IMG/VR virus record: IMGVR_UViG_2537561977_000019
Coordinates: 1 to 19,354 of that record
From: a virus
Taxonomy: Duplodnaviria; Heunggongvirae; Uroviricota; Caudoviricetes
Reading direction: 5' to 3' (one strand)
Length of the DNA stretch: 19,354 bases
Shown: one piece after another, positions 1 through 19,354 of the stretch
How the letters are laid out: the number at the start of each line of letters is the position of its first letter
How positions within the stretch are numbered: position 1 is the stretch's first letter
Translations under genes and position numbers: made by a program
The notes under the pieces: generated by a model
The model's input: only the letters and a program-made list of their open reading frames with translations
Databases searched by the model: none
Told to the model about the DNA's origin: nothing

Positions 1-216
1 TTATTCACCTCTCGCAGCCTTACGCTTATCTTCTCTTATTTTGAAATACAGATTCGTCAGATAAGTCAGAAGCCCCAGAAGCAGACTTCCCAGCACACCA
101 ATCGCAGCCCACTGTGATGGACTGACCTGATCCAACCACTGCAAAAACCAGTAGCCGGCACTGCCGGCGGAGGTGCCGTAGGCAATGCCTGTTGATATTT
201 TTTCCATCTGATACAT
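1..216 (-). CDS. Class II holin / pinholin, phage 21 S-like (71 aa, with internal start giving a 68-aa form)
   Basis: 71-aa ORF with a hydrophobic core ([19 protein letters not shown] ... [17 protein letters not shown]) and a charged C-terminus; begins M-Y-Q-M-E-K, i.e. two in-frame ATGs (216 and 207) as in holin/antiholin dual-start motifs; a G-rich SD (GGGGGG) lies upstream of 216. The family call is from memory of S21/EssD-like sequences. Confidence 0.8.
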
Positions 217-250
217 ATCCCGCCCCCCGACAGACCTGTGCTATCGGAAA

Positions 251-282
251 GAAAAAAGGCCATCAGCAAAACTCTGATGGCC
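251..282 (-). terminator. Intrinsic terminator on the minus strand, 36 nt upstream of the holin start
   Basis: Perfect 9-bp stem GGCCATCAG (258-266) / CTGATGGCC (274-282) with a 7-nt loop; on the minus strand the hairpin is followed by TTTTTT (complement of A252-A257). Confidence 0.6.
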
Positions 283-391
283 TGAATCACCTTTACCAAT
301 ATTGTATGAAAAAACACGCACGTCTAATTGACAATAATTTTCATTTCCATTAAAAAAGATCGCGTAGCATTCTTAATTCATGAGGAACTTT

Positions 392-457
392 ACCCGCCAG
401 CAATCTGAGTAGCGAAAGCTGTTCATCCCCAATGTTTTTGCTGGCGGGTCCTTTTTT
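392..457 (+). terminator. Long inverted repeat followed by T6 (terminator-like, plus strand)
   Basis: 12-bp perfect arms ACCCGCCAGCAA (392-403) / TTGCTGGCGGGT (438-449) enclosing a 34-nt loop, followed by CC and TTTTTT (452-457). Confidence 0.4.
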
Positions 458-895
458 CTACGGTCCTCCTCCCCGGAGGGGGCATTTCATTATTTTTCTA
501 ATCGTTACTGGTGAGAAGGCGGAAGAAAAAGCCAGTTCTTCGCCCCTAAATAACAGCATGATTCCAGTCCATGCAAAATCTGATTTCCAGCTCACACATA
601 CCGAGCGCTGTACAAAAAACCGCCAGCCAAGGCAGTTAAGAGTGTGTTCCCGGGGTTTGCTTAGAATATTTTGTAAGTTGTCCGAAGAGATATTTACAAC
701 ACCAGAATGATGAATCATCAGTCCCCTGCCAGAGGTTCACTACGTAACCTGACCGACAATGCACCATTCTGGTGCTGAAAAAAGAGCACTGGAACTGCAA
801 CAAAACAACATCACAGAACAGGAGATGGTAAGGAGTCAGACATTCCCACACAATATTGTGTCAGTGCAAATAACAACCTTCGTCTCAAATCTCGC

Positions 896-970
<75 letters not shown>

Positions 971-973
971 ATA

Positions 974-1049
<76 letters not shown>

Positions 1050-1051
1050 GC

Positions 1052-1128
1052 TGGCCCACCACCGAGGACTCGAACCTCGCACCGTCAACTTAGAAGGTTG
1101 ATGCTCTATCCGGATGAGCTAGTGGTGG
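1052..1128 (-). tRNA. tRNA-Arg (anticodon UCU)
   Basis: 77-nt cloverleaf: acceptor CCACCAC/GTGGTGG (unusual C1-G72), anticodon stem TCAAC/GTTGA with loop CTTCTAA, T-arm CGAGG-TTCGAGT-CCTCG, encoded CCA. Confidence 0.7.
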
Positions 1129-1129
1129 T

Positions 1130-1205
1130 TGGTGGCCCTTGCTGGACTTGAACCAGCGACCTGGCGATTATGAGTCGCTCGCTCTCACCACTGAGCTAAA
1201 GGGCC
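1130..1205 (-). tRNA. tRNA with CAU anticodon (Ile2/ileX-like, or elongator Met)
   Basis: Acceptor GGCCCTT/AAGGGCC, anticodon loop CTCATAA, T-arm GCTGG-TTCAAGT-CCAGC, encoded CCA. Close to my memory of E. coli ileX; Ile versus Met identity cannot be decided from sequence alone. Confidence 0.75.
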
Positions 1206-1245
1206 GATAACATAATGATAACGTTACAGAATAAATTCAGCAATA

Positions 1246-2304
1246 TCACTCTCTCTTTCTGATTGAATTCTGTACATCTCTTGCGGTCTGCTCAAAACGT
1301 TCAGCCTCCAGCTCGACACCAATTGCACGACGCCCCAGCGCCATCGCTGCTTTGACTGTCGAACCGGACCCCATGAAGAAATCTGCAACCAGGTCACCCG
1401 GACGACTGCTGGCGGTAATCATTTGCCGCAACATATCTGCCGGTTTTTCACAGGGATGTTTGCCCGGATAATACTGCACAGGCTTGTGCGTCCAGACATC
1501 CGTATAAGGAACGGCTGCCGATACGGAAAAATAACGCCGCAGGGATTTGTACTCTTCCAGCAGGCTGGCATACTGCCGGTTCAGCTCACTGTATGTGCTG
1601 ACCAGTTGGTGATGTGGCTTTTCCAGTTCACCCCGCTGATGTTTCTCTTCTGCCACCCGGGCAAACAGCACCTGAAGTTTTCTGTAATCATCCTCATTCG
1701 GCAACTGCCACTGACTGGCACCAAACCAGTGGGAAACCATATTTTTCTTACCTGTGGCTTCGGCAATTTGTTTTGCCGTTATACCCAGTTCGGCACGAGC
1801 ATCCCTGAAATACGATATCAGCGGTGCCATTATGTGCTGTTTGAGTTCCCTTTCTTTTGCCGCATAGCCGTCACTTTTGCCGCGATATGGCCCCTGGTAA
1901 TGTTCAGCAAACAGAACGCGCTCTGTGGCAGGAAAATATGCGCGCAGACTTTCTTTATTACACCCATTCCAACGTCCGGACGGCTTCGCCCAGATGATAT
2001 GGTTAAGCACGTTGAAACGTTCACGCATCATGATCTCAATATCAGATGCCAGGCGATGCCCACAGAACAGGTAAAGGCTTCCGGCAGGTTTCAACACCCG
2101 CCAGAACTGGGCCAGACAGTGGTCCAGCCACTTAAGGTAATCTTCGTCCCCTTTCCACTGATTGTCCCAACCGTTAGGTTTCACCTTGAAGTAAGGCGGA
2201 TCGGTAACAATCAGGTCAATGGAATCATCAGGCAGGGACTGAATAAAATGCAGGCAATCAGCGTTGATTAAATCAACACTGTTTATTTTTACAGTATTTT
2301 TCAT
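1246..2304 (-). CDS. DNA methyltransferase, beta-class (N6-adenine or N4-cytosine), 352 aa
   Basis: Catalytic motif DPPY near the N-terminus (LIVTDPPYF) and the SAM-binding motif FxGxG near the C-terminus (DFFMGSGSTVKAA). ATG at 2304; no strong SD. Confidence 0.8.
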   Translation of the reverse strand: MKNTVKINSVDLINADCLHFIQSLPDDSIDLIVTDPPYFKVKPNGWDNQWKGDEDYLKWLDHCLAQFWRVLKPAGSLYLFCGHRLASDIEIMMRERFNVLNHIIWAKPSGRWNGCNKESLRAYFPATERVLFAEHYQGPYRGKSDGYAAKERELKQHIMAPLISYFRDARAELGITAKQIAEATGKKNMVSHWFGASQWQLPNEDDYRKLQVLFARVAEEKHQRGELEKPHHQLVSTYSELNRQYASLLEEYKSLRRYFSVSAAVPYTDVWTHKPVQYYPGKHPCEKPADMLRQMITASSRPGDLVADFFMGSGSTVKAAMALGRRAIGVELEAERFEQTARDVQNSIRKRE

Positions 2305-2454
2305 GGATCAGTAAGCGTAACTCTGGTAGGCTCACTCTGCTTTTGCGCTAAAGCAGTGGGCCGTGGTTCGCTTGTGACCAGTAAGCATGAGCGAATGGCT
2401 GGCAGGTGCTACCAACACCCACCAGCCGCCCATTTTCACAGCAGGAAACCGCCA

Positions 2455-2682
2455 TTACTGGCAGCGTCTGAATTTATTCCCGTACCCGCCGTTATCCTTC
2501 GCCAGACCCGCCAAAACTAACTGAGTCAGTATTAACTGGCACCGGGCTTCGCTTACTCCGGTAGTTCTCGTCATCATGCGTGGCGTTACCCACTTGTCAG
2601 CAGGTAAGAAATGAAGGACTGCGGCGGCGGTTTCTGTCATATCTTGCTGTTTTAGCATGTCTTTTTCCCTTCTGGTTAACAT
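2455..2682 (-). CDS. Small hypothetical protein (67-75 aa)
   Basis: ORF just downstream of the tR'-like terminator. Alternative ATG at 2658 has an AAGGG SD about 9 nt upstream. No recognisable motif. Confidence 0.45.
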   Translation of the reverse strand: MLTRREKDMLKQQDMTETAAAVLHFLPADKWVTPRMMTRTTGVSEARCQLILTQLVLAGLAKDNGGYGNKFRRCQ

Positions 2683-2778
2683 GACATACCAATAACTCTT
2701 GTCTAAAAATCCAGCAAGATAAAAAGTCAGTATTCACGACCACCAGCGTGTTTACTGTACTGCACCAAGTTTACAGGT

Positions 2779-2803
2779 ACAAAAACCCGCTCAGTGGCGG
2801 GTT
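2779..2803 (-). terminator. tR'-like intrinsic terminator downstream of Q
   Basis: Stem CCCGC (2786-2790) / GCGGG (2797-2801) with loop TCAGTG; on the minus strand it is followed by TTTTTGT (complement of 2779-2785). Confidence 0.5.
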
Positions 2804-2849
2804 CTTAAATCTTATCAACGGTAGACATACAAAGCCCATCGTTGGGAAA

Positions 2850-2878
2850 ATCTTATCCATATTTTTTGAAAAATGCAA
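2850..2878 (-). promoter_or_regulatory. Candidate late promoter (pR'-like) just downstream of Q
   Basis: Minus strand reads TTGCAT (complement of 2873-2878), a 17-nt spacer, then TAAGAT (complement of 2850-2855). It sits about 50 nt upstream of the tR'-like hairpin. Confidence 0.35.
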
Positions 2879-2909
2879 GCATCATGTCGCCATCTTCGGC
2901 AAAAATCAT

Positions 2910-3662
2910 TTATCTTGTCACTTTTCTCAATTGTGTCTCTGCATATGCTTCTTCCTGCCAGCACTTTGTAACCAGTTTATCAATGACATCTGCATATCCT
3001 TTGTACCACTGATAATCCGTCAGATCCGGTACCAGCTTCTGGACATGATGCCGCGCCAGTGTGGTTGGTAAACGGCTAAACCGGTTTCCATTGCAACGCC
3101 CACAAATCTTATAAACAGGCGCACCATGAAGCCGGGTTCTTTTTTCATCCAGTACAATACCTTTCCCCTTACACCCTCTACACGCTGTGCTGACCTCTCC
3201 CTTACCATGACAATGCTGACATAGTTCCTTCACCCACTCTTCCTTGATAACAGATTCCCCGCTTCTGGAGTGTTTCACCACTTCGCGCAATACATTATGA
3301 AATCCAGTACCAGCACAATGCTCACAGCGAGCCTTACTTGCCGCAGACCTGGAATAATCAGCAAAGGCAAAATTCACAAGGTAAGGGATGATCTGTAACC
3401 GGGTTTCTTCACTCAATTTGTTCAATGTCGGGTTATCCAGTGCCATCGCGTAATTGAGCAGACCTTCAATCGCAAACTGAGGATCCTGAACACCAACTTT
3501 TGCCAGGAATAAGGCAAACCCAAGCGGTGCTTTCGACTGCACCATCCCCTGCGCAGCCATTACATCCGTAATTGTTAAACCACCAGAGCCTGTCGCCGGT
3601 GCGTCATCGCTCAATTTTGGAGATTTTGGGGAGTAATATTTCGGTAAGGCTTCAAGGTTCAT
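2910..3662 (-). CDS. Q-type late antiterminator (about 250 aa, Cys-rich)
   Basis: Several CxxC pairs (CEHCAGTG, CQHCHGKG, CRGCKGKG, CGRCNGN). It is the last gene before the pR'/tR'-like pair and the lysis genes. ATG at 3662 has a GGAG SD 7 nt upstream; the ORF track's upstream start at 3692 is TTG and overlaps the preceding gene. Confidence 0.7.
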   Translation of the reverse strand: MNLEALPKYYSPKSPKLSDDAPATGSGGLTITDVMAAQGMVQSKAPLGFALFLAKVGVQDPQFAIEGLLNYAMALDNPTLNKLSEETRLQIIPYLVNFAFADYSRSAASKARCEHCAGTGFHNVLREVVKHSRSGESVIKEEWVKELCQHCHGKGEVSTACRGCKGKGIVLDEKRTRLHGAPVYKICGRCNGNRFSRLPTTLARHHVQKLVPDLTDYQWYKGYADVIDKLVTKCWQEEAYAETQLRKVTR

Positions 3663-3675
3663 GCTCGTTCTCCAC

Positions 3676-4671
3676 TTACGCCAGCACGCCAATTGCCAGC
3701 GCGCGATCGATAAAACGAAATATCAGCTCCAGCTGGGAGCCATACTTCTCTTCAAATGCCACGGTATCCGCATGCAGCTCGTCGTGATGCTTTCTGCACA
3801 AAGGCAACACAAAGAGGTCATGCGCTTTTGTACCCATCCCGCCCTGACCGTGGCCTATCAGGTGGTGGGGATCATCAGCAGGCTTTCCACAACATGCACA
3901 CGGCTGCGTCTTAACCCAGCGCGTGTACTTTTCGTTAACCCAGCGGCGACGTTTTGGGCGTAACATAAAAGACTCCGGCGACTCCGGATCCACTTTCAGC
4001 GCCAGCACCTTTTTCGCTTTATCCTGGATGATGCTGGTGGCAGGAACCGAAGGCACAAGGTCACTTTCCCGGGTGACAGACGGCACAACAGGCTTCGGTA
4101 ATCTCAGTGCCTTACGGGCTGCACTTTCCGGTAAGGCATCCGCCAGGTCATTACGAACCAGCCACCAGCACAGTTCCGGCATTGTCACAACGTGACTATC
4201 ATCAAAACCGAGATCCCGACGCACGACAGACAACACCCAGCGGGCACAGTTATCCGTTGCCATTGATTCCAGCCGTTCCGTGAATTGATCGCGCAGCTGG
4301 TTATCGCAGTGCCAGCACAGACGGATTGCGCCCGGCGCGTGTCGCATTGTGGTCATGTTCTCGCTGTGCCAGTCGGAATGAGGCCACTGGCAGCCTTTTT
4401 CACGAAGTAACCAGCTTTCAAGACATTCCACCCCACCAGCACGACGGATCACTGCCTCATTGCGGAACACGGCCCGAACGGCAGGATCATCCGCCAGCGG
4501 TTGTGATGCCGCCGGAACGGCACCACTGGCGAAAGATGAATAACGTTCCGGCTCAGGCTCCAGCAGGACACGCCCCTGCATAAACAGGGGCATCAGCTCT
4601 GAACCTGGCCTGAACAATACGATCCCCATACGCGGGGCAATTTCAGGGGTCAGTAGTGCTCTCACGGTCAC
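3676..4671 (-). CDS. DUF968-family protein with an HNH-like C-terminal motif
   Basis: 331 aa; the C-terminus carries CACCGKPADDPHHLIGHGQGGMGTKAHDLFVLPLCRKHHDELH. GTG start at 4671 directly after the upstream stop. Typical nin-region gene. Confidence 0.7.
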   Translation of the reverse strand: MTVRALLTPEIAPRMGIVLFRPGSELMPLFMQGRVLLEPEPERYSSFASGAVPAASQPLADDPAVRAVFRNEAVIRRAGGVECLESWLLREKGCQWPHSDWHSENMTTMRHAPGAIRLCWHCDNQLRDQFTERLESMATDNCARWVLSVVRRDLGFDDSHVVTMPELCWWLVRNDLADALPESAARKALRLPKPVVPSVTRESDLVPSVPATSIIQDKAKKVLALKVDPESPESFMLRPKRRRWVNEKYTRWVKTQPCACCGKPADDPHHLIGHGQGGMGTKAHDLFVLPLCRKHHDELHADTVAFEEKYGSQLELIFRFIDRALAIGVLA

Positions 4672-4672
4672 C

Positions 4673-5482
4673 TCAATGAACGGTATCGAGCAGCTTTAAC
4701 AGCTCAGGGAATCGGGATTCGAAGAAATGCGGCTGCGTCTCGCGCGGATTTGCGGGACTGGTGATGTTCTTGCCAAACATGCAGCCTTTCGCTGTCAGCG
4801 ACCAGAATTTTTTGATGTTGTTAATCGCGGTACGGCTGTATCGTTCGCGCTGCTCGACGATCCCCAGCTTCACCATCTGGTGATATGCCTGATTAGCCGT
4901 CAGGCGGATACCATACTGCTTCAGCAGTGCACTCAGTGACAGCGTGGGGCGGCTTGAGCCATCAGGCGCGTCAGCAGGAGCATCAATGGCATAGCGCGGT
5001 GCCAGATTCGGTAAGCCAACAGCCTCCTGGAGTTTCTGACAGGCCCCAAGCACTGAAGAGTTAGACAGGTTTAACTCCCTGCGCATAAAGTCCAGCAGGA
5101 TCACGCCAGCCTGCATCTTGTCAGCAGCCTGTCCGGATAATTTTTCCGGTGCGCTGGTTACCATATCGAAAGTACGGATCACCTTCAGATGGAATGACGG
5201 GCTGATCCACATTGCATAGGCATACACCAGTTCCTTGCAGACATACGTTCCCCGTTCATTTCCCCCATGAATCACACTCACCGGGTCAACACCCAAATTC
5301 TGGGTGTTGGTCAATTCATGAACAAGCTCAACAGTTTGTTGGCTGGAAAGAAACTTTCCCGGCTCCTTGGTTCTGGCATTTGCACCAGATGCTACTGCTG
5401 CGCGATGCAGATCGTTCAGGCTGTAACGCCCATAAGCATCACGACGAACTTCAATACCATCAATGACCATCAGATTATTCAT
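4673..5482 (-). CDS. KilA-N domain protein
   Basis: N-terminus MNNLMVIDGIEVRRDAYGRYSLNDLHRAA is KilA-N-like. ATG at 5482 has an AGGAG SD 8 nt upstream; the longer ORF start at 5515 would overlap RusA. Confidence 0.7.
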   Translation of the reverse strand: MNNLMVIDGIEVRRDAYGRYSLNDLHRAAVASGANARTKEPGKFLSSQQTVELVHELTNTQNLGVDPVSVIHGGNERGTYVCKELVYAYAMWISPSFHLKVIRTFDMVTSAPEKLSGQAADKMQAGVILLDFMRRELNLSNSSVLGACQKLQEAVGLPNLAPRYAIDAPADAPDGSSRPTLSLSALLKQYGIRLTANQAYHQMVKLGIVEQRERYSRTAINNIKKFWSLTAKGCMFGKNITSPANPRETQPHFFESRFPELLKLLDTVH

Positions 5483-5501
5483 ACTTCGTTTCTCCTCTTG
5501 A

Positions 5502-5891
5502 TCAGGCGGCTGCACCCGCCGTTTTCTCGTACTTACTGATAGTGATCTCGACCTTCCCTTTCGGGATAACCGGTCCCCACTCCACCAGCATTCTTTTCAC
5601 CTGACTGTCGTCTTCCCACACACCCGCGTGGGTCAGGGCGTCAAACAGCGCCTTGTTATAGTTGTCCAGATCGCGGATCCGGTTATCCGGAGGAAACAAC
5701 ACGATCTCCACTGAAGCAGGTGCCGACGTTGGTTTCGGCAGACGACGTAACTGCTCAACTATTGCTGCGCACGCCGCGCTCTGGAATTTTCGCCCCGCCG
5801 AGCTTATCAGGCTCTTACCAGCAAACGCCCCTTTGTTGGAGTGTCGCCAGTACGTGTTCACGCTGGGCGGAAAAGGCAGGATCAGCTTCAT
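5502..5891 (-). CDS. rusA: RusA-family Holliday junction resolvase
   Basis: 129 aa with RusA hallmarks (LPFPPSVNTYWRH ... RDLDNYNKALFDALT ... DDSQV). ATGA overlap with the upstream gene. Confidence 0.85.
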   Translation of the reverse strand: MKLILPFPPSVNTYWRHSNKGAFAGKSLISSAGRKFQSAACAAIVEQLRRLPKPTSAPASVEIVLFPPDNRIRDLDNYNKALFDALTHAGVWEDDSQVKRMLVEWGPVIPKGKVEITISKYEKTAGAAA

Positions 5892-6214
5892 ACTTTCAGG
5901 TCCCTCTCATGTAACCAGTGGGTTGCACGCAGCCTTGCGTTTTCCTCACCGGCAAGCAGTGCGCGGATAATCCCGACCGCCTCGCTGTCGTCGTCCTTCA
6001 CCGCGGTATGAAGCGTTATCCCCCGGGCCACGCCACGCTTTATCGTGATGACGCCTTTTTTCTCCAGTGCGCGAAGATGCTCCACCGCTGCATTCACTGA
6101 ACGGTATCCCAGCATGGTTGCCACCTCCTGATTGGTTGGCGGGAAGCCACGTTCTTTCTGATAAGAAATCAGCATATCCAGCACCTGCTGCTGGCATTGA
6201 GTTAACGTCGTCAT
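5888..6214 (-). CDS. LexA-like winged-helix DNA-binding domain protein with no peptidase domain
   Basis: The first ~70 aa align with the LexA N-terminal domain (LTQCQQQVLDML ... PPTNQEVATMLGYRSVNAAVEHLRALEKKGVITI ... ARGITL). The 108-aa protein lacks the S24 Ser/Lys protease domain. ATGA overlap with the Dam gene. Confidence 0.7.
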   Translation of the reverse strand: MTTLTQCQQQVLDMLISYQKERGFPPTNQEVATMLGYRSVNAAVEHLRALEKKGVITIKRGVARGITLHTAVKDDDSEAVGIIRALLAGEENARLRATHWLHERDLKV

Positions 6215-6864
6215 GCCGCCATCTCCCTGACCAGTTTTTCCGCCTGCTGGCGAACCTGCGCCAGAAACGCCTCACCACATGCCTCAAGTTCATCGCGCCC
6301 GATGTAGCTGATTGCCGGTCCCTTCCAGGTCTTATCGAAAACAGCAATAGCACCAGCGAAGAAAGCGCCTGTCGGCACCTGCTTCTCATCCTTCGGGATA
6401 AACCAGGCAGGCAGTTCAAAACCAATACGCCCGCGAATAAAAGCAATATGGTCCGCATCTTCCGGCCACCACACTTCGCTGGTGGCAGCTTTGATCAGGA
6501 AAACATAGCGCCCACCCTTATCACGCATGGCACTGGCATGTTTCATGATGTAACGCATGCCGGTGATGTATTGCCCCTCATGCTGACTGGCGCGGCTGTA
6601 TGGGGGATTACCAAAGGCAGCCCCTTTAAGCTCCGCAAGACGTTCTGACCAGTCATGCGCCAGCGCGTTGTCTTCCGCCGTGTAATACGCAGCACATTTG
6701 GCGTTATCACCGTCAGTGAACAGATCCAGAACAAACGGGCCAAACAGGGTGTTAATTCCCCAGAAAATGTTGTCCGGCGTGCGCCACTGATCACCCACTT
6801 CCTTCAGTTCATGGGCTGGTTTGTTCCTCAGTTCCACCAGCTCCTGGCAATATTTATTACTCAT
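6211..6864 (-). CDS. Phage Dam-family N6-adenine DNA methyltransferase
   Basis: NPPY motif (AAFGNPPYS) in a ~217-aa protein. ATG at 6864 overlaps the upstream stop (TAATG); an alternative GTG lies at 6897. Confidence 0.8.
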   Translation of the reverse strand: MSNKYCQELVELRNKPAHELKEVGDQWRTPDNIFWGINTLFGPFVLDLFTDGDNAKCAAYYTAEDNALAHDWSERLAELKGAAFGNPPYSRASQHEGQYITGMRYIMKHASAMRDKGGRYVFLIKAATSEVWWPEDADHIAFIRGRIGFELPAWFIPKDEKQVPTGAFFAGAIAVFDKTWKGPAISYIGRDELEACGEAFLAQVRQQAEKLVREMAA

Positions 6865-7352
6865 TAAGCCCCCACGTAATTCCCTGACAGATACCACTCA
6901 TCACCCGATACAGCGCGCTTGCTGCTTTTCCGTAAACACTGCTCACGACGCGCCAGAAAATTGTTTCGTTCTGGCTGGGAGTGGCTTTCACGGAATGCCG
7001 CCATCCACACCGTTGCAGCACGACGGTATAAGCCCCTGGACTCCAGTTCTTCCGCCTGGCGGGTCAGGCACAAAATCACCCGGGGATCGTTAGTGCCGAC
7101 ATAGAAATTGCGCACAGGTCTGGTTTCACGAACTGGTTGTGGTTCCGGCTCCTGCGCTCTCTCAGTCAGGCGTGGGAAATGTCTGCGTGTATCTCCTTCA
7201 CAACGGTGAGCCACACGCCCACTCTGACGTAACTTGCTTGCTGACTGCAGAACGCGCTGCCGTGAGTAACCTGCAAAAGCATCCGCAATGTCTCCGGAAG
7301 TACACCCCGGATGGGCTTCAATGAATTTCTGAACGTCATTCAAAAGACTCAT
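6864..7352 (-). CDS. Hypothetical phage protein (about 162 aa)
   Basis: ORF starts 3 nt after the O-like stop (ATG 7352, AGGGG SD) and is coupled to the downstream Dam gene. Arg-rich; no confident family. Confidence 0.5.
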   Translation of the reverse strand: MSLLNDVQKFIEAHPGCTSGDIADAFAGYSRQRVLQSASKLRQSGRVAHRCEGDTRRHFPRLTERAQEPEPQPVRETRPVRNFYVGTNDPRVILCLTRQAEELESRGLYRRAATVWMAAFRESHSQPERNNFLARREQCLRKSSKRAVSGDEWYLSGNYVGA

Positions 7353-7354
7353 GA

Positions 7355-8173
7355 TCACCCCCTGAATCCTGCCGGGATCTGGCTGTAGTCCACGTTGTCG
7401 TAACTGGCTTTGAAGTACGGGTCCTCGCGTCTGGCTGCAGATACCGCAGGAACTTCCCAGGATTCTTCGAAATGACGATCCGGACCAAAGAACGTGACAG
7501 CCTGTTTCACAAATTGTGTGCCGCTGTTACCCATCGCAGATACCCAGCCCGCGTAGCGTTTCACACCTTCCAGCATGGTTTCGGGGTTTACCCCCTCATT
7601 CAAACGGGCTTTCCAGGCTTTGAAGGCTGCAGATTTTGAATTGCCACCAGCACGTTTGGGATAGGCCAGCCATGCCTGCTCAAACTCCGGAGAGTATTCC
7701 GGTCGGTTTGAACTAACTCGCACAGACTCATCAGCAGATGCACCAACAGCTATTGGTTCATTGACTGGTTCTTTGACTGGTTCAAAAGAGTGACTGGTTC
7801 TGGGTGAATCTCCTGCACTACCCCCTAGTGCAACTCCTGCACTACCTGGTGAATTTGCTGCACCAGATAGTGAATTATTTGCACTACCCCCTAGTGAATC
7901 TCCTGCACCATCCAGATGAAGGAGATAGATATTACTTGAGTTACCTTTTTCACCTTTCCGGGTGACTTTTTTTACCAGCCCGGACTCACAAAGGGCCGCA
8001 ATATGATTCATCACAGAACGTTTGCTAATCTCGCACTGGTCAGCAATATGCTGGTAGCTGGGCCAGCACTCACCCTGATCGCTGGCATTATCAGCCAGCT
8101 TGATCAGAACCAGTTTTCGCAATGGATTACCCACTCGAATTTTCATCGCTTTAACCATCAGCTCCATACTCAT
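7355..8173 (-). CDS. Replication initiator, O-like (N-terminal winged-helix, Gly/Ser/Ala-rich linker)
   Basis: N-terminus LRKLVLIKLADNASDQGECWPSYQHIADQCEISKRSVMNHIAALCESGLVKK resembles phage replication-initiator HTH domains. The linker is encoded by repetitive DNA, as iterons are in lambda O. ATG at 8173 in an ATGA overlap. Confidence 0.65.
   Translation of the reverse strand: MSMELMVKAMKIRVGNPLRKLVLIKLADNASDQGECWPSYQHIADQCEISKRSVMNHIAALCESGLVKKVTRKGEKGNSSNIYLLHLDGAGDSLGGSANNSLSGAANSPGSAGVALGGSAGDSPRTSHSFEPVKEPVNEPIAVGASADESVRVSSNRPEYSPEFEQAWLAYPKRAGGNSKSAAFKAWKARLNEGVNPETMLEGVKRYAGWVSAMGNSGTQFVKQAVTFFGPDRHFEESWEVPAVSAARREDPYFKASYDNVDYSQIPAGFRG
7761..7910. repeat. Iteron-like direct repeat cluster inside the O-like gene (candidate origin)
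   Basis: TGACTGGTTC occurs three times (7762-7771, 7774-7783, 7791-7800); GTGAATCTCCTGCAC twice (7804-7818, 7894-7908); TGCACTACCCCCTAGTG twice (7814-7830, 7880-7896); CTCCTGCACTACC also at 7835-7847. Confidence 0.5.
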
Positions 8174-8394
8174 GCTGCACCTCCGAGATGCTTCATGTTT
8201 TTTCCGGAGCGAAAGGCTATAAGCGGCATACTGACGCGGTAATTACGGCCCAGCGGTTCACAAATCACCTTCTGACATTCACGGTCAACCAGGCTAACAC
8301 GTAGAACATGCCCTGCAGGCGTGGTGTACCACTGACCCGGACGAGGACAACGGAAAGTCTGATTGGTAAAACGTTTGAAAATATTCCGGATCAT
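8170..8394 (-). CDS. Small hypothetical protein (74 aa), possibly DUF4222-like
   Basis: ATGA overlaps at both ends (8391-8394 and 8170-8173) place it in the coupled early-right operon. The family guess is from a weak motif memory only. Confidence 0.45.
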   Translation of the reverse strand: MIRNIFKRFTNQTFRCPRPGQWYTTPAGHVLRVSLVDRECQKVICEPLGRNYRVSMPLIAFRSGKNMKHLGGAA

Positions 8395-9554
8395 TTACGC
8401 CCCCTTACCTCTGAAGGGTTCAGCGACAAATTTATGAGACTGGCCAGTAGCGCCGCGTCGTTGATGCGGTCATACAGACTTACAGCCAGCGGGGATTCGG
8501 CTTTTGCCAACATGGGATAAAGCTGCTGCAGCCAGACCTGATGAATTGATGAAATGTAGGAATAGAGAACGCTGGCGTTATGTGCAACGTCGCTCAGTAC
8601 AGAGGGATTTGAAAGCTGTTTCTCCATCTGGTTAAAGGCATTGATGTATGCCTCTTTGAACCGGGCAGCACGTTTACCCGTGAAACCCATAGCAAGAAAC
8701 GCAAAGCCGTCGCGGGTTATTTGATAGCAAGGAAGTTTGCGAGTACCGCCGTTGGGCTGGCGTACCAAAATTGATGTCTCCGCAAAATTGCGGGCACAAA
8801 ACTCTGGAGAACAATCCAAAATGCGGATCTTTTTCAGAACATCGTCATGACGTTTAGAGAAGAAGTCAGCAACAGCCAAAGAAGATGTAACAGCCTGACC
8901 ATCAACGATGGCAATTTCAGGTTGAGAGAGGGTTGGGAGAGTAGTCATGGTGACAGCCCCGGTAGTCAGTTTTTTAGAAAACTCACCACATGGGACGCCA
9001 ATCACAGAGGTGGTGAGACGTACAGGGTTGGCGTTACCGGAGACTACCGAACCCGGCCCGACCGAAGTCGGCCCTGTACGCCCCACCATAATTTGGGCGT
9101 AGCAATGCTCATGACACGAAAAAACCGCATGAGCGCGGTTATGCTCAGTAATCAATTTCAGGACGCCAATCCCGGCACCCGTTTTATAAGGTGCCTGAAC
9201 AGTGTAACGTCCCGGAATGGCAGAATCAATGTGCTGGTGGTCCTTCACACTCAACAAAATCACGCCTGAATTTCCACAAAGGACTAAAGCACTCATGCGG
9301 GTAGTCTTTGCGAAGATAGATAACGCGCTGTGTTTCTGGCTCCCAACGAATAACATGAACATAAAGTCCTCTTCCGTCACGAAACCAGCGGTTAAGTTCC
9401 TGCACAACTCGCCCCCCACAGTCAGGTAAAGTTCTCTGTGGTTACTTACAGCCAGGTGATTTGGTAATCTGCATTCATGCCGTAACAACAGGTGTGCAGC
9501 GACACTGACCACCAGCTGTTGCGACAAACGGTTATTTGCCGTTAAACTGTTCAT
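8391..9554 (-). CDS. Rha-family regulatory-domain protein with a ~200-aa N-terminal extension of unknown function
   Basis: Residues ~205-330 match the Rha pattern (AVADFFSKRHDDVLKKIRIL ... RDGFAFLAMGFTGKRAARFKEAYINAFNQME). ATG at 9554 overlaps the upstream stop (ATGA) with a GGAG SD; the frame stays open for 387 codons. An internal ATG at 8948 would give an Rha-only protein. Confidence 0.6.
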   Translation of the reverse strand: MNSLTANNRLSQQLVVSVAAHLLLRHECRLPNHLAVSNHRELYLTVGGELCRNLTAGFVTEEDFMFMLFVGSQKHSALSIFAKTTRMSALVLCGNSGVILLSVKDHQHIDSAIPGRYTVQAPYKTGAGIGVLKLITEHNRAHAVFSCHEHCYAQIMVGRTGPTSVGPGSVVSGNANPVRLTTSVIGVPCGEFSKKLTTGAVTMTTLPTLSQPEIAIVDGQAVTSSLAVADFFSKRHDDVLKKIRILDCSPEFCARNFAETSILVRQPNGGTRKLPCYQITRDGFAFLAMGFTGKRAARFKEAYINAFNQMEKQLSNPSVLSDVAHNASVLYSYISSIHQVWLQQLYPMLAKAESPLAVSLYDRINDAALLASLINLSLNPSEVRGRK

Positions 9555-10135
9555 GCGTTAGTTTCTCCACAACCAGAAGCAATCGACGCCACGACGCCCG
9601 GAGCTGCACACTCGCGGGCGTTACTCTTTTCCGGCGCACAAAAAACACGAAATAACAGTGTTAAATGCTCCTGCCACTTCGCCATTACTTGGTAGCTGTT
9701 CTCTTCGATTTGCTCACGCTCAGCTTGGTCAATAACTCCATCAGCAGTTGCCTTGCGTAAGTACTGGGAATGCTTGCCAATCCATTCTATTGACTCCATC
9801 AGCCGCTGATTAATGTCACCATTGTCAATGTCATCAATGACCACCAGCGGCACAAACACCCCATTACTACGACGGGCTATTGCATCTGTTACATGCCTGG
9901 TACCACTGGCATCCTGTAAAACCATGGCCCACTCAAGTGGAAAAATTTGATCCCCACCGCTACGCAGTCTGTTATGCAATTGATCTTTTGCTGGGGTGAT
10001 ATCATCAGATTTATACAAACCAAGAATTTCTGCTGCTTCCTCATAGCCATGAGGTAAATCAGCAATCGTTCTTCGTATTGCTGCCACCAGCCATGCTGGT
10101 TGTTTATCAACTTTCCATTCAGGTTCTTTACCCAC
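9551..10135 (-). CDS. Regulator in the cII position (possibly YdaT-like), about 195 aa
   Basis: GTG at 10135 has a GAGGA SD 7 nt upstream and lies 28 nt after the cro stop. The ORF track's upstream ATGs (10246, 10213) have no SD and would overlap cro. Function is inferred from position only. Confidence 0.45.
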   Translation of the reverse strand: MGKEPEWKVDKQPAWLVAAIRRTIADLPHGYEEAAEILGLYKSDDITPAKDQLHNRLRSGGDQIFPLEWAMVLQDASGTRHVTDAIARRSNGVFVPLVVIDDIDNGDINQRLMESIEWIGKHSQYLRKATADGVIDQAEREQIEENSYQVMAKWQEHLTLLFRVFCAPEKSNARECAAPGVVASIASGCGETNA

Positions 10136-10163
10136 GGTTAATTCCTCATTTCTGTGGTTACGT

Positions 10164-10427
10164 TTACGCAGCTGAACCGCTAACTTTTGAATAGCACTCA
10201 GGTAATCCATCATTTGGATTGGGGTAAATATCAGGACGCAGTTCATGAGGGGTCACGGACCAGTTTCCCAACTCACAAAGTTGTAAAACCCGTTCTGACG
10301 GGACTTGATTGTTAATTACCCAATTAGCGACGGATTGAGTGGACTTAAAACCAAAGCGACGGGCTACTTCAGATAAAGATTTTCCCGCAGCTTTTACTGC
10401 TTTCTCTGTGTAGTTTTGAGATGACAT
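10164..10427 (-). CDS. Cro-like HTH regulator (YdaS-like)
   Basis: 87 aa with an HTH segment (LSEVARRFGFKSTQSVANWV), divergent from the CI-like gene; GAGGAG SD before the ATG at 10427. Confidence 0.75.
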   Translation of the reverse strand: MSSQNYTEKAVKAAGKSLSEVARRFGFKSTQSVANWVINNQVPSERVLQLCELGNWSVTPHELRPDIYPNPNDGLPECYSKVSGSAA

Positions 10428-10533
10428 ACCTTTCTCCTCTGAAATTCAGAGGGATAATGCTACTTAAAATAGCAAAATGCAACTACTTAAAATAGAAATG
10501 ACTAGCGTATGTGATGTGAGTAATCTTCTACCT
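10428..10533. promoter_or_regulatory. Immunity-region operator/promoter interval (OR with divergent pR and pRM)
   Basis: 106-bp interval between divergent cro-like and cI-like starts. Contains two exact 13-bp direct repeats CTACTTAAAATAG (10460-10472, 10483-10495). Minus strand carries TTGCAT-17-CATTAT as a pR-like element. Confidence 0.5.
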
Positions 10534-11238
10534 ATGGTAGAAGAACAGAAGTATCCAGATTTCGCCAAGAGACTAAACGAGCTAATGACAAACAAGGGAA
10601 TTTCTGTCACCCAACTCAAAAGTCTTGTGGGCGTTACATATGAAATGGCGCGGCGATACACAATCGGCGCTGCGAAGCCTCGTGCCTCTGTCATGAATAA
10701 ACTTGCATTGGCTCTGGGGGTATCAGCTTCATATTTAGAATATGGTGTTGGCGAGAGAGAAGGATGTAAGGAAATGACAAGCATCCCCAATCCAACAAAA
10801 CCCGATGTATACAGGATAGAAGTTTTGGATCTTAGCGTTAGCGCAGGACCTGGGACCTATATGCTTTCAGACTATGTTGATGTGCTCTACGCCATTGAGT
10901 TCACAACAGAACATGCCCGTTCTCTTTTCGGCAACCGTTCTCAGGATGATATTAAGGTTATGACTGTAAATGGCGATAGTATGTCCCCTACTCTCGTTTC
11001 CGGAGACCGACTGTTTGTCGACATTTCTGTTCGTCACTTCCAGACTGATGGAGTTTACTCTTTCGTTTACGGTAAGACTTTTCATGTCAAACGTCTTCAA
11101 ATGCAAGGTGACAAGCTAGCCGTTCTTTCGGATAACCCCGCCTATGAGAAATGGTATATCGATGAAAAATCGCAGGATCAGCTTTATGTAATGGGCAAGG
11201 CGTTGATTCACGAATCTATAAAATACAACCGATTGTAA
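10534..11238 (+). CDS. CI-like prophage repressor (HTH plus S24 LexA-like peptidase domain)
   Basis: N-terminal HTH (FAKRLNELMTNKGISVTQLKSLVG) and C-terminal S24 motifs (VNGDSMSPTL ... GDRLFVD ... KRL). Start is uncertain: in-frame ATGs at 10477, 10498 and 10534, none with an SD, consistent with a leaderless pRM transcript. Confidence 0.8.
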   Translation: MVEEQKYPDFAKRLNELMTNKGISVTQLKSLVGVTYEMARRYTIGAAKPRASVMNKLALALGVSASYLEYGVGEREGCKEMTSIPNPTKPDVYRIEVLDLSVSAGPGTYMLSDYVDVLYAIEFTTEHARSLFGNRSQDDIKVMTVNGDSMSPTLVSGDRLFVDISVRHFQTDGVYSFVYGKTFHVKRLQMQGDKLAVLSDNPAYEKWYIDEKSQDQLYVMGKALIHESIKYNRL

Positions 11239-11282
11239 AACTCAATCCTTTCAGGATTAAAAGATCTAAAAGGATAATAATA

Positions 11283-11690
11283 ATGAAATCTGAACTATTT
11301 CATAACGAAGCAAATTCAGAAATTATCACCGCAGATGAGTTTATTGATTTCATAAACTCTTTCAAAAAGCCTTTAATTTGCCAAATTTGCGGAAATCAAT
11401 CATGGAGTGTAGTCGGTACTCTAGAACTTGAAGTTGAAGACAATCAGCCAAAACATCACGTAATCGAAGTTCTCAGCTATGCCCAATACAAACCTGAAAC
11501 TGATAGCGCTATAAATTATCCTGGTGGTATGCCGCTGTTTCGAATCACCTGTGATCACTGTGCACATGTACTTCTTTTTTCTTATAAAAAAGCTAGATCA
11601 TTGATCCAAAAAAGAAAAATGAAAAAGAAGAGGATGGGAAATGACGCGACCTTATCTCAGAGCAGTACCAAACTGTGGATCTGGTATTGA
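11283..11690 (+). CDS. Hypothetical Zn-ribbon protein (135 aa) in an AT-rich cassette co-oriented with cI
   Basis: ATG at 11283 with an AAGGA SD, 45 nt after the cI stop. Two CxxC pairs (CQICGN and CDHC) and a basic C-terminus. AT-rich composition by eye. Confidence 0.55.
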   Translation: MKSELFHNEANSEIITADEFIDFINSFKKPLICQICGNQSWSVVGTLELEVEDNQPKHHVIEVLSYAQYKPETDSAINYPGGMPLFRITCDHCAHVLLFSYKKARSLIQKRKMKKKRMGNDATLSQSSTKLWIWY

Positions 11691-12273
11691 TAAGTGTGAC
11701 CTTTACCCCAATGTTAAGAACAGGCTGCGCGTCGGTATAGAAGAAATGTATACTGATTTTATCGAATCCGCAGATGAAACTTACAAAACTGATGGGGGAA
11801 ATAAAATGTCATCAGTTAGTCGAGAAGAAATTCAAGCACTTTTAGCTGCCAATAAAGCAGAAATGGAGTCCATTGCATCCTCTATTAGAGTTGAAATGGC
11901 TTTATCTCGCGAGAACACAAACGTTCAGCTAGCATCTCTAAATTCAGCCATCAATTCTATCTCTTCGAAAATCGAAGGCAAAATGGACAGTGTTGACGGG
12001 GATGTGAAGGCCATCAATGGTAGATTCGAAGGTATACAAGGCCAAATTACTGGAATAAATACAGCCATTAGTGGTATTCAATCTGGAATTTCTACCAGAC
12101 TTGCTATTTTTGGAGTTATCATTGCGGTCATAGTTGCATTACCTAGCATAATTTCTGCTTTTAAAGATACTTCGCCAGTAGTTCAACCAGTTACACAACA
12201 ACCAAGTGTTAAACATCTCAACCAAGAACCAATTACTCCACAAGTATTACCTCCGCAGGGAAAAGCAAACTAA
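11641..12273 (+). CDS. Hypothetical coiled-coil protein with a single C-terminal transmembrane helix
   Basis: Two candidate starts, each with a good SD: 11641 (GAGGA, overlaps the previous ORF by 50 nt) and 11806 (GGGGGA). Heptad-like Ser/Ile/Gly repeats, then LAIFGVIIAVIVALPSIISAF and a Pro/Gln-rich tail. Confidence 0.55.
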   Translation: MTRPYLRAVPNCGSGIDKCDLYPNVKNRLRVGIEEMYTDFIESADETYKTDGGNKMSSVSREEIQALLAANKAEMESIASSIRVEMALSRENTNVQLASLNSAINSISSKIEGKMDSVDGDVKAINGRFEGIQGQITGINTAISGIQSGISTRLAIFGVIIAVIVALPSIISAFKDTSPVVQPVTQQPSVKHLNQEPITPQVLPPQGKAN

Positions 12274-12297
12274 ACCGGCTTTATGCCGGTTTTTTTC
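12274..12297 (+). terminator. Intrinsic terminator ending the cI-linked cassette
   Basis: Stem ACCGGC (12274-12279) / GCCGGT (12285-12290), loop TTTAT, followed by TTTTTTC. Confidence 0.75.
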
Positions 12298-12399
12298 TAT
12301 ACAAACGCCCCCTCTTTGTCTTGAATCACATCACAACACATTTAAAAAACATTTTAAATTCAAAGCATTAAACGCATCAACGCATATCAAACAAATTAT

Positions 12400-12448
12400 C
12401 TACTTTTAGTTGTTGATTTTTGCTACTTTTGGTAGCAGAATTATTTTA
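12400..12448 (+). promoter_or_regulatory. Candidate pL/OL: plus-strand promoter overlapping operator-like sites
   Basis: TTGCTA (12420-12425), 16-nt spacer, TATTTT (12442-12447). Overlaps CTACTTTTGGTAG (12423-12435) and sits next to CTACTTTTAG (12400-12409), both sharing the CTACTT...TAG ends of the OR repeats. Confidence 0.4.
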
Positions 12449-12520
12449 ACGACAACGAACAGGCAGGACGCCCACGAAGTAGCCGCCTGGGGCATATGAA
12501 GTCCAGGATGATTCGTTAGC

Positions 12521-12547
12521 AACAAAAAAGCGCCCTACAGGACGCTT
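12521..12547 (-). terminator. Intrinsic terminator for the convergent minus-strand gene
   Basis: Stem AAGCG / CGCTT with a 10-nt loop, followed on the minus strand by TTTTTTGT. Confidence 0.45.
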
Positions 12548-12585
12548 AGCTCTTTAACAATCTGGATATCCACAACAGTAGTAAT

Positions 12586-13077
12586 CTACAGATTGCCGTT
12601 AAGTTTTCTGGACAACTCCTCAATGGATGGAGGCGATACGTAATCCGGATTTTTATTCATCAGAAACTTATTTTCACAGTGGAGGCACCTGCTTTTATGA
12701 AAAAGCTCATCTTCGCTAACCGGGAATGGTTGAAGTATCGATACTATCTTTTGTCCAAAACATTTTGGGCAAAGATGCATGGTTATGCTGCCACCGTTCA
12801 CGATTACCTCCTTCGAGTATACAAAAGTACCCGACTCAAGTTGGTTAAGGATATAGCCTTCCGTCTGAGCCTCAAAGTTTTCGAATTCTGCAATTTTAGC
12901 TTTGAGAGAAGCATTTATTTCTTGATAAGAGCCCACCAGTTCAACGAGAGACACGCATTCGCGCTGAATAGACGCAAGCTTTGAGTTCAGCTCACCAATA
13001 GCCGCATTTACTTCAGCTTGAGTTTTTGCCTCGTTCATTAGTTTTGCAATCTGGGCTGTTTCACGAATAGCCGTCAT
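12586..13077 (-). CDS. Hypothetical coiled-coil protein with a C-terminal Zn-ribbon (about 163 aa)
   Basis: AT-rich ORF convergent on the cI cassette. Likely start ATG 13077 or GTG 13101 (AAGAG SD); the longer ORF-track N-terminus is Arg/Pro-rich and judged non-coding. C-terminus HLCPKCFGQ ... CLHCENKF. Confidence 0.5.
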   Translation of the reverse strand: MTAIRETAQIAKLMNEAKTQAEVNAAIGELNSKLASIQRECVSLVELVGSYQEINASLKAKIAEFENFEAQTEGYILNQLESGTFVYSKEVIVNGGSITMHLCPKCFGQKIVSILQPFPVSEDELFHKSRCLHCENKFLMNKNPDYVSPPSIEELSRKLNGNL

Positions 13078-13115
13078 TGCTGCCGTTAATTCAGCGATCA
13101 CATTGAATACTCTTA

Positions 13116-13169
13116 TTGTTGTTGGGGATATCCAGATTAACCGAATCCTTGTTGTTGGGGAATAACCAG
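13116..13169. repeat. Tandem direct repeat TTGTTGTTGGGGA-TA-CCAG (two copies)
   Basis: 13116-13135 TTGTTGTTGGGGATATCCAG and 13149-13169 TTGTTGTTGGGGAATAACCAG, just upstream of the minus-strand gene start. Confidence 0.4.
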
Positions 13170-13388
13170 GTCCACCTCGCCTGATGTGGCTAAAAGCAGG
13201 CACATAACAGCTAAGTATTTTCAACCAGAGAGAATCCTTAGCGTTGTGGTGAATGCGGCTCAGCGCACGCGGGTTAAGGTTGAGGCTGACAGTCGACCTT
13301 CTGTGGATACCCACCCGTCTGGTGTGCAACCTTCGCCAGGCACCGGGAGGCACCCGGCACCACAACTTTATGCTGTGTGTAGTCCTGG

Positions 13389-13433
13389 CGGTACCAGTTT
13401 GTACCCTTGCTTCCGGCTGGTACCGTCCTTTTT
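13389..13433 (+). terminator. Terminator-like hairpin with T-tract in the early-left leader
   Basis: 9-bp arms CGGTACCAG (13389-13397) / CTGGTACCG (13417-13425), then TCCTTTTT. About 140 nt upstream of the first early-left gene. Confidence 0.4.
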
Positions 13434-13570
13434 ACAAAACAGAGAAGAGCATCACCGGACGACGGGCTCATAACCCAATCCATCCGGGCGGCTGCCACCG
13501 CAGGTGTTCTTCTCTGTTTTGTGGAGAAACCAACCGGCCTTGCAGGGTCGATATGATGAGGAGCAGCAAA

Positions 13571-13933
13571 ATGGCTAGCGAACGCAGTACTGATGTGCAG
13601 GCATTTATCGGGGAGTTGGACGGCGGCGTATTTGAAACCAAAATCGGCGCAGTTCTCAGTGAAGTCGCTTCAGGTGTGATGAACACGAAAACCAAAGGTA
13701 AGGTCTCACTCAACCTGGAAATCGAACCATTTGATGAGAACCGTGTGAAAATCAAACACAAACTCTCATATGTTCGCCCGACTAACCGCGGGAAAATTTC
13801 CGAAGAAGACACCACCGAAACGCCGATGTATGTCAATCGCGGTGGTCGCCTGACTATTCTGCAGGAAGACCAGGGACAATTACTGACTCTTGCCGGTGAA
13901 CCTGACGGAAAACTCCGCGCAGCAGGTCATTAA
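13571..13933 (+). CDS. Hypothetical early-left protein, YfdP-like (about 120 aa)
   Basis: ATG 13571 with a GAGGAG SD; the longer ORF-track N-terminus is GC-rich leader. Family name is a tentative match based on size and gene order. Confidence 0.5.
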   Translation: MASERSTDVQAFIGELDGGVFETKIGAVLSEVASGVMNTKTKGKVSLNLEIEPFDENRVKIKHKLSYVRPTNRGKISEEDTTETPMYVNRGGRLTILQEDQGQLLTLAGEPDGKLRAAGH

Positions 13934-13998
13934 TATCGTTCTTAATTAACCGATTATTTATCTCATCACTGAATATCTTTATATAGTGAGGACTTATT

Positions 13999-14823
13999 AT
14001 GTCTCAGAACTTAGACGCAACCGCAATTAATCAAATCCATGCCCTTATTTCTGCTCAGGGTGTTAATGAAATTATCAGTAAGATTGGTGCCGATGCTGTG
14101 GCATTACCTGAAAATTTCCGCATTCATGATCTGGAAAAATTTAATTTAAATCGCTTCCGTTTCCGTGGTGCGCTTTCCACTGCCAGCATCGATGACTTTA
14201 CCCGTTATTCTAAAGATCTTGCAGATGAAGGCACCCGCTGCTTTATCGATGCCGATAATATGCGTGCCGTCAGTGTGCTTAACCTGGGTACTATTGATGA
14301 ACCAGGTCACGCAGATAACACTGCCACTCTCAAACTGAAAAAGACAGCACCGTTCTCTGCTCTGTTGTCTGTTAACGGCGAGCGTAACTCCCAGAAGTCA
14401 CTGGCAGAATGGATTGAAGACTGGGCCGACTACCTTGTGGGCTTTGATGCTAATGGTGACGCCATTCAGGCAACCAAAGCGGCTGCGGCGATCCGTAAAA
14501 TCACAATTGAAGCGAACCAGACCGCTGATTTTGAAGATAATGACTTCAGCGGCAAACGCTCCCTGATGGAGTCTGTCGAAGCGAAGACCAAAGACATTAT
14601 GCCTGTGGCATTTGAATTTAAATGCGTTCCGTTTGAAGGTCTGAAAGAACGTCCGTTTAAATTACGCCTCAGCATTATCACTGGCGATCGTCCTGTACTG
14701 GTTCTGCGCATTATTCAGCTGGAAGCGATGCAGGAAGAAATGGCTAACGAATTTCGTGATCTGCTTGTTGAGAAATTCAAAGACAGCAAAGTAGAAACCT
14801 TTATTGGTACTTTCACCGCCTGA
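13999..14823 (+). CDS. YfdQ-like (DUF2303) protein, 274 aa
   Basis: ATG 13999 with a GAGGA SD. Size and neighbours (HD-domain gene next) resemble the yfdPQRS prophage block; family recalled, not computed. Confidence 0.6.
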
Positions 14824-14951
14824 TTTCATTACTGCAAATGCCCCTGCGGGGGCATTTATGGAAACGTAATTAACTCAATAATCACCGGATGGTGAGAGCT
14901 TCCTTTTAGCAGAATTCAGCGCGGTGCAGCGCATATAAAGTGGAGAACGAA

Positions 14952-15488
14952 ATGTCATTTATTAAAACTTTTTCCGGGAAGCATTTTTATTATGACAAGA
15001 TAAATAAAGACGACATCGTGATTAACGATATCGCAGTTTCCCTTTCAAATATCTGTCGCTTTGCAGGACATCTTTCACACTTCTACAGTGTCGCCCAGCA
15101 TGCGGTGCTTTGCAGCCAGCTGGTGCCGCAGGAATTTGCTTTTGAAGCGTTAATGCATGATGCAACAGAAGCATATTGCCAAGACATCCCCGCGCCACTG
15201 AAACGACTTCTTCCTGACTATAAACGGATGGAAGAAAAAATAGACGCCGTAATCCGTGAGAAATACGGGTTACCTCCTGTTATGAGCACGCCAGTGAAAT
15301 ATGCCGATCTCATTATGCTGGCAACCGAACGCCGTGATCTCGGGCTTGATGATGGCTCTTTCTGGCCTGTTCTGGAAGGTATCCCGGCAACAGAGATGTT
15401 CAAAGTTATTCCACTGTCGCCAGGCCATGCCTATGGGATGTTTATGGAGCGTTTTAACGAGTTATCGGAGTTACGCAAATGCGCATGA
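14952..15488 (+). CDS. HD-domain phosphohydrolase (YfdR-like 5'-deoxynucleotidase)
   Basis: HD-domain metal ligands (FAGHLSHFYSVAQHAVL ... LMHDATEAY). ATG 14952 with a GGAG SD gives 178 aa. Confidence 0.7.
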   Translation: MSFIKTFSGKHFYYDKINKDDIVINDIAVSLSNICRFAGHLSHFYSVAQHAVLCSQLVPQEFAFEALMHDATEAYCQDIPAPLKRLLPDYKRMEEKIDAVIREKYGLPPVMSTPVKYADLIMLATERRDLGLDDGSFWPVLEGIPATEMFKVIPLSPGHAYGMFMERFNELSELRKCA

Positions 15489-15829
15489 ATGTTTTCGAAA
15501 TGGAAGGGTTTCTTCGCGGGAAATGTGTACCGCGAGATCTGAAAGTGAATGAAACAAATGCTGAGTATCTGGTGCGTAAATTCGATGAAGTACGTGCTGA
15601 GGCTCGCAACGAGGGTATTAACTATACCGCAAGCCGTCTTGCTGCTGCTTTCAATCACGGATTTATCAATAAGCCTTTGGCTGAAGTTTTCGACGTTACA
15701 CGCATGATTCTGTCAGCAAAAGAAGAGTTAGCTAATGAATCGCATCCGATTGATGGCCTGTCCGGTGAATATGCAGAGAAATCCCTTGAAGAATGGGCGG
15801 AACGGCTTCGCAAAGGAGGCAGCCAGTGA
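15485..15829 (+). CDS. Hypothetical protein, YfdS-like (about 114 aa)
   Basis: ATG 15485 overlaps the upstream stop (ATGA); an alternative ATG lies at 15479. No motif recognised. Confidence 0.5.
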   Translation: MNVFEMEGFLRGKCVPRDLKVNETNAEYLVRKFDEVRAEARNEGINYTASRLAAAFNHGFINKPLAEVFDVTRMILSAKEELANESHPIDGLSGEYAEKSLEEWAERLRKGGSQ

Positions 15830-16299
15830 CTGGACATGCAGCAATCCTCGACATGTGCTGTGGCAGTCGCATGTTCTGGTTCGATAAGAATGACGACCGG
15901 GCGATATTTAGCGATATCAGAAAGGAAGAGCACACATTGTGTGATGGACGACGCCTGATTATCAGTCCTGATCTGATAGCTGATTTTCGTGCACTACCAT
16001 TTGCAGACGCATCTTTTTCGATGGTTATATTCGACCCTCCGCATCTTGAGCGTGTTGGTGATAACGCCTGGATGGGAAAGAAATATGGACGGCTGAATAA
16101 AGATACCTGGCGTGATGATTTGCGGCAGGGATTTAAAGAAGCCTTTCGTGTGTTGCGTCCATCCGGCGTTCTGATTTTTAAATGGAATGAAACGCAAATA
16201 CCTGTTCGCCAGATATTGGTACTGACCGACAGAAAACCTGTTATCGGTCAACGAACAGGAAAAAACGATAAAACCCACTGGATTATTTTTATAAAATAG
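15826..16299 (+). CDS. Small SAM-dependent methyltransferase-like protein (157 aa)
   Basis: Motif I-like (AILDMCCGS) followed by a DPPH motif (VIFDPPHLE). GTG 15826 sits 6 nt after an AAGGAGG SD and overlaps the upstream stop (GTGA). Confidence 0.6.
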   Translation: MTGHAAILDMCCGSRMFWFDKNDDRAIFSDIRKEEHTLCDGRRLIISPDLIADFRALPFADASFSMVIFDPPHLERVGDNAWMGKKYGRLNKDTWRDDLRQGFKEAFRVLRPSGVLIFKWNETQIPVRQILVLTDRKPVIGQRTGKNDKTHWIIFIK

Positions 16300-16445
16300 G
16301 CATCCAGTGAGTAGGTTCGTAAGGTTACAGATACGTATATCTGAATAATTAAATTCAGTTCTGTAAATAAAATTTAATCCTTAACCGGAGGGATTCCTGC
16401 ACCCTCAGAACATCAGGAGACCGCCCGAAAGGGCGGTAATGAAAA

Positions 16446-16862
16446 ATGGCTGAATTAACCAAATGGCTACAAAACACGATTACCGGAATTGAAACGGTAG
16501 TAGACGATAAATCGTTTGTATGTGATGAAATAGTATTCAAAATCGATGTGGTTAAAAACGTACTTACCGCATTTAAAGTCGCGCTGGCATCGCTGGAAGC
16601 AGAGCCGATAGGTTTCCGTTGCAGGCGCAATGATAACCTTGGTGACTGGAGTTACGTATATCATCGAGAGCCAGATGATTTTGAGCGCAAACATTTAGTG
16701 ATAGAGGGCATTTACGCCGCCCCTCCAGTGCTAGTAGTACCGGAAGAAAAACCAATGCCTAATCCTCTTAGCATGTACGCGGTCGATGCTGTTGCCGCTA
16801 TTGCAGAGGTGAGAGGCTGGAACGCCTGCCGTGCCGCTATGCTTCAGGGGAAAGGAGAGTGA
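16446..16862 (+). CDS. Hypothetical protein (138 aa)
   Basis: ATG 16446, preceded by a GNRA-loop hairpin and a distant AGGAGA; followed by a coupled downstream gene. Confidence 0.5.
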   Translation: MAELTKWLQNTITGIETVVDDKSFVCDEIVFKIDVVKNVLTAFKVALASLEAEPIGFRCRRNDNLGDWSYVYHREPDDFERKHLVIEGIYAAPPVLVVPEEKPMPNPLSMYAVDAVAAIAEVRGWNACRAAMLQGKGE

Positions 16863-16863
16863 T

Positions 16864-17445
16864 ATGACCACTATAACCGATAAGAAACAGTATCCCAGCG
16901 ATCAATATCTTAATGAGCTGATCACCAACATGGAGTTTGCTGCAAGGGCACCAGTTGAAGTCGTGAGAGCGATGGCAGCAGAGCTACAGAAGCGGCGCGA
17001 AGCTGATAGTGCAGAACCTGTAAGCCAAACTTACAACTTGCCAGAATTAATCGAAGGCATGGAAGTTTCCATTGATGTAAGCACTTGTGATGCTGATTTA
17101 GGTAATCGCTATTTCGGCACCGTAACCGAGGCGTTAGAACTTGATACTGCCAAGAATGGTTACATCCTCCTGGTTCAGGACGCAGAGCCAAACTTCGATG
17201 TAAATGGCAACTCTCCGGTAACTCCGGATGGTTGGATAAGCTGTAGTGATCGAATGCCTGAAAAGGGCCAGAACGTGCTTATTTCGGTGAATTTCGATAG
17301 CTCTCTGGTTGAACCGCTAATATGCTCCGCACGCTATACCGGAAGCACCTTTCGGCGCGGAGATGCAACGATTAAGCCGGGTAATGGTATTGAGCAAGCA
17401 ACTCACTGGATGCTGCTACCGGAACCGCCGCAGGAGGTGAAGTGA
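16864..17445 (+). CDS. DUF551-like phage protein
   Basis: ATG 16864 with an AGGAGAG SD; C-terminal DGWISCSDRMPEKGQNVLI resembles the DUF551 signature. Confidence 0.6.
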   Translation: MTTITDKKQYPSDQYLNELITNMEFAARAPVEVVRAMAAELQKRREADSAEPVSQTYNLPELIEGMEVSIDVSTCDADLGNRYFGTVTEALELDTAKNGYILLVQDAEPNFDVNGNSPVTPDGWISCSDRMPEKGQNVLISVNFDSSLVEPLICSARYTGSTFRRGDATIKPGNGIEQATHWMLLPEPPQEVK

Positions 17446-18017
17446 TGAACAACTTAATGATCGACCTTGAGACGATGGGGAAAAATAAGGATGCACCGAT
17501 CGTTTCCATTGGCGCGGTGTTCTTCACTCCAGAAACCGGAGACATCGGACAAGAATTCTATACGGTTGTCAGCCTGGACAGTGCTATGGAGCAAGGGGCC
17601 ACACCTGACGGCGATACCATCCTGTGGTGGTTGAAACAAAGCCCTGAAGCACGAGCTGCAATCTGTATTGATGATACTTTGTCGATCAGCGATGCACTCT
17701 CTGAACTGAGCCATTTCATTAATCGGCACGCAGACAATACGAAATATTTAAAAGTTTGGGGTAACGGGGCCACCTTCGACAACGTAATTTTACGCGGAGC
17801 TTATGAACGAGCGGGACAAATCTGCCCGTGGGCGTACTGGAATGACCACGATGTACGCACGATCGTTACGCTTGGGCGTTCCATCGGATTCGACCCAAAA
17901 ATGGACATGCCTTTCGATGGCGAACGGCACAACGCCCTGGCTGATGCCCGTCATCAGGCAAAATATGTTTCCGCTATCTGGCAGAAACTAATTCCTGCCA
18001 CCAGCACAGAATTATGA
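17445..18017 (+). CDS. DEDDh-type 3'-5' exonuclease
   Basis: Exo I motif (MIDLETMG) and Exo III H-x4-D motif (HNALADA). ATG 17445 overlaps the upstream stop, with a GGAGG SD. Confidence 0.7.
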   Translation: MNNLMIDLETMGKNKDAPIVSIGAVFFTPETGDIGQEFYTVVSLDSAMEQGATPDGDTILWWLKQSPEARAAICIDDTLSISDALSELSHFINRHADNTKYLKVWGNGATFDNVILRGAYERAGQICPWAYWNDHDVRTIVTLGRSIGFDPKMDMPFDGERHNALADARHQAKYVSAIWQKLIPATSTEL

Positions 18018-18053
18018 TTTTCCCGGGTGCAGCCGGTTTTGATGGAGAAAATT

Positions 18054-18326
18054 ATGAACACCTTGTTTTTACTGATGGCTGAATTCAATACCCCTAACAT
18101 TGAACTCTCAGCAGTTAGCCAAAAGTACTTTGGCATGAGTCCAGCCACGGCAGAAGCAAAAGCAAACGCTTGTAAGTTGCCCGTTCCAACATATCGCATC
18201 GGCACATCACAAAAAGCAAAACGTTGCATCAATATTCAGGATCTTGCGGAATACATAGACAAAAGGCGAGAAGAAGGGCGTGCTGAGTGGGAAAGGGTCA
18301 GAACCCATAAACAAAGGCTCATTTAA
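18054..18326 (+). CDS. PrtN/excisionase-like small DNA-binding protein
   Basis: Pattern SQKYFGMSPATAEAKANACKLPVPTYRIGTSQKAKRCINIQDLAEYIDKRR; ATG 18054 with a GGAGAAA SD. Last gene of the plus-strand operon. Confidence 0.55.
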   Translation: MNTLFLLMAEFNTPNIELSAVSQKYFGMSPATAEAKANACKLPVPTYRIGTSQKAKRCINIQDLAEYIDKRREEGRAEWERVRTHKQRLI

Positions 18327-18335
18327 ATAGAATAT

Positions 18336-18365
18336 GAATAAACCCATCCAAAGATGGGTTTATTC
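18336..18365. terminator. Bidirectional terminator hairpin between convergent genes
   Basis: 13-bp perfect arms GAATAAACCCATC (18336-18348) / GATGGGTTTATTC (18353-18365) with loop CAAA, AT-rich on both flanks. Confidence 0.55.
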
Positions 18366-18821
18366 ATAATGTTGAAGAGCAGCGAGTATCAGTTTTTTAT
18401 GCCGTTTAACCATAGTTTTAGATATCTCAACTGCACATCGAACTTGTCTCATACAATGATCTGTAATGCGACCTTTTAGCACGTCACCATATTGGATGGC
18501 TATTTTCTCTTTAATAATTTCAAGATCGAAAGCAGCATGAGCCTCAATGCAATTAACAAATGAGTCCCATTTAAGAAAATCATGGTCCTCTCTATTAATT
18601 TCGACCTGACAAGCCATAAGATCATTGTTTCTCTTAATAAATTCATTTATATCTGAATTTATTAGAAGAACTAAAAGAGGTTCACAGCAAACAACCACCA
18701 TATATTTTACTTTAGGTGGGGTCGTAAAATCACAATGAAGATACAATACATCACCGGGTGATATACCTCTTTCACGACTAAAATTAGCCTTAAAATCAGG
18801 AGGGAAACAATCACCCAGCAT
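18360..18821 (-). CDS. Hypothetical protein (about 153 aa), coupled partner of the Panacea-like gene
   Basis: AT-rich ORF starting 5 nt after the upstream stop (ATG 18821; a TTG at 18830 overlaps the stop). Cys/His-containing; no family recognised. Confidence 0.5.
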   Translation of the reverse strand: MLGDCFPPDFKANFSRERGISPGDVLYLHCDFTTPPKVKYMVVVCCEPLLVLLINSDINEFIKRNNDLMACQVEINREDHDFLKWDSFVNCIEAHAAFDLEIIKEKIAIQYGDVLKGRITDHCMRQVRCAVEISKTMVKRHKKLILAALQHYE

Positions 18822-18826
18822 AAGTA

Positions 18827-19354
18827 TCAATATCCGTTCTTCAGATAATCCAGTATTAATTTGCTATTTTTTAGCTGTGCAACTATCGATTCCAAAGACA
18901 TCTCACCATTGTGATCTGCCTGTTCCCATGCCGCGTCATGGCTCATGGTTCTGATAGCTTCAAAGGACATGTTTCCAAGCATCGCGATAGACTTATCAAT
19001 ACACTCTAAATCTGAGTCACTAAAAAAGTCTTCATCAGCTTCACGGCTCGGCACAATCGTCATACCTGATACAGAAAATGCTTTTCGCACAGAATCGACA
19101 TCACAATCATTAGGAATGTAACGTCCATCTCCACGAGCAATTTTTATAATATCGTATGTGTTGCTTGCTACAGGCCCATCCTTCATAGCGTTATAGTGAT
19201 CGCCCGTTATGAGGCGTCCAAAACTTTCAAGGTGAAACCTGTCAGCATAATAAAGAATTTTTCCGACATGATAGATATCTGGGATCGGTGCTTTAGAGGC
19301 GACGTACAGAATGGCCTCTAAAGCCTTTTCTGAATCAAACCTTACATTTAGCAT
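18827..19354 (-). CDS. Panacea-domain (DUF4065)-like protein; start codon sits at the window edge
   Basis: KILYYADRFHLESFGRLITGDHYNAMKDGPVASNTYDIIK and the later SHDAAWEQA fit the DUF4065 pattern. The ATG is at 19352-19354 and its upstream region is outside the window. Confidence 0.55.
   Translation of the reverse strand: MLNVRFDSEKALEAILYVASKAPIPDIYHVGKILYYADRFHLESFGRLITGDHYNAMKDGPVASNTYDIIKIARGDGRYIPNDCDVDSVRKAFSVSGMTIVPSREADEDFFSDSDLECIDKSIAMLGNMSFEAIRTMSHDAAWEQADHNGEMSLESIVAQLKNSKLILDYLKNGY

Follow-up and report, generated by a model that had tools for sequence, protein, structure and literature searches.

Two mosaic non-coding modules between the tRNA genes and the class II holin of a lambdoid prophage: a covariation-supported structured RNA, a predicted terminator and a candidate antisense small RNA

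Small RNAs (sRNAs) can derive from the 3' external transcribed spacers of tRNA operons, as 3'ETS-leuZ does, and phage transcripts are processed by RNase III at hairpins such as the T7 R sites and lambda sib. In the late operons of lambdoid prophages, the moron site 3' of pR' is an established location of convergent or antisense sRNAs in EHEC, and prophage anti-sRNAs combine a variable 5' end with a conserved 3' hairpin (PMC4104026). The sRNAs PasA and PasC of the EPEC E2348/69 prophages PP2 and PP5 have been demonstrated experimentally and are Hfq-dependent (PMC8550237; bioRxiv 10.64898/2026.05.13.724894), and the supplement of PMC8550237 lists 3'ETS-leuZ as an sRNA. Against this background, the architecture of the locus described here is ordinary, and its main parts, moron-site sRNAs and terminators read through under Q, are already documented in related E. 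coli prophages. Within it are a widespread sRNA candidate and a structured RNA supported by covariation, neither of which has a name.

The window, by which we mean the whole stretch of DNA analysed (19,354 nucleotides, positions 1 to 19,354 of IMG/VR record IMGVR_UViG_2537561977_000019), belongs to a lambdoid prophage with its late region on the minus strand. The features used below are given by position in the window, with descending coordinates where a minus-strand element is read in its own direction.

1-216, minus strand: class II holin (phage 21, P21 S-type) of 71 aa, taken from the ORF list; Pfam PF04971, E = 1.5e-35
217-895: non-coding gap of 679 bp from the holin to the tRNAs
217-596: segment A, a non-coding module accompanying the class II holin, found upstream of holins at 84-88% identity
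247-283, minus strand: predicted intrinsic terminator in the late direction, stem 283-274/266-257, 7-nt loop, U-tract 256-247
328-356, plus strand: promoter-like site, TTGACA 328-333, 17-nt spacer, TAAAAA 351-356
363-457, plus strand: candidate sRNA of ~95 nt antisense to the late leader, proposed from fold and conservation; variable 5' third 363-391
597-895, minus strand: segment B, a conserved 3' trailer of the phage tRNA cluster that accompanies phage tRNA-Gly genes
612-637, minus strand: weaker terminator-like hairpin at the end of segment B, hairpin 637-618 and U6 617-612
693-781, minus strand: element B2, a near-continuous, G.U-rich hairpin of ~34 bp; -40.4 kcal/mol, z = -6.3
786-867, minus strand: element B1, closing helix 867-862/791-786, hairpins 861-848 and 821-795, U-run 785-778
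896-1205, minus strand: cluster of four rare-codon tRNAs (CAU, Arg-UCU, Thr-UGU and Gly-UCC)
1215-1243, minus strand: putative sigma-70 promoter of the tRNA cluster, TTGCTG 1243-1238, N17, TATCAT 1220-1215
1246-2304, minus strand: DNA methyltransferase
2781-2801, minus strand: tR'-like terminator, stem 2801-2786, U5 2785-2781; fold of 2845-2772, z = -4.5
2850-2878, minus strand: candidate pR' directly downstream of Q, assigned putatively, TTGCAT 2878-2873, N17, TAAGAT 2855-2850
2910-3692, minus strand: Q antiterminator, PF03589

Pfam and PHROG searches with the ORFs of 53-92 aa in 217-895 (the longest being 92, 86, 71 and 61 aa) gave no family match, and RefSeq annotates no CDS across the equivalent of this interval in nine near-identical genomes. 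The original prediction that the interval holds no credible ORF is therefore borne out by the blank searches and annotation and by reading frames that are not conserved, and its placement of the interval in the slot where Stx phages carry stx agrees with the moron slot described downstream of Q (PMC4104026). Around the interval, the holin has two starts in one frame, M1 and M4; the CAU tRNA is called Met by ARAGORN and Ile by RefSeq; and a 75-aa ORF lies between Q and the DNA methyltransferase.

Although the interval had been treated as one non-coding unit, only its non-coding character stands, as the boundaries of its homologues divide it into two mobile modules, segments A and B, of which it is a mosaic. 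Segment A occurs upstream of class II holins in ~1,430 of 5,426 complete E. coli genomes. Remnants of it, spanning 248-596, are found on IncF/ColV plasmids and on ST131-type chromosomes, and the plasmid remnant, present in ~575 PLSDB records, adjoins iss and an Rz fragment. Near-identical copies of segment B occur in only nine complete E. coli genomes; relatives at 66-79% identity lie downstream of tRNA-Gly or tRNA-Glu in many prophages, among them SerU-LTIIb and a DH5alpha prophage that we take to be phi80. In a set of 88%-identical prophages, which we call type 2, STnc100 in the late direction takes the place that the tRNAs and segment B have in the window. The block 1-1222, comprising the holin, the interval and the tRNAs, moves as a unit at ~99% identity among IMG/VR prophages, and two copies of it are present in a Shigella flexneri genome and two in an E. 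coli reference genome. Within the phage GenBank collection, megablast returned no match, and a more distant search matched only at the holin start and in segment B.

The element nearest the holin is the late-direction terminator, for which the original prediction had a strong minus-strand terminator at 251-282, 36 nt before the holin. The stem is a perfect 10 bp (257-266/274-283) with six G-C pairs, and the U-tract at 256-247 reads UUUUUUCUUU, its U6 run ending ~34 nt before the holin ATG at 216; a G+C-rich stem, a short loop and an adjoining U-tract are the hallmarks of intrinsic termination. The fold has a z score of -4.6, with 0 of 200 shuffles as stable, and the core hairpin (-17.3 kcal/mol, with U6) is identical in both intact types, that of the window and type 2. 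Two holin-less remnants have weaker versions (-10.5 and -8.9 kcal/mol), which carry mismatches and an interrupted U-run. Late-direction terminators also stand 35-125 nt ahead of the start codons of three class II holins whose upstream DNA is non-homologous, those of O177:H21 (L060), E2348/69 PP2 (L062) and K-12 essD (L007). The call thus gains support from conservation, from decay after holin loss and from recurrence before unrelated holins, in addition to the perfect stem, the U-tract and the z score. Because it recurs without homology and decays once the holin is lost, the 283-247 terminator fits an insulator of the lysis cassette, one that Q-modified polymerase would read through. Two minus-strand promoter candidates within segment A were rejected, TTCTCA-17-AATAAT at 517-489, which falls in a variable, indel-rich stretch, and TACAAT at 306-301, which is unconserved in relatives. 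The ipeX/nmpC region of K-12 DLP12 was also set aside, being non-homologous upstream of the holin.

The tRNA-proximal 300 bp of the interval contain a structured RNA that the original prediction did not mention. We aligned 12 diverse relatives of segment B in the late direction with MAFFT and derived a consensus structure using RNAalifold and pair counts. The structure has 54 pairs, of which 15 are altered on both sides. Pairing holds in 94.4% of its cells and falls to 31-55% once partners are displaced by 1-3 columns, and no shuffle of 500 attains the observed values; these figures carry the caveat that the alignment tested also supplied the structure and that related sequences can beat shuffles without structure. 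Elements B1 and B2 together include 118 G.U cells, and because the same pairs that are 94.4% paired on the late strand are only 78.5% paired on the opposite strand, the RNA would act on the late strand. Compensatory changes and strand-specific G.U pairs are the features expected of a conserved structured RNA, and on this comparative evidence the late strand of segment B encodes a structured RNA with covariation support. Element B1 is thermodynamically weak in the window sequence alone (z = -1.3) and shows compensatory changes in helices 1, 3 and 5 across the 12 sequences. Element B2 has a 28-pair helix in which 97.6% of cells are paired and, with 28 + 6 pairs overall, offers the duplex of at least ~20 bp that characterizes an RNase III site. 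Among 127 evaluable IMG/VR loci with its motif, 115 have the motif 126-143 nt beyond a tRNA-Gly on the same strand, the exceptions including chance matches in unrelated, apparently coding DNA.

We propose that segment B is a processed 3' trailer of the phage tRNA operon and that B2 is a putative RNase III-type processing or stability element. Like the 3'ETS sRNAs, segment B is a structured RNA directly 3' of the last tRNA of an operon, and like the T7 R sites and lambda sib, B2 is a long, near-perfect duplex of the type cut by RNase III; it has no sequence relationship to either group. Where segment B ends, the hairpin at 637-612 corresponds to a homologous CCGCC...GGCGG site with U8 in 5 of the 11 other aligned relatives, and in the window it folds no better than shuffles (z = -0.6). 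This site and possibly another at ~785 are terminator-like sites in the late direction additional to the one originally predicted.

On the opposite strand, TTGACA-N17-TAAAAA is the sole match to that pattern in the window, where 0.01 is expected, and TTGACA by itself is depleted there (4 found against 13.9 expected). A sigma-70 consensus scan of the window did not call the site because its second hexamer ends in A, not T; the -10-like TAAAAA lacks the near-invariant final T and is TAAAAG in one lineage. Neither the -35 hexamer nor the spacing varies among four lineages. The plus-strand promoter originally predicted is thus present as hexamers and spacer, but the strength that the prediction implied does not hold up, the -10 being poor.

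The hairpin predicted downstream, a 12-bp stem followed by T6 within 392-457, is exactly where it had been placed. Its perfect stem (392-403/438-449) precedes U6 (452-457) and encloses 12 single-stranded nt and an inner hairpin of 8 bp whose loop is GAAA; the candidate sRNA carries a UCCCCAAUGUUU loop. The fold reaches -28.8 kcal/mol, with z = -5.0. Directly 5' of the stem is ACUUU; a U/A-rich single strand ahead of a terminator hairpin with a U-tail is the pattern of an Hfq-type sRNA, and the predicted transcript may depend on Hfq. The strand is indicated by the inner hairpin, which requires two G.U pairs available on the plus strand alone, and by the U-run, which follows the 392-449 hairpin on the plus strand only. 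A further plus-strand hairpin at 465-482 was discarded as unconserved (z = -0.5).

Conservation is concentrated in this element. Across four lineages obtained by BLAST, of which the two remnants may be of common ancestry, variable columns make up 9% of 392-457 and 31% of the remaining segment A (Fisher p = 1.7e-4). The promoter box comes next in conservation (17% variable), variability within the unit peaks at 357-391, its predicted 5' third (40%), and the -35 hexamer, the hairpin, its invariant loop and the T-run constitute the best-conserved part of segment A. The stems of 392-449 are invariant among 15 distinct sequences in the four lineages, which leaves no variation for a covariation test; the only two stem changes seen, in L004 and L050, have opposed implications for the strand. 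Holin-less remnants have kept the plus-strand unit, with folds of -21.5 to -28.8 kcal/mol and U6 intact. In a scan of species representatives, the element was found in E. coli and Shigella only.

These properties place the unit close in design to PasA and PasC. All occupy the final non-coding gap ahead of a class II holin, run antisense to the late operon, begin with TTGACA and end in a hairpin containing GCCAGC/GCTGGC followed by a U-run, and in each case a separate late-direction terminator precedes the holin, at 35-55 nt. The window differs in its longer, branched hairpin and in that its sRNA is a candidate predicted from sequence. Homology to PasA and PasC was rejected, as MAFFT and local alignments did not rise above shuffles (local z = 1.3-2.6); the position and orientation do correspond. 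With AsxR and AgvB the unit shares the moron slot between Q and the lysis genes, the antisense orientation to the late or stx transcript and the pattern of a variable 5' part with a 3' hairpin. Those sRNAs are 51-60 nt long, compared with the ~95 nt predicted here, and form convergent sRNA pairs, whereas the window unit stands back to back with a late-direction terminator. In type-2 prophages, a late-direction sRNA, STnc100 (RF02076)/PasD, lies between the methyltransferase and segment A (L002 5699-5511); it is missing from the window, and segment B is unrelated to STnc100 by Rfam. More generally, Rfam identified only tRNAs in the interval, with E up to 1 for window positions 1-4500, E up to 10 for 200-900 and the gathering score for 15 sources, and the families AsxR (RF02703), AgvB (RF02702), Esr41 and STnc100 had no match in 200-900 at E up to 10 and none in the window at the gathering score. 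Sub-threshold Rfam matches in the interval are driven by its terminator or hairpins.

An antisense sRNA is plausible on the strength of the conserved hairpin module and an architecture like that of PasA and PasC, and we regard the chances as about even that the plus-strand unit is a real sRNA, a candidate antisense to the late leader. Pairing of the candidate with the translation-initiation region of the holin was no better than with shuffles. A role in trans is suggested because the unit is retained without the holin. A broader proposal, which we find possible but doubtful, joins two claims: that the unit represents an undescribed family of trans-acting sRNAs, domesticated by the host in view of its staying intact after deletion of the adjacent lysis genes, and that segment B represents an undescribed family of structured RNAs fused to tRNA-Gly, acting as a 3'ETS-type regulator or processing module. 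If true, the sRNA family would be present in roughly one in four complete E. coli genomes and co-mobilized with iss on ColV/IncF virulence plasmids. Literature searches with sequence strings from the plus-strand element found no relevant paper, and the element is not among Rfam-based sRNA lists, including that of an OMV sRNA paper, which is based on Rfam families only. PapR, considered since the ST131-type remnant lies ~2 kb from papI, is a different RNA according to its primer sequences.

Other readings of these elements have to be weighed against this one. The plus-strand hairpin and T-run might be a terminator alone, TTGACA being no working promoter and no discrete sRNA being made; it would then be either the relic of a lost moron in antisense orientation or a block to antisense transcription towards Q. 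The defective -10 left uncalled by the scan is what such a reading expects, and antisense-oriented morons (nmpC, iraM and lpxR) do use the slot in other prophages. No plus-strand gene lies upstream of the hairpin, however, the loop is invariant and not just the stem, the unit is better conserved than its flanks, the -35 and spacing are fixed in all four lineages, and TTGACA is otherwise avoided in the window. We therefore consider a bare terminator rather unlikely. Less probable still is a role of the 392-449 hairpin in the minus-strand transcript, where it would affect processing, stability or pausing in the holin leader. The outer 12-bp stem is about as stable on that strand (-27.4 versus -28.8 kcal/mol), and a G to A change at the ninth stem position in the plasmid lineage L004 is tolerated as G.U on the minus strand only, but the plus strand alone accommodates the L050 change and has the U-run and the inner 8-bp hairpin, and remnants that have no holin retain the element.

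The 283-247 terminator invites its own alternative, that it is mainly the 3' end of a late-direction sRNA processed from tRNA-operon or late transcripts, forming a back-to-back pair with the plus-strand unit, and that holin insulation is secondary. Four lineages agree in all 14 nt directly 5' of the hairpin, GUAAAGGUGAUUCA (296-283), relatives carry late-direction STnc100 in the neighbouring slot (L002 and L063), and sub-threshold Rfam matches at 283-247 are all to terminator-ended sRNAs. PasD2 also lies nearby on the E2348/69 map, where we placed it from the RIL-seq coordinates of PMC8550237. Such an RNA would have no acceptable minus-strand promoter within 150 nt, the best -10 there (TACAAT) being unconserved, and the decay of the terminator upon holin loss ties it to the holin; we think this origin unlikely. 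A small protein-coding gene concealed in the interval can be given hardly any weight. PGAP annotates a 63-aa hypothetical protein at the equivalent of 240-431 in some of the 88%-identical relatives and an 86-aa protein over part of segment B in strain 503025, but it does so inconsistently among genomes equally close to the window (87.8%), the frames so called are interrupted by stop codons in the window, that of the hypothetical protein being riddled with them, indels among homologues are not multiples of three, and the interval ORFs match nothing in Pfam or PHROG.

The reading that we prefer, and think reasonably probable as a whole, is that the interval is a protein-free, RNA-dense spacer of the late operon that combines a tRNA-operon trailer, an insulator of the holin and an antisense sRNA unit. 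Its control would follow the lambda type, with which the window shares Q (PF03589), then a promoter-like site and a short-transcript terminator, and further terminators before the lysis genes; by this analogy, the arrangement of Q, pR' and tR' offers nothing new in principle. The candidate pR' and tRNA promoters are both poor matches to the consensus, and the sigma-70 scan did not call the latter (1243-1215). With the candidate pR' and tR' directly after Q, Q-dependent read-through of the downstream terminators is to be expected.

In a lysogen, transcripts from pR' would halt at tR', and those from the tRNA or methyltransferase promoters would be processed within segment B, where RNase III may cleave, with a partial stop at ~785 and at 637-612. 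Whatever non-antiterminated transcription is left would be stopped at 283-247, ~34 nt before the holin start, and the lysis genes would stay silent because these terminators act ahead of the holin. Upon induction, Q-modified polymerase from pR' (~2850-2880) would pass all of the terminators, which would be the sole route to transcription of the lysis genes. The plus-strand unit is envisaged as producing, independently of late control, its own trans-acting small RNA, variable at the 5' end and conserved in the 3' hairpin. The candidate sRNA is also fully complementary to the late leader and could add effects in cis, through convergent transcription or RNase III.

The accepted view of lambdoid late-gene control is left unchanged by these results. 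A terminator that recurs ahead of class II holins would show how prophages keep their lysis genes silent while upstream tRNA and moron genes are expressed. The structured RNA linked to the phage tRNAs, backed by covariation, makes a clean candidate for a new RNA family. Should the antisense RNA prove real, it would be a widespread and unnamed addition to the moron-site sRNAs (AsxR/AgvB and PasA-D) that rewire host regulation, and one that is also carried on the ColV plasmids of ExPEC and APEC, beside the serum-survival gene iss.

Homology with the window ends exactly at positions 223–226, a site that separates the terminator from the start of the holin gene, in many of the related loci designated by L numbers (L015, L018, L021, L024, L025, L028, L032, L034, L044, L064, and L066). 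Within L021 and L028, the holin portion lies ≈1.45 kb off, with 223–226 found on each side. From sequence comparison, this break looks like a recurrent insertion, of the size of an insertion sequence (IS) and with a 4-bp duplication, that would uncouple the holin from its leader.

RNA and regulatory features in the window and in related loci

L002, 5511–5699, minus strand: STnc100 (RF02076)
L063, 1670–1859, plus strand: STnc100 (RF02076); 114–124 bits across L002 and L063
L060, 1279–1302, plus strand: antisense-oriented 10-bp hairpin and T7, ≈340 bp before the holin
Window, 574–556 and ≈551–531, late strand: small hairpins
Window, 9823, 11085, and 13831, all minus strand: TTGACA, besides the plus-strand copy at 328–333 (whole-window count)
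Window, 2781–2801, minus strand: tR'-like hairpin after Q, from folding
Window, 1130–1205, minus strand: tRNA with a CAU anticodon
Window, 9006–9093, minus strand: C4 antisense RNA (Rfam match at gathering score, 82 bits)
Window, 9118–9194, minus strand: isrK (Rfam match at gathering score, 60 bits)

Both L002, an 88%-identical type-2 prophage, and L063 have STnc100 in late orientation, with the methyltransferase or DUF3927 gene on one side and the holin-proximal module on the other. Its position in L002 is the slot that the tRNAs and segment B, the tRNA-Gly-linked part of the non-coding gap, occupy in the window. The L060 (O177:H21) hairpin, located in a class II holin upstream region unrelated to that of the window, is a further candidate for the terminator of an antisense sRNA, in the slot that also holds the window's candidate.

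The distal end of the holin-linked segment A (543–596), where the small hairpins lie, has long invariant runs at 543–561 and 577–596; a search of 543–596 for a conserved promoter found none. TTGACA, the consensus −35 hexamer, is strongly depleted over the window as a whole (4 observed versus 13.9 ± 3.7 expected). The tR'-like hairpin, clear on folding (z = −4.5), was not picked up by the terminator scan, likely because its A-rich 5' flank allows the scan to prolong the stem into the U-run.

The CAU tRNA is assigned to Met by ARAGORN, but the identical gene carries the annotation tRNA-Ile in RefSeq; this tRNA probably reads AUA by virtue of a lysidine modification, like the ileZ-type tRNAs of Stx phages. 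The Rfam matches to C4 antisense RNA and isrK, a pair also present in L054, suggest a P1/P7-type, c4-controlled antirepressor immunity module within this lambdoid prophage.

Follow-up and report, generated by a model that had tools for sequence, protein, structure and literature searches.

An initiator-only replication module in a lambdoid prophage and the DnaT-like tail of its initiator

Introduction

Lambdoid phages with an O homolog only have already been described. They account for 34 of the 314 lambdoid phages from Enterobacteriales covered by a recent study (Genome Res 2025, PMC12315714), which, in its accessible text, describes the way they replicate as "not yet understood". The initiator-only arrangement is therefore published, and is left unexplained there; no paper was found under the name "initiator-solo". 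The same module is present in SfV, in cdtI, in several Stx2 phages and in the K-12 prophage CPS-53 (yfdO/yfdN). An architecture combining an HTH_36 domain with a DnaT C-terminal motif was previously described for DopC (Brezellec 2017, PMC5509034). The tail of DnaT itself was reported to have only a modest effect on the cooperativity of ssDNA binding (PMC4132743), and the accessible text of a 2026 preprimosome paper suggests the N-domain of DnaT, not the tail, as a possible recruiter of DnaB/DnaC (PMC13377028).

The window analyzed here is the whole 19,354-nucleotide stretch of IMG/VR virus record IMGVR_UViG_2537561977_000019. Its region of interest is the early-right operon of a lambdoid prophage of the SfV, mEp460, cdtI and CPS-53 type. 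Taken alone, the region is unremarkable, a prophage module of wide distribution whose missing loader has been reported before. Its interest lies in two questions posed as open in the accessible text of recent papers, namely the loading of DnaB by initiator-only lambdoid phages (PMC12315714) and the recruitment of DnaB/DnaC by DnaT (PMC13377028). Both questions converge on a tail of 7-20 residues that is common to DnaT and these initiators, and of which no mention was found in the accessible text of PMC12315714.

Results

Organization of the early-right operon

All genes of the operon, from the cII-like gene to rusA, are on the minus strand (Table 1). The seven junctions between them were read directly and consist of five ATGA overlaps, one TAATG and one 2-nt gap, in agreement with a preliminary description of the locus as tightly stop-start coupled, with nearly all junctions overlapping (six of the seven do). 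At the remaining junction, an alternative start of the 162-aa gene at GTG 7358 would create a GTGA with the initiator stop, and a start of this GTG type is used in the K-12 yfdN annotation. A GGAG or GGGGG stretch is located 5-13 nt 5' of most overlapping starts. The ATGA and TAATG junctions are normal translational coupling among early genes. Because equal overlaps (1, 4 and 8 nt) occur genome-wide in the annotation of mEp460, a 95%-identical phage with a complete genome of 44.5 kb, the pattern in the window is real but reflects general phage gene packing.

The gene in the cII position matched the NCBIfam model phage_reg_YmfL (8e-54), along with Pfam Phage_CP76 and PHROG 101, and a gene of equal length (585 nt) is annotated in Lys8385Vzw. 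In the 387-aa ORF that follows, Pfam placed Phage_ASH at residues 117-212 and Phage_pRha at residues 223-312. The match to PHROG 821 spans residues 61-387, so that the true start of this ORF is less certain; the overlapping ATG is the start chosen in the mEp460 and Lys8385Vzw annotations. The 74-aa ORF shares 53% identity with its counterpart upstream of the initiator in ASU11. A PADLOC search of the unexplained side genes returned zero matches.

Table 1 Features of the early-right operon in the window.
Feature	Position	Strand	Basis or remark
cII-position gene, 194 aa from GTG 10135	9551..10135	-	YmfL / CII(CP76)-like regulator
cII-like / Ash-Rha junction	9554-9551	-	ATGA
Ash + Rha fusion regulator or antirepressor, 387-aa ORF	8391..9554	-	Pfam, PHROG 821
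Ash-Rha / 74-aa ORF junction	8394-8391	-	ATGA
74-aa ORF, function not assigned	8170..8394	-	PHROG 1153, 1e-45; ATGA overlaps at both ends
74-aa ORF / initiator junction	8173-8170	-	ATGA
272-aa replication initiator, SfV orf39 / CPS-53 YfdO family	7355..8173	-	PHROG 270, HTH_36
N-terminal winged-helix origin-binding domain, residues 1-89	7907..8173	-	AF2, Foldseek
Candidate origin: five iterons, ~21-24 bp, GTGCAnnAnnTTCAC type	7800..7910	.	Repeat families D1 and D2, TRF period 21/24
11-12-nt repeat, three copies, GAACCAGTCA core on coding strand, adjoining the iterons	7754..7801	.	Repeats D3 and D8, TRF period 12
C-terminal helical domain X, residues ~160-240	7454..7696	-	AF2
DnaT-like C-terminal tail SQIPAGFRG	7358..7384	-	8/9 identical to DnaT end
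Initiator / 162-aa gene junction	TGA 7357-7355, ATG 7352	-	2-nt gap
162-aa PerC-family protein, YfdN homolog	6864..7352	-	Pfam PerC, PHROG 1324
162-aa gene / dam junction	6864	-	TAATG, common A at 6864
Phage Dam-type N6-adenine methyltransferase	6211..6864	-	Pfam Dam, 1e-45
dam / LexA-DBD gene junction	6214-6211	-	ATGA
108-aa protein, LexA DNA-binding domain only	5888..6214	-	Pfam LexA_DNA_bind, 3e-19
LexA-DBD gene / rusA junction	5891-5888	-	ATGA
RusA Holliday-junction resolvase	5502..5891	-	Pfam RusA 5e-15, PHROG 34
rusA / KilA-N gene	19-nt gap; ATG 5482	-	Shine-Dalgarno-like GAGGAG precedes ATG

The replication initiator and its iterons

The initiator matched PHROG 270, "replication initiation protein", with an E-value of 4e-88, and is 98.9% identical to SfV orf39. 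Its family contains 5430 homologs, among which the window type is the commonest, with 2852 sequences in one 90%-identity cluster. Pfam assigned HTH_36 and DnaD_N but not Phage_rep_O (PF04492), a model that lambda O itself matches at 6e-36. The N-domain was predicted by AF2 with block-mean pLDDT values of about 67-92. Foldseek searches with the whole 272-aa model gave generic winged-helix matches only (E about 0.01-0.08), among them the N-domain of DnaD as well as plasmid initiators, and a sequence search of the initiator against the PDB gave nothing meaningful. The iterons are situated in the part of the gene coding for the linker (residues 91-157), which is of low AF2 confidence, presumably disordered, and of differing length among homologs.

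The C-terminal helical domain, here called domain X, was predicted with high confidence (pLDDT 94-98 for residues 11-90 of a 121-aa construct), and has neither a Pfam model nor a solved relative. It is represented by 4515 cluster representatives and is found fused to N-domains of the HTH_36, Phage_rep_O, DUF1376 and Lin1244_N types. Equivalence of domain X to the DnaT C-terminal domain was considered and rejected on present evidence, with hhalign giving 3-4% and the PDB profile meeting DnaT via the tail only.

Absence of helicase, loader and primase genes

No helicase, helicase-loader or primase family was matched by Pfam among 30 selected ORFs of the window, the models including IstB_IS21, Bac_DnaA, DnaB_C and the lambda-P families. 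E. coli DnaC, two phage DnaC-like proteins, one phage DnaB and lambda P were used as tblastn queries against the window and the complete mEp460 genome, and the best E-value obtained was 0.13. A loader hidden in an unannotated frame was likewise rejected by this six-frame search, and no PF06992-like or lambda-P-like sequence was found 3' of the initiator. The prophage thus encodes an origin-binding initiator only, without helicase or loader; the preliminary description had noted no P-, DnaC- or DnaB-like gene after the initiator. An initiator without helicase, loader or primase, the "O only" module, was found in both the window and complete mEp460. DnaA-dependent initiation was also considered and rejected: the window contains no perfect DnaA box, and its eight one-mismatch sites (4.7 expected, not significant) include none near the iterons.

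The 162-aa PerC-family protein

The 162-aa protein had been put forward as a candidate loader or adaptor. Its match to Pfam PerC (PF06069) scored 38.9 bits against a curated gathering cut-off of 22.6 (1e-9) and covers residues 100-153 of the 164-aa translation from GTG 7358 (minus 2 in the 162-aa numbering). PHROG 1324, "transcriptional activator", was matched at 2e-78, and NCBIfam ANR_neg_reg at 22.5 bits, below its 32-bit cut-off. Relatives are annotated as YfdN or as PerC family regulators. The protein combines a winged-helix-like N-terminal half with a PerC/ANR-like C-terminal half; it shares the PerC domain with the small PerC, Pch and ANR regulators, from which it differs by the additional N-terminal half of ~95 residues. 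The Pfam scan of the protein returned PerC only, with no match to an AAA+, IstB_IS21 or lambda-P family. BLASTP against lambda P gave E=0.2 over 8 residues, which is no similarity, and a PDB sequence search gave nothing meaningful. From these matches the protein is classified as a predicted nin-region PerC-type regulator outside the replication machinery. The preliminary description had named two findings that would speak against a loader role, a family unrelated to replication and a loader encoded elsewhere in the prophage; the former was found and the latter was not.

Distribution of the DnaT-like tail

E. coli dnaT is located directly upstream of dnaC, and DnaT ends in SEPDSQIPPGFRG. The match of the initiator (SQIPAGFRG) to the DnaT end (SQIPPGFRG) is eight of nine residues and spans these 9 residues only. 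Among DnaT orthologs the IPPGFRG tail hardly varies. A profile built from phage initiators with the tail and searched against the PDB retrieved DnaT chains over their last 25 residues (E=2e-4 to 2e-3), and the three-helix ssDNA-binding domain of DnaT (PF17948) was not detectable in the window initiator.

A survey of 144 IMG/VR loci carrying domain X was used to compare initiator ends with neighboring genes. An IstB_IS21/DnaC-type loader is present in 60 of these loci, with a DnaB-like gene too in 42 of the 60. In homologous initiators with a loader, the IstB_IS21/DnaC-type gene begins 2-20 nt downstream. Two loci of the DnaC+DnaB class, L153 and L109, encode initiators with N-domains 96-97% and X domains 79-84% identical to those of the window, which holds for their entire class, and Citrobacter and Klebsiella homologs (68-70% identity) have the same order of initiator then loader. 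In each of the 84 initiator-only loci the initiator terminates in IPxGFRG or a close variant of it. The 17 loci with a close DnaC (50% identical to E. coli DnaC) all have IPPGFRG at this place as well, and the 43 loci with a divergent loader and a DnaB of their own all have KLTF or NFNW. One homolog from Salmonella, with the end IPTGFRG, is initiator-only.

The tail is modular. It terminates at least four unrelated initiator architectures, and proteins ending in IPPGFRG were encountered in 79 IMG/VR loci, of which 39 carry an E. coli-type dnaC, 40 lack a loader and none encodes its own dnaB or P. The initiators of L247 and L253 share 99.7% identity, and only one of the two is accompanied by dnaC. 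In SfII the tail occurs together with the PerC-dam block downstream of it. A phage initiator at a further locus, L263, carries a complete DnaT C-terminal domain together with the tail.

Discussion

We favor, with a probability of roughly 55%, a reading of these sequence data in which the DnaT-like end of the initiator serves to recruit either host DnaB-DnaC or the PriA primosome. The initiator would first bind the iterons, and its C-terminal module would then perform the combined job of lambda O and P by recruiting host DnaB-DnaC, either directly or by the PriA/DnaT primosome pathway. If host DnaB-DnaC is recruited, the phage needs no loader gene, and host DnaC is a plausible substitute because the phage loaders are 32-50% identical to E. 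coli DnaC. Presence of the tail tracks the partner, either E. coli-type DnaC or no loader, and the initiator-only type is also found in the recovered phages SfV, mEp460, cdtI and Stx2 phages. Against this reading, the correlation of tail and partner reflects few independent lineages, and since a mosaic boundary lies directly before the tail, the tail may simply be co-inherited with the downstream genes; SfII has both. The match of the window tail to DnaT is also short, at 9 residues, and the published observations on DnaT, namely the modest effect of its tail and the suggested recruiter role of its N-domain, likewise weigh against this reading. A broader proposal, which we put forward tentatively and at somewhat less than even odds, is that IPxGFRG, shared by DnaT and unrelated phage initiators, is a putative portable peptide that docks onto DnaC of the E. 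coli type, DnaB-DnaC or PriA, the gain of which would let a lambdoid phage shed its own loader and helicase genes.

The tail could instead recruit PriA and not DnaC, with the initiator-opened origin passing to a PriA-PriB-DnaT primosome and DnaB then being loaded by host DnaC. In cryo-EM structures from 2026 the DnaT C-terminal domain docks on PriA by way of a hydrophobic interface that is conserved (PMC13377028), and some phage initiators, such as that of L263, possess this whole domain plus the tail; yet the accessible text of that paper does not attribute the PriA interface to the final residues of DnaT, and the genomic association of the tail is with dnaC-type genes. We consider this route rather unlikely. 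It is less likely again that domain X alone contacts DnaB/DnaC, as in plasmid initiators, and that the tail has no function and is present only through linkage to the mosaic block downstream. Conservation of domain X extends to all three contexts regardless of the tail, and this domain is the part common to initiators with phage DnaC-like neighbors, but near-invariance of the tail in DnaT orthologs and its recurrence on unrelated initiators without domain X argue otherwise.

A loader or adaptor role of the 162-aa protein, acting with the initiator, appears very improbable. The gene does occupy the P/DnaC position, coupled to the initiator by the 2-nt gap or GTGA, in 75 of 84 loci it comes next after the window-type initiator, and a PerC-like gene also lies 3' of the initiator in initiator-only modules with two other initiator architectures (SfII O and L224). 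Set against this, besides the PerC score above the curated cut-off and the lack of loader-family or lambda P similarity, the gene is absent from 9 of the 84 initiator-only loci, where the initiator adjoins dam directly; it is deleted in cdtI, interrupted by IS629 in Stx2a_WGPS2, and replaced in other initiator-only modules by an unrelated 140-aa protein. The 162-aa protein is dispensable for the initiator-only arrangement, and the earlier suggestion is not sustained. Least probable, by a small step, is that initiator-only prophages are replication-defective or reliant on the loader of another resident prophage, such as Rac YdaV. Most surveyed loci are predicted prophages, and K-12 CPS-53 keeps just an initiator remnant; however, complete genomes with the module (mEp460, SfV, cdtI, the PhiR phages and Ayreon) were deposited as phages with hosts (E. 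coli K12, ECOR13 and E. coli C are among those listed), this initiator type is highly abundant, and the accessible text of PMC12315714 counts such phages among those it surveyed.

Should recruitment of the host machinery through the tail hold true, a docking motif would explain the "O-only" phages and would show the part of DnaT that hands the primosome to DnaB-DnaC. Since many Stx2-converting phages use this module, its host dependence could also bear on the replication of toxin phages.

The closest relatives of the window are SfV (orf38-orf39-orf40), mEp460 (gp42-gp44), cdtI (orf45-orf46) and CPS-53 (yfdO-yfdN-yfdM), with equal gene order and 95-99% DNA identity. Nothing substantial separates them from the window; the immunity region and iteron number vary, cdtI is without the PerC-like gene, and in CPS-53 the initiator gene survives only as its 3' end. 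The "O-only" modules described for phage LLS in the accessible text of PMC12315714 likewise consist of one origin-binding protein, with neither helicase nor loader. The modules of ASU11, POCJ13, BcepIL02 and the Klebsiella and Citrobacter prophages share domain X, and in some cases an N-domain 96-97% identical to that of the window, but come with an IstB_IS21 loader of their own, either alone or alongside DnaB, and those with their own DnaB do not have the DnaT-like tail.

Compared with lambda O/P, the window has an HTH_36 N-domain in place of Phage_rep_O, a C-domain unrelated to that of lambda O and no P gene, while the position after cII, the translational coupling and an iteron origin inside the initiator gene, between a DNA-binding domain at the N-terminus and a partner-binding part at the C-terminus, are alike. 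DopC differs from the window initiator in being chromosomal, in its lambda-P-like partner and in lacking iterons. The window initiator is without a detectable DnaT three-helix domain, but it shares with E. coli DnaT the extreme C-terminus SQIP(P/A)GFRG and a gene in the position of one upstream of dnaC.

Gene order and junctions of the early-right operon

The region containing the early-right operon recurs at 95-97% DNA identity in phages mEp460, 1720a-02, Lys8385Vzw and phiSTEC1575-Stx2k and in many Stx2a/Stx2c phages, and the SfV orf39 protein is 98.9% identical to the replication initiator of the window. The K-12 cryptic prophage CPS-53 keeps yfdO (a remnant of the initiator), yfdN (PerC-like) and yfdM (a remnant of dam), as well as yfdP-yfdT on the other side.

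Features of the early operons and of the other window genes discussed in the text
Feature	Coordinates	Strand	Remark
S24-type repressor gene	10477-11238	+	start point of the leftward early-right operon
Cro-like gene	10427-10164	-	
YmfL/CP76-like gene	10135-9551	-	cII position
Ash+Rha fusion regulator	9554-8391	-	387 aa
74-aa ORF	8394-8170	-	PHROG 1153
Replication initiator	8173-7355	-	272 aa
Five iterons	7800-7910		~21-24 bp; in DNA coding for the initiator linker
Three repeats	7754-7801		11-12 nt; in DNA coding for the initiator linker
PerC-family gene	7352-6864	-	162 aa
dam	6864-6211	-	phage Dam
LexA-like gene	6214-5888	-	LexA DNA-binding domain only
rusA	5891-5502	-	
KilA-N gene, DUF968/HNH gene, Q, second DNA methylase		-	beyond rusA, in this order
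N6_N4 DNA methylase (the second DNA methylase)	1246-2304	-	
Two genes directly 3' of the repressor	11283-12273	+	rexAB-like position; GC ~39%
Overlapping long ORFs	12586-13933	+ and -	starts clearly over-extended
YfdQ (DUF2303) homolog of CPS-53	13999-14823	+	early-left operon
YfdR (HD-domain 5'-deoxynucleotidase) homolog of CPS-53	14940-15488	+	early-left operon
Small SAM-methyltransferase-like ORF	15793-16299	+	weak Pfam matches only
156-aa gene	18360-18830	-	
SocA/Panacea antitoxin-domain gene	18827-19354	-	175 aa

The preliminary description had portrayed the operon as a chain of stop-start overlaps, and every junction that it listed was present when read in the sequence: five ATGA overlaps (9554-9551, 8394-8391, 8173-8170, 6214-6211 and 5891-5888) and one TAATG overlap at 6864. 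The initiator and the PerC-family gene are separated by a 2-nt gap if the start is ATG 7352, or joined by a GTGA overlap if it is GTG 7358, the equivalent of which is the annotated start of K-12 yfdN. Shine-Dalgarno-like G-rich runs precede most of the overlapping starts, within the 3' end of the preceding gene. Similar overlaps occur along the whole length of the annotated mEp460 genome, and those of the window are normal phage gene packing with translational coupling.

The 74-aa ORF shares an ATGA overlap with each neighbour and is 53% identical to a small ORF 5' of the ASU11 initiator; it therefore accompanies the initiator in loader-less and DnaC+DnaB contexts alike. The true start of the Ash+Rha ORF is uncertain because its first 60 codons lie outside the best PHROG profile. 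Over ~8000-9500, AT skew is strongly positive and GC skew near zero relative to the flanking genes.

The initiator and its missing loader

AlphaFold predicted initiator residues 1-89 as a confident winged helix, residues 91-157 as a low-confidence, presumably disordered linker, and the C-terminal domain as helical. This last domain (residues ~160-240, hereafter domain X), re-predicted with 52 diverse sequences, gave a confident model with a core pLDDT of 94-98. Domain X has 4515 cluster representatives and is without a Pfam model, and its N-terminal fusion partners are HTH_36, Phage_rep_O, DUF1376 or Lin1244_N domains. The initiator family counts roughly 5400 members. Linker length varies among homologs, which are proteins of 250, 272, 294 or 302 aa. 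As in lambda, where the origin lies inside O, iterons are found within the initiator gene of the window.

Pfam searches of 30 selected window ORFs returned no match to helicase, helicase-loader or primase families, with IstB_IS21, Bac_DnaA, DnaB_C and the lambda-P family all negative. Six-frame tblastn of the window and of mEp460 (complete genome, 44.5 kb) used lambda P, a phage DnaB, E. coli DnaC and two DnaC-like proteins from phages as queries; the best E value was 0.13, and the mEp460 annotation lists no DnaC-, DnaB- or lambda-P-type gene. All three lines agree with the earlier claim that no P-, DnaC- or DnaB-like gene follows the initiator; that such phages lack a loader has already been published (PMC12315714, available text).

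A survey of 144 IMG/VR loci with domain X and at least 1.5 kb of downstream sequence revealed three contexts. Initiator-only loci, without loader or helicase, numbered 84; an IstB_IS21/DnaC-like loader followed by a DnaB-like helicase was present in 42, and a DnaC-like loader alone in 18. Of the 60 loader loci, 59 have the loader start 2-20 nt past the stop codon of the initiator; in the remaining one the two genes share 3 nt. Full-length identity to E. coli DnaC is 32% for the ASU11-type loader and 50% for the POCJ13-type loader. The preliminary description had suggested checking related prophages for a lost P-like gene. In two loci (L153 and L109) an initiator with an N-domain and linker 96-97% identical to those of the window precedes DnaC-like and DnaB-like genes. 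Domain X of the DnaC+DnaB class is 79-84% identical to that of the window. The same two genes follow Citrobacter and Klebsiella homologs (68-70% identity), and a Salmonella homolog is initiator-only with the PerC-dam order. Since a loader and helicase follow close homologs, the window type looks like a member of this initiator/DnaC/DnaB family that lacks the loader-helicase cassette.

The 162-aa protein had been put forward as the only candidate for an unconventional loader or adaptor. Its 164-aa translation from GTG 7358 matched Pfam PerC over residues 100-153 with 38.9 bits (curated cut-off 22.6), and the protein matched PHROG 1324, 'transcriptional activator', at 2e-78; the NCBIfam model ANR_neg_reg scored 22.5 bits, under its 32-bit cut-off. 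A weak MarR-type PHROG match suggests a winged-helix-like fold for the N-terminal half. The protein and lambda P share no sequence similarity. Nine of the 84 initiator-only loci with a window-type initiator have no PerC-like gene and place the initiator directly before dam; the gene is likewise deleted in phage cdtI and interrupted by IS629 in Stx2a_WGPS2. PerC-like genes also stand behind loader-less initiators of two further architectures (SfII and locus L224), so the position is recurrent, and in other initiator-only modules an unrelated 140-aa protein occupies it. A loader role for the 162-aa protein is regarded as unsupported.

A DnaT-like tail on the initiator

The C-terminus of the initiator differed among contexts. 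It reads ...SQIP(A/E/T/V)GFRG in the 84 initiator-only loci, ...SEPDTEIPPGFRG in 17 loci with a close DnaC homolog downstream, and ...KLTF or ...NFNW in 43 loci with a divergent loader and their own DnaB downstream. E. coli DnaT, whose gene lies directly upstream of dnaC, ends in ...RDVNTVSEPDSQIPPGFRG. Eight of the last nine residues are identical between DnaT and the window initiator, and 14 of the last nineteen between DnaT and the POCJ13 initiator; across DnaT orthologs this ending hardly varies. When tail-bearing initiators were combined into a profile, it matched the PDB DnaT chains 6aep, 2ru8 and 9zbt (E = 2e-4 to 2e-3), with the match confined to the last 25 residues. This common tail explains why some such phage proteins are labelled 'primosomal protein I' in databases. 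Domain X was also considered as a DnaT domain, and no relation was detectable.

An independent scan for IMG/VR ORFs ending in IPPGFRG-stop found this tail in four or more initiator architectures unrelated to one another, including domain X with various N-domains, HTH_36 with a lambda-O-type C-domain, DUF1376-like and lambda-O-N-like proteins, and fusions with a true DnaT C-domain. For 79 of these loci, 2.5 kb or more of downstream sequence was available: 39 contain an E. coli-type dnaC, 40 contain no DnaC-, DnaB- or P-like gene within the stored locus, and none contains its own dnaB or P. Two initiators 99.7% identical to each other (L253 and L247) differ in this respect, one being accompanied by dnaC and the other not. 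SfII, in which HTH_36 is joined to a lambda-O-like C-domain and the tail of the window, is also initiator-only.

The 'O' protein of Shigella phage SfII (L166, 2161-3102) is a chimera whose C-domain shares 31% identity with lambda O residues 186-270 and whose last 24 residues are the same as those of the window initiator. A P gene is absent after it, an odd situation for a lambda-O-type P-binding domain. In L263 and similar loci, a phage-type N-domain is fused to an apparently complete DnaT C-terminal domain and tail (...IPPGFRG), with no adjacent dnaC within the locus.

Other genes of the window

In the available text of PMC4776307, K-12 YfdR binds DnaA and overexpression of yfdQ-yfdT inhibits chromosomal initiation. 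A missing loader and interference with host initiation, if combined in one phage, would be worth joint examination.

The SocA/Panacea antitoxin-domain gene overlaps the downstream 156-aa gene by 4 nt. The 156-aa protein had no family match and PADLOC returned none for the pair, which resembles a Panacea-type toxin-antitoxin system and lies in a low-GC patch where the window ends. The two genes behind the repressor match PHROGs 4293 and 5820, each of unknown function, and the product of the second contains a coiled coil and, at its C-terminus, a hydrophobic segment; this pair, also without a PADLOC match, could represent an exclusion or moron cassette. For the overlapping long ORFs, profile coverage is limited to residues 94-244 on the minus strand (PHROG 1244) and to residues 101-225 on the plus strand (PHROG 204), which leaves ~13085-13550 without a confident coding assignment. 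Methyltransferase-like genes number three in the 19 kb: those for the N6_N4 methylase and phage Dam, and the small SAM-methyltransferase-like ORF.

Discussion

Both halves of the original observation, the overlaps and the missing loader, were confirmed, yet they are ordinary or known, and the proposed candidate was wrong. What deserves follow-up is the DnaT-like C-terminus of the initiator; it bears on two open questions. Initiator-only phages had not been studied experimentally and their replication "is not yet understood", according to the available text of PMC12315714; how DnaT recruits DnaB/DnaC "remains unknown" in that of a 2026 preprimosome paper (PMC13377028).

Given the observed initiator anatomy, loader absence, three contexts and distribution of the DnaT-shared tail, we infer that initiator-only phages would use host DnaB-DnaC, and that the tail, perhaps with domain X, may be the recruiting element, with DnaC, DnaB-DnaC or PriA as candidate partners. 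The correlation of tail with partner rests on few independent lineages and could in part arise because the tail is linked to the mosaic block downstream. As for recruitment by the tail, the available text of PMC13377028 favours the DnaT N-domain as the DnaB/DnaC recruiter, and DnaT without residues 154-179 was weakened only modestly in cooperative ssDNA binding (PMC4132743). A combination of HTH_36 with a DnaT C-motif has already been described in the chromosomal protein DopC (PMC5509034).

Follow-up and report, generated by a model that had tools for sequence, protein, structure and literature searches.

An iteron-bearing replication origin that lies within the gene for its own initiator is a textbook arrangement. 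In phage lambda, four 18-bp dyad iterons, bound by dimers of the O protein, form the origin (PMC5043065). These iterons are spaced 20/24/23 bp apart within gene O and are followed by 40 bp of GC 0.22, a tract that is opened by the O-some (PMC5043065). In P22, a rep_origin is annotated inside gene 18. The basal unwinding system of oriC consists of a DnaA box, a GC cluster, and DnaA-trios. Richardson et al. in 2016 and Wegrzyn et al. in 2014 reportedly dealt with this system and with the sequence-specific binding of plasmid Rep proteins to one strand of the unwinding element. Among plasmid Rep proteins, inverted repeats bound by dimers are operators, and it is monomers that fire origins (PMC5043065). 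The plasmids pHW126 and pIGRK carry an ~20-bp region (CR), conserved throughout their family, beside four replicon-specific iterons; CR and iterons are both needed in cis, and the winged-helix protein RepR is reported to bind both (PMC6854812).

Here, we describe two adjacent repeat arrays inside an initiator gene of a lambdoid prophage. The window, by which we mean the whole 19,354-nt stretch of DNA that was analyzed, was compared with homologous loci of phages and prophages and with the origins summarized above.

Results

Genomic setting and identity of the initiator gene

ORF, Pfam, and PHROG annotation identify the window as early-region DNA of a lambdoid Escherichia coli prophage. Its genes, from the immunity region onward, are as follows.

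10477-11235, plus strand: cI-type repressor
10167-10427, minus strand: cro
Among the cro and Rha/Ash regulator genes, minus strand: cII-like gene
8394-9554, minus strand: Rha/Ash regulator
Between the Rha/Ash regulator and the initiator gene, minus strand: small ORF
7355-8173, minus strand: initiator gene (272 aa plus stop)
Past the initiator gene, minus strand, in order: PerC/YfdN-like gene, Dam, LexA-like repressor, RusA
After RusA, minus strand, in order: regulator, HNH protein, Q (2913-3692), DNA methyltransferase

Since Pfam and PHROG searches of the window revealed neither a helicase nor a helicase-loader gene in the interval from cro to Q, we refer to this arrangement as an initiator-solo module. 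The 272-aa product is matched over its full length by the PHROG family phrog_270, "replication initiation protein" (4e-88). In databases, it is named just "helix-turn-helix domain-containing protein."

The initiator gene is the same as orf39 of SfV, sb42 of ST64B, orf46 of phage cdtI, and the gene for the "Eru6" HTH protein of Stx phages. Nucleotide identity is 98 to 99% to SfV, cdtI, mEp460, several Stx2c phages, and Stx2a_WGPS2 (AP012537.1; 98.8% across the entire gene), and 89% to ST64B sb42. Stx2a_WGPS2 is the reference phage of the Eru6 replication type, and a survey from 2022 stated that nothing was known about the replication of the "non-lambdoid" Eru Stx phages (PMC8951638). The window shares with the Eru6 replication region both the near-identity to the HTH_36 gene of Stx2a_WGPS2 and the Rha/Ash gene toward the cI side. 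Throughout the SfV, ST64B, cdtI, and Eru6 loci, the neighborhood is also shared (Rha/Ash, small ORF, initiator, PerC-like gene, Dam), and the only difference from the window is in the number of repeats, with nothing substantive besides: cdtI has eight iterons, and certain Stx2c phages differ from the window by the gain or loss of a single 12-bp unit. The records of these phages annotate a replication or HTH protein and leave the origin without annotation. We found the initiator gene in 2718 of 5426 complete E. coli genomes, and a protein search with the initiator returned 5430 homologs.

Domain architecture of the initiator

The gene encodes two domains joined by a long linker.

7919-8173, minus strand: N-terminal winged-helix DNA-binding domain (aa 1-85; recognition helix at approximately aa 51-64)
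7703-7903, minus strand: region encoding the disordered interdomain linker (aa 91-157), with both repeat arrays inside
7358-7702, minus strand: C-terminal domain (aa ~158-272), helical in the AlphaFold2 model

Pfam HTH_36 (PF13730) matches aa 17 to 67 with 44.1 bits (cut-off 25) and is carried by all close homologs. In the AlphaFold2 model, the N-domain comprises helices at residues 3-11, 17-28, 40-47, and 51-64 and a β-hairpin at 67-85, with pLDDT means of 71 to 94 over blocks of 10 residues; linker residues 91 to 157 have pLDDT below 50 and are predicted to be disordered. Foldseek matched the model to generic winged helices only, among them the DnaD N-terminal domain 2v79 (E = 0.03). That match was no better than many other winged helices, and the corresponding Pfam family PF21984 reached 24.3 bits (cut-off 27).

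The C-domain has no family match in Pfam or NCBIfam, Foldseek returned nothing informative on it, and a PDB sequence search with the initiator gave low-complexity noise only. Its PHROG matches are to the C-terminal portions of families named "replication protein" and "DnaD-like helicase loader." In PhiR49_2, a C-domain of the window type is followed by DnaC-like and DnaB-like genes; in AsXd-1, the genes downstream of the same C-domain type are annotated as hypothetical only. We presume that the C-domain recruits the helicase.

Two adjacent repeat arrays in the linker-coding region

The array nearer to the N-domain, at 7804 to 7908, consists of five iterons with the 15-bp dyad core GTGMA-N5-TGCAC. 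Half-sites within an iteron are 10 bp apart, the centers of successive iterons are spaced by 24/21/21/24 bp, and the array encodes aa 89 to 123.

7894-7908: iteron 1, first in gene orientation; core GTGAATCTCCTGCAC on the plus strand
7870-7884: iteron 2; core GTGAATTATTTGCAC
7849-7863: iteron 3; core GTGAATTTGCTGCAC
7828-7842: iteron 4; core GTGCAACTCCTGCAC
7804-7818: iteron 5, the last; core GTGAATCTCCTGCAC; abuts the invariant element

Iteron 4 widens to a perfect 7-5-7 dyad, TAGTGCA-ACTCC-TGCACTA, at 7826 to 7844 and matches on both strands. The pattern GTGMANNNNNTGCAC occurs five times on the plus strand, at 7804, 7828, 7849, 7870, and 7894, and nowhere else in the 19.3-kb window; its chance expectation is 0.2, and the 6 matches observed on the two strands together were reached in 0 of 200 shuffles. 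As in lambda-type origins, at least three dyad sites thus lie about two helical turns apart, and the array sits in coding sequence between the N-domain (aa 1-85) and the C-domain (counted here as aa ~158-240).

The second array abuts iteron 5.

7754-7803, minus strand: GAACCAGTCA direct-repeat element, three and a half repeats; the minus strand reads CCAGAACCAGTCACTCTTTTGAACCAGTCAAAGAACCAGTCAATGAACCA
7791-7800, 7774-7783, and 7762-7771: full copies of the repeat
7754-7759: half copy
7767-7803: family-wide conserved 37-nt core, CCAGAAYCAGTCACTCTTTTGAAYCAGTCAAWGAACC

In a pattern scan, TGACTGGTTC occurred exactly three times, at 7762, 7774, and 7791. Repeat search and TRF recovered the same two arrays together with a 66-bp higher-order duplication, and neither TRF nor the pattern scan revealed a further iteron-like array in the window. 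A promoter scan found no σ70-like promoter, and a terminator scan gave one terminator-like hairpin on the antisense strand, at chance level. We rejected a far sub-threshold Rfam match to mir-875, which is due to the inverted repeat of neighboring iterons.

A preliminary description of this DNA, made from its letters, had placed here three interleaved families of 10- to 17-bp repeats within an O-like gene, between its HTH domain and C-terminal domain. The repeats are real, far above chance expectation, and situated where that description put them (7761-7910); they lie between the two domains (ORF 7355-8173, minus strand, and Pfam), and they do encode a low-complexity linker, rich in G, S, A, and N. 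Their number and interleaving were revised: the two longer families reduce to variants of a single iteron together with the 66-bp duplication, and the 10- to 12-bp repeat is the family-wide invariant element and not an iteron family, which leaves two arrays side by side. The gene has the layout of lambda O and encodes an initiator, but it falls outside the Pfam family of lambda O. The initiator has no match to Phage_rep_O or to Rep_3 and is not significantly similar to either lambda O or gp18 of P22; its best blastp match to lambda O (E = 0.019) is not colinear.

The iterons are conserved as DNA

Homologs were chosen by N-domain homology only and comprised 18 annotated phages and 80 prophage loci, with hosts in Enterobacterales, Pseudomonas, Aeromonas, Shewanella, Vibrio/Aliivibrio, Marinomonas, Pasteurellaceae, Marinobacter, and others. 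The set of 96 loci used for counts contains 15 phage loci, 80 contig loci (one genome per species), and the window. At nearly all loci, three to eight tandem units (mode 5), each with a 15-bp 5-N5-5 dyad core, directly follow the winged helix, and 83 of the 96 pass an automatic test for at least three contiguous iterons. Centers lie 21 to 24 bp apart in 311 of 327 cases. Wherever a spacing is not divisible by three, a pair of 23 and 22 bp brings back the reading frame.

The encoded peptides are unrelated across lineages (GAGDS, PPMPPES, GMPADST, VVTQSH, and others). Both orientations of the near-palindrome occur within single arrays, for example at Pseudomonas loci, and the exact 15-mer of the window, GTGAATCTCCTGCAC, recurs in Vibrio phage 236O40-1 and in Shewanella prophages inverted with respect to the gene and in another frame. 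Repeat number is polymorphic among close relatives, from one to at least eight copies, and the proteins range from 242 to 302 aa. Because the repeats and their phasing are kept while peptide, orientation, and frame vary, the iterons are, on this comparative reading, signals at the level of DNA and not of peptide. Homologs that keep the protein and lose the repeats, proposed beforehand as grounds for abandoning an origin, are the opposite of what we observed: the dyad core and its 21- to 24-bp phasing are kept, and the peptide varies.

We also considered the plasmid collection as a natural test of replication. The records were phage-sized circles or phage-plasmids, and in the Arsenophonus example RepL and a further Rep gene are present as well; this source was set aside as uninformative.

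The half-site changes with the recognition helix

Across the 96 loci, the half-site changes with aa 49 to 58 of the N-domain, the segment of the recognition helix (raw counts across related loci, uncorrected for phylogeny). The pairs are as follows.

Helix of S[KR]RS[VA][MI]NH type: half-site GTGMA
Helix with Arg at aa 56 (SKRSVMRH, [DK]RRTAMRH): half-site GTGAC, 7 of 7 loci, versus 0 of 65 in the GTGMA class; iterons GTGAC-N5-GTCAC, for instance in the Erwinia, Izhakiella, and mEp044 types
Helix [CI][SA]KS[AT]V: half-site TGCCR, 6 of 6 loci
Helix SRSTVKSH: half-site GGGCA
Helix TRTTAINH: half-site GTGTA

Three natural chimeras (P0060, P0071, and P0072) join another N-domain, with its own iteron type, to a C-domain of the window type, and the junction falls exactly at the GAACCAGTCA element. 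More generally, the C-domains and their downstream partners form a mosaic (none, DnaC plus DnaB, DnaB alone, primase-helicase, P-like), throughout which the unit of N-domain plus iterons stays intact. As in lambda, the iteron sequence is specific to the N-domain and inherited with it. Because the half-site covaries with the helix, and because N-domain and repeats are inherited together when C-domains are swapped, the comparison shows the iterons to be the predicted cognate sites of the initiator's N-terminal winged-helix domain.

An invariant element abuts the iterons

The 37-nt core CCAGAAYCAGTCACTCTTTTGAAYCAGTCAAWGAACC is near-invariant, third codon positions included, at ~95 loci in Gammaproteobacteria. 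An anchor matched the element at 94 of the 96 loci selected by N-domain, and the alignment was ungapped at 83 of the 96; the final iteron of most loci runs directly up to CCAGAAC, and the spacing before it is 24. At the 83 ungapped loci, eight third codon positions (R, T/I, S, H, S, E, P, and V) are 94 to 100% conserved, and what variation there is affects the first and second codon positions (T/I, H/N, P/S). Over this same set, residues that are strictly conserved in the N-domain are encoded by two to six synonymous codons, and the frequency of the majority codon averages 0.49; synonymous sites in the N-domain are saturated.

Where the first two copies are separated by 13 to 16 nt and not by 17, as in Shewanella, Parashewanella, Aliivibrio, Avibacterium, and Vibrio 236O40-1, translation passes through the element in other frames. 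Most lineages retain the peptide frame (81 of the 83 ungapped matches). A pattern scan of IMG/VR yielded at least 120 further instances, with the same architecture in 88 of 91 unique contexts. The GC content of the element is 0.40 to 0.46 while that of the hosts is 0.41 to 0.59, which makes it locally the least G+C-rich part in GC-rich hosts. Comparison among phages shows that it is independent of both iteron specificity and helicase partner. The element has no match to an Rfam family and, judged by eye, contains no consensus for a DnaA box, IHF, or Fis.

Selection on the peptide alone is excluded by the third-position pattern and by the alternative frames, and the comparison shows that, throughout the family, the element is constrained at the level of DNA and not of peptide. 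This short DNA repeat is of a different kind from the iterons. A spacer that varies between 13 and 17 nt fits poorly with a rigid double-stranded site.

Duplex stability around the arrays

Lambda-type origins have an adjacent A+T-rich region of ~40 bp, and the preliminary description had suggested an unwinding element of this kind next to the repeats. A stability scan found no classical A+T-rich unwinding element adjoining the iterons; instead, the 50 bp after them, that is, the invariant element, have GC 0.44 and lie at about the 71st to 87th percentile of stability. The least stable segment of the gene is on the other side of the iterons, toward the N-domain and opposite to the element.

7914-7953: least stable 40-mer of the gene (GC 0.33; nearest-neighbor stability, 97.5th percentile of the window)

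This segment is an alternative candidate for the unwinding region. In homologs, its GC content tracks that of the host, so it is not clearly a conserved signal.

Comparison with characterized origins

The putative origin resembles ori-lambda in lying inside the gene for its initiator, where the coding sequence links the DNA-binding N-domain to the C-domain, in having several dyad sites of ~18 to 19 bp for initiator dimers at spacings of 20 to 24 bp, in an iteron specificity that goes with the N-domain, and in a second element immediately downstream in gene orientation. It differs in that the initiator is outside the O family, that a P-like gene is absent from the window, with a PerC-like gene and Dam downstream instead, that there are five iterons where lambda has four, and that an invariant direct-repeat element of GC 0.44 stands in place of the 40-bp, GC 0.22 tract.

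The order of parts is also that of ori-P22. P22 gp18, however, has an N-domain of the lambda O type and different iterons, whereas the C-domain in the window is of another type and a gp12-like helicase gene is absent. We considered P22 gene 18 as a family member and rejected it on account of the different N-domain. Eight family loci carry a P22-like G/C palindrome, CCCCCTWACCCCC...GGGG, 26 to 43 bp past the start of the element and in all three frames; the carriers include Stenotrophomonas phage BUCT709 and prophages of Izhakiella, Aeromonas, and Cardiobacteriaceae. This subset ties the family to an annotated origin architecture. From their sequences, by eye, BUCT709 and mEp044 apparently have a P22-type C-domain. 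A 10-mer, GAATCAGTCA, follows the last P22 iteron; it may be homologous to the element, and it also resembles a degenerate P22 half-iteron.

With oriC, the locus would share a double-strand initiator site that is followed, at a fixed distance, by short direct repeats read as sequence and not as mere A+T-richness. In contrast to oriC, the initiator in the window is without an AAA+ domain, the repeat unit is 10 to 12 nt and not 3 nt, and single-strand binding is hypothetical. The closest functional analog that we found of an invariant element joined to variable iterons would be the origin of pHW126/pIGRK, although the plasmids are small, have their origin outside the rep gene, and are suspected to replicate by the rolling-circle mode. 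pIGRK was not among the plasmid records returned by the N-domain search. Iteron plasmids with RepA, RepE, π, or TrfA have direct repeats bound by monomers, an origin outside the rep gene, and Rep proteins of the Rep_3-type WH1-WH2 build, whereas the sites in the window are dyads, the array is inside the gene, and the initiator is without a Rep_3 match.

Discussion

We propose that positions 7754 to 7908 are the cis-acting replication origin of this lambdoid prophage of the SfV/ST64B/Eru6 type, inside the linker-coding part of its initiator gene. By analogy with characterized origins, we put the probability of this reading at roughly 75%; the comparison of homologs and the match in layout support the probable origin of ori-lambda-like arrangement that had been suggested at the outset. 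In the model, one initiator dimer would occupy each iteron, and the dimers, on one face of the helix, would form an O-some-like complex. This complex would act on the abutting invariant element, and the DNA would be opened. The C-domain would bring the helicase, in the solo module presumably the host DnaB-DnaC, and early rightward transcription from the cro side would cross the origin, as in lambda.

The invariant element lies where ori-lambda and ori-P22 have their A+T-rich region; it could be the site at which strands open and initiator and replisome assemble in a sequence-specific manner, an assignment that we make tentatively and at less than even odds. A broader proposal, which we offer as speculation that may well be wrong, is that GAACCAGTCA is an undescribed origin component: the sequence-specific opening or assembly element of all HTH_36-type gammaproteobacterial phage initiators. 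It would be read by a conserved part of the initiator, possibly one that binds ssDNA, or by a universal host factor, and the iterons would diversify under a simple recognition-helix code, such as Asn56 to Arg for GTGCA to GTGAC.

It is conceivable, if on the unlikely side, that the element has a different role, as the site of a host factor, as a crossover point for exchange of N-domain and iterons against C-domains, or under a dual constraint on DNA and peptide (an RTSHSFEPVxEP docking motif). The chimeras joined exactly at the element would fit a crossover point, and the frame kept in 81 of 83 ungapped matches would fit a peptide motif; that the element is not especially A+T-rich and does not depend on iteron specificity or helicase partner also points in this general direction. 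However, the element matches no DnaA box, IHF, or Fis consensus by eye and no σ70-like promoter, and selection for recombination alone would be unlikely to fix 37 bp across more than ten genera with saturated flanks. A peptide-only constraint conflicts with the third-position pattern and the alternative frames. The GAATCAGTCA 10-mer, which follows the last P22-type iteron beside a different initiator N-domain, would favor such another role, but its resemblance to a P22 half-iteron may make this a coincidence.

A second alternative concerns the iterons themselves, which might be initiator sites with a mainly regulatory role, an autoregulatory roadblock on the initiator gene and those downstream or copy control by handcuffing, with the origin elsewhere. 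The operators of plasmid Rep proteins are indeed dimer-bound inverted repeats, with monomers firing the origins (PMC5043065), the sites sit within a transcribed gene, and a copy number of one to at least eight among close relatives is perhaps more than an essential origin would tolerate. Yet the lambda iterons too are dyads for O dimers and form an origin, and the repeat searches of the window showed no second iteron-like array. Moreover, a further conserved DNA element invariably lies directly next to the array, joined in some lineages by a P22-type ori palindrome; a pure operator needs neither. We therefore regard a purely regulatory role as improbable. That the repeats are a by-product of replication slippage in a low-complexity flexible linker, with no function as DNA, would suit the predicted disorder and the variable repeat number and protein length but is highly improbable, since a peptide linker needs neither dyad symmetry nor 21- to 24-bp phasing and since the 15-mer kept inverted or in other frames and the covariation with the recognition helix contradict it.

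That the initiator gene is annotated as a replication protein in several phages is already known. In the literature, we found no description of the iteron array of this HTH_36 module, of its series of recognition helices and half-sites, or of the GAACCAGTCA element in place of the A+T-rich region, although an earlier mention in the SfV genome paper (PMC134923) or in the review of phage replication modules by Weigel & Seitz 2006 is possible.

The initiator module is widespread: half of the complete E. coli genomes searched carry it, as do SfV, ST64B, cdtI, and several Stx2-converting phages. The location of the putative origin is a concrete target for studying or blocking prophage replication, a driver of Shiga-toxin gene dosage. 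For the specificity of winged helices, the family provides a natural series of matched recognition helices and half-sites. The invariant element, for its part, shows selection at the DNA level that overrides codon degeneracy within a gene, and it may offer a view of origin opening that relies on neither an A+T-rich tract nor, in the solo module, a helicase loader encoded by the phage.

Variation in Repeat Number

The number of repeats varies between near-identical E. coli and Shigella prophages (window 7754-7908; homologue loci L002, which is phage cdtI, L018, L019, and L037; homologue proteins P0001-P0040), among which the initiator protein ranges from 242 to 302 aa in length.

Repeat content of the initiator gene and its homologues.
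242-251-aa initiator forms: 1-2 iterons
Window: 5 iterons
cdtI (L002): 8 iterons, with one additional 66-bp unit
P0024: runs of a 21-bp unit
Invariant-element variants: gain or loss of a single 12-bp GAACCAGTCAAn unit

Within the iterons, neighbouring near-palindromic copies make up the following feature.
7826-7886: imperfect inverted repeat of 26 nt, 81% complementary
Cruciform extrusion by this repeat could in principle take place. A sub-threshold Rfam match to mir-875 is spurious and was produced by the same inverted repeat.

Resemblances to P22-type Origins

Downstream of the invariant element, the direct-repeat block adjoining the iterons, a subset of homologue loci carries an ori-P22-type G/C palindrome (CCCCCTWACCCCC...GGGG), which the window lacks. 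The palindrome lies 26-43 bp past the element start in L014, L192, L218, and L173/L179/L180/L183/L197, and at 2464 in the P22 locus, L140. Among the homologue loci that carry it, the palindrome occurs in each of the three reading frames and is therefore a further DNA-level origin component, in common with P22 gene 18. In P22-like origins (loci L223-L302), GAATCAGTCAAAC (or GAAACAGTCAAAC) directly follows the last iteron, ~83 nt past the N-domain. The invariant element's 10-mer lies within this sequence, which is also similar to a degenerate P22 half-iteron (GAATCGGTAAAAC); the 10-mer match between P22-like origins and the invariant element may thus reflect either homology or coincidence.

Gene Neighbourhood and Occurrence

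Between cro and Q (window 2900-10450), there are no helicase, helicase-loader, or primase genes, and the initiator C-domain (aa ~158-272) has no match to any Pfam or NCBIfam family. Phage PhiR49_2 also has this C-domain, with DnaC-like and DnaB-like genes downstream of it. Upstream of the initiator lies one further reading frame.
8173-8394 (-): 74-aa ORF, phrog_1153, with no function assigned
Its stop overlaps the initiator start codon, and the ORF is kept upstream of the initiator in phages SfV, cdtI, PhiR49_2, and PhiR63_1.

Of 5426 complete E. coli genomes, 2718 carry the initiator gene in part or in full, in as many as five copies per genome; PGAP calls its product only 'helix-turn-helix domain-containing protein'. 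At least 80% of the gene is present in only 897 of these genomes, and many E. coli copies are therefore truncated remnants.

Module Exchange at the Invariant Element

Database proteins also include fusions of the N-domain and linker with PerC, Dam, RusA, or further domains (P0025, P0028, P0041, P0047-P0050, P0067, and P0075). They probably represent defective prophages or products of deletion whose ends fall within or close to the repeat region.

Three homologue proteins (P0060, P0071, and P0072) are natural chimeras, in which a foreign N-domain, accompanied by the iteron type that belongs to it, is joined to a window-type C-domain (alignment A2). The junction falls exactly at the RTSHSFEPVKEPVNEP / GAACCAGTCA element, whose window counterpart is 7754-7803 (-). 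The invariant element is thus also the point at which crossover between modules is observed.

Follow-up and report, generated by a model that had tools for sequence, protein, structure and literature searches.

The immI region of phages P1 and P7 (c4-icd-ant1/ant2) encodes the C4 antisense RNA, which gave the Rfam family its name and is processed from the transcript that carries its targets. In P1, C4 recognizes the target sites a1/b1 and a2/b2 and blocks a ribosome-binding site upstream of the antirepressor, and Ant1 and Ant2 are nested long and short forms of the antirepressor in one frame. In P4, the nested eta/kil genes overlie the seqA and CI RNA immunity genes (Forti et al. 1999, as summarized in PMC10111431). 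Rfam C4 and isrK matches also occur inside Bro-network genes (PMC10111431). In Gifsy-1, orf45 was shown experimentally to be translated inside the RNA region, to be coupled to the antirepressor, and to be switched by IsrK (Hershko-Shalev et al. 2016, PMC4825925). The locus described here lies in a 19,354-nt stretch of DNA from a virus of the Caudoviricetes (IMG/VR record IMGVR_UViG_2537561977_000019; the whole stretch is referred to as the window). Judged from its sequence, its layout appears to be the one already described for the P4 eta/kil genes. It is likely that the locus consists of a P4-eta-like read-through ORF fused in frame to Rha, forming an RNA-controlled antirepressor module, and the best explanation of this module is that it belongs with the P4-type (eta/kil-CI), Gifsy-1-type (isrK-orf45-anrP), and P1-type (c4-ant) modules.

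An initial reading of the DNA, made without database searches (the sequence-only reading), had reported a 387-codon ORF carrying Rha in its C-terminal half, with a Shine-Dalgarno sequence and an ATGA overlap to the upstream gene. All of these features were confirmed (Table 1). The sequence GGAG at 9568-9565 lies 10 nt 5′ of the start codon (ATG 9554-9552), which overlaps the TGA stop of ymfL (junction sequence, TAACGCATGAAC) and is 360 nt upstream of the isrK 5′ end. Overlaps of 4 nt chain the genes of this operon, and the long ORF leaves the chain unbroken, the 74-aa ORF being the next link toward the replication gene. The Rha domain was placed at residues 223-312 of the long ORF by PF09669 (E 1e-26), and residues 214-315 passed the cut-offs of both PF09669 (93.7 bits versus 29.9) and TIGR02681 (90.3 bits versus 45.95). 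Single-sequence AlphaFold2 prediction of the 387-aa protein gave a pLDDT below 50 at every residue, including the Rha control domain; the protein homologues usable for a structure-prediction alignment were all at least 96% identical. An opposite-strand ORF of 140 aa at 8847..9269 (plus strand) had no family match and was rejected.

Table 1. Features at the long ORF, in window coordinates
Feature	Coordinates	Strand	Evidence or remark
YmfL-family putative regulator gene (upstream context)	9551..10246	minus	NCBIfam NF041471, E 1.4e-53
Long ORF, eta-like/Ash segment in frame with Rha	8391..9554	minus	387 codons
Long-ORF codons 1-50	9406..9554	minus	No other feature found
Nested DUF4222 gene, 59 aa	9226..9405	minus	PF13973, E 9.5e-14; GTG start after GGGGGG
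Putative PisrK promoter	9201..9229	minus	-35 TTGATT 9229-9224, 17-nt spacer, -10 TACACT 9206-9201, +1 at 9194
IsrK/seqA-type sRNA	9118..9194	minus	Rfam RF01394, 60.1 bits versus gathering score 50
C4/CI-type antisense RNA	9006..9093	minus	Rfam RF01695, 82.3 bits versus gathering score 45, full-length
Downstream antisense targets	8958..9001	minus	b2 UUGGCGU 9001-8995; a2 GACUACCGGG 8967-8958
Rha-type antirepressor core, 185 aa, from ATG 8948	8391..8948	minus	PF09669, E 3e-27, and TIGR02681
74-aa ORF (downstream context)	8170..8394	minus	ATGA-coupled to the Rha stop

The N-terminal part of the ORF had been described as a region of unknown function that matched nothing recognizable. Instead, its frame runs over a DUF4222 gene, a putative promoter, and two RNA genes, and it yields matches to Phage_ASH, to the Rfam C4 (82 bits) and isrK (60 bits) families, and to the nested DUF4222. 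The DUF4222 gene (PF13973, 51.1 bits versus a cut-off of 27; phrog_1343, E 1e-36) overlaps long-ORF codons 50-110 in another frame (offset +1), and RefSeq annotates it as a separate gene. Over this segment, pN/pS was 0.14 in the DUF4222 frame versus 1.58 in the long frame. A more divergent comparison, with K-12 and a Stx1a phage, gave a pN of 0.10-0.29 at saturated pS (0.71-0.91) and an amino acid identity of 59-83% in the DUF4222 frame; the long-ORF/YmfM frame in the same comparison had a dN/dS of 1.6-2.0 and an identity of 31-47%. The DUF4222 protein is the selected product over codons 50-110.

Further along, residues 117-212 match Pfam Phage_ASH (PF10554, the family of P4 Eta) at 43.6 bits versus a cut-off of 26, covering profile positions 1-105 of 107. 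This Ash "domain" is essentially what results when seqA/IsrK-type and CI/C4-type RNA genes are translated, and reasoning from domain architecture therefore misleads in proteins of this kind. Nor was the architecture new, as the sequence-only reading had suggested: both the exact 387-aa protein and the Ash-plus-Rha arrangement are already in the databases, the former in NCBI, and the best 120 listed clusters are all Ash plus Rha. Its His/Cys-containing stretch FSCHEHCYAQ is indeed present (residues 145-154) and is the translated tail of the IsrK terminator together with the 5′ flank of the C4 gene.

Both RNA genes lie on the same strand inside long-ORF codons 121-183, and both exceed the Rfam gathering thresholds in the window and in nine related loci, including Gifsy-1 and P4. 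IsrK carries an a1 site (9153-9143) and a b1 site (9169-9163) and ends, according to a terminator scan, in an intrinsic terminator with a stem at 9140-9123 followed by a U run. In C4, the a′ loop reads UUCGGUAGUC (9051-9042), and ACGCCAA (9034-9028) forms the b′ single strand. These are complementary both to a1/b1 in IsrK and to a2/b2 near the Shine-Dalgarno sequence of ATG 8948, the a2 site overlapping this GGGG Shine-Dalgarno sequence. Across nine loci, a1/a′/a2 and b1/b′/b2 showed three-way covariation, with seven a-types and four b-types. Cognate pairing scores were 9.6, 8.7, and 7.0 versus 4.3-4.7 for noncognate pairs, and a′·a2 scored 9.6 versus 4.7. The Rfam c4-a1b1 model reached 21.7 bits in the window, below its threshold of 46.7. 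The sequences of the covarying sites allow heteroimmune specificity types to be assigned.

Because the target sites beside its Shine-Dalgarno sequence covary across the nine loci, ATG 8948, which opens the 185-aa Rha, is predicted to be the RNA-controlled start. It aligns with the P4 kil start in both position and sequence (MATTLTPSHPE versus MTTLPTLSQPE). A second conserved AUG, at 9089-9087 inside C4, is in the long-ORF frame and is the counterpart of the Gifsy-1 orf45 start. Forms of 387, 232 (from AUG 9089), and 185 aa are possible from this one frame.

A putative PisrK promoter was placed on the basis of its position and conservation. Gifsy-1, P4, P88-like, and Stx phages all have a TAnAnT hexamer with this spacing from the isrK 5′ end, and no segment of the alignment varies less than the promoter segment (0.15 changes per site). 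Its -35 element overlaps the DUF4222 stop codon. A sigma-70 promoter scan of 8800-9700 reported no site, because the 8 of 12 consensus positions present in the candidate fall below the scan threshold. The candidate would be the analogue of P4 PLE.

Several observations suggest that the long frame is kept open by selection. First, the 202-codon extension has no stops in the long frame, compared to 16 and 11 in the other two frames, in line with the sequence-only reading, which had noted that the first 200 or so codons are open. Mononucleotide shuffles of the extension had a mean of 9.4 stops, and only 0.01% had none. A swap-based dinucleotide shuffle (mean of 4.3 stops; 1.5% with none) mixed poorly and was unusable, and the mononucleotide shuffle and the comparison of polymorphic stops are the valid tests of openness. 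Second, the extension frame is free of stops in all 52 distinct relatives with 80-99% identity, where about 10 stop-creating changes were expected. Columns with polymorphic stops numbered 0 in the long frame versus 16 and 15 in the other frames, and the null model proved well calibrated on those two frames, with 20.9 stops predicted and 19 observed. Third, all five indels are multiples of 3, including the four of four within the extension, some of which fall outside other coding or RNA features. Fourth, in 7 of 11 contexts a script found a start that overlaps or abuts the upstream stop, with P4 as an eighth found by hand; these contexts include tandem second copies and involve four different, unrelated upstream genes.

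Similar trends were apparent in a sample drawn independently of the ORF, consisting of 71 C4 cassettes. The long-type frame is open through isrK in 53 of these, compared to 27 and 19 for the other frames, and it enters the next gene in 51, compared to 7 and 0. Thirty-one of the 51 long ORFs begin -4 to +15 nt from the upstream stop versus 8% of random ATGs. In L032, the frame stays open across a foreign insertion of about 550 nt. In view of the stop avoidance, the multiple-of-3 indels, and the recurrent start-stop coupling, the long frame is judged not to be accidental and the extension is probably translated, as the sequence-only reading had proposed.

The peptide itself shows a different pattern. 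Besides the 1.58 over DUF4222, pN/pS in the long frame was 1.21 over isrK, 0.67 over C4, and about 1 or higher over the linker, versus 0.24 for the Rha part. The amino acid sequence of the extension is unconstrained across DUF4222, IsrK, and C4, and the peptide appears unselected, with pN/pS reaching or exceeding about 1 over DUF4222, isrK, and the linker. Conservation of the N-terminal region holds for its openness but not as purifying selection on amino acids over DUF4222, isrK, and C4. Within the extension, only codons 1-50 give a hint of amino acid constraint, with a pN/pS of 0.35 in the long frame, no third-position bias, and one 6-nt indel.

An alternative that we regard as unlikely is that no protein is made from the long ORF, which would be a by-product, and that the real genes are DUF4222, IsrK, C4, and the 185-aa Rha (perhaps with the 232-aa form from AUG 9089), with openness arising from nucleotide conservation and a stop-poor +1 frame. 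The lack of amino acid constraint over most of the extension fits this explanation, as does the habit of PGAP of trimming the gene to about 300 aa and annotating DUF4222 apart. The GC content of C4 (61%) lowers the chance of a stop, and stop avoidance could stem partly from conservation at the RNA level and from the inherently stop-poor +1 frame of genes. In addition, Gifsy-1 and about 25 to 28% of the sampled cassettes lack a continuous frame and have a short leader ORF in its place, which means that frame continuity is not obligatory. Separation of the two parts by a stop in related phages was to count against the sequence-only reading, and this applies in part: the frame is broken in Gifsy-1 and in roughly a quarter of the C4 cassettes, and in none of the 52 relatives. 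However, stops in the other frames vary freely in the same columns and at the rate that the null model predicts, and none of those expected in the long frame occurred. The multiple-of-3 indels outside other features, the survival of the frame across the insertion in L032, and the placement of the start on the stops of four unrelated upstream genes also argue against a by-product.

Another possibility, which we consider improbable, is that the N-terminal ~110 residues are a functional YmfM-like cell division inhibitor domain joined to Rha in a two-function protein. Residues 1-89 align with YmfM of the K-12 e14 prophage (BLASTP E 3e-9, 32% identity, over 99 residues), and phrog_1170 matches residues 47-98; no curated profile model exists for YmfM. 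The two loci share the upstream gene ymfL and an ATGA-coupled MNSLT start, and K-12 ymfM is equivalent to the initial ~100 codons of the long frame, again with a DUF4222 ORF overlapping it. The K-12 frame, however, is closed by a stop after 112 codons and is followed by degraded sequence. A search of e14 for isrK and C4 at E values up to 0.1 found neither, and ymfM itself is therefore not RNA-overlapping. YmfM is the SfiC division inhibitor. The hint of constraint on codons 1-50 favors a functional domain, and cells expressing a ymfM clone become filamentous (bioRxiv 10.1101/2020.11.19.390815). The ymfM ORF that was cloned includes nearly all of the DUF4222 ORF as well, so that the phenotype could stem from either frame, and the named K-12 cell division inhibitor might have to be reassigned. 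The similarity to YmfM lies mostly where both ORFs overlap DUF4222, whose frame is under strong purifying selection, whereas the YmfM frame has the high dN/dS and low identity given above, and a Stx1a relative lacks segment A entirely.

The proposal that two genes were merged in one genome, by a frameshift from sequencing or assembly or by a recent mutation, has nothing in its favor beyond the unusual length and can be set aside. Of 5,426 complete E. coli genomes, 513 contain at least 80% of the ORF, which excludes a sequencing indel. The same 387-aa protein, along with over 100 clusters nearly identical to it, is found on many independent contigs and complete genomes, and phages mEp460, 1720a-02, and Stx-converting phages share the frame. 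As for the parts occurring apart from one another, DUF4222 alone, isrK and C4 with other effector genes, and Rha without Ash were all found elsewhere.

The reading of the locus as an eta-like ORF fused to Rha under RNA control draws directly on the RNA genes, the nested DUF4222, the covarying targets at the Rha ribosome-binding site, the openness of the frame, the start-stop coupling, and the Ash homology to P4 Eta. The module lies in an E. coli lambdoid prophage, where ymfL and the replication gene flank it within the early-right operon. An internal promoter just past DUF4222 would produce the IsrK-like sRNA, and read-through and processing would produce the C4-like RNA. C4 would then pair with a2/b2 right upstream of ATG 8948 and mask the Shine-Dalgarno sequence, preventing translation of the 185-aa Rha antirepressor in the lysogen; if P4 is a guide, the paired transcript may additionally be exposed to Rho-dependent termination. 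IsrK could act as a competitor for the C4 loops involved. The 387-codon frame, the presumed counterpart of P4 eta, begins upstream of the putative internal promoter, ATGA-coupled to ymfL, and reaches Rha after passing through DUF4222 (in the other frame), this promoter, IsrK, C4, and the a2/b2 sites. When transcription starts at the upstream early promoter, ribosomes translating this frame may block RNA folding and pairing and exclude Rho, and early transcription and Rha synthesis would then evade the RNA immunity switch. Selection would act on the openness of the frame and not on the peptide sequence, a pattern that lends indirect support to the proposed escape from Rho-dependent termination.

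A more specific proposal, which we offer only tentatively, is that one ORF laid over DUF4222, a promoter, and two RNA genes, selected for nothing but openness, acts as a translational bridge. Ribosomes coupled to ymfL would carry early transcription across about 600 nt, overriding the C4/IsrK switch and Rho, and the long Rha isoform would be made only on induction. If true, this may be a general design rule for C4-type cassettes of lambdoid prophages, about 70% of which have such a frame, and a corollary is that the K-12 SfiC/YmfM filamentation may belong to the nested, strongly conserved DUF4222 protein. More broadly, enterobacterial-prophage proteins of about 280 to 390 aa annotated as "Rha/Ash family" conceal two RNA genes and often DUF4222 as well. 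The P4 eta/kil logic, in which translation across an RNA immunity cassette would decide whether the cassette can act, appears to be widespread in E. coli lambdoid prophages, Stx-converting phages included, and how such phages control the antirepressor matters for prophage induction and for cross-talk among prophages.

Compared to P1/P7 immI, the C4 a′/b′ sites with a1/b1 upstream and a2/b2 downstream were all located here, and the possible 387-, 232-, and 185-aa forms resemble the nested Ant1 and Ant2. Unlike in P1/P7, there is no separate icd ORF between 9006 and 8948, only an in-frame continuation. The resemblance to Gifsy-1 isrK-orf45-anrP includes IsrK with its terminator, a following C4-type RNA (STnc1160 in Gifsy-1) and then an antirepressor, the same a/b pairing logic, and the conserved AUG in the C4 5′ stem, which in Gifsy-1 is the experimentally used start of orf45, a gene lying within the C4 gene. 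However, orf45 terminates within an AUGA that overlaps anrP, and with the frame shifted across isrK, Gifsy-1 has no continuous ORF, whereas the frame from AUG 9089 runs 47 codons into ATG 8948 without a stop. The window frame that ends at an ATGA near the Rha start is closed 20 nt upstream, and there is no orf45-type leader. The antirepressors also differ, AnrP matching PF10543 ORF6N rather than PF09669, and the Gifsy-1 module follows antQ, outside the early-right operon.

The layout also resembles that of P4, whose Eta is a full-length Phage_ASH member (E 4.5e-23, 82.2 bits). The P4 ORF (8168..8812) reads through isrK/seqA and C4/CI in the same frame as the window ORF, and its last 65 aa begin at the equivalent of ATG 8948. 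The P4 figures of 65 aa (Kil) and 197 to 199 aa agree with our analysis of this ORF. Both ORFs start before the internal constitutive promoter (putative in the window) and are ATGA-coupled to the upstream gene, the MMM start in P4 falling on the ORF88 stop by coordinate arithmetic. Both contain a nested downstream start at the homologous position with an antisense target beside its ribosome-binding site. BLASTP of the whole window protein against P4 Eta was not significant (E 0.55), with negligible similarity outside the RNA-encoded stretch, and the homology is visible only by the Pfam profile and by nucleotide/RNA alignment. The interval between seqA and CI is about 110 nt longer in P4. Unlike the P4 ORF, the window ORF additionally overprints a DUF4222 gene and belongs to a lambdoid prophage, in which ymfL and the replication genes lie on either side of the module. 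Finally, the P4 frame ends in the 65-aa Kil, whereas here it runs on into a full Rha-domain antirepressor.

Analysis of the minus-strand long ORF placed the Rha domain at residues 223 to 312 (Pfam, E = 1e-26; NCBIfam TIGR02681 concurs), in the C-terminal half of its 387 codons, as the sequence-only reading had described. Also borne out were the translation signals and the open N-terminal region that it had pointed to. A GGAG lies 10 nt 5′ of the ATG (9554 to 9552), an ATGA links this start codon to the TGA that ends the upstream gene, and the 606-nt extension upstream of the Rha ATG at 8948 contains no stop in the long frame compared to 16 and 11 in the other two; mononucleotide shuffles averaged 9.4 stops, and only 0.01% had none. 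The upstream gene encodes YmfL (NCBIfam, E = 1.4e-53). Its ORF as mechanically listed overlaps a cro-like ORF by 83 nt, the NCBIfam YmfL model begins only at residue 54, and relatives are annotated at 183 to 185 aa; the real ymfL start is probably further downstream. NCBI already lists proteins identical to the long form (EFZ60034.1 among them), and the PHROGs entry for this form is phrog_821. Both PF09669 and PF10554 occur in 120 of 120 clusters among those listed, and at least 80% of the long ORF is found in 513 of 5,426 complete Escherichia coli genomes.

The extension had been thought to match nothing recognizable. It is instead an assembly of known elements: two RNA genes, a DUF4222 ORF, and a Phage_ASH match lie within it, so it is not unrecognizable. 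The peptide FSCHEHCYAQ is the IsrK terminator tail and C4 5′ flank, translated. The PF10554 (Phage_ASH) profile itself approximates the translated seqA/IsrK and CI/C4 RNA genes plus the kil/ant start (window, 8919 to 9206; P4, 8330 to 8704), and RNA-level constraint probably lies behind much of its conservation.

Features of the window in and around the long ORF
Feature	Position	Strand	Evidence or remark
Long ORF, 387 codons	8391..9554	minus	ORF listing
C4 antisense RNA	9006-9093	minus, as long ORF	Rfam, 82.3 bits, above gathering score
IsrK sRNA	9118-9194	minus, as long ORF	Rfam, 60.1 bits, above gathering score
IsrK intrinsic terminator	stem 9140-9123	minus	followed by U run
DUF4222 ORF, 59 codons	9226-9405		frame other than long ORF's; E = 9.5e-14; phrog_1343, E = 1e-36
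Phage_ASH match	long-frame residues 117-212		Pfam, 43.6 bits (cutoff, 26)
ymfL ORF as listed, 231 aa	region 9551-10427	minus
PerC-family transcriptional activator homolog	6864-7358	minus	PF06069, E = 1e-9; directly 3′ of replication gene
Four-tRNA cluster of the prophage (Gly-UCC, Thr-UGU, Arg-UCU, Met-CAU)	896-1205	minus	typical of lambdoid/Stx phage late region

Selection was compared by reading frame in 52 distinct relatives (80 to 99% identity) picked solely on similarity to the Rha part. Rha in its own frame gave a pN/pS of 0.24. The DUF4222 bases gave 0.14 in the DUF4222 frame compared to 1.58 in the long frame, and the long-frame values were 1.21 for isrK, 0.67 for C4, and 0.87 for the linker. 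Only codons 1 to 50 of the extension hint at constraint (0.35), without a third-position bias. The more divergent comparison of the window, K-12, and an Stx1a phage gave pS of 0.71 to 0.91, pN of 0.10 to 0.29, and 59 to 83% identity in the DUF4222 frame, and dN/dS of 1.6 to 2.0 with 31 to 47% identity in the long frame. Therefore, the extension is not a conserved protein domain.

The long frame is nevertheless NEVERTHELESS kept open; its openness, not its sequence, is conserved. First, across segments A to G, no polymorphic stop column fell in the long frame compared to 16 and 15 in the other frames, and the observed substitutions were expected to yield about 10 stops in the long frame but yielded none. 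For the other frames, the null model behind this expectation proved well calibrated (19 observed versus 20.9 expected). Second, all five indels were multiples of 3. Four are within the extension, and two of these, of 6 nt at ∼9504 and of 3 nt at ∼9116, lie in no other feature. Third, each of the 85 copies examined has at least 100 open codons 5′ of the Rha ATG. In locus L032 (2059 to 3558), the frame stays open through a ∼550-nt foreign insertion, for a total of 499 codons; this insertion comprises an in-frame Rha C-terminus remnant and then an AT-rich stretch. Fourth, 71 distinct C4 cassettes were drawn by DNA pattern, independently of ORFs. In 53 of them, the reading frame set by the conserved C4 AUG crossed isrK without a stop (other frames, 27 and 19), and in 51 it continued into the following gene (other frames, 7 and 0). 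About one-quarter of the cassettes, Gifsy-1 included, have a closed frame and a short leader ORF instead. Finally, the long-ORF start lies −4 to +15 nt from an upstream stop in 31 of the 51 (21 as ATGA), compared to 8% of random ATGs. By script, the long-ORF start overlaps or abuts the stop of the upstream gene in 7 of 11 contexts, the partner being ymfL (window, L032, and L067), a 235-aa DNA-binding protein (Stx1a phage), a 99-aa gene (P88-like), or another Rha copy (tandem arrays). By coordinate arithmetic P4 is an eighth case, the ORF88 stop being overlapped by the first codon of the MMM start.

The RNAs carry matching sites. The C4 hairpin-2 loop UUCGGUAGUC (9051 to 9042) is complementary both to GAUUACUGAGC in IsrK (a1, 9153 to 9143) and to GACUACCGGG (a2, 8967 to 8958), which overlaps the GGGG Shine-Dalgarno sequence of ATG 8948. 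The C4 single strand ACGCCAA (9034 to 9028) is likewise complementary to UUGGCGU of the IsrK loop (b1, 9169 to 9163) and downstream (b2, 9001 to 8995). This arrangement conforms to the classic C4 design. In a comparison of nine loci (window, Gifsy-1, P4, P88-like, Stx1a, Stx2a, and three IMG/VR types), the a and b sites change in concert (seven a-types and four b-types), and cognate pairings score 9.6 (a′·a2), 8.7 (a′·a1), and 7.0 (b) compared to 4.3 to 4.7 for noncognate ones. Because the sites covary and a2 lies on its Shine-Dalgarno sequence, ATG 8948 (185-aa Rha) is identified as the putative RNA-controlled initiation site. The conserved C4 AUG at 9089 shares the Rha frame, the 47 codons between them contain no stop, and therefore nested products of 387, 232, and 185 aa are possible, reminiscent of P1 Ant1/Ant2. 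A promoter with +1 at 9194, the Rfam 5′ end of IsrK, is plausible: TTGATT, a 17-nt spacer, and TACACT stand 7 nt from it, and a TAnAnT hexamer occurs at equal distance from the isrK 5′ end in Gifsy-1, P4, and the other loci of the comparison. The promoter scan did not call this candidate, which matches 8 of 12 consensus positions.

We propose, as the most likely mechanism, that in the lysogen the internal promoter would yield IsrK and, via read-through and processing, C4, which would mask a2/b2 and the Shine-Dalgarno sequence of ATG 8948 so that no Rha is made; the untranslated transcript would likely be terminated, by analogy with P4. Upon derepression of the early promoter, translational coupling to ymfL would send ribosomes along the long frame, across DUF4222, IsrK, and C4, and on into Rha. 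Their transit would block RNA folding, pairing, and Rho loading, an antitermination role that we infer, and would preserve the chain of 4-nt start/stop overlaps of the early-right operon (6864 to 10246, minus strand). This chain comprises ATGA at ymfL/long ORF, long ORF/orf74, and orf74/O-like replication gene and GTGA at O-like/PerC-like gene. In this scheme, the RNA genes, their target sites, the maintained frame, and the start-stop coupling are established by the present analysis, and the promoter and the translation of the long form are predicted.

Comparison with relatives, as suggested by the sequence-only reading, showed that the region is built of modules that also occur apart. In phage genomes, BLAST found the DUF4222 core on its own in Klebsiella and Shigella phages and the isrK-C4 block on its own in Stx2a phages, P88-like P2-type phages (counterpart annotated "similar to ash family protein"), and Gifsy-1. 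Downstream of the block, Gifsy-1 has an ORF6N-domain antirepressor, not Rha. In e14-like prophages, what follows the shared upstream part of the region is a 67-aa non-Rha protein. The promoter-isrK-C4-Rha block is tandemly repeated in several IMG/VR loci, with its boundary at the DUF4222 stop (window ∼9230 to 9240). Tandem arrays, each with two or three isrK-C4-antirepressor cassettes, occur in L041 (1895 to 2080 and 2758 to 2946), L010, L108, L109, L122 (three copies), and L169. Within an array the a-loop specificities differ (for example, CAUGUGCGA and CCGUUGAC in L041) and the b site is identical, and the first copy's stop carries the ATGA start of the second copy's long ORF.

The e14 gene ymfM of E. 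coli K-12 ("cell division inhibitor," SfiC) is homologous to the opening ∼100 codons of the long frame (E = 3e-9). At this locus (L211; NC_000913.3, 1200500 to 1205500), ymfM (3323 to 3681; window ∼9554 to 9226) fully overlaps an unannotated DUF4222 ORF (3502 to 3681) in another frame, and purifying selection in the overlap is on the DUF4222 frame. Because the published filamentation clone (bioRxiv 10.1101/2020.11.19.390815) included both ORFs, DUF4222 may be responsible for the phenotype, and its attribution to ymfM merits frame-specific scrutiny.

Among the closest known systems is P4, whose minus-strand ORF 8168..8812, eta with kil nested within, spans isrK/seqA (8615 to 8692) and C4/CI (8420 to 8507) in the same frame, like the long ORF. 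Its product matches Phage_ASH over the full length (E = 4.5e-23), and the last 65 residues start MATTLTPSHPE, aligning with MTTLPTLSQPE of the window. According to the part of PMC10111431 that cites Forti et al. 1999, a constitutive promoter lies within eta, its transcript is terminated via CI/seqA interactions, and Kil is a truncated product. The same paper includes Phage_ASH and Phage_pRha among "Bro network" domains and reports Rfam C4 and isrK matches inside Bro-network genes. In Gifsy-1, IsrK turns on orf45, which is translated and has its translation coupled to that of the antirepressor AnrP (PMC4825925). By the present analysis, orf45 is located within the C4 gene and starts at the conserved AUG equivalent to 9089; whereas the window frame runs from this AUG into Rha without a stop, the Gifsy-1 frame is closed and leaves orf45 as a short leader ORF. 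For P4 the design principle has already been published, and it has been noted for PICIs as well. What may not have been stated previously is that in lambdoid prophages a full Rha antirepressor is joined in frame to an eta-like ORF that overprints a DUF4222 gene, and that openness rather than sequence is conserved.

Follow-up and report, generated by a model that had tools for sequence, protein, structure and literature searches.

Within the 19,354-nt stretch of DNA analysed here (the window), a gene for a Cro-type helix-turn-helix (HTH) protein and a gene for a repressor with HTH and S24 domains lie divergently on either side of a group of operator-like sites, OR (Table 1). The cro-like product matches Pfam YdaS_toxin (4.6e-11) and the transcriptional repressors of phrog_35 (2e-20); a sequence search of the PDB with the CI-like product gave no match. 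Two ORFs of unknown function follow cI in the place that rexAB holds in lambda, a place taken by a ParA-family gene or by other ORFs in other prophages with the same immunity. The pR operon includes, nearby, a CII-like YmfL gene (phrog_101, 3e-62) and a gene for a Rha/Ash-type protein. Beyond the terminator of the cI operon lie a second group of sites, OL, a candidate leftward early promoter, pL, and a structured leader RNA.

Table 1. Coordinates of the features of the switch region within the window
Feature	Position	Strand	Sequence or product	Remarks
cro-like gene	10164..10427	-	87 aa, YdaS/Cro-type HTH	strong SD
Predicted pR	10454..10482	-	-35 TTGCAT (10482-10477), 17-bp spacer, -10 CATTAT (10459-10454)	
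OR1	10458..10474		TGCTACTTAAAATAGCA	7/8 symmetric; 22.4 bits; fills predicted pR spacer, 2 bp overlap with pR -10
Motif at OR	10460-10472 and 10483-10495		CTACTTAAAATAG	two exact copies
OR2	10481..10497		AACTACTTAAAATAGAA	5/8 symmetric; 19.9 bits; 23 bp centre-to-centre from OR1; over predicted pR -35, adjoins candidate pRM -35
Candidate pRM	10498..10526	+	-35 ATGACT (10498-10503), 17-bp spacer, -10 TAATCT (10521-10526)	
OR3	10526..10542		TTCTACCTATGGTAGAA	7/8 symmetric; 21.1 bits; centred on cI start codon (ATG 10534)
cI-like repressor gene	10534..11238	+	234 aa; HTH_3 and Peptidase_S24 autocleavage domain (Pfam)	phrog_4 (7e-50)
Two ORFs of unknown function	11283..12273	+	phrog_4293, phrog_5820	in cI operon, position of lambda rexAB
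Intrinsic terminator	12272..12292	+	8-bp stem, 5 GC pairs, T-run	ends cI operon
OL2	12398..12414		ATCTACTTTTAGTTGTT	5/8 symmetric, right half degenerate; 17.2 bits; 23 bp from OL1; 2 bp overlap with predicted pL -35
Motif at candidate pL	12400-12409		CTACTTTTAG	
Predicted pL	12413..12441	+	-35 TTGATT (12413-12418), 17-bp spacer, -10 CAGAAT (12436-12441)	
OL1	12421..12437		TGCTACTTTTGGTAGCA	6/8 symmetric; fills predicted pL spacer, overlaps -10
Motif at candidate pL	12423-12435		CTACTTTTGGTAG	
Structured leader RNA	12453..12518	+	~66 nt; helices P1 and P2; invariant core GCCCACGAAGUAGC	covariation

Probable operator sites shared by OR and OL

The sites, three at OR and two at OL, are 17-bp imperfect palindromes with the half-site TGCTACTT and the core CTAC-N5-GTAG; their consensus is TGCTACTT-N-AAGTAGCA, and those of the window read (T/G)CTAC-N5-GTAG(A/C). 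All four motif sequences reported in the first-pass annotation lie where it had placed them and are real, but its list lacked the third OR site, which falls on the start of cI. It had also described the sites as direct rather than strongly palindromic and as unusual for CI operators, of which the former is wrong, since at 17 bp 7, 5, 7, 5 and 6 of the 8 positions are symmetric, and the latter is unsupported, since the sites are imperfect palindromes of an ordinary kind, HK022-like in form (xCTAC-N5-GTAGx).

The recurrence of these sites is not random. The pattern CTACTTNNNNTAG has three matches in 19.4 kb against 0.07 expected, a number reached in none of 200 shuffled windows. With a matrix trained on the OR sites only, OL1 (21.1 bits) and OL2 (12.6 bits) are the two best matches outside the training set in 19 kb, OL1 being the top one and lying above the best score of all 200 shuffles (best shuffled-window score 11.8 +/- 2.2 on average). 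A wider search for further copies, which the first-pass annotation had called for, re-found OL1 and OL2 when made with the matrix across the 19-kb window and gave no third OL site; with the five-site matrix, no site beyond the five exceeds 8 bits in the 19 kb. OR1-OR2 and OL2-OL1 are inverted duplicates of a single 39-bp promoter-operator module, each with a 23-bp spacing (arms 10458-10496 and 12399-12437, 39 nt, 79% complementary, listed first among the inverted pairs of the region).

Allelic comparison shows conservation of the same sites. Four allelic E. coli prophages retain the OL block, with the sequence upstream of OL non-homologous; OR1 is conserved in them and OR2 is invariant. Nearly all operator changes among these prophages affect central bases, and the chief exception is CTAC to CAAC in OL1 of KFu022. 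The OL1 alleles TGCTACTTTAAGTAGCA and TGCTACTTTTAGTAGCA differ in central bases only, and the former, found in APEC O18/NCTC86, is a perfect palindrome; the KFu022 allele of OL2, TTCTACTTTTTGTAGTT, restores CTAC-N5-GTAG. Variants of the pR -10 retain CAnnAT, with CATCAT in APEC O18/RM12761.

Predicted promoters and the start of cI

The first and second operators of each group overlap promoter-like hexamers, TTGATT-17-CAGAAT at OL and TTGCAT-17-CATTAT at OR, which would place pL and pR in the same layout with predicted starts near 12448 and, as read from the sequence, 10447. The hexamers match the consensus weakly (pL 4/6 and 4/6, pR 3/6 and 4/6, pRM 4/6 and 3/6) and a generic scan called none of these promoters; indirect backing comes from the distance to the leader RNA, upstream of which pL is the best promoter match. 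The RNA starts 11 nt after the predicted pL -10, and 11-14 nt is the commonest range for this distance, found in 43 of the 118 scored upstream regions. The predicted pL layout also agrees with the annotated pL/oL of HK022. A pL -10 located 3 bp further downstream (AATTAT/CATAAT/TATCAT in alleles) matches the consensus better but was rejected, as it requires a 20-bp spacer and leaves 8 nt to the leader RNA, a distance seen in just one other scored upstream region. At OR, the annotated pR of HK022 has oR2 in its spacer and oR1 downstream of the -10, whereas the predicted pR of the window has OR1 in its spacer; an HK022-like layout was rejected here because the hexamers that it would require, TCATTT and TGCATT, are poor.

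The relevant start of cI is ATG 10534, which was chosen by PGAP in identical prophages and by homology, and not the upstream in-frame ATGs, one of which, ATG 10477, sits within the predicted pR -35. The observation in the first-pass annotation that the cI start codons lack an SD is borne out: for ATG 10477, 10498, 10534 and 10585 and GTG 10516, anti-SD pairing is never stronger than -2.9 kcal/mol. ATG 10534 itself pairs at -2.2 kcal/mol, the median of all ATGs in the window being -2.5; cro pairs at -9.1 kcal/mol and the neighbouring genes at -5.4 to -8.7. The candidate pRM is weak (7/12 consensus matches), and weak hexamers are expected of an activator-dependent promoter. Its +1, read from the sequence, is predicted at 10533/10534, at the first base of the cI ATG. 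It is plausible that pRM yields a leaderless or near-leaderless cI transcript, and this fits the sequence because there is no SD, because a weak -35/-10 pair puts +1 at ATG 10534 and because HK022 and HK75 have the same layout with the ATG inside an operator.

Relation to HK022, HK639 and lambda

CI shares 42% identity with HK022 CI over 100% coverage (tblastn, E = 5e-55) and 58% with HK639 CI; a scan of genome contigs with CI gave three loci only, so the comparative set is small. HK022 and HK75 likewise have palindromic operators, 15-17 bp long and of the form xxxAC-N5-GTxxx, with 23-24 bp from one site to the next and a cI that lacks an SD; in their GenBank annotation oL1 occupies the pL spacer and oL2 lies at the -35, as predicted for OL1 and OL2 here. 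The same annotation centres oR3 on the cI ATG (in HK75, oR3 spans 2494-2508 with the cI start at 2501 inside), as OR3 is in the window, and in each case the protein therefore begins MV. The HK022 half-site, TGAAC (TGAAC-N5-GTTCA), differs from the TGCTAC/TCTAC of the window, which does not have the HK022 specificity, and the phages should therefore be heteroimmune. Other differences from HK022 are its three OL sites, against the two found in the window with no OFR-like distal site, the YdaS type of the window Cro, the RNA that follows pL, which differs from put, and the distance between OL and OR, which is longer here (1.9 kb against ~0.7 kb in HK022) because two extra genes follow cI.

Heteroimmune relatives (HK022/HK75, Citrobacter locus L006, Enterobacter locus L007 and HK639 were compared) keep this layout, each with its own palindrome: TTAAC-N5-GTTAA in L006, TGAAC-N5-GTWCA in L007 and ATAAC-N4-GTTAT in HK639. 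The ATG-GT of cI lies inside the third OR site in three of four (HK75, L006 and L007) and after it in HK639; the palindrome is repeated at OL beside pL in HK75, L006 and HK639 (three of four), and the L007 locus yielded no OL copy. Across these relatives the palindrome changes along with the N-terminal domain of CI, whereas the C-terminal domains stay conserved; likewise, the C-terminal domain of CI is much more conserved with HK022 than the rest, the N-terminal domains having diverged. HK639, SfV and e14 share the prophage backbone of the window (ymfL and yfdP/Q/R-type early-left genes), and SfV and e14 also share the leader RNA and the position of pL relative to it, but their operator palindromes, TGTACC-type in SfV/e14, are different, as is that of HK639.

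The lambda switch has the same divergent cI and cro, three 17-bp OR sites with partial twofold symmetry that are repeated at OL beyond cI, a cI without an SD and accessory genes after cI. Operator sequence similarity to lambda is not detectable, the third site of lambda lies on the pRM -35/-10 and that of the window on the cI start codon, and the window has neither an N gene nor nut sites. The cI mRNA made from lambda pRM is leaderless, a mode of initiation that is predicted for the window. A full-text literature search for the operator sequences returned no relevant paper.

Interpretation of the sites

We consider it highly probable that the immunity region in the window belongs to a lambdoid prophage of the SfV/e14/CPS-53 kind and has a switch of the HK022 type, in which the sites are the repressor operators. 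By its sequence it is a known type of switch with a new immunity specificity, a relative of HK022 with a different immunity. The proposal of the first-pass annotation, that the cro/cI intergenic region and the leftward early promoter share operators, is well supported by the statistics, the overlap with promoters, the inverted duplicated module and the comparison with the HK022 family. Against this, the motif copies could be read as chance similarity in intergenic DNA with no regulatory role, as both regions are AT-rich and OL2 taken alone, with the OR-only matrix, scores no better than the best of a shuffled window. Such a reading is hardly credible given the excess of the exact pattern, the rank of OL1 above 200 of 200 shuffles, the duplicated 39-nt module with its identical spacing, the retention of the sites among alleles with unrelated flanks and the homologous switches that have the same layout with other palindromes; statistics and comparison together effectively refute it.

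A regulator other than the repressor, such as the CII-like YmfL or the Rha/Ash-type protein encoded nearby, might instead use the sites as direct repeats. CII-type activators bind direct repeats around a -35, which a direct-repeat reading would suit, but the sites are palindromic, they lie over the lytic promoters and the start of cI and do not flank the -35 of a cI-directed promoter, and the palindrome varies together with the N-terminal domain of CI while its C-terminal domain is conserved, all of which makes this quite improbable. Similarly slim are the chances that the palindrome at 12418-12440 and its T-rich tract are a terminator or RNA hairpin, the leader RNA being a read-through product of the cI operon. 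A terminator scan does list this segment as terminator-like, with a 10-pair stem that has only 3 GC pairs, but a much stronger terminator (12272-12292) lies 130 bp upstream, the same palindrome occurs at OR without a T-run, HK022 has oL1 in exactly this place within pL, and in other phages near-consensus promoters (e.g. TTGACA-N17-TACATT) precede the leader RNA at the same distance.

With the sites taken as repressor operators, we propose a model of the switch that builds on their positions and on the behaviour of HK022 CI. A LexA-like CI dimer, and presumably also the Cro-like protein, would bind the 17-bp palindromes. Judging by position, occupation of OR1, in the spacer and -10 of pR, and of OR2, over its -35, would repress the rightward lytic promoter, and OL1 and OL2 would act on the leftward lytic promoter through an identical arrangement. 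Given the 39-bp inverted duplicate and its 23-bp spacing, repressor dimers most likely fill each pair cooperatively, which would silence the two lytic operons. By analogy with HK022 CI, for which both cooperative binding to adjacent operators and OL-OR looping have been shown (PMC8053113), they would probably also loop out the 1.9 kb that separates OL from OR. As OR2 abuts a weak promoter with a predicted start at the A of the cI ATG, repressor bound at OR2 probably activates the leaderless or near-leaderless cI message, and OR3, lying on the cI ATG, would turn cI off at high repressor levels. The spacing of OR2 and OR3 is 45 bp here versus 33 bp in HK022, and the distance of OR2 from the predicted pRM start exceeds that of lambda OR2 by ~3 bp, so the geometry of activation is uncertain.

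A structured leader RNA downstream of the predicted pL

The 5′ end of the predicted pL transcript carries an RNA with two covarying helices that is not part of the operator set. The structure rests on covariation and not on energy, single-sequence folding being unremarkable (z = -1.4). The + strand was assigned from the promoter context only; a strand check by wobble pairs gave G-U/U-G in 7 cells versus A-C/C-A in 18, mostly from two clades. The RNA is common to many heteroimmune phages, always located just downstream of an early promoter, and is found in SfV/SfII/SfIV, ST64B, ZF40, YeP1, AH07, mEp237, SEN34 and SPN3UB as well as in Klebsiella phages and in a T5-like phage of Providencia. E. 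coli K-12 has it too, in its e14 element, where it maps between ymfK and ymfJ on the minus strand at NC_000913.3 1,202,111-1,202,177. Neither the operator region nor the leader matched an Rfam family, whether over the whole window at the gathering threshold or over 12300-12700 at E <= 10, the only matches elsewhere in the window being C4, isrK and tRNAs, and a full-text literature search for the core sequence returned no relevant paper.

The put RNA of HK022 promotes terminator read-through via RNA polymerase, through its beta' zinc-binding domain. To our knowledge, phages of the SfV/ST64B/e14 type have neither an N protein nor put. The absence of N from SfII, SfIV and SfV has been reported (PMC3851460). 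Like put, the leader is a structured RNA of ~65-70 nt directly downstream of pL, at the 5′ end of the early-left transcript (PMC9378689), and it is a candidate put-like element. Its fold, a closing helix P1 around an invariant core of ~26 nt and a hairpin P2, differs from the two long tandem stems of put. The leader was judged not to be homologous to HK022/HK639 put, nor to the HK639 'M3-like RNA'; a covariance model of the leader (R1) had no match in HK75 putL/putR or the HK639 putL-like RNA at E <= 10, and no second, pR-side copy (a putR counterpart) was found in the window. We tentatively suggest, as a possibility on the doubtful side of even, that the 66-nt leader represents an undescribed class of structured RNA acting in cis on RNA polymerase as a protein-independent processive antiterminator in phages without N. 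Were it an antiterminator, its function would be analogous to that of HK022 put, with an unrelated sequence and fold. No strong + strand terminators were found downstream of the leader in the window, so a need for antitermination is without support there.

Implications and distribution

Our understanding of lambdoid switches is unchanged by these operators, and the adjoining leader RNA matters more than they do: an RNA backed by covariation, which keeps a set distance from pL and is present also in K-12, makes the question of terminator passage in SfV/ST64B/e14-type phages directly testable. For the HK022-family repressors, the region offers material on how specificity changes while the architecture with the cI ATG in OR3 is retained. 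The operator set appears to define an immunity specificity not previously characterised, and its consensus should be usable for typing these prophages and for predicting superinfection immunity. This specificity is present in 207 of 5426 complete E. coli genomes (~4%).

An HK022-type immunity switch with new operator specificity

The window belongs to a lambdoid prophage of E. coli, of the SfV/e14/CPS-53 kind, and several complete E. coli chromosomes carry DNA 99-100% identical to it. The immunity region is a standard lambdoid switch of the HK022 type with a new operator specificity. The first-pass annotation had labelled the divergent genes cro and cI, which is justified by the domains that Pfam and PHROGs identify in them. 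It had further described operators of the form CTACTT-N4-TAG, common to OR and pL, as unusual direct repeats. Each of the four strings it quoted lies exactly where it was placed, and the sharing between OR and pL is supported. The direct-repeat reading is wrong, as extension of each string by two bases on either side gives 17-mers of approximate twofold symmetry (5/8 to 7/8 positions), and a fifth site, OR3, had been overlooked. In 19.4 kb, 0.07 occurrences of CTACTTNNNNTAG would be expected; there are three, a number that 0/200 shuffles reached. Other E. coli prophages that share this repressor have the OL1 allele TGCTACTTTAAGTAGCA, a perfect palindrome, which gives the consensus half-site TGCTACTT.

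Features of the immunity region and its surroundings
Feature	Position	Strand	Description
OR1	10458-10474		TGCTACTTAAAATAGCA; symmetric at 7/8 positions
OR2	10481-10497		AACTACTTAAAATAGAA; symmetric at 5/8 positions
OR3	10526-10542		TTCTACCTATGGTAGAA; symmetric at 7/8 positions; found with relaxed core CTAC-N5-GTAG
OL2	12398-12414		ATCTACTTTTAGTTGTT; symmetric at 5/8 positions
OL1	12421-12437		TGCTACTTTTGGTAGCA; symmetric at 6/8 positions
pR (inferred)	-35 10482-10477; -10 10459-10454	-	TTGCAT, 17-bp spacer, CATTAT
pL (inferred)	-35 12413-12418; -10 12436-12441	+	TTGATT, 17-bp spacer, CAGAAT
pRM (candidate, weak)	-35 10498-10503; -10 10521-10526		ATGACT, 17-bp spacer, TAATCT; +1 would be 10533/10534
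cro-like gene	10427-10164	-	Small 'transcriptional regulator' (PGAP, near-identical prophages); YdaS/Cro-type HTH repressor (Pfam, PHROGs)
cI-like gene	10534-11238	+	Divergent 'XRE family transcriptional regulator' (PGAP); CI-type, HTH_3 and Peptidase_S24 (Pfam, PHROGs)
Overlapping ORFs, cI operon	11283-11690; 11641-12273	+	Hypothetical (PGAP); phrog_4293, phrog_5820
Leader RNA	12453-12518	+	66 nt; covariance model, single window copy, 93.5 bits
Terminator of 259-aa ORF	12528-12547	-	Strong
ORF, 259 aa	12586-13365	-	phrog_1244; directly after leader RNA, points towards pL
YmfL-family (CII-like) gene			PGAP, near-identical prophages in E. coli chromosomes
yfdP/yfdQ/yfdR-type early-left genes	Further right in prophage		PGAP
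C4 antisense RNA	9006-9093	-	Rfam, 82 bits
isrK	9118-9194	-	Rfam, 60 bits
Four tandem tRNA genes	899-1205	-	Left end of window

When the whole window was scored with a symmetrised weight matrix trained on the three OR sites only, OL1 (21.1 bits) and OL2 (12.6 bits) were the top two non-training matches, the best score in 200 locally shuffled windows being 11.8 +/- 2.2 bits on average and 20.2 at most. A matrix from all five sites, run over the window, gave no further match above 8 bits, so that the operator set consists of the three OR and two OL sites. An independent repeat finder recovered a 39-nt inverted repeat (arms 10458-10496 and 12399-12437, 79% complementary); thus OR and OL share the entire site-linker-site module, beyond the motif alone, with centres 23 bp apart and a 6-bp linker in both copies, and the two modules flank the cI operon in inverted orientation relative to each other.

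Of 5426 complete E. coli genomes, 207 carry this immunity type as detected by a 500-bp probe across the switch, with alleles 94-100% identical. Substitutions among the four OR alleles fall mostly between sites; in OR1 of KFu022 one within-site A to G change raises the symmetry and another, at the last base, lowers it. Sequence left of OL2 is unalignable among alleles, and a sharply conserved block runs from OL2 through OL1, its variation lying almost wholly in the central bases, with KFu022 OL1 (CTAC to CAAC) as the main exception.

Operators and repressors of related phages

The phage repressors nearest to the window CI are those of HK639 (58%) and HK022/HK75 (42% over full length), with strong conservation in the C-terminal domains and divergence in the DNA-binding N-terminal ones. 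In HK022/HK75, as annotated in GenBank (HK75 and the original HK022 immunity sequence), oR1, oR2 and oR3 are 15-mers (TGAACTTATGGTTCA and variants) with centres 24 and 33 bp apart; the cI ATG sits at the centre of oR3, as it does in OR3 here, and oL1 lies within the pL spacer, overlapping the -10, with oL2 abutting the -35. In HK639, ATAAC-N4-GTTAT is found at three sites in OR and at three more at the annotated pL. A search with the window CI recovered two heteroimmune prophages built to the same plan, whose palindromes are TTAAC-N5-GTTAA (Citrobacter, L006) and TGAAC-N5-GTWCA (Enterobacter, L007), each occurring at three OR sites; the third of these contains the cI ATG-GT, which makes MV the first two residues of their CI. 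The Citrobacter prophage also has two copies past its cI block, at a spacing of 24 bp; the Enterobacter locus yielded none at OL. As judged from these sequences, the palindrome co-varies with the CI N-terminal domain while the architecture stays constant, which is the signature expected of operators. HK022 CI has been shown to bind cooperatively and to loop OL to OR (PMC8053113), and we extrapolate that both would operate in the window switch, given the homology and the 23-bp spacing.

Promoters, cI start and cargo genes

The pL and pR hexamers are weak and were not called by a generic promoter scan, and their assignment therefore relies on the duplicated architecture, the HK022 precedent and the leader RNA. 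Read outward, both modules have an identical layout, in which the promoter-proximal operator spans the spacer and provides the first two -10 bases (CA) and the distal one extends two bases into the -35. The inferred pR has a 20-nt leader after its -10, bearing a strong cro SD. Promoters with at least 9/12 consensus matches lie upstream of the leader element in 48 of 118 scored regions (drawn from 122 distinct), as against 2 of 99 control segments, and the distance from -10 end to element is 11-14 nt in 43 of the 118, the window value being 11 nt. From this enrichment and spacing we infer that pL, and hence OL1 and OL2, are tied to a functional promoter.

The cI starts do lack an SD, as had been claimed: anti-SD pairing is -2.9 kcal/mol or weaker at every in-frame candidate, the median over all window ATGs being -2.5 and the range for cro, ymfL and two downstream ORFs -5.4 to -9.1. 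HK75 cI is likewise without an SD. The architecture that relatives keep while their palindromes vary fixes the start at ATG 10534; ATG 10477, within the inferred pR -35, and the other ATGs upstream of OR3 are unlikely starts. The candidate pRM abuts OR2, and OR3 is centred on its predicted +1. Repressor bound at OR2 could activate this promoter in a lambda-like manner, although the geometry differs from that of lambda by about 3 bp, and occupancy of OR3 would repress it. A leaderless or near-leaderless cI message would fit this arrangement.

The two overlapping ORFs after cI occupy the place of lambda rexAB. The second has weak coiled-coil-type Pfam matches only (Baculo_PEP_C, NPV_P10) and a marginal PADLOC match to PbeC. 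The gene content upstream of OL varies among same-repressor prophages, where a ParA-family gene or different ORFs can take the place of these two, and the slot is swappable lysogen-expressed cargo, possibly with an exclusion or defence role. In the otherwise 99.6% identical prophage of strain 20AR1039 (L001 5184-5546) the region matching 11283-11690 differs by 1 nt in length, and the first ORF is 120 aa by PGAP, against 135 aa in the window, which may be a frameshift polymorphism.

A conserved leader RNA past pL

The switch is of modest interest, and it is the leader RNA beside it that merits follow-up. A megablast search of phage genomes with the region as query gave almost no matches within the immunity genes; a short block from about 12452 was matched in many heteroimmune phages, always unannotated and about 100-120 bp past the repressor gene. 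Alignment of 15 sequences revealed two helices with compensatory changes, P1 (for example AACGAA/TTCGTT, AGCGAA/TTCGCT, CCACC/GGTGG) and P2 (for example CCTGG/CCAGG, CCCGA/TCGGG, CTACC/GGTAG, CCGGT/ACCGG), which enclose an invariant core, GCCCACGAAGUAGC, and are also predicted by RNAalifold. In this structure 95% of cells are paired and 9/10 pairs show double changes; with partners slid one to three columns as a control, pairing drops to 19-48%. The covariance model gave 73 matches in 80 IMG/VR loci carrying the core 16-mer and found no copy in HK75 and HK639. Across 60 distinct sequences, compensatory changes occur in 10/10 pairs, with 95.8% of cells paired, in an alignment that is model-fitted and biased towards the structure. 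Element e14 of K-12 MG1655 holds a 74-bit copy (L145 6112-6178, minus strand; NC_000913.3 1,202,111-1,202,177) between ymfK (cohE) and ymfJ, in DNA devoid of annotation, ncRNA included; SfV-type operators flank the TTGACA...CATAAT promoter that it directly follows. Many heteroimmune temperate phages and a T5-like Providencia phage conserve the element, which carries no annotation in any record examined; it matches no Rfam family, and the core has no occurrence in the searchable literature.

Wobble pairs gave no confirmation of the strand; the plus strand is favoured by the promoter context. The element heads the pL transcripts of phages lacking N (PMC3851460), a setting in which it resembles putL of HK022 (PMC9378689). 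Our leading hypothesis is therefore that the leader RNA may be a put-like cis-acting antiterminator, although its sequence and fold differ from those of put, a copy on the pR side is lacking, and the window has no strong terminators on the plus strand after the element. Given the minus-strand ORF and terminator that follow it, the pL transcript must cross a hairpin and an antisense gene to reach the yfdP/Q/R-type genes. Phages PhiR29_1 and PhiR29_2 (99.5% identical) are arranged in the same way.

A second conserved block, GTTAACGCGCAG...AAACGTTCCGC(T/C)GGCC, lies about 5-45 nt after the element in mEp237, SEN34, SPN3UB and Klebsiella ST974phi18.2 (L018-L021) and upstream of it in two IMG/VR contigs (L040 and L062), and may be a further conserved non-coding element. 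In the pR operon, C4 and isrK lie within or beside an Ash/Rha-type ORF (8391-9554), and the region resembles a c4-ant module of the P1/P7 style, for secondary immunity through antirepressor control, which this prophage would carry in addition to its CI/Cro switch. The tRNA genes presumably represent the tRNA cluster that lambdoid phages have upstream of their late region.

Follow-up and report, generated by a model that had tools for sequence, protein, structure and literature searches.

A two-gene unit behind the repressor of a lambdoid prophage is a candidate exclusion cassette unrelated to RexAB

Introduction

What do two small genes that sit directly behind the repressor of a lambdoid prophage do for the lysogen? 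In phage lambda the corresponding slot holds rexAB, whose products, made in the lysogen, exclude specific phages by depolarising the membrane. The interval between cI and N is a mosaic hotspot in which rexAB and bstA occur, and BstA of the Salmonella prophage BTP1 mediates abortive infection from a gene that lies directly downstream of cI under the cI promoter, a synteny shared by many prophages (PMC8585504, PMC7067206). The Gordonia phage CarolAnn (gp44/gp43) and the mycobacteriophage Sbash (gp30/gp31) each encode a membrane protein together with a cytoplasmic one; these pairs are expressed from the prophage and confer an abortive type of defence, and CarolAnn gp43/44 is co-transcribed with the repressor (PMC6426606). 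Here, we analysed a 19,354-nt stretch of a Caudoviricetes record (IMG/VR IMGVR_UViG_2537561977_000019, positions 1 to 19,354), hereafter the window, in which an earlier note had pointed to a gene pair in this position (ORF1 and ORF2) as a candidate new exclusion or defence module.

Results

Layout of the immunity region

The cassette consists of two AT-rich genes in the same orientation as an S24 cI-type repressor, and it is flanked by this repressor (10477-11238) on one side and by another copy of the operator (12421-12437) on the other. The repressor, on the plus strand, combines a helix-turn-helix (HTH) domain with an S24 peptidase domain (Pfam PF00717, 2e-16; PF01381, 2e-5; phrog_4, 3e-50); PGAP starts the identical gene of locus L001 19 codons later, which the offset of the repressor alignment places at window position 10534. 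A Cro-like regulator of the YdaS HTH type (10164-10427, minus strand; PF15943, 4.6e-11; phrog_35, 2e-20) is divergent from cI. By pattern search we located a putative oR operator, TGCTACTTAAAATAGCA, at 10458-10474, with weaker copies of the pattern at 10481-10497 and 10526-10542; an operator role is assigned to 10458-10474 because it is placed between cro and cI and because a second exact copy recurs at 12421. This second copy, TGCTACTTTTGGTAGCA (12421-12437), matches the operator pattern exactly and is the putative oL, around which a likely pL-like promoter (TTGATT, 17 nt, CAGAAT) can be read by eye. The GC content is 38.1% in the cassette, 43.2% in cI and 47.5% in the window. The description of an AT-rich pair right after cI and co-oriented with it is confirmed, and the features of the pair lie where the earlier note had placed them.

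The gap between cI and ORF1 is 44 nt, and ORF1 and ORF2 overlap. The spacer holds a predicted RNA hairpin (11245-11275, plus strand; -9.3 kcal/mol, z -2.9) in which AUCCUUU pairs with the ORF1 Shine-Dalgarno sequence AAAGGAU, and which may have a role in translation control. We considered whether cI transcription ends at the hairpin of 11245-11259 and rejected this, there being no T-run after the hairpin; nor was any other terminator-like site found between cI and ORF1. The strong terminator said to close the cassette was confirmed: an intrinsic terminator (12272-12299, plus strand) follows ORF2, with T7 after 12272-12292, and its fold of -12.8 kcal/mol (z -4.4) was equalled in stability by 0 of 200 shuffles. 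It is the counterpart of lambda Timm, and HK244 has an annotated Timm in the same place. We infer from this arrangement that cI, ORF1 and ORF2 form one unit, which would be transcribed together in the lysogen.

A zinc-ribbon protein with a length specific to the window

ORF1 (11283-11690, plus strand) is a four-Cys zinc-ribbon protein that belongs to phrog_4293 (2.3e-31, profile positions 3-120 of 124), a family with no function assigned in PHROGs. Its two CxxC pairs are C33/C36 and C90/C93, and neither these cysteines nor W41 vary among the 16 homologues aligned. In the AF2 model (pLDDT 85.6, pTM 0.70) the CxxC knuckles lie within a confident beta-rich structure, and hydropathy analysis revealed no hydrophobic segment in ORF1. 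The protein is thus predicted to be a small, cytoplasmic zinc ribbon with two conserved CxxC knuckles, for which metal binding is likewise a prediction. A search of phage genomes with the ORF1 protein gave no match.

The length of ORF1, 135 aa here, differs from that of its relatives. A 120-aa form is encoded by every homologue and by each of the 9 complete E. coli genomes with the cassette, and its stop codon overlaps the ORF2 start as ATGA. The length is specific to the window because one base is deleted from an A6GA6 tract: the tract reads A6GA5 in the window (11608-11619, plus strand), A6GA6 in loci L020 and L021 as well as in 9 of 9 complete E. coli genomes, and A5GA5 in locus L022. In the window the deletion shifts the last 9 ORF1 codons and abolishes the ATGA stop-start overlap. 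The double-CxxC protein of 135 aa that the earlier note had recognised therefore stands as far as its four invariant cysteines are concerned, while its length does not extend beyond the window.

A tail-anchored coiled-coil membrane protein

ORF2 (11641-12273, plus strand) encodes 210 aa and belongs to phrog_5820 (6.8e-69, profile positions 2-195 of 200), again without a function assigned in PHROGs. Its start at 11641 is backed by the PGAP annotation and by phrog_5820, and the same evidence led us to reject an ORF from the internal ATG at 11806 as the entire second gene. Judged by conservation, ORF1 and ORF2 are real genes, since even homologues of about 25-30% identity retain their length and key residues.

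The protein divides into five regions, all encoded on the plus strand. First, residues 1-57 (11641-11811) form a variable N-terminal region that is hypervariable in alignments A2, A5 and A7 and has low pLDDT; we propose that it is the docking region for ORF1. Near its end, after GGGGGAAATAAA, an in-frame ATG (M56; 11806-11808) precedes the conserved core and is a possible internal start codon. Among 44 distinct family junctions, 33 have a Met no more than 8 codons from the core, against 13.8% expected, and natural short forms of the ORF2 family begin at a Met near the core. Second, residues 58-115 (11812-11985) make up a conserved, predicted cytoplasmic helix, the hallmark of the family (S-R-E-E-I-x-A-L-L-A-A-N-K-A-E ... 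R-E), in which E63, A66, L68, K72, E74 and R90 are invariant columns in the same three alignments; the AF2 helix spans residues 61-114 with pLDDT 80-87. Third, glycine-rich heptads of the form I-x-G-x-I-x-G (residues about 111-153; 11971-12099) lead into the membrane helix, and indels across the family are multiples of 7. Fourth, a single transmembrane helix occupies residues 154-172 (12100-12156; Kyte-Doolittle 19-residue maximum 2.73; AF2 helix 149-174). At last, residues 175-210 (12163-12270) form a Pro/Gln-rich C-terminal tail of 36 residues with 7 Pro, 6 Gln and the invariant P188, which is predicted to be periplasmic because the protein has no signal peptide and its anchor is C-terminal. 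The AF2 monomer model has low confidence overall (pLDDT 61), which we considered too low to support a search by fold. The tail-anchored coiled coil with one membrane helix and a Pro/Gln-rich tail, as originally described, is hence what we recovered.

A tight operon with an overlapping stop and start, in which a small soluble protein precedes a membrane protein, would also suit an addiction pair of the toxin-antitoxin type, with a toxic membrane protein, a neutralising partner and a prophage stabilised by the two; a short isoform without the docking region could then act as an unregulated toxin. We regard this explanation as very improbable. No known toxin-antitoxin family has this gene order and these sizes, and neither a toxin nor an antitoxin model was matched in Pfam, NCBIfam or PADLOC. 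In addition, both the window and L022 combine a frameshifted partner with an intact membrane gene, which argues against strong toxicity of ORF2.

A family with exchangeable partners

A profile search assembled about 124 clusters of ORF2-family proteins, from Enterobacterales only, and these include HK97 gp48 and the genes in the rexAB position of HK542 and HK244. The family is defined by the signature [S/T]-[R/K]-x-E-[L/I]-x-A-x-L-x-A-N-K-A-E ... W/S-R-E, with a coiled coil after it and a single membrane helix at the C-terminus, and the ORF2 of the window fits this definition. Its genomic context is exclusively that of prophage immunity regions: in nearly all of the roughly 90 loci inspected the gene lies just downstream of a repressor, and 10 of 11 homologues checked on contigs are directly downstream of a repressor and behind a small partner gene. 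All complete IMG/VR loci other than L055 have a small upstream ORF, separated by -17 to +39 nt, and in most of them a same-strand repressor homologue is located 290-1250 nt upstream. The repressors that adjoin the module are of many unrelated types. In L013, an ORF2-family gene follows a distant ORF1 homologue.

The small partners, to which ORF1 contributes family B, fall into at least three unrelated families, with A, B and C1+C2 mutually unrelated by BLAST and hhalign, and with C3 showing weak, non-significant similarity to C1 and C2. Members with similar ORF2 N-termini had the same partner family in 114 of 114 pairs against 21% expected, a statistic that is inflated, the loci being related. 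Across the loci compared, the N-terminal region of ORF2 varies together with the partner family, pairing with a partner is obligate, and partners from unrelated families replace one another. All three C-terminal anchor variants are combined with partner type A and also with type B.

The anchor variants bear on where the protein would act. Variants I and III keep a tail motif, QP-I/T-I/V-I-Q/Y-V, with the invariant P188, and together with the inner-membrane anchor of ORF2 this motif favours superinfection exclusion by a block of genome entry, in which the periplasmic Pro/Gln-rich tail disturbs the injection machinery and the partner aids only assembly or stability. HK97 gp15 and P22 SieA, both small inner-membrane exclusion proteins expressed from the prophage, likewise count for such a block. 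Variant II, however, ends just after the membrane helix with almost no periplasmic tail, which means that a function shared by the whole family cannot rely on the periplasm. Both the best-conserved segment and the entire variable module, partner and N-terminus alike, are placed in the cytoplasm, which is hard to fit to a periplasmic block, and ORF2 has no Pfam match to SieB or other exclusion families. We consider a tail-mediated entry block unlikely.

Of 5426 complete E. coli genomes, 112 have the module in one of the three variants counted (9, 51 and 52). The cassette of the window accounts for 9 of 5426 and is a rare variant; roughly 1600 E. coli matches of a wider region had suggested a common cassette, an estimate we rejected since these matches lie only downstream of 12441. 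The novelty of the pair, as put forward in the earlier note, is overstated, the pair being a rare variant of a wider module family that is present in model phages. E. coli prophages with cI and cro about 94% identical to those of the window carry a ParA-family gene in the cassette slot, which shows that the slot holds exchangeable cargo.

Searches for known domains

Neither ORF1 nor ORF2 reached the curated threshold of any Pfam or NCBIfam model. For ORF1, neither a Pfam family at E <= 0.1 nor a PADLOC match was obtained, and the PADLOC 2023 models gave no significant match for ORF1, ORF2 or other family members, the best for ORF2 being PbeC (E 0.0014, 15 bits), which is coiled-coil noise. Matches to Baculo_PEP_C and NPV_P10, seen when both proteins and their relatives were scanned, were set aside as coiled-coil noise below thresholds. 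PF14163 (SieB) was absent among the ORF2 Pfam matches at E <= 0.1, no toxin, nuclease or channel domain was recognisable in either protein with Pfam or NCBIfam, and no domain, fold or catalogue match tied ORF1 or ORF2 to a known exclusion or defence protein. The view that the pair belongs to no recognisable family holds for Pfam, NCBIfam and PADLOC, and it fails for PHROGs, where both proteins have a family. When PDB sequences were searched with profiles, the matches were limited to trimeric coiled coils (haemagglutinin HA2, sigma-1) and a weak one to SmhB. The literature on HK244/HK542, HK97 gp48/gp49, rexAB hotspots and DUF1640 yielded no functional study of family members.

The membrane-inserting heads of the ClyA-type tripartite alpha-pore-forming toxins SmhB, AhlB and MakE have a Gly-rich amphipathic helix that runs into a hydrophobic helix, as does ORF2, and a local motif is similar (G-I-N-T-A-I-S-G in ORF2, G-I-N-A-A-I-D-G in SmhB). 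The matches were SmhB E 0.015 over 56 residues, AhlB 0.67 and MakE 1.2e-4, the last with 21 bits against a cut-off of 360 bits and hence not significant as a toxin match. About 55 residues align, and the remaining toxin fold is missing. This likeness is sub-threshold and could be due to composition alone.

DUF1640/CCDC90-like proteins (MCUR1; PF07798), which are membrane proteins with a coiled-coil stalk (PMC4786415), combine this stalk with one C-terminal membrane helix, as ORF2 does. The ORF2 of the window scores 14.7 bits with PF07798 and distant relatives 23.5-31.7 bits, against a Pfam gathering threshold of 33.5. The matches of the distant relatives have a consistent register and cover profile positions about 65-171 of 175, the stalk and anchor part only; the DUF1640 head domain is absent from the family, with the variable N-terminus in its place. 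The stalk of ORF2 starts with V-S-R-E-E-I, and that of the family with [aliphatic]-[S/T]-[R/K]-x-E, which is similar to, but shorter than, the published beta-layer [aliphatic]-A-T-K-[polar]-[D/E] (PMC4786415).

A resemblance in consistent register over stalk and anchor speaks for a role outside defence, in which ORF2 is a DUF1640/MCUR1-like scaffold that tethers a small prophage protein to the inner membrane and alters host physiology or tunes the prophage's own induction or lysis decision, while other phages are left unaffected. The lack of a toxic or enzymatic domain and the strict linkage of the module to repressors of many types agree with it. On the other hand, no PF07798 score reaches the curated cut-off and the family lacks the head domain, and partner exchange, a hypervariable docking N-terminus and a mosaic slot are what one would expect of arms-race genes, not of housekeeping regulators. 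We hold such a scaffold to be possible, if doubtful.

Comparison with other pairs in the slot

The closest counterparts are found in model phages. In HK244 (HK24405/HK24404) and HK542 the same two-gene layout lies between cI and the annotated Timm/oL/pL, and in HK97 the pair gp49/gp48 lies between cI (gp50) and N (gp47), so that the homologues in all three occupy the rexAB position claimed for the cassette. The membrane proteins of these phages are true ORF2 homologues: that of HK542 has 77% identity over residues 55-175 by tblastn, and HK97 gp48 shares the ORF2 core but has anchor variant III. Their partners differ from the zinc ribbon: a beta-rich protein of family A in HK542 and a member of family C3 in HK97. 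Like all family members, the HK97, HK542 and HK244 relatives carry the annotation 'hypothetical', and new annotation is added here by defining the family, its pairing rule and the predicted docking.

With lambda RexAB the cassette shares its place between cI and oL/pL, its orientation with cI, the terminator at its end and the pairing of a soluble with a membrane protein, but there is no sequence relationship between RexA/RexB and ORF1/ORF2. RexA carries DUF4747, whereas ORF1 is a zinc ribbon of 120 aa in its homologues and is not of the RexA type. RexB-like proteins are polytopic, CarolAnn gp43 and Sbash gp31 having four predicted membrane helices (PMC6426606), whereas ORF2 has a long coiled coil, the single hydrophobic segment 154-172 and no PADLOC RexB match. 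The CarolAnn and Sbash pairs are RexAB-like (DUF4747 plus a four-helix protein), belong to actinobacteriophages and are unrelated in sequence to ORF1/ORF2. BstA, a single soluble protein, localises to phage DNA replication sites; it too is unrelated in sequence, and no PADLOC match to it was obtained here.

Discussion

Because the cassette occupies the lambda rexAB slot, it probably protects the lysogen against other phages. The characterised genes of the slot (rexAB, bstA and CarolAnn gp43/44) act in exclusion or abortive infection and are co-transcribed with cI, and we counted this for a defence function. We see the cassette as a variant of a modular accessory unit, made of two genes, in the repressor operon of lambdoid Enterobacterales prophages. 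As to the kind of function, the most likely reading, to which we give about an even chance, is an exclusion or abortive-infection role like that of RexAB but with no relation to it.

Under this RexAB-like reading, the pair would be transcribed with cI in the lysogen, and ORF2 would oligomerise, probably as a trimer, into a coiled-coil stalk that its C-terminal helix anchors at the inner membrane, on the cytoplasmic side. The specificity or sensor part would be the small cytoplasmic partner, here ORF1, docked on ORF2 at the variable N-terminal tail, and once a superinfecting phage is sensed, the complex would act at the membrane and stop the phage. We prefer a mechanism in which the glycine-rich heptads beside the membrane helix insert and membrane integrity collapses in an abortive infection of the RexAB kind; a less likely version is that the complex blocks genome entry. 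The weak but recurring likeness of the heptads and membrane helix to toxin heads was counted in favour of the RexAB-like reading. The frameshift of the window, if it is real and not a sequencing error, may weaken or unbalance the system through the altered ORF1 end and the lost coupled stop-start.

A more far-reaching proposal, which we think improbable, is that of a polymorphic membrane-tethered immunity platform, in which a conserved tail-anchored stalk would be combined with exchangeable sensor cassettes, each made up of a partner and the docking peptide that matches it. The conserved internal start would yield a short isoform that cannot be docked and that sets the trigger threshold in a holin-antiholin-like manner, and the glycine-rich heptads, once triggered, would insert beside the anchor helix and permeabilise the inner membrane.

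If the RexAB-like reading is true, HK97 and prophages across Enterobacterales carry an uncharacterised RexAB counterpart built of unrelated proteins. A unit in which the specificity part is swapped and the membrane part kept would help explain the mosaicism of the cI-to-N slot, and HK97 lysogens, small proteins and natural chimeras would offer a tractable model for the coupling of a membrane effector to interchangeable sensors. Even if the function is not defence, the family, the pairing rule and the docking prediction upgrade annotations that now read 'hypothetical protein'.

The cassette fills a repressor operon slot in lambdoid prophages

The cassette is a conserved, obligately paired and modular two-gene unit. 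In lambdoid prophages it fills the slot in the repressor operon between cI and oL/pL or N, where lambda keeps rexAB. One of its proteins is a soluble partner, the other a coiled-coil protein with a tail anchor; the partners are exchanged, with the N-terminus of ORF2 changing to match. The window belongs to a lambdoid prophage of E. coli; E. coli chromosomes carry near-identical DNA, where the neighbours are Q, RusA, PerC, Rha, YmfL, yfdP/Q/R and integrase genes. The immunity region comprises an S24-type cI (10477-11238, + strand), a cro-like HTH gene (10164-10427, - strand) and a cII/YmfL-like gene (9551-10246, - strand). Exactly two copies of a palindrome-like 17-bp sequence, TGCTACTT-N4-TAGCA, are present, between cro and cI (10458-10474) and beyond the cassette (12421-12437), and from their positions we read these as putative oR and oL, respectively.

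Downstream of cI, a 44-nt spacer leads to ORF1 (11283-11690); this gene and ORF2 (11641-12273) are both oriented like cI. No terminator-like site was found between cI and the cassette genes, and a strong hairpin followed by T7 (12272-12299) closes the cassette, whose GC content is 38% compared with 47.5% for the whole window. The description of AT-rich genes co-oriented with cI and closed by a strong terminator, made in the earlier note, was thus confirmed. Within the spacer, a predicted RNA hairpin (11245-11275; -9.3 kcal/mol, z -2.9) pairs the Shine-Dalgarno sequence of ORF1 and could limit its translation.

The same position recurs across the ORF2 family. Ten of the eleven diverse ORF2 homologues that we looked up on their contigs lie just behind a co-oriented prophage repressor, each preceded by a small gene of 84-154 aa; the exception, a Xenorhabdus homologue, follows an arc/ant-type region. 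In a census by IMG/VR scan, which returned 80 loci, a small ORF lies directly upstream (gap -17 to +39 nt) in all complete loci but the Xenorhabdus-like L055, and a repressor homologue lies 290-1250 nt upstream in most. In HK542 and HK244, the interval from cI to the annotated Timm/oL/pL holds a pair encoding 144 and 206 aa, and HK97 carries gp49 (88 aa) and gp48 (216 aa) between cI (gp50) and N (gp47). Of 5426 complete E. coli genomes, 9 contain the window variant, 51 that of HK542 and 52 that of HK97; the annotation is hypothetical protein throughout. In prophages with ~94% identical cI and cro, the cassette is replaced in the slot by a ParA-family gene (358-361 aa; 4010-5086 of L002 and 4563-5648 of L101, both E. 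coli prophage loci). The sole PADLOC match of this ATPase is the candidate PDC-M28B, over the P-loop only (E 5.7e-9, residues 3-40); this could be another kind of accessory or defence gene.

Several further features of these regions were recorded. The mechanical ORF of cI starts at 10477 (253 aa) and the PGAP annotation of the identical gene 19 codons downstream at 10534 (234 aa), a start overlapped by a weak operator-like site (10526-10542). Rfam matches at 9006-9093 (C4 antisense RNA, 82 bits) and 9118-9194 (isrK Hfq-binding sRNA, 60 bits), both on the - strand, fall within a long mechanical ORF upstream of a Rha/Ash-type regulator (8391-9554). The presence of these RNAs argues that the rightward operon contains a P1/P7-like antirepressor module under antisense control, and the 5' end of the 387-aa ORF containing them has probably been set too far upstream. 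Four tRNA genes (Gly-tcc, Thr-tgt, Arg-tct and Met-cat) cluster at 896-1205 (- strand) in the late-regulatory region of the prophage. An 'ECs1072 family' gene (12586-13020, - strand, convergent, inside the mechanical ORF 12586-13365; phrog_1244, 2.8e-59), whose product combines a coiled coil with a CxxC...CxxC motif at the C-terminus, has its own terminator (12547-12528). It lies on the opposite strand, with the putative pL on one side and the leftward early genes on the other, and is possibly another moron. In the Xenorhabdus locus L011, the ORF2 homologue (4001-4441) is a short form (146 aa) outside the cI slot, placed after an arc/mnt/antirepressor (immI-like) region and adjoining a RelBE pair, and directly upstream of it is a 276-aa ORF6N antirepressor with no small partner.

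ORF1 is a zinc-ribbon protein with a length-variable A-tract

The double CxxC of ORF1, and the single C-terminal hydrophobic helix and Pro/Gln-rich tail of ORF2, are both present as previously proposed. Neither protein reached a curated Pfam or NCBIfam threshold or significantly matched a PADLOC model (2023 release). The earlier note's statement that they have no recognisable family holds to that extent; however, both fall in PHROGs families with no function assigned, phrog_4293 for ORF1 and phrog_5820 for ORF2.

The length of 135 aa first given for ORF1 is correct for the window but not for its homologues: the near-identical E. coli locus, all nine of the nine cassette-bearing complete E. coli genomes and every homologue from the sequence search encode 120 aa, with the stop codon overlapping the ORF2 ATG (ATGA). 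Near-identical sequences show three length states of the tract at 11608-11619, A6GA6 (120 aa), A6GA5 (the window, 135 aa) and A5GA5 (112 aa, in the sequence L022); the window form arises from the loss of one A from A6GA6. Tract length changes how ORF1 ends and how its stop overlaps the ORF2 start, and leaves the conserved core (residues 1-111) unaffected. These states reflect either homopolymer sequencing error or slippage-prone variation, and the frameshift may impair the system in the window.

The AlphaFold model of ORF1 is confident (pLDDT 85.6), consisting of a short helix, a beta-sheet that bears both zinc knuckles, and a basic helix at the C-terminus; no significant structural relatives were found in PDB or BFVD. 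A word-based search retrieved only 4 clusters of homologues and an exhaustive profile search 13 representatives, and C33, C36, W41, C90 and C93 are invariant among 16 aligned sequences. Divergent homologues (25-36% identity) again follow a repressor and precede a single-pass coiled-coil membrane protein, one of which is an ORF2 homologue and another of which is arranged the other way round, the membrane helix coming before the coiled coil. At 4001-4877 of the loci L014 and L015, a 173-aa protein of this reverse layout (cytoplasmic tail, membrane helix at residues ~66-92, coiled coil) accompanies a distant ORF1 homologue (phrog_4293, 7.8e-18); therefore, the zinc-ribbon partner is not bound to a single membrane-protein architecture.

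ORF2 combines a variable N-terminus with a conserved helix and one of three membrane ends

ORF2 starts at 11641 behind AAGAGGA and encodes 210 aa, a start backed by PGAP annotation and phrog_5820. The family comprises ~124 clusters at 90% identity, and all members with a source name are from Enterobacterales. Its hypervariable N-terminus (40-110 residues) leads into a conserved helix with the consensus [S/T]-[R/K]-x-E-[L/I]-x-A-x-L-x-A-N-K-A-E-V ... M-A-x-W-R-E (residues 61-114 in the window, pLDDT 80-87, in a model of low overall confidence). The heptad repeats are glycine-rich in the window type (I-x-G-x-I-x-G), and indels in this region are multiples of seven. The single membrane helix (residues 154-172) precedes the Pro/Gln-rich tail. 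Membrane ends come in three variants: the tail of variant I, to which the window protein belongs, is QPIIIQVPQ-like; II is essentially without a tail; and III, represented by HK97 gp48, has a different anchor plus a tail. Since variant II has no periplasmic part, the common function of the family would lie in the cytoplasm or the membrane itself.

In 33 of 44 distinct family sequences, the conserved core is preceded at a distance of 1-8 codons by an in-frame ATG; the Met frequency of the variable N-termini would predict 13.8%. The codon is often preceded by an AGGAGG-like string (GGGGGAAATAAA-ATG in the window, 11806-11808), and some natural members begin exactly at this Met. The ATG may be an internal start yielding a second, short isoform without the proposed docking tail (residues 1-57 in the window), or it may be a relic of an ancestral start.

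Two distant resemblances were detected. Distant ORF2 members match the stalk-plus-anchor half of DUF1640/CCDC90-like proteins (PF07798), described as membrane proteins whose C-terminal coiled-coil stalk opens with a beta-layer motif (PMC4786415), in consistent register at 24-32 bits (cut-off 33.5). The window ORF2 reaches just 14.7 bits, and the head domain is missing. A relationship is no more than plausible. Weak, repeated heptad-plus-anchor matches to the head of tripartite alpha-pore-forming toxins, the part that inserts into membranes (SmhB, E 0.015; AhlB, 0.67; MakE, 1.2e-4), are treated only as a lead.

Partner exchange points to contact with the ORF2 N-terminus

The partners form at least three families that are mutually unrelatable by BLAST and hhalign: beta-rich family A (~145-160 aa, phrog_5893; 18 non-redundant pairs), family B, the ORF1 zinc ribbon (phrog_4293; 8 pairs), and families C1 and C2 (~95-110 aa, interrelated at an hhalign probability of 94%; 23 pairs). 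A small group C3, including HK97 gp49, has weak, non-significant similarity to C1/C2 (4 pairs), and two pairs have singleton partners without relatives among the pairs. Pairs with similar ORF2 N-termini share the partner family in 114 of 114 cases versus 21% expected by chance, a statistic inflated by the shared ancestry of the loci. Natural chimeras are a stronger argument for ORF1-ORF2 contact, and partner types A and B were each seen with all three anchor variants. As read from N-terminus lists and the L014 translation, effectors paired with family A have the common motif [R/K]-[L/F]-K-V-x-x-G-[S/T]-D-F-x-x-x-F-[D/E]-N, and several paired with zinc ribbons have [I/V/L]-D-[K/L]-x-[D/E]-x-x-P. 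Because the N-terminus co-varies with the partner while anchors vary, the recombining unit appears to be the partner plus the docking tail, with the conserved helix as the junction. Together, these sequence patterns point to physical contact between ORF1 and residues 1-57 of ORF2.

Proposed function

The characterised genes at this position, rexAB and bstA, act in abortive infection and are co-transcribed with cI (PMC8585504, PMC7067206). This, the parallel with CarolAnn gp43/44 (PMC6426606) and the arms-race-like modularity of the family suggest a phage-exclusion function, to which we give roughly an even chance. By position the cassette groups with RexAB; by the type of its soluble and membrane components it falls outside. 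The pair might instead act as a membrane scaffold or in regulation, unrelated to defence, which we consider rather unlikely, and that it forms an addiction module seems very improbable. The earlier note's proposal of a candidate new module needs dividing: two-gene, cI-linked systems with one membrane and one soluble component are known, whereas these proteins and their modular architecture had not been described. Under the exclusion reading, the cassette would be co-transcribed with cI in the lysogen, the partner would dock on the N-terminal tail of ORF2, and the complex would act at the inner membrane against superinfecting phages, for which membrane perturbation leading to abortive infection is our preferred mode, ahead of blocked genome entry. 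Since HK97 has a family member, the exclusion hypothesis is directly testable.

Follow-up and report, generated by a model that had tools for sequence, protein, structure and literature searches.

Rip1 (ring-interacting pore 1) is a recently described single-protein prophage defence which, according to the review PMC13434031, assembles round the terminase or portal rings of phages to make a pore. About 12 copies are described as surrounding the oligomeric small terminase or the portal; the membrane is permeabilised and the population protected. Rip1 of Pseudomonas is placed between terminase genes (PMC13434031). The second system that bears on the locus analysed here is sieB of lambda, P22 and Rac, which encodes a membrane protein of ~190 aa that is expressed from the prophage and acts in abortive infection or exclusion. 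P22 makes the antisense RNA sas from the other strand of its sieB leader, and while the phage itself grows lytically this RNA shuts down translation of SieB (PMC12197685, PMC13397905). Both the Rip1 family and the sieB/sas leader are known, and our locus adds a member to a known system; it is not a new system.

The locus was studied within a 19,354-nt stretch of viral DNA (the window), which is an Escherichia coli lambdoid prophage. The gene is an intact 171-codon ORF (516 nt) on the minus strand with a GTG start at 13099-13101. Although the ORF listing runs further upstream (12586-13365, minus strand, from a TTG), we adopted 12586-13101 as the CDS, giving a product of 171 aa, because the N-terminus MIAELSAAM, which matches this GTG, is common to 40 of the 40 aligned homologues and because PGAP calls the identical 516-nt gene in IHE3034 (WP_000559922.1). 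The gene had been singled out as AT-rich; it is so only mildly, with 42.8% GC against 47.5% in the window. Gene and flanks are covered in 372 complete E. coli genomes, including a Rac-like prophage of O157:H7. The gene is found in prophages and also in inducible phages such as PhiR49_1, and the protein family extends across Enterobacterales.

The original prediction matched the protein to no family, a statement now superseded by profile and structure searches, both of which lead to Rip1. In the profile search the protein matched phrog_1244 with an E-value of 9.3e-60, and the same PHROG is matched by HK620 HkaP, DMS3 gp25 (DMS3-25) and the 606R2 protein. When our family of 40 sequences was compared with HkaP, DMS3-25 and 606R2 by hhalign, the alignment spanned 156 columns with a probability of 99.9% (E 5.7e-33). 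The AF2 model (mean pLDDT 85.5) consists of long N-terminal helices (residues 2-24 and 28-79) followed by a C-terminal beta domain, and four cysteines (C111, C114, C139 and C142) are invariant in the family, in agreement with the coiled-coil and Zn-ribbon architecture initially proposed. Foldseek against the PDB gave good scores to 9oox_L and 9oox_M alone (E 1e-6, probability 1.0, TM-score normalised to target 0.54-0.73), whereas the next match had an E-value of 0.3. According to its title, the PDB entry 9oox is HK446 Rip1 bound to T6 small terminase, and phmmer against PDB sequences likewise returned 9oox_L, "ring interacting pore 1", at E 2.7e-7. Searches of Pfam, NCBIfam and PADLOC with the protein yielded no significant match.

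By sequence and predicted fold, the protein is a diverged member of the Rip1 family that forms a subfamily of its own in Enterobacterales. It resembles Rip1 of HK446 and of the Pseudomonas JBD/DMS3-type prophages in PHROG membership, predicted fold and size (171 aa, compared with 164-175 aa for Rip1), and the CxxC...CxxC, G..VY and ILQ motifs are invariant both in our family and in HkaP, DMS3-25 and 606R2. On the other hand, identity to the experimentally studied Rip1 proteins is just 27-30%, and the subfamily has conserved motifs of its own, LKAKIAEFENF and EGYxLNQLESG. The protein has no transmembrane or hydrophobic segment (the maximal 19-residue Kyte-Doolittle mean is 0.85), and its N-terminal helix is only moderately amphipathic, the helical hydrophobic moment peaking at 0.44 (residues 7-24) and 0.41 (residues 37-54), values that are at most suggestive of a helix able to form a pore. 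A role in defence is suggested by homology, and the trigger and activity that we consider below are extrapolated from Rip1. One might instead take the protein for a zinc-ribbon regulator that binds nucleic acids (and controls, for example, pL transcription), considering that a four-Cys ribbon joined to a coiled coil is common among DNA- and RNA-binding proteins and that NCBIfam gives a weak match to RNA polymerase subunit P (E 0.022). We regard this as very unlikely: Rip1 is the sole significant match in both structure and sequence, regulator-type matches all fall far below thresholds, and the gene is freely replaced by unrelated cargos, SieB among them, which fits an accessory defence gene but not a core regulator.

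The genomic setting differs from that of the Pseudomonas genes. DMS3-25 is flanked by the genes for the small and the large terminase and runs on the opposite strand, in agreement with the published placement of Pseudomonas Rip1, whereas the gene in the window is in the immunity region. A cI-like gene is found at 10477-11238 (plus strand), and palindromic operators TGCTACTTNNNNTAGCA occur at 10458-10496 and, inverted, at 12399-12437. The OL operators (TGCTACTTTTGGTAGCA and a flanking half-copy) together with a putative pL (TTGATT-17-CAGAAT, hexamers read from the sequence) occupy 12399-12441 on the plus strand, and pL would fire toward the 3' end of our gene. A relative with a different immunity region is homologous to the window from 12452 onward only. 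This layout of cI-like gene, operators and homology breakpoint is consistent with the gene being antisense to pL, as was first proposed. Transcription of the gene would stop at an intrinsic terminator at 12518-12547 (minus strand), which has a stem of 8 pairs, 5 of them G-C, at 12547-12528 followed by TTTTGTTGCT. The terminator had been predicted at 12521-12547, and our analysis bears it out with the stem at 12528-12547; it is conserved downstream of the gene in other genera. Read on the plus strand, its hairpin falls in the pL leader and has no U-run. Opposite in strand to its neighbours and provided with its own terminator and a conserved leader, the gene is a single prophage gene equipped, like Rip1, for independent expression. 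The label of accessory gene, or moron, is borne out for this self-contained unit inside the immunity/early-left region.

Position and orientation are those of sieB. In lambda, sieB (34482-35036, plus strand) is antisense to pL, and the slot that it takes up in lambda, P22 and Rac, which follows the pL leader and precedes the first early-left genes, is here filled by a Rip1-family gene. The two genes share slot, orientation and leader, and possibly also, judging by homology, an exclusion function expressed from the prophage, but their products are unrelated: neither Pfam nor PHROG gave a SieB match for our protein, and the two separate in BLAST clusters. A close parallel is HK620 hkaP, annotated as a "putative superinfection exclusion protein" (Clark et al. 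2001): in this lambdoid phage, too, the sieB slot contains a Rip1-family gene preceded by a sieB-type leader. In HK620, however, the leader is of the lambda type and pL is separated from the slot by an N/nutL system, whereas in the window there is no recognisable N gene and a boxA-like site directly adjoins the slot. In 51 unbiased IMG/VR loci with this leader, the cargo belonged to the Rip1 family in 17 cases, to the ECs1072 family in 15 and to SieB in 2, the remaining 17 being other or small ORFs. A query made of the two flanks joined at their shared GGATATCC core revealed no empty site among the ~90 matches listed; it was matched in two pieces with cargo between them, with spans of 1021, 1137 and 772-797 nt. 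Judging by the sequences, cargo genes are exchanged at the classical sieB slot of lambdoid phages, where one conserved promoter-leader serves them.

The two direct repeats reported upstream of the gene are real. The 13-nt core TTGTTGTTGGGGA occurs exactly at 13116-13128 and 13149-13161, 33 nt from start to start, and the full repeat units are TTGTTGTTGGGGATATCCAG (13116-13135, R1 or box 1) and TTGTTGTTGGGGAATAACCAG (13149-13169, R2 or box 2). An exact 13-mer direct repeat within 60 nt arose in just 2 of 200 mononucleotide shuffles of the window. Moreover, the repetition reaches beyond the boxes. The promoter-leader at 13102-13170 (minus strand) can be divided, on the basis of aligned leaders, into two tandem units of ~34 nt, A (13170-13136) and B (13135-13102), each of the form CTGG-TAT-CCCCAACAACAA-N-AAT, and these align with a score of 11, compared with -7.5 +/- 3.5 in shuffles (0 of 2000 as high). 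Unit B ends at the RBS (AAGAG, 13114-13110) and the GTG.

Inspection of the aligned leaders suggests a -10 hexamer, GTTAAT, at 13136-13141 (minus strand) between the boxes; relatives have TATAAT, GATAAT, TAAAAT or TAATAT at this position. Transcription would then start near 13129, box 2 would span roughly positions -32 to -20 in the predicted promoter, and box 1 would make up the first ~14 nt of the 5' UTR (AUCCCCAACAACAA) on the minus strand. The putative -35 (TATTCC) is weak, a sigma-70 consensus scan returned no promoter in the leader, and visual inspection for patterns of the sigma-54, sigma-E or extended -10 type gave nothing convincing. A literature search for sieB transcription starts produced name collisions only. 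The tandem structure itself might be taken as a mere duplication of a promoter, in which case one promoter would precede the start codon and another would coincide with it, with no role for an antisense RNA; the latter promoter might give a shorter or leaderless message. The two units do align over the whole ~34 nt, including the terminal (T)TAAT/TCAAT -10-like end, and a two-unit pattern is also seen in lambda and HK620. Yet a start from unit B would fall within the first codons and lose the conserved GTG/ATG and RBS. We find this explanation rather improbable, all the more so in view of two opposite-strand features, described below, that it leaves unexplained.

It was originally proposed that the repeats are binding sites for a regulator, and that their absence or variability in close relatives would speak against it. 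This was not what we found: the repeats are better conserved than the CDS, and so, across 17 genera-level loci, are the ~105 nt upstream of the gene. Of 86 distinct leaders, ~50 have two boxes at a fixed spacing of 33-34 nt. The box sequence itself varies among leader families (CCCCAACAACAA, CCCCTACAG, TTCCACAGTCAA, CCCCAATGCAA, CCCCCACAA), while within one leader both copies are alike; in other words, the two boxes co-vary. In the window the motif was found nowhere beyond three copies around the gene, and since the copies are confined to these surroundings, it is not a dispersed operator. Conversely, a window search located the prophage operator motif at OR and OL only and not in the repeats. 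The two-box leader also occurs with at least five different repressors (that of the window, PhiR49_1 cI, the ymfK/e14-type, racR and SfIV cI). Because it precedes unrelated cargos and coexists with at least five repressors, neither its own product nor the prophage repressor can be the regulator of the gene, and the proposal of regulator sites fails for these proteins. Instead of forming a locus-specific operator, the direct repeats are two boxes within a ~34-nt promoter-leader unit that has been duplicated in tandem.

That some other transcription factor, or RNA polymerase itself, contacts the boxes as DNA and thereby activates or represses the moron promoter is a reading that we consider unlikely, although it has points in its favour. 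The constant spacing of 33-34 bp corresponds to three helical turns, which would set both boxes on one helical face in ~50 distinct leaders and fits contacts by a DNA-binding protein or RNA polymerase as well as it fits an antisense model. The -35 is poor, as is typical of activator-dependent promoters, and box 2 over the -35/spacer and box 1 at +2 to +14 are in classical activator and repressor positions. Against it, the unrelated cargos and the five or more unrelated prophage repressors remove the cargo protein and cI as the factor, the joint change of both copies in at least five box families would need matching, co-evolving regulators, and no candidate regulator is linked to the locus. Nothing in the sequence suggests that a protein other than the gene product or the prophage repressor binds the boxes. 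Finally, the homologous P22 region acts through an antisense RNA (PMC12197685, PMC13397905), and the G-U asymmetry of a hairpin formed by box 2 points to an RNA from the opposite strand.

This brings us to the relationship with sas. The ~105-nt leader has homologues ahead of sieB in lambda, HK620 and P22, and in an alignment with the lambda and HK620 sieB leaders and the P22 sas RNA sequence (Table 2 of PMC13397905) there are 31 invariant columns, with both GGGG motifs in register. The window and the sieB leaders share their position antisense to pL and, in the same order, an invariant 3' block, a GGGG-loop hairpin, a -10-like hexamer, the second box and the RBS, and in both the two boxes are 33-34 nt apart. 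The 3' block, CCACC..GCCTGA.GTGG.TAAAAG.CAGGCAC, is common to the window and the lambda/P22 leader; in the window it is the nearly invariant CCACCUCGCCUGAUGUGGCUAAAAGCAGGCAC (13172-13203, plus strand), whose homologues are the 3' portion of P22 sas RNA and lambda 34395-34430. The hairpin CCUUGUUGUU-GGGG-AAUAACCAGG (13147-13170, plus strand, -7.2 kcal/mol), for which box 2 supplies the 5' arm and loop, is on the antisense (sas-like, pL-sense) strand; its counterpart in lambda and P22 sas is UUCUCGCUGUA-GGGG-UACACGAGAA. Nonetheless, there are differences. The box is CCCCAACAACAA in the window but CCCCTACAG in the sieB leader, box 1 of the window-type leader, unlike that of the sieB leader, forms no GGGG-loop hairpin, a further, inverted copy of the box follows the gene in loci with the window-type leader, and the cargo is Rip1-like instead of the SieB of P22 and lambda, with no Esc-type internal product known for it.

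Support for the hairpin comes from the comparison between leader types and from its G-U asymmetry. Across leader types, 87.8% of the cells pair, compared with 36-59% when the partners are slid, and 4 pairs are changed on both sides. In nearly all window-type leaders the hairpin has an energy of -7 to -13 kcal/mol in the sas sense but -1.4 to -6.8 in the mRNA sense, the exception being one leader (L009) that folds about equally on both strands. The window-type leaders vary so little in sequence that covariation among them did not exceed the shuffle control; RNAalifold on these leaders chose a different, weaker pairing of box 2 (alignment gaps), and our own structure was counted instead. Neither the conserved opposite-strand hairpin with its G-U pairs nor the invariant 3' block common to sas is explained by a mere doubling of the promoter. 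Rfam gave no match to the leader on either strand, and a search by eye for a plus-strand promoter of a sas-like RNA found nothing convincing.

Taken as a whole, the scheme that we favour, and consider reasonably though not overwhelmingly probable, is that of a Rip1-family gene in the sieB slot which is transcribed from a sieB-type leader and silenced by an antisense RNA during lytic growth. Transcription would proceed from the promoter in the repeated leader (-10 at 13141-13136) to the terminator, and in the lysogen the product would, by homology, be inert. When the small-terminase or portal ring of an infecting phage appears, ~12 Rip1-like copies would assemble around it, and their N-terminal helices would form a membrane pore, so that the cell is killed or lysed before progeny mature (abortive infection). 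Regulation by antisense RNA is suggested by analogy with P22. A plus-strand RNA, either sas-like or the pL transcript itself, would bear the GGGG-loop hairpin of box 2 and the complement of box 1, base-pair with the rip1-like mRNA at its 5' end and RBS region, and silence the defence gene when the resident or a related phage turns lytic. If such control exists, it would explain how the prophage avoids its own Rip1 when making its own terminase.

It is tempting to go further and to regard the two-box leader as a portable, protein-independent RNA switch for abortive-infection toxins of temperate phages that would otherwise abort the phage's own lytic cycle, but we offer this only as a speculation with rather low odds. 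The antisense RNA would show the complement of the box in the GGGG-loop hairpin and capture the defence mRNA by the identical box that this mRNA bears at its 5' end, a requirement that would explain why the boxes change jointly in at least five leader families. Any cargo, be it Rip1, SieB, an ECs1072-family protein or a small ORF, would thereby gain control of the type "on in lysogen, off for self". Regardless of mechanism, a "hypothetical protein" gains a name and, by homology, a mechanism, namely the sensing of terminase or portal rings followed by pore formation. The sieB-type leader can also usefully guide the search for further prophage defence genes, and obvious candidates are the ECs1072-family proteins and several small ORFs that follow it.

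The region between terminator and stop codon deserves a separate comment. A boxA-like sequence, GCTCTTTAACAA, which we take to be the rrn/nut boxA consensus, is located in the pL leader at 12549-12560 (plus strand); no other exact match occurs in the window, and the sequence is conserved in other genera. Its position in the early leader downstream of pL makes it a putative antitermination site of the nut type. Directly after the stop codon there is a third, inverted copy of the box motif (AATCTGGATATCCACAACAGTAGTAA, 12559-12584, plus strand), which had been missed earlier. It is complementary to 13113-13138 at 22 of 26 positions, its 13-nt core AATCTGGATATCC is identical to the R1 core, and on plus-strand RNA it pairs with box 1 at 25 of 26 positions. 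Should the leader indeed be a portable switch, this copy by boxA could extend control to the pL transcript, the duplex being long enough for RNase III.

The two 26-nt inverted repeats could also be seen as bounding a cassette, invertible or transposable, that carries the gene. The two arms lie exactly on either side of the CDS, with AAC on both outer sides, and relatives hold different cargos at the same position. This possibility is largely refuted, and we think it extremely improbable. Of 5426 E. coli genomes searched, 3043 had any match, and a synthetic query with the segment inverted was covered to at least 80% in none of these 3043, whereas the native arrangement was so covered in 372; nothing pointing to a recombinase or transposase was seen by the gene, in the window ORFs scanned or in annotated relatives. 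An invertible segment of the Hin/Gin/Pin type was rejected on the same 0 of 3043 count, no invertase being annotated nearby. In addition, relatives with other cargos keep the outer conserved sequences while the inner parts of the arms change, and the left copy travels with boxA and not with the gene (loci L007, L008, L017 and L018). In one further relative (L020), the site of the left copy serves as the leader of a small pL-sense ORF.

The reading frame, terminator and repeats of the original prediction are all real on re-examination. The gene starts with the GTG at 13101 (12586-13101, minus strand); every homologue opens with MIAELSAAM and the PGAP call is identical. On the minus strand, the terminator stem (12528-12547) is followed by a T tail, and a 13-nt repeat core is exact at 13116 and 13149. 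An inverted third copy of the repeat, not part of that prediction, occupies 12559-12584, immediately 3' of the stop codon. The encoded protein has no significant match in Pfam, NCBIfam or PADLOC. It does match phrog_1244 of PHROGs ('unknown function', E 9.3e-60), and its 123 homologues, spread over Enterobacterales, are all 'hypothetical'. Across 40 aligned sequences, four Cys never vary and LKAKIAEFENF and EGYxLNQLESGxFVYS stand out as conserved motifs; a regulatory Zn-ribbon protein is the rival, less likely reading. The AlphaFold2 model from this alignment (mean pLDDT 85.5) has long helices (2-24 and 28-79) and then a beta domain. In a Foldseek search of PDB with it, only chains L and M of 9oox score (E 1e-6, probability 1.0; next match E 0.3), an entry titled 'Escherichia phage HK446 Rip1 in complex with the Enterobacteria phage T6 small terminase'. 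Among PDB sequences, phmmer also picks out 9oox, there named 'ring interacting pore 1 (Rip1)', at E 2.7e-7, and its alignment matches up the CxxC pairs and SILQ. Relatives detected by tblastn at 28-30% identity are HkaP of HK620/HK630 and orf25 of the Pseudomonas Mu-like phages DMS3, JBD30 and D3112. These proteins also match phrog_1244, and profile-profile comparison links them to the window family (99.9%, E 5.7e-33, 156 columns). DMS3-25 lies on the opposite strand between the small- and large-terminase genes, the position given for Pseudomonas Rip1 in a 2026 review (PMC13434031). Therefore, the protein, which had been thought to match no family, is a diverged member of the Rip1 family, and this homology makes the earlier view of an accessory defence gene broadly right.

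The gene lies in the immunity region. A cI-like gene (10477-11238, plus strand; HTH and Peptidase_S24) and a cro-like gene (10164-10427, minus strand) are accompanied by palindromic operators TGCTACTTNNNNTAGCA at 10458-10496, with an inverted copy at 12399-12437. PhiR49_1, an inducible phage of ECOR13 that also carries the locus, has another immunity region, and its homology to the window starts only at 12452. Operator placement and this boundary together imply that the window plus strand corresponds to the leftward direction of lambda. The predicted pL (~12413-12441) is thus aimed at the 3' end of the Rip1-like gene, in agreement with the antisense orientation proposed originally. The 1.2 kb around the gene has matches in thousands of E. 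coli chromosomes, with at least 80% present in 372 genomes. In IHE3034 the copy belongs to a lambdoid prophage adjoining intD/argU and is flanked by an XRE/S24 repressor and early-left yfdP-yfdT. As to the operators themselves, OR (10458-10497) and OL (12399-12437) are 79% complementary as the arms of a 39-nt inverted repeat and consist of TGCTACTT-N-TAGCA palindromes spaced 23 nt. A PRM-like promoter (TTAAAA-18-TAAAAT) extends across both OR and the annotated start of cI, a sign that the cI message may have only a short leader or none at all.

The region upstream of the gene is homologous to the sieB leader. Lambda sieB (34482-35036, plus strand) is likewise antisense to pL, and its 110-nt upstream stretch has the sequence GTGCCTGTCTTTTAACCACATCAGGCTCGGTGG-TTCTCGTGTACCCCTACAGCGAGAA-ATCGGATAAACTATTACAA-CCCCTACAG-TTTGATG. 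The architecture is that of the window, with boxes CCCCTACAG in lambda and CCCCAACAACAA in the window; HK620 has a lambda-type leader ahead of hkaP. When 11 sequences (window, relatives, lambda, P22 sas) are aligned, 31 columns never vary and the two GGGG motifs line up. Both gene and leader are diverged additions to kinds already known, the Rip1 family having reportedly been first described in 2026 and the sieB/sas leader being reportedly known since 1993. In P22 the complement of the leader region is the published sas antisense RNA (sequence in PMC13397905, Table 2), which is summarised as a translational switch for sieB in PMC12197685 and PMC7067206.

The leader is not tied to one gene. At 17 loci from other genera the protein is only 46-62% identical, and the flanks hardly differ over ~105 nt on the upstream and ~50 nt on the downstream side. 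This upstream block also precedes an ECs1072-family protein (E. coli UID2309220027, Shigella phage SfIV), a small ORF and a membrane protein (strain E6), SieB (Hafnia phage Pocitis76) and a remote Rip1 homologue (vB_EcoM-606R2). Phages with the leader differ in their repressors (ymfK type, racR, SfIV cI and others). Unrelated cargos and differing repressors therefore rule out that the cargo protein regulates itself or that cI is in control. The repeats, initially read as binding sites for a regulator, are part of a conserved leader common to unrelated cargos and not an operator private to the gene. A search of IMG/VR for the leader's invariant 3' block yielded at least 120 loci; the listed ones, together with loci fetched earlier and the window, give at least 86 distinct leaders. 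Two boxes at a fixed spacing of 33-34 nt occur in about 50 of the 86 listed, and at least five box families are represented among these leaders (CCCCAACAACAA, CCCCTACAG, TTCCACAGTCAA, CCCCAATGCAA and CCCCCACAA). Within one leader the box sequence is identical in both copies, even in minor variants (e.g. CCCCAACGA twice), so the two boxes are functionally coupled. Cargos of two-box leaders at 51 listed IMG/VR loci are the Rip1 family (17), the ECs1072 family (15), SieB (2) and other or small ORFs (17). The sieB-slot leader is thus a shared platform for many cargos, and the concerted evolution of its two boxes is unexplained.

Several cargos of 42-93 aa behind TTCCACAGTCAA-type leaders are uncharacterised. 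Another behind such a leader (136 aa; L065, IMG/VR UViG_2675903675_000003) has a coiled-coil N-terminus and CPNC...CSFC motifs; its architecture is Rip1-like but BLAST does not link it to Rip1, and it may be a further diverged relative. A Rac-like prophage of O157:H7 (L022; racR, dicB) carries at 1961-2476 a ~94% identical copy of the window gene with the same leader and a different downstream hairpin. The E. coli K-12-type e14 (L023, 2118-2459) retains just the invariant 3' block, with ymfI in the slot.

On the plus (sas-sense) strand, box 2 folds into a hairpin of 9-10 bp capped by a GGGG tetraloop (13147-13170, CCUUGUUGUU-GGGG-AAUAACCAGG), whose counterpart in lambda and P22 is UUCUCGCUGUA-GGGG-UACACGAGAA. 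In window-type leaders its energy is -7 to -13 kcal/mol on this strand and just -1.4 to -6.8 kcal/mol on the mRNA strand (L009 excepted), because several of the plus-strand pairs are G-U. For both leader types together, 87.8% of cells pair, versus 36-59% with partners slid, four pairs are altered on both sides, and the observed values are reached by 2-6 of 500 shuffles. The window-type leader alone is too conserved for pairing to beat shuffles, and in it box 1 does not form a GGGG-loop hairpin like that of box 2. The rival view that the boxes bind a protein or RNA polymerase has to be set against this pairing on the antisense strand.

The entire leader is a tandem ~34-nt duplication, and it might be regarded as a plain duplicated promoter. 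A -10-like hexamer lies between the boxes at a constant position in the leaders compared: GTTAAT in the window (13141-13136), TATAAT in L021, L047, L050, L066, L030 and L059, GATAAT in L005 and L013, and TAAAAT in HK620. From it we infer a start at ~13129 and a 28-nt 5' UTR opening AUCCCCAACAACAA, which would place box 2 in the -35/spacer region. With a weak -35 element and no hit in the leader from a consensus promoter scan, both promoter and start are putative. According to the review, Rip1 is harmless by itself, 12 monomers encircle an 11-mer terminase ring, the pore is built from N-terminal amphipathic helices, infected cells lyse prematurely, and escape mutations map to the portal in Pseudomonas phages and to the small terminase in E. 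coli phages (PMC13434031). Homology to Rip1 suggests a similar activity and trigger here. What the analysis establishes is family membership, slot, leader homology, a conserved hairpin, coupled boxes and exchanged cargos; the likeliest mechanism goes beyond this. In it, the lysogen would express the gene from the promoter between the boxes, and the product would recognise the ring that an incoming phage builds from its small terminase or portal, and then form a pore. Upon induction or infection by a related phage, plus-strand RNA (sas-like or pL read-through) would pair with the mRNA 5' end and RBS, turning the gene off and sparing the resident phage.

The downstream inverted copy is conserved in other genera as GGATATCCAGATTGTTAAAGAGC, and where extra DNA lies between the gene's stop codon and the copy, the copy remains beside its neighbouring sequence and not beside the gene. 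Its presence could point to a mobile or invertible cassette. However, none of 3043 genomes has the segment inverted, and in L020 the downstream-copy site runs on as the box-1-like leader of a pL-sense 68-aa ORF; the inverted repeat therefore represents two leader units face to face rather than mobile-element ends. Read along the plus strand, the sequence at the downstream copy is GCTCTTTAACAA-TCTGGATATCC, and its initial 12 nt (12549-12560) are identical to the boxA consensus known from rrn operons and from the nut sites of lambdoid phages. They are the sole exact boxA-like match in the window and lie ~110 nt past the inferred pL, directly behind a hairpin; in rrn leaders, too, a hairpin comes first and then boxA. 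The site is kept beside the slot in several genera, and the early-left operon of the window has no recognisable N-like gene. By inspection, the arms 12559-12584 and 13113-13138 would pair at 25 of 26 positions in plus-strand (pL) RNA, three of them G-U, and at 22 of 26 on the mRNA; complementarity past the 13-18 nt core is confined to E. coli lineages. The plus-strand 26-bp duplex would enclose the gene's entire antisense copy and would have the length needed for an RNase III substrate.

Several neighbouring features deserve mention. Right after cI, in the position of lambda rexAB, lies a two-gene cassette (11283-12273, plus strand; GC 38%) that ends in a bidirectional terminator (12272-12292). 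Its genes, phrog_4293 (135 aa) and phrog_5820 (210 aa), weakly resemble MakE, a pore-forming toxin, and PADLOC PbeC, with matches below threshold. The cassette position holds a ParA-family gene in IHE3034 and nothing in PhiR49_1. The segment 13213-13435 (plus strand) matches Rfam STnc100 at full length but below threshold (41.2 bits vs gathering 47, E 1.4e-7) and ends in a terminator-like hairpin and then a U-run (~13395-13435); ORF 13253-13933 is therefore probably non-coding RNA in its GC-rich N-terminal half. PGAP annotates a frameshifted hypothetical gene there, and e14 ymfH also matches. Adjacent C4 antisense (9006-9093, 82 bits) and IsrK Hfq-binding (9118-9194, 60 bits) RNAs, both on the minus strand and at Rfam gathering level, form a pairing that controls antirepressor/anti-Q genes in P1/P7 and Gifsy-type prophages. 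Finally, four tRNA genes (Rfam tRNA, 56-71 bits) cluster inside the prophage at 899-1205 on the minus strand.

Follow-up and report, generated by a model that had tools for sequence, protein, structure and literature searches.

The window analysed here, a stretch of 19,354 nucleotides corresponding to positions 1 to 19,354 of the IMG/VR virus record IMGVR_UViG_2537561977_000019, belongs to a lambdoid prophage of the SfV, ST64B and e14 type, which has no N gene, and comprises its early region. The nearest phages are PhiR29, SfV, SfIV and SfII, the identity to ST64B is about 77%, and the e14 element of E. coli K-12 contains a 90% identical copy of the region. The genes and signals in the window are as follows:

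2910–3692, minus strand: gene for a Q-like antiterminator.
Minus strand: a methyltransferase gene and four tRNAs.
Minus strand: a cII-like gene, an antirepressor-type regulator, an O-like replication gene and RusA.
10427–10164, minus strand: cro.
10477–11238, plus strand: cI, followed by two accessory open reading frames.
12272–12292, plus strand: terminator of the cI operon, identified in the terminator scan.
12413–12447, plus strand: candidate pL with an operator-like palindrome, a putative promoter read from the sequence.
12586–13080, minus strand: a gene that had been overlooked in the first reading of the sequence.
13571–13933, plus strand: yfdP-family gene, the first gene of the early-left operon (phrog_204, E = 1e-49).
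From 13999, plus strand: early-left gene yfdQ/DUF2303.
Plus strand, between yfdQ/DUF2303 and xis: early-left genes for a nucleotide phosphatase, a methylase and an exonuclease.
18027–18326, plus strand: xis, also part of the early-left operon.

No N-like family was identified in any sizeable open reading frame from Q (2910–3692) to xis (18027–18326) in scans against PHROGs and Pfam, and the open reading frames at 12679–12984 and 13186–13473 gave zero matches in these scans. This agrees with the sequence-only reading, in which no N-like open reading frame was seen ahead of the early-left genes. N is also missing from the serotype-converting Shigella phages SfII, SfV and SfIV (PMC3851460), from LLS (PMC12315714), from ST64B of Salmonella and e14 of E. 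coli K-12, and from a group of Stx2a/Stx2c-converting phages of O157:H7. At stake is how the phages that lack N bring early transcription past terminators, a question for which a put-like mechanism was merely guessed in the case of LLS in 2025 (PMC12315714).

Between the candidate pL and yfdP, positions 13243–13528 form a conserved non-coding RNA cassette on the plus strand, composed of a structured domain (E2), a terminator and a long hairpin (E3):

13243–13366, plus strand: E2, an STnc100-like pseudoknotted domain, identified by a match to Rfam RF02076 and by covariation.
13243–13251 and 13358–13366, plus strand: P1, the closing helix of E2, an inverted repeat of GUUGUGGUG and CACCACAAC.
13254–13267, plus strand: helix P2 of E2.
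13276–13282 with 13327–13333, plus strand: pseudoknot of E2, AAGGUUG with CAACCUU.
13319–13339, plus strand: helix P4 of E2.
13343–13357, plus strand: helix P5 of E2.
13367–13386, plus strand: single-stranded linker UUUAUGCUGUGUGUAGUCCU, with the conserved core GCUGUGUG(U/A)AGUC.
13387–13435, plus strand: intrinsic terminator with a 13-bp stem (13387–13399 and 13415–13427), a 15-nt loop and a U5 tract.
13429–13528, plus strand: E3, a 25-bp hairpin with a three-way junction cap, identified by covariation and folding energy (z = -8.25).
13455–13487, plus strand: hairpin H2 of E3, strongly conserved.
13488–13501, plus strand: hairpin H3 of E3, of variable length.

Parts of this cassette had been described in the sequence-only reading as a GC-rich segment with multiple hairpins, a terminator-like structure at 13389–13433 and a perfect 14-nt inverted repeat that ends about 50 nt ahead of the start codon. 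The GC content is 57.3% over 13243–13530 as compared to 47.5% for the window, and folding of the 371-nt leader as a whole gave z = -5.4. The terminator is genuine, with a 13-bp stem and a U tract at 13387–13435 (z = -3.85), and the inverted repeat is located exactly where it had been placed, at 13435–13448 and 13508–13521. The hairpin to which it belongs ends about 45 nt before the start codon of the first downstream gene, whichever this is at a given locus. Folding and covariance analysis of relatives, which had been proposed as a check, showed that the structures are conserved and that compensatory changes occur both in P1 of E2 and in E3.

The same sequence has been annotated as protein-coding. 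An open frame on the plus strand (13253–13933) runs in frame into yfdP, and the e14 copy is annotated as the coding sequence ymfH (YmfH). On the minus strand, an open reading frame at 13274–13498 matches phrog_3651 (E = 8e-50), covering profile positions 88–160 only and with a broken frame. In the comparison with ST64B, the substitutions at the three codon positions numbered 23/25/23 in the plus frame and 15/19/16 in the minus frame, with no excess at third positions, and the indels were 1, 1 and 20 nt long. The e14 copy has a 1-nt deletion and a G to A change in the otherwise invariant P5. Because of the codon-position counts, the indels and the mutated e14 P5, we consider the ymfH and phrog_3651 reading frames to be annotation artefacts on a conserved RNA, and protein coding was rejected on the basis of the codon-position and indel tests. 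The region that had drawn attention is thus a conserved RNA cassette rather than either of the annotated genes.

E2 belongs to the STnc100/PasD family, as a divergent member without a promoter. The inverted repeat of P1, the third in this region, closes the GC-rich part into a single multi-helix domain. In a permissive Rfam scan, the whole STnc100 model (RF02076) was aligned over 13213–13435 with 41.2 bits, below the gathering threshold of 47, and with an E-value of 3e-7 in a 1.3-kb search and 4.9e-6 in the whole window. The SfV-type copies scored 35–43 bits (39.5 for SfV and 35.1 for ST64B), whereas canonical copies with the same 20-nt core scored 52–132 bits. This core, ACCGGGAGGCACCCGGCACC, was detected in over 120 IMG/VR contigs, many of which have two to four copies of it, and a core of 22 nt is exact at 13341–13362 in the window. 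Weak Rfam matches to DicF and RprA were rejected as terminator-level noise, and no paper quoting the core sequences of E1 (a leader RNA described below) or E2 was found in the literature search.

The fold of E2 is supported by covariation. Among 33 diverse members, 35 compensatory cells were counted in P1 as compared to 14.9 after shuffling (0/500) and at most 15 with the partner strand slid. These counts are for P1 alone, the register of P2 being ambiguous between subfamilies. P4 and the pseudoknot were tested per sequence, since the MAFFT alignment is not column-wise for P4. Pairing between the segment after P2 and the loop of P4 had an energy of -10.8 kcal/mol for matched partners versus -7.4 kcal/mol for mismatched partners (permutation 0/10000). 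P5 also covaries, being GGUGG/CCACC in LLS, Eeyore and Kp4866-6, and a further variant is found in mEp460 and the Stx2a phage WGPS2. The folding energy of E2 is by itself weak (z = -1.9).

The canonical and the SfV-type copies were also compared with respect to their flanking signals. A sigma-70-like site ends 5–9 nt before P1 in 39 of the 90 canonical copies, as compared to 4 of 90 at a control position, while none of the 33 SfV-type copies has such a site reaching a promoter score of 8/12. Moreover, the promoter scan detected no promoter-like site on the plus strand in 12250–13700. Since there is no promoter at E2, the copy in the window should be contained in a longer transcript, the simplest candidate for which is the one from pL. 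A terminator was identified within 160 nt in 30 of the 33 SfV-type and 86 of the 90 canonical copies. The latter count, from a scripted scan, differs from a reading by eye, according to which about one fourth of the members lack a hairpin with a U tract in the 50–60 nt after the domain.

Eleven STnc100 copies are known in E. coli O157:H7 EDL933, listed at 159–210 nt; all of them gave RNA-seq reads, numbering from several hundred up to several thousand for most copies, a Northern blot confirmed one of them, and the RNAs are discrete species in uninduced lysogens (PMC5331693). The structural relative PasD is an abundant Hfq-bound small RNA (bioRxiv 10.64898/2026.05.13.724894).

The linker core GCUGUGUG(U/A)AGUC is kept in the window, SfV, e14, ST64B, LLS, Eeyore and Kp4866-6 despite differing terminator stems, which indicates a sequence-specific role for the linker; that it serves as a seed is a guess. 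In a search for a target of the linker in cis, the best non-self site, at 15806–15845, had -28.5 kcal/mol, about 4 standard deviations from the mean; it is one of some 7700 windows and was not retained as a target. The terminator stem is followed by CUUUUUAC and has a folding energy of -20.5 kcal/mol (z = -3.85); it was missed by the simple terminator scan because of its 15-nt loop. Four unrelated stems occupy this one position in the relatives (GGCGGUACCAG, GUCGGCGUC, UGCCCAUC and GGCGGUUAUCC), and each runs into the same U tract; termination at this site thus appears to be under selection. The motif GGUACC is present three times around the terminator.

The perfect repeat of 14 nt in E3, or 15 nt if 13434 and 13522 are counted, is part of a longer duplex. 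A repeat search extended the arms to 25 nt (13434–13458 and 13498–13522, 84% Watson-Crick), and with G-U pairs allowed a 25-bp stem is formed by 13429–13453 and 13503–13527. The energy of E3 is -51.0 kcal/mol and none of 200 shuffled sequences was as stable (z = -8.25); by simple arithmetic, only about 0.007 perfect 14-nt repeats within 100 nt are expected by chance in 19 kb. In an alignment of only 10 sequences, 93.6% of the cells were paired and 8 pairs had changed on both sides, as compared to 3.3 after shuffling (0/500) and at most 3 when the partner was slid. Several U-G pairs of E3 are invariant, from which it follows that the functional strand is the plus-strand RNA. The stem begins within the U tract of the terminator, and the gene that follows E3 varies by locus, being yfdP in some, xisE in e14 and unrelated genes in others. 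Mosaic joints coincide with the base of the terminator, at 13386 exactly, and with the position just after E3. Together with the variety of downstream genes, these joints show that the cassette is a portable unit.

With 25 bp, the duplex of E3 is within the length range of RNase III substrates (about 20 bp or more), and its position directly after the terminator suggests that it may be processed by this enzyme, while the conserved loop of H2 suggests a specific recognition beyond that of a plain RNase III duplex. A literature search on the mapping of RNase III sites in e14 gave nothing relevant.

About 800 nt upstream of the cassette, three further elements follow directly upon the candidate pL:

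12451–12524, plus strand: E1, a conserved leader RNA with which the predicted pL transcript begins, identified by covariation.
12528–12547, both strands: a hairpin identified in the terminator scan, which is the terminator of gene 12586–13080 on the minus strand and lies immediately 5' of boxA in the plus-strand RNA.
12549–12560, plus strand: boxA GCUCUUUAACAA, which matches the rrn boxA core exactly.

Neither E1 and boxA nor the minus-strand gene had been noted in the first reading. The hexamers of the candidate pL can be read as TTGATT-17-CAGAAT or TTGCTA-16-TATTTT, and the promoter score just upstream of E1 is 8/12. E1 folds into a closing helix (12455–12459 and 12512–12516) and a hairpin CCUGG/CCAGG. 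In its alignment, 97.4% of the cells were paired and 9 of the 15 pairs had changed on both sides, as determined by RNAalifold and pair counting. The number of compensatory cells was 84, as compared to 20.4 after shuffling (0/500) and at most 16 with the partner slid, and the folding energy is weak (z = -1.1). E1 has no match in Rfam and is apparently an undescribed leader RNA.

The 20-nt core of E1 was identified in more than 120 IMG/VR contigs and at 76 loci in species-representative genomes, nearly all from Enterobacterales; a single Xenorhabdus genome has as many as four copies. These copies are located behind at least 36 distinct, unrelated promoter/operator contexts, and a -10 hexamer ends about 7–21 nt upstream of E1, mostly 13–16 nt, in 53 of 99 loci. 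A covariance model of E1 (R1) has a single match in the window, with 93 bits, and one copy each in SfV, ST64B, e14, Eeyore, Kp4866-6, Pectobacterium ZF40 and an Aeromonas phage, and the T5-like Providencia phage PR1 has one as well, in its terminal-repeat, pre-early region. No copy of E1 is present in LLS, mEp460 or the Stx2a phage WGPS2, all of which keep E2, the terminator and E3. Since these three carriers of the cassette have no E1, the two are separate modules and E1 is not a universal, or the only, route to readthrough.

The boxA (GCTCTTTAACAA at 12549–12560) is located 25 nt after E1 and is the only exact match in the window. At 32 of 154 E1 loci, the motif GCTCTTTA occurs no more than 150 nt downstream, as compared to 9 of 924 control windows, and the association is seen in no fewer than five independent sequence contexts, one of them that of PR1. 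This means that boxA follows only about 20% of the E1 copies; E2 copies have no link to boxA like that of E1. The only hairpin near boxA that was detected in a search for boxB (12528–12547) precedes it and has a 4-nt loop. The absence of N noted in the first reading is correct, and a part of a nut-type signal is present in the form of this boxA. BoxA binds NusB–S10 and suppresses Rho termination in the rrn and CRISPR leaders (PMC7665894).

From the identity, conservation, strand, structure and modularity observed for E1, E2, the terminator and E3, we infer the functional steps, including the transcript ends, the cleavage and the readthrough, as follows. We propose, with about an even chance of being right, that the portable cassette in the untranslated pL leader of about 1.1 kb is a barrier and processing module and that E1 and boxA license readthrough. 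The terminator would act as a barrier or insulator that stops, at 13433, any plus-strand transcription that has not been made termination-resistant, and it would thereby insulate xis and its neighbours in the lysogen. The stopped transcripts would have an STnc100-like 3' end to which Hfq probably binds, and the linker would be a likely seed. Polymerases that start at pL would be licensed for readthrough by the promoter-adjacent E1 and the rrn-type boxA. The latter could recruit NusB–NusE (S10) and shield the 1.1-kb untranslated leader from Rho, and together with E1 it might perhaps also confer resistance to the terminator at 13387–13435. In the readthrough RNA, the duplex of E3 would be an RNase III-type processing or stability site, at which cleavage could separate the leader from the yfdP mRNA and condition the downstream mRNA, so that the upstream RNA would have the terminator hairpin at its 3' end. 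An STnc100-type RNA would thus be released either by termination or by cleavage in E3.

Several observations speak against the combination of a barrier and a licence. LLS, mEp460 and the Stx2a phage WGPS2 have no E1, boxA follows only about every fifth E1, the folding energies of E2 and E1 are weak, the alignment of E3 contains only 10 sequences, and the conserved loop of H2 points to a recognition more specific than that of a plain RNase III duplex. In addition, rrn-type boxA complexes act mainly on Rho-dependent and not on intrinsic terminators, and the terminator at 13387–13435 is intrinsic.

The main rival explanation is that E2 is itself a put-like antiterminator in cis, such that the nascent domain binds RNA polymerase and carries it through the adjoining and later terminators. 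In phages that lack N, E2 or its variant is always found at the head of the early-left operon with a terminator directly after it; this includes LLS, mEp460 and the Stx2a phage WGPS2, which are without E1. The complex pseudoknotted fold and the 20-nt core, near-invariant across very different phages, would also fit a target in the host. This explanation keeps some weight because E2, the terminator and E3 together are the sole element common to all N-less relatives examined. However, no similarity to the put RNAs of HK022 or HK639 was detected, and E2 is located about 800 nt from pL rather than at the start of the transcript. Furthermore, the canonical members come with a promoter of their own and are followed by a terminator after about 46 nt, and the relatives are discrete RNAs of 160–210 nt in uninduced lysogens (PMC5331693) that are bound by Hfq (bioRxiv 10.64898/2026.05.13.724894). 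As the canonical relatives accumulate as terminated small RNAs, termination after the domain must be efficient, which counts against a put-like function of E2, and we therefore regard this explanation as unlikely.

A put-like RNA in cis had been suggested in the sequence-only reading. What remains of this suggestion is a conserved non-coding structure with a terminator in a phage without N; no similarity to put was detected, and the domain is located away from the start of the transcript. Instead, the best positional analogue of putL is E1 (12451–12524), outside the segment then considered. The first reading was partly right in kind, since control by RNA is plausible for an operon without N, but it was probably wrong about which RNA antiterminates.

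Alternatively, E2 and the terminator could be a riboswitch-like attenuator, in which a bound ligand or protein decides whether the terminator forms. The layout is aptamer-like, with a closed multi-helix junction followed by a linker and a terminator; conserved junction nucleotides and the pseudoknot are in line with this, and the three GGUACC motifs permit alternative pairings. On the other hand, no alternative anti-terminator pairing is conserved across the four types of terminators, the hairpin and U tract are missing by eye from the fraction of members mentioned above, and no linked metabolic gene points to a ligand. We consider an attenuator to be quite improbable. There is a similarly slim chance that E2 and the terminator are an independent small-RNA gene expressed from its own promoter in the lysogen, as for canonical STnc100. 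Family membership, the terminator and the conserved linker would agree with such a gene, as would a weak AAGACA-17-TATTTT upstream of E2 in SfV and e14, and Reg-Seq gave only a condition-specific start for the intE-xisE-ymfH operon of e14 (PMC12133099). Against it, none of the 33 SfV-type copies reaches 8/12 at the canonical promoter position, the plus-strand scan of 12250–13700 was empty, and the -35-like hexamer in the window is degraded by a 1-nt deletion.

It is very unlikely that the repeats act as DNA, either by binding a protein or by marking a boundary at which mosaic modules recombine. The joints at 13386 and just after E3 would suit a boundary, but conserved modules naturally become recombination joints without having that function. 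Moreover, pairing is kept by compensatory changes and by G-U pairs, which correspond to A-C mismatches on the other strand, and a half-site spacing of 59 nt is unlike that of an operator. Finally, that the region codes for protein, as ymfH on the plus strand from 13253 or as the phrog_3651 frame on the minus strand (13274–13498), is hardly credible in spite of the open frame, the YmfH annotation and the profile match, given the codon-position and indel patterns, the partial match with its broken frame, the compensatory changes in the RNA helices and the finding of the ymfH frame in a copy with a mutated RNA core.

The proposal of a barrier module with a promoter-adjacent licence ties the cassette to the STnc100/PasD family and provides concrete candidates for mutation in E1, boxA, the terminator and E3. 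A further suggestion is that some RNAs of the STnc100 type arise upon induction from phage early leaders and not from promoters of their own. Of the two modules, the pair of E1 and boxA is the more novel lead, the cassette being a variant within a known RNA family. A broader proposal, which we put forward tentatively and with some doubt, is that E1, often with boxA, represents a new class of N-independent early antitermination RNAs in cis, unrelated to put, in many temperate phages of Enterobacterales and a T5-like phage, and that E2, the terminator and E3 are a dedicated barrier and processing module that releases an STnc100-type RNA on induction.

Compared to the known members of the STnc100/PasD family, E2 has the same closing helix GGUG...CACC with AAU in J1/2, the same P5 (CCGGG-AGGCA-CCCGG) beside the 3' strand of P1, the same pseudoknot between the segment after P2 and the loop of P4, and the same layout of a linker and then a terminator, here 21 nt after P1. 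It differs from them in that it scores below the gathering threshold, P2 and the inner hairpins are unlike, it has no promoter of its own, and it is embedded in the pL leader with E3 after it. Also, E2 is located in the early-left operon, whereas the other family members are found near Q, stx or lysis genes.

The put RNAs of the HK022 type antiterminate independently of protein factors, through the beta-prime zinc-binding domain. Those of HK022 and HK639 share with this system the absence of N and the presence of a conserved structured RNA on the early-left transcript upstream of a terminator, and it is E1, not E2, that begins a few nucleotides after the presumed transcription start, as putL does. 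HK022 was not among the matches listed (60 of 65) in a blastn search with 13200–13570. When putL and putR of HK022 and the annotated putL-like RNA of HK639 were read, only short resemblances were seen (CGAAC, AGGAUGA), in different structural contexts, and homology was rejected. The E1 model R1 has no match in the whole HK639 genome or in the cI-proximal 10-kb locus of HK022, where both putL and putR are located. Similarity was thus detected neither in sequence nor with this model, the helix layout is unlike, and E2 is located about 800 nt from the promoter. Another difference is that E1 is accompanied by boxA. The put RNAs need no Nus factors (PMC9378689).

With the nutL/N system of lambda and the boxA of rrn leaders, the window shares an exact boxA core shortly after pL and a hairpin before it, and rrn leaders have the order boxB-boxA. 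Unlike in lambda, there is no N gene, no GNRA-like boxB pentaloop is evident, and the hairpin doubles as the terminator of the opposing gene. The RNase III sites in the lambda N leader, lambda sib and T7 early RNA resemble E3 in being long, near-perfect duplexes on an early transcript, a short distance ahead of a start codon. In contrast to the sites in phage early leaders, E3, at which cleavage is putative, has a conserved three-way junction and overlaps the U tract of a terminator.

The structured leader RNA E1 lies at the very start of the candidate pL (early-left promoter) transcript and is followed by a boxA:

Window 12451-12524, plus strand: E1 leader RNA, with strong covariation
Window 12549-12560, plus strand: exact rrn-type boxA core, GCUCUUUAACAA, 25 nt 3' of E1

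E1 was found at 76 loci in species genomes, is preceded by at least 36 different promoter contexts and is also present in the pre-early region of a T5-like phage. It has no Rfam entry and is apparently an undescribed leader RNA. Across the E1 loci, boxA is enriched about 20-fold downstream of the RNA. In phages without E2, the STnc100-like pseudoknotted RNA domain, a second conserved stretch was observed 3' of E1, AACGCGCA(T/G)CAGGT ... ACGTTCTGAC ... GGGAAAGAC, which may be a further leader element:

L236 2566-2640 and L237 2574-2700 (comparison loci), and IMG/VR loci with a GGUGG-type E1 closing helix: second conserved stretch after E1

Between E2 and the minus-strand gene 12586-13080, TTGTTGTTGGGGA(T/A)A(T/A)CCAG is present as two direct copies (window 13108-13170), which may serve as a regulator site for the promoter of this gene. 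Hairpins resembling the tRNA T-arm (GGTTCGATTCC / GGTTCAATTCC) were observed in the leader of two other phages, on the 5' side of the E2 variant:

L232 2200-2290 (Klebsiella phage Kp4866-6): T-arm-like hairpins, 5' of the E2 variant
L314 5740-5850 (Stx2a phage WGPS2): T-arm-like hairpins, 5' of the E2 variant

The best non-self complement of the conserved linker between E2 and the terminator (13366-13390) is located at window 15806-15845 on the plus strand (-28.5 kcal/mol), just inside the 5' end of ORF 15793-16299, which encodes a methyltransferase; this complementarity may be due to chance.

Relatives of the leader cassette and canonical STnc100 RNAs were located as follows, together with the tRNA genes of the window:

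L005 4047-4358 (e14, E. coli K-12): ymfH
L015 2265-3380 (IMG/VR contig), minus strand: array of four canonical STnc100 copies in tandem, scoring 77-132 bits
Window 896-1205, minus strand: set of four tRNA genes (Gly-UCC, Thr-UGU, Arg-UCU and Met-CAU), located 3' of the genes for the Q-like antiterminator and the methyltransferase

K-12 ymfH is a decayed copy of the E2-terminator-E3 cassette, E3 being a 25-bp hairpin. Overexpression of ymfH is reported to trigger the retron-Sen2 toxin RcaT (preprint, bioRxiv 10.1101/2020.06.22.160242), and the active agent behind this effect could be RNA rather than protein. The STnc100 array of the single contig L015 spans 1.1 kb and adjoins tRNA genes, and STnc100 pairs about 485-490 nt apart occur in several other contigs.

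A further pair of RNAs was identified inside the ORF 8391-9554, which encodes an antirepressor-like protein of 387 aa:

Window 9006-9194, minus strand: P1-type C4 antisense RNA, scoring 82 bits, and isrK, scoring 60 bits

Since both RNAs fall in the 5' part of this ORF and its PHROG matches start only at residue 61 or later, the arrangement suggests a second immunity module of the c4/ant type in the window, and that the ORF is over-extended. The same C4 and isrK pair is also present in the related phages SfV, mEp460 and ST64B.

Follow-up and report, generated by a model that had tools for sequence, protein, structure and literature searches.

A two-gene operon at the end of the window

The window (the whole 19,354-nt stretch of DNA analysed here) ends in two genes on the minus strand, panA (ORF A) and panT (ORF B), whose coordinates are collected in Table 1 together with the neighbouring features. 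The initial annotation had described them as a tight operon with a 5-nt gap, lying on an AT-rich segment convergent with the genes to the left, and we found coordinates, strand and composition (36% GC) to be as claimed. GC content is 0.36 at 18501-19000 vs about 0.48-0.51 across the preceding 2 kb. The plus-strand genes that face the pair finish with a 3'-5' exonuclease gene and a PrtN-like gene ending at 18326, which shares its hairpin terminator with panT.

Table 1. Features of the panA-panT locus, in window coordinates.
Feature	Coordinates	Strand	Description
panA (ORF A)	18827-19354	minus	Panacea (DUF4065) antitoxin (predicted), 175 aa; its ATG begins at the last base of the window
Spacer between panA stop and panT ATG	18822-18826	minus	5 nt; read directly from the sequence
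panT (ORF B)	18360-18821	minus	153 aa, predicted toxin with MazF/PemK fold, Kurata cluster T5; WP_000900143.1, annotated 'hypothetical protein'
Hairpin terminator	18333-18368	none	From terminator scan; 8004-8039 in locus L001; overlaps the panT stop codon
In-window part of exchangeable cassette	18316-19354	none	Cassette of terminator, panT, panA and promoter; about 1.17 kb in whole

RefSeq annotates ORF A as a 'Panacea domain-containing protein' of 189 or 193 aa that starts 14-18 codons beyond the window. Judging from the sequence, 19354 is probably the true panA start codon, since homologues begin with MLNVRF or MLKRRF and an AAGGG stands 7 nt before this ATG. For panT, an alternative TTG start at 18830 would give a protein of 156 aa. 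The spacer between the two genes contains no strong Shine-Dalgarno sequence, which makes translational coupling likely; in homologous loci the spacing ranges from an overlap to a few nt.

The initial annotation had proposed looking beyond 19354 for a promoter and neighbouring genes. In the E. coli locus L001, a promoter-like TTGACC-18-TAAGAT is present at 9121-9092, about 70-95 nt upstream of the window end and still inside the exchangeable cassette. We found no repeats and no operator-like inverted repeats upstream of panA, and an Rfam scan of the region found no family.

ORF A is a single-domain Panacea protein

ORF A had been called DUF4065-like from its sequence, and a profile search bore this out: it matches Pfam PF13274 (SocA_Panacea) over residues 32-143 with an E-value of 2.2e-20 and 74.1 bits, against a cut-off of 25.7. 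All 83 homologues that we collected from databases carry PF13274; they are mostly 175-180 aa long, with most within 172-180 aa. Those from Rahnella, from an integrase island and from Serratia phage OS31 are 172-180 aa and start with MLNVRF or a similar sequence. An AlphaFold2 model of PanA (pLDDT 95.3) forms one compact domain, in which the residues past the Pfam boundary are well ordered and include helices at 154-158 and 164-172. According to this model, PanA consists of a single Panacea domain; it has neither a DNA-binding nor any other extra domain at the N-terminus, and lacks a disordered tail like that of MazE. It has no match among the defence-system models of PADLOC-DB 2.0. Ernits et al., 2023 (PMC10440598) showed that neutralisation can reside in the Panacea core itself or, in other PanAs, in elements attached to it. 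As PanA has neither an extra N-terminal domain nor a disordered tail, we suggest by analogy that it neutralises its partner by direct binding through the globular domain.

ORF B is predicted to be a divergent MazF-like protein

The initial annotation could place ORF B in no recognised family, and library searches agree. Pfam and NCBIfam gave no match, while PADLOC-DB 2.0 (PDC-M02B, E 0.017, 12 bits) and PHROGs (E 0.009) gave only noise. A word-indexed search returned 41 clusters of full-length relatives at 42-99% identity, all of them unnamed, in Enterobacterales and a few other Gammaproteobacteria. Their alignment, used in an exhaustive HMMER search, found 1249 cluster representatives at E<=0.001 (626 at E<=1e-10), a lower bound counted in clusters of 50% identity. 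Among the best 150 of these 1249 representatives, nearly all are about 150 aa long, and for ten distant members of the family we found only metagenomic proteins without a name. Despite its more than 1000 clusters, the family is covered by no protein-family library. The exact ORF B sequence occurs on at least 1000 contigs, and an E. coli frameshift allele that lacks residues 107-153 occurs on 82.

Across 98 diverse relatives, K39 and S87 are the only invariant residues, and at least 90% of the sequences share G23, F32, N55, S56, F82, L83 and C91. The description of ORF B as a Cys/His-containing protein was right insofar as these residues are present, but they form no conserved motif: the histidines and most of the cysteines are unconserved in these 98 relatives, and we rejected a Cys/His metal-binding or catalytic site.

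An AlphaFold2 model built from a 33-sequence alignment (mean pLDDT 89.7, pTM 0.82) shows the SH3-like β-barrel of the MazF/CcdB fold (MazF/PemK/Kid). The ten best structural matches of this model are all RNases, and so are the members of the next group, CptN, AbiQ and ToxN. Foldseek searches were much less sensitive: the top two matches among viral proteins were named 'Endoribonuclease' (prob 1.00) and 'PemK-like protein', and the PDB gave a single weak match to MazF (prob 0.87, E 0.3).

Sequence comparisons pointed faintly in the same direction. With the family HMM, S. aureus MazF and B. subtilis EndoA ranked 1 and 3 against 2000 shuffled controls at marginal scores of 8.0 and 7.5 bits, in a register that places cQVEl..ydFLdhDS of the family against tHVEI..Y.LDkDS of MazF/EndoA. 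Smith-Waterman comparison gave z-scores of 3.2-3.9 and matched the helix at residues 121-133 to the C-terminal helix of MazF. None of the 98 diverse family members matched the Pfam PemK/MazF models (PF02452) at E<=1, the family profile matched no PDB sequence, and hhalign against a four-sequence MazF profile, which was probably too shallow, was not significant in local or global mode (Prob 2.4%). K39 lies at the start of β2 in the model and N55-S56 at the end of β3; the mapping of K39 and S56 to the MazF Arg and Thr is by strand register only, and pairwise alignments of the N-terminal half disagree among themselves. Altogether, ORF B is probably a very divergent MazF-like toxin that cuts RNA.

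The initial annotation had also suggested that the partner of the Panacea protein could be a new toxin domain. This suggestion fails, both on the MazF/PemK/Kid fold and on a published catalogue: a survey of all DUF4065 gene neighbourhoods has sorted the predicted toxins into 88 clusters (Kurata et al., 2022; PNAS 119:e2102212119; PMC8832971), and its Dataset S1 lists WP_054475897.1 of Photorhabdus heterorhabditis as a T5 toxin in the order A|T with 3-nt spacing. One ORF B relative in our set (P0033) is 53% identical to ORF B over the whole length (E 9e-51), and its 90% identity cluster contains WP_054475897.1. By this homology, ORF B is a member of predicted PanT cluster T5. The T5 representative matches EndoA/MazF by HHpred at 99.5% (Kurata et al., 2022). 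The E. coli accessions of our pair are not among the entries in those parts of the supplements of Kurata et al., 2022 and Ernits et al., 2023 that were accessible.

panT adjoins panA at every locus found and decays while panA stays intact

To place ORF B relatives in their genomic neighbourhoods, we scanned one genome per species, which yielded 22 loci from Photorhabdus, Proteus, Serratia, Atlantibacter, Idiomarina, Marinimicrobium, Thiotrichaceae, Acidobacteriota, candidate division WS1 and others. A PanA homologue lies directly upstream in all 22, on the same strand and abutting or overlapping the ORF B homologue. The same architecture is found in Idiomarina, the integrase island, the Rahnella P2-like prophage and Serratia phage OS31 (loci L003-L008 and L034). 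The two proteins diverge at similar rates: identity to the Rahnella pair is 56% for PanA and 60% for PanT, and to the Idiomarina pair 41% and 42-43%. The E. coli pair combines a Panacea domain above the gathering score, a tight operon and reciprocal adjacency of putative toxin and PanA, three of the features that mark PanATs (Kurata et al., 2022).

The two genes do not decay alike. In 5 of the 22 loci (L020, L025, L027, L030, L033) panT is truncated or split, at differing points, and PanA is full length in four of these five; all five are from Photorhabdus, so the events are not fully independent. An intact panT beside a broken panA was not found among the 22 loci. Broken panT beside intact panA, and never the reverse, is what would be expected if ORF B were the toxin.

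The pair occupies an exchangeable slot at the end of a prophage

Among 5426 complete E. coli genomes, 46 contain a 1025-base sequence spanning the pair at >=95% identity, in every case on the chromosome; a search of the phage collection at the DNA level did not find it. In the RefSeq annotation of two such genomes, the pair forms the last two genes of a prophage with early genes of the yfdP/yfdQ/yfdR type. It is flanked on one side by the PrtN-family gene and on the other by a 105-nt 5' fragment of a tRNA-dihydrouridine synthase gene (L001 9220-9324), which we take from the annotation to be dusA. Beyond this fragment, the extended sequence continues with a DUF2713 gene, zur, yjbJ, dinF and lexA. 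This arrangement suggests to us that a lambdoid (CPS-53/yfdPQR-like) E. coli prophage has inserted itself into dusA at its 5' end, with the pair as its final cargo cassette.

Many related prophages match the window only to about 18304-18315. When L001 was compared with the sister prophage C311 (L009), similarity ended at L001 7986 (window 18315) and resumed at L001 9159, which puts the right end of the cassette about 134 nt beyond the window, leaving about 60 nt between it and the displaced 5' piece of dusA. These break and resume points imply that about 1.17 kb, from the terminator through both genes to the promoter, is exchanged in one piece. In C311 the slot holds PanA WP_000287252.1 with a 182-aa protein, a cassette present in 79 genomes. 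Other alleles encode a 179-aa unknown protein with a YafO-family toxin (49 genomes), a third PanA (WP_000458584.1) with unknown proteins of 128 and 57 aa, and, in O157:H7, unknown proteins of 177 and 57 aa. The flanking PrtN-like gene occurs in 741 genomes, of which these alleles cover a minority. The attachment-proximal slot of dusA prophages is therefore an exchange site for PanA-toxin and other toxin-antitoxin cassettes.

Beyond the attachment-proximal end of the E. coli prophage, the panAT module was found in three further kinds of mobile-element position. In Rahnella a P2-like prophage carries it between gpA, the replication gene, and the portal gene, where it adjoins a gene with an AbiJ domain; in a metagenomic island it adjoins an integrase and a ParE/HTH pair; and in the sequenced temperate Serratia phage vB_SspS_OS31 it lies between the Q antiterminator and the methylase/lysis genes. 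It was absent from a collection of 72,556 plasmids. The unbroken linkage in 22 loci, these three other contexts and the toxin-antitoxin cassettes in the same slot of sister prophages together support the original proposal of a toxin-antitoxin or defence pair.

A working model and its alternatives

We think it likely that the locus is a PanA-PanT toxin-antitoxin operon in which PanT is an endoribonuclease of the MazF fold, held inactive by direct binding of PanA. In this model, panA and panT would be transcribed together from the promoter just inside the attachment site, with translation of panT coupled to that of panA. PanA would bind PanT directly via its globular domain, which amounts to type II neutralisation. 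Free PanT would act as a sequence-specific endoribonuclease that arrests translation, and its invariant K39 and near-invariant N55-S56 would stand where MazF has its catalytic Arg and Thr. The initial annotation had left open which gene encodes the toxin. We assign this role to ORF B with reasonable confidence, on four grounds: the fold of its product, an order that puts the antitoxin gene first, decay in relatives that strikes B but never A alone, and a T5 member that proved toxic in E. coli. That member, from Chryseobacterium bovis, is the only one tested; since its cognate PanA was itself toxic (Kurata et al., 2022; PMC8832971), the T5 cluster does not yet include a validated toxin-antitoxin pair. 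As for the pay-off to its carrier, the context leads us to speculate that it is most likely prophage stabilisation, exclusion of other phages, or both.

An alternative that builds on this model is that the pair serves primarily in abortive infection or exclusion: PanA would sense a protein of the invader, or be degraded, and so free the RNase and protect the host. We regard this as a serious possibility that falls short of probable. The module always sits at cargo positions of temperate phages and is missing from the plasmids searched, its slot carries swappable toxin-antitoxin cassettes in sister prophages, and a sensory role has been proposed for Panacea (Ernits et al., 2023; PMC10440598). 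However, a cargo position fits addiction or stabilisation equally well, neither protein matches a PADLOC model, and the literature examined contains no phage-challenge results for any pair of a PanA with a MazF-like toxin. It would be more surprising if ORF B were toxic by another route, with its MazF/CcdB fold aimed at a target such as DNA gyrase, as in CcdB. The structural neighbours described above, down to CptN, AbiQ and ToxN, are all RNases, the sequence register agrees with the Gram-positive MazF/EndoA, and the MazF-like PanTs validated so far are specific inhibitors of translation (Kurata et al., 2022; PMC8832971); we consider this reading unlikely.

It is also conceivable that the module has no activity or toxicity in E. 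coli, being a remnant in decay or a pair with some role other than toxin-antitoxin, in which case ORF B would be a harmless accessory protein. Eight of the 25 PanTs tested in E. coli were non-toxic (Kurata et al., 2022; PMC8832971), a frameshift allele circulates on 82 contigs, and there are decayed toxin genes in Photorhabdus. We nevertheless give this explanation little credence, because ORF B in the window is full length and its exact sequence is widespread (at least 1000 contigs), because uniform length and invariant residues in a family with 1249 representatives indicate purifying selection, and because decay of the toxin alone is what a real toxin predicts. Finally, neutralisation could proceed as in SocAB (type VI), with PanA delivering the toxin to ClpXP for proteolysis instead of blocking it by binding, given that Panacea was first described in SocA and that NCBI names some homologues 'SocA family protein'. 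We find this highly improbable: ORF A scores 17.9 bits with the NCBIfam SocA equivalog NF047745, whose cut-off is 190, the toxin is MazF-like rather than SocB-like, and the five PanAT pairs tested, one of them MazF-like, gave stable complexes of the sort seen in type II systems (Kurata et al., 2022; PMC8832971). We therefore retain the model of a type II PanA-PanT operon with a MazF-fold toxin.

Implications

The pair is a new, predicted member of an already catalogued type of toxin-antitoxin system, and ORF B is not a new toxin fold. The analysis gives a probable function to a 'hypothetical protein' gene of E. coli, Salmonella and many other bacteria, and the ORF B family, with more than 1000 clusters and no entry in the libraries, merits a model of its own. 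Because the cassette at the attachment end of dusA prophages is polymorphic, nature supplies prophages that are isogenic-like apart from the toxin-antitoxin cassette, and this set could separate phage exclusion by PanAT from mere prophage stabilisation.

A bolder picture can be drawn, which we offer as speculation and rather doubt will hold as a whole. In it, T5 would be an unrecognised branch of the MazF superfamily, with at least 1249 clusters (at 50% identity), no Pfam model, constant linkage to PanA, extra helices, and a Lys at the catalytic Arg position. Temperate phages would use T5 as an interchangeable exclusion cassette, and the 1.2-kb attachment slot at E. coli dusA would be a dedicated swap site for PanA-toxin pairs, with PanA as the sensor of the invading phage.

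Comparison with known systems

The closest known systems are the T5 PanATs of Kurata et al., 2022, which share the toxin family, the PanA-first order and the short spacing with our pair. Among the other clusters with MazF-like PanTs, the pairs from P. moraviensis (T6) and Bifidobacterium ruminantium (T25) are validated: the toxin inhibits translation, PanA rescues, and the PanA-PanT complex has been demonstrated for P. moraviensis T6, while the MazF-like PanT of cluster T8 was non-toxic (Kurata et al., 2022; PMC8832971). The T6 and T25 pairs resemble ours in combining a Panacea antitoxin with a MazF/PemK-fold toxin that conserved-domain searches miss, but they belong to other sequence clusters.

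MazEF, PemIK and Kid-Kis differ from the pair in their antitoxin, which here is a Panacea protein and not an AbrB-type MazE or a PemI. Compared with the toxins of these systems, ORF B has no PF02452 match, a much shorter β1-β2 loop, a Lys where the catalytic Arg would be expected, and about 40 extra residues that make up an N-terminal helix and added C-terminal helices.

The validated, membrane-depolarising PanAT of E. coli STEC O31 has a PanA that is only distantly related to ORF A (one significant BLAST match, 33% identity over 40 residues). Its PanT, 182 aa long, is unrelated to ORF B and has hydrophobic stretches towards the C-terminus that resemble transmembrane helices. WP_000287252.1, the PanA of the C311 cassette, is the accession of the validated E. 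coli PanA in Table 1 of Kurata et al., 2022 (PMC8832971). In sister dusA prophages, this validated pair thus fills exactly the slot that panA-panT fills here, with the PrtN-like gene on one side and the dusA fragment on the other.

The panA-panT pair occupies an exchangeable position

We compared the slot that carries the Panacea antitoxin gene panA and the predicted MazF/PemK-fold toxin gene panT, the att-proximal cargo position of this dusA-integrated prophage, with its equivalents in sister prophages. The slot is bounded by the PrtN-like gene and the displaced dusA fragment, and at least five alternative cassettes occupy it in these prophages. The PrtN-like gene that flanks the slot is present in 741 of 5426 genomes, so the cassettes counted represent a minority of the slot alleles. 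The exchangeable cassette includes the hairpin that overlaps the panT stop codon; this hairpin probably terminates transcription in both directions.

Features and cassettes of the slot and repressor region (L numbers denote loci from other genomes; L009 is the sister prophage of strain C311; other positions are those of the window)
Feature	Position	Content	Genomes
cI-like repressor	10477-11238	HTH + Peptidase_S24	
Hairpin, 16-bp stem	18333-18368	AATAAACCCATC...GATGGGTTTATT; between convergent PrtN-like gene and panT	
Slot cassettes, all coordinates	window 18316-19354 and beyond; L009 22921-24252; L010 1207-2197; L035 3844-4747; L036 3844-5045		
Slot cassette		PanA + MazF-like pair of the window	46
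Slot cassette		validated PanA(Esc. col.) + putative membrane toxin	79
Slot cassette		unknown 179-aa protein + YafO toxin	49
Slot cassette		third PanA + two unknown proteins (128 aa, 57 aa)	
Slot cassette, O157:H7		two unknown proteins (177 aa, 57 aa)	

The same pair was found in a further phage, a further prophage and an integrase island. The sequenced temperate Serratia phage vB_SspS_OS31 (MT843276) carries it at L034 2944-3974, with a Q antiterminator on one side and methylase/lysis genes on the other; its PanA and toxin are 49% and 46% identical to those of the window, and both genes are annotated as hypothetical. In a P2-like prophage of Rahnella aceris (CP002505; L007 3471-5688) the pair sits between gpA and the portal gene. 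The gene immediately after it has an AbiJ N-terminal domain, and the region resembles a site for defence cargo. A metagenomic integrase island (L004/L005 2120-4471) has the pair immediately downstream of a ParE-toxin/HTH_3 pair, stacking two TA-like modules next to the integrase.

The panA start codon and broken toxin genes

The RefSeq start of the Panacea gene lies 14 or 18 codons 5' of window position 19354 (189 or 193 aa; 9025-9079 of L001, the E. coli locus containing the right end of the window). Homologues from several genera and one phage start at the position equivalent to the ATG at 19354, and AAGGG lies 7 nt upstream of this ATG. The N-terminal extension in the RefSeq annotation is probably an error.

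Natural disruptions of the toxin gene were also recovered. P0197, recorded on 82 E. coli contigs, is a frameshift allele of 112 aa ending in ...EIIKEKNSHPIW; the change affects residue 106 onward (window about 18360-18503) and removes the C-terminal helices, and the product may be an inactivated toxin. The gene is truncated or split, at differing break points, in five Photorhabdus loci (L020, L025, L027, L030 and L033). Four of these loci retain a full-length PanA gene upstream, and L030 has both genes truncated. An intact toxin beside a broken PanA was seen in none of 22 loci.

A second AT-rich stretch downstream of the repressor

The window has a second AT-rich stretch at 11000-12500 (GC 0.38-0.39), immediately downstream of the gene for the cI-like repressor. 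Its ORF 11283-11690 (135 aa) had no family match, and ORF 11641-12273 (210 aa) was assigned to no family, with only sub-threshold matches to two baculovirus protein families. Strain C311 has a ParA-family gene downstream of its repressor gene. By position, the two ORFs of the window resemble repressor-operon cargo, of which rexAB is an example.
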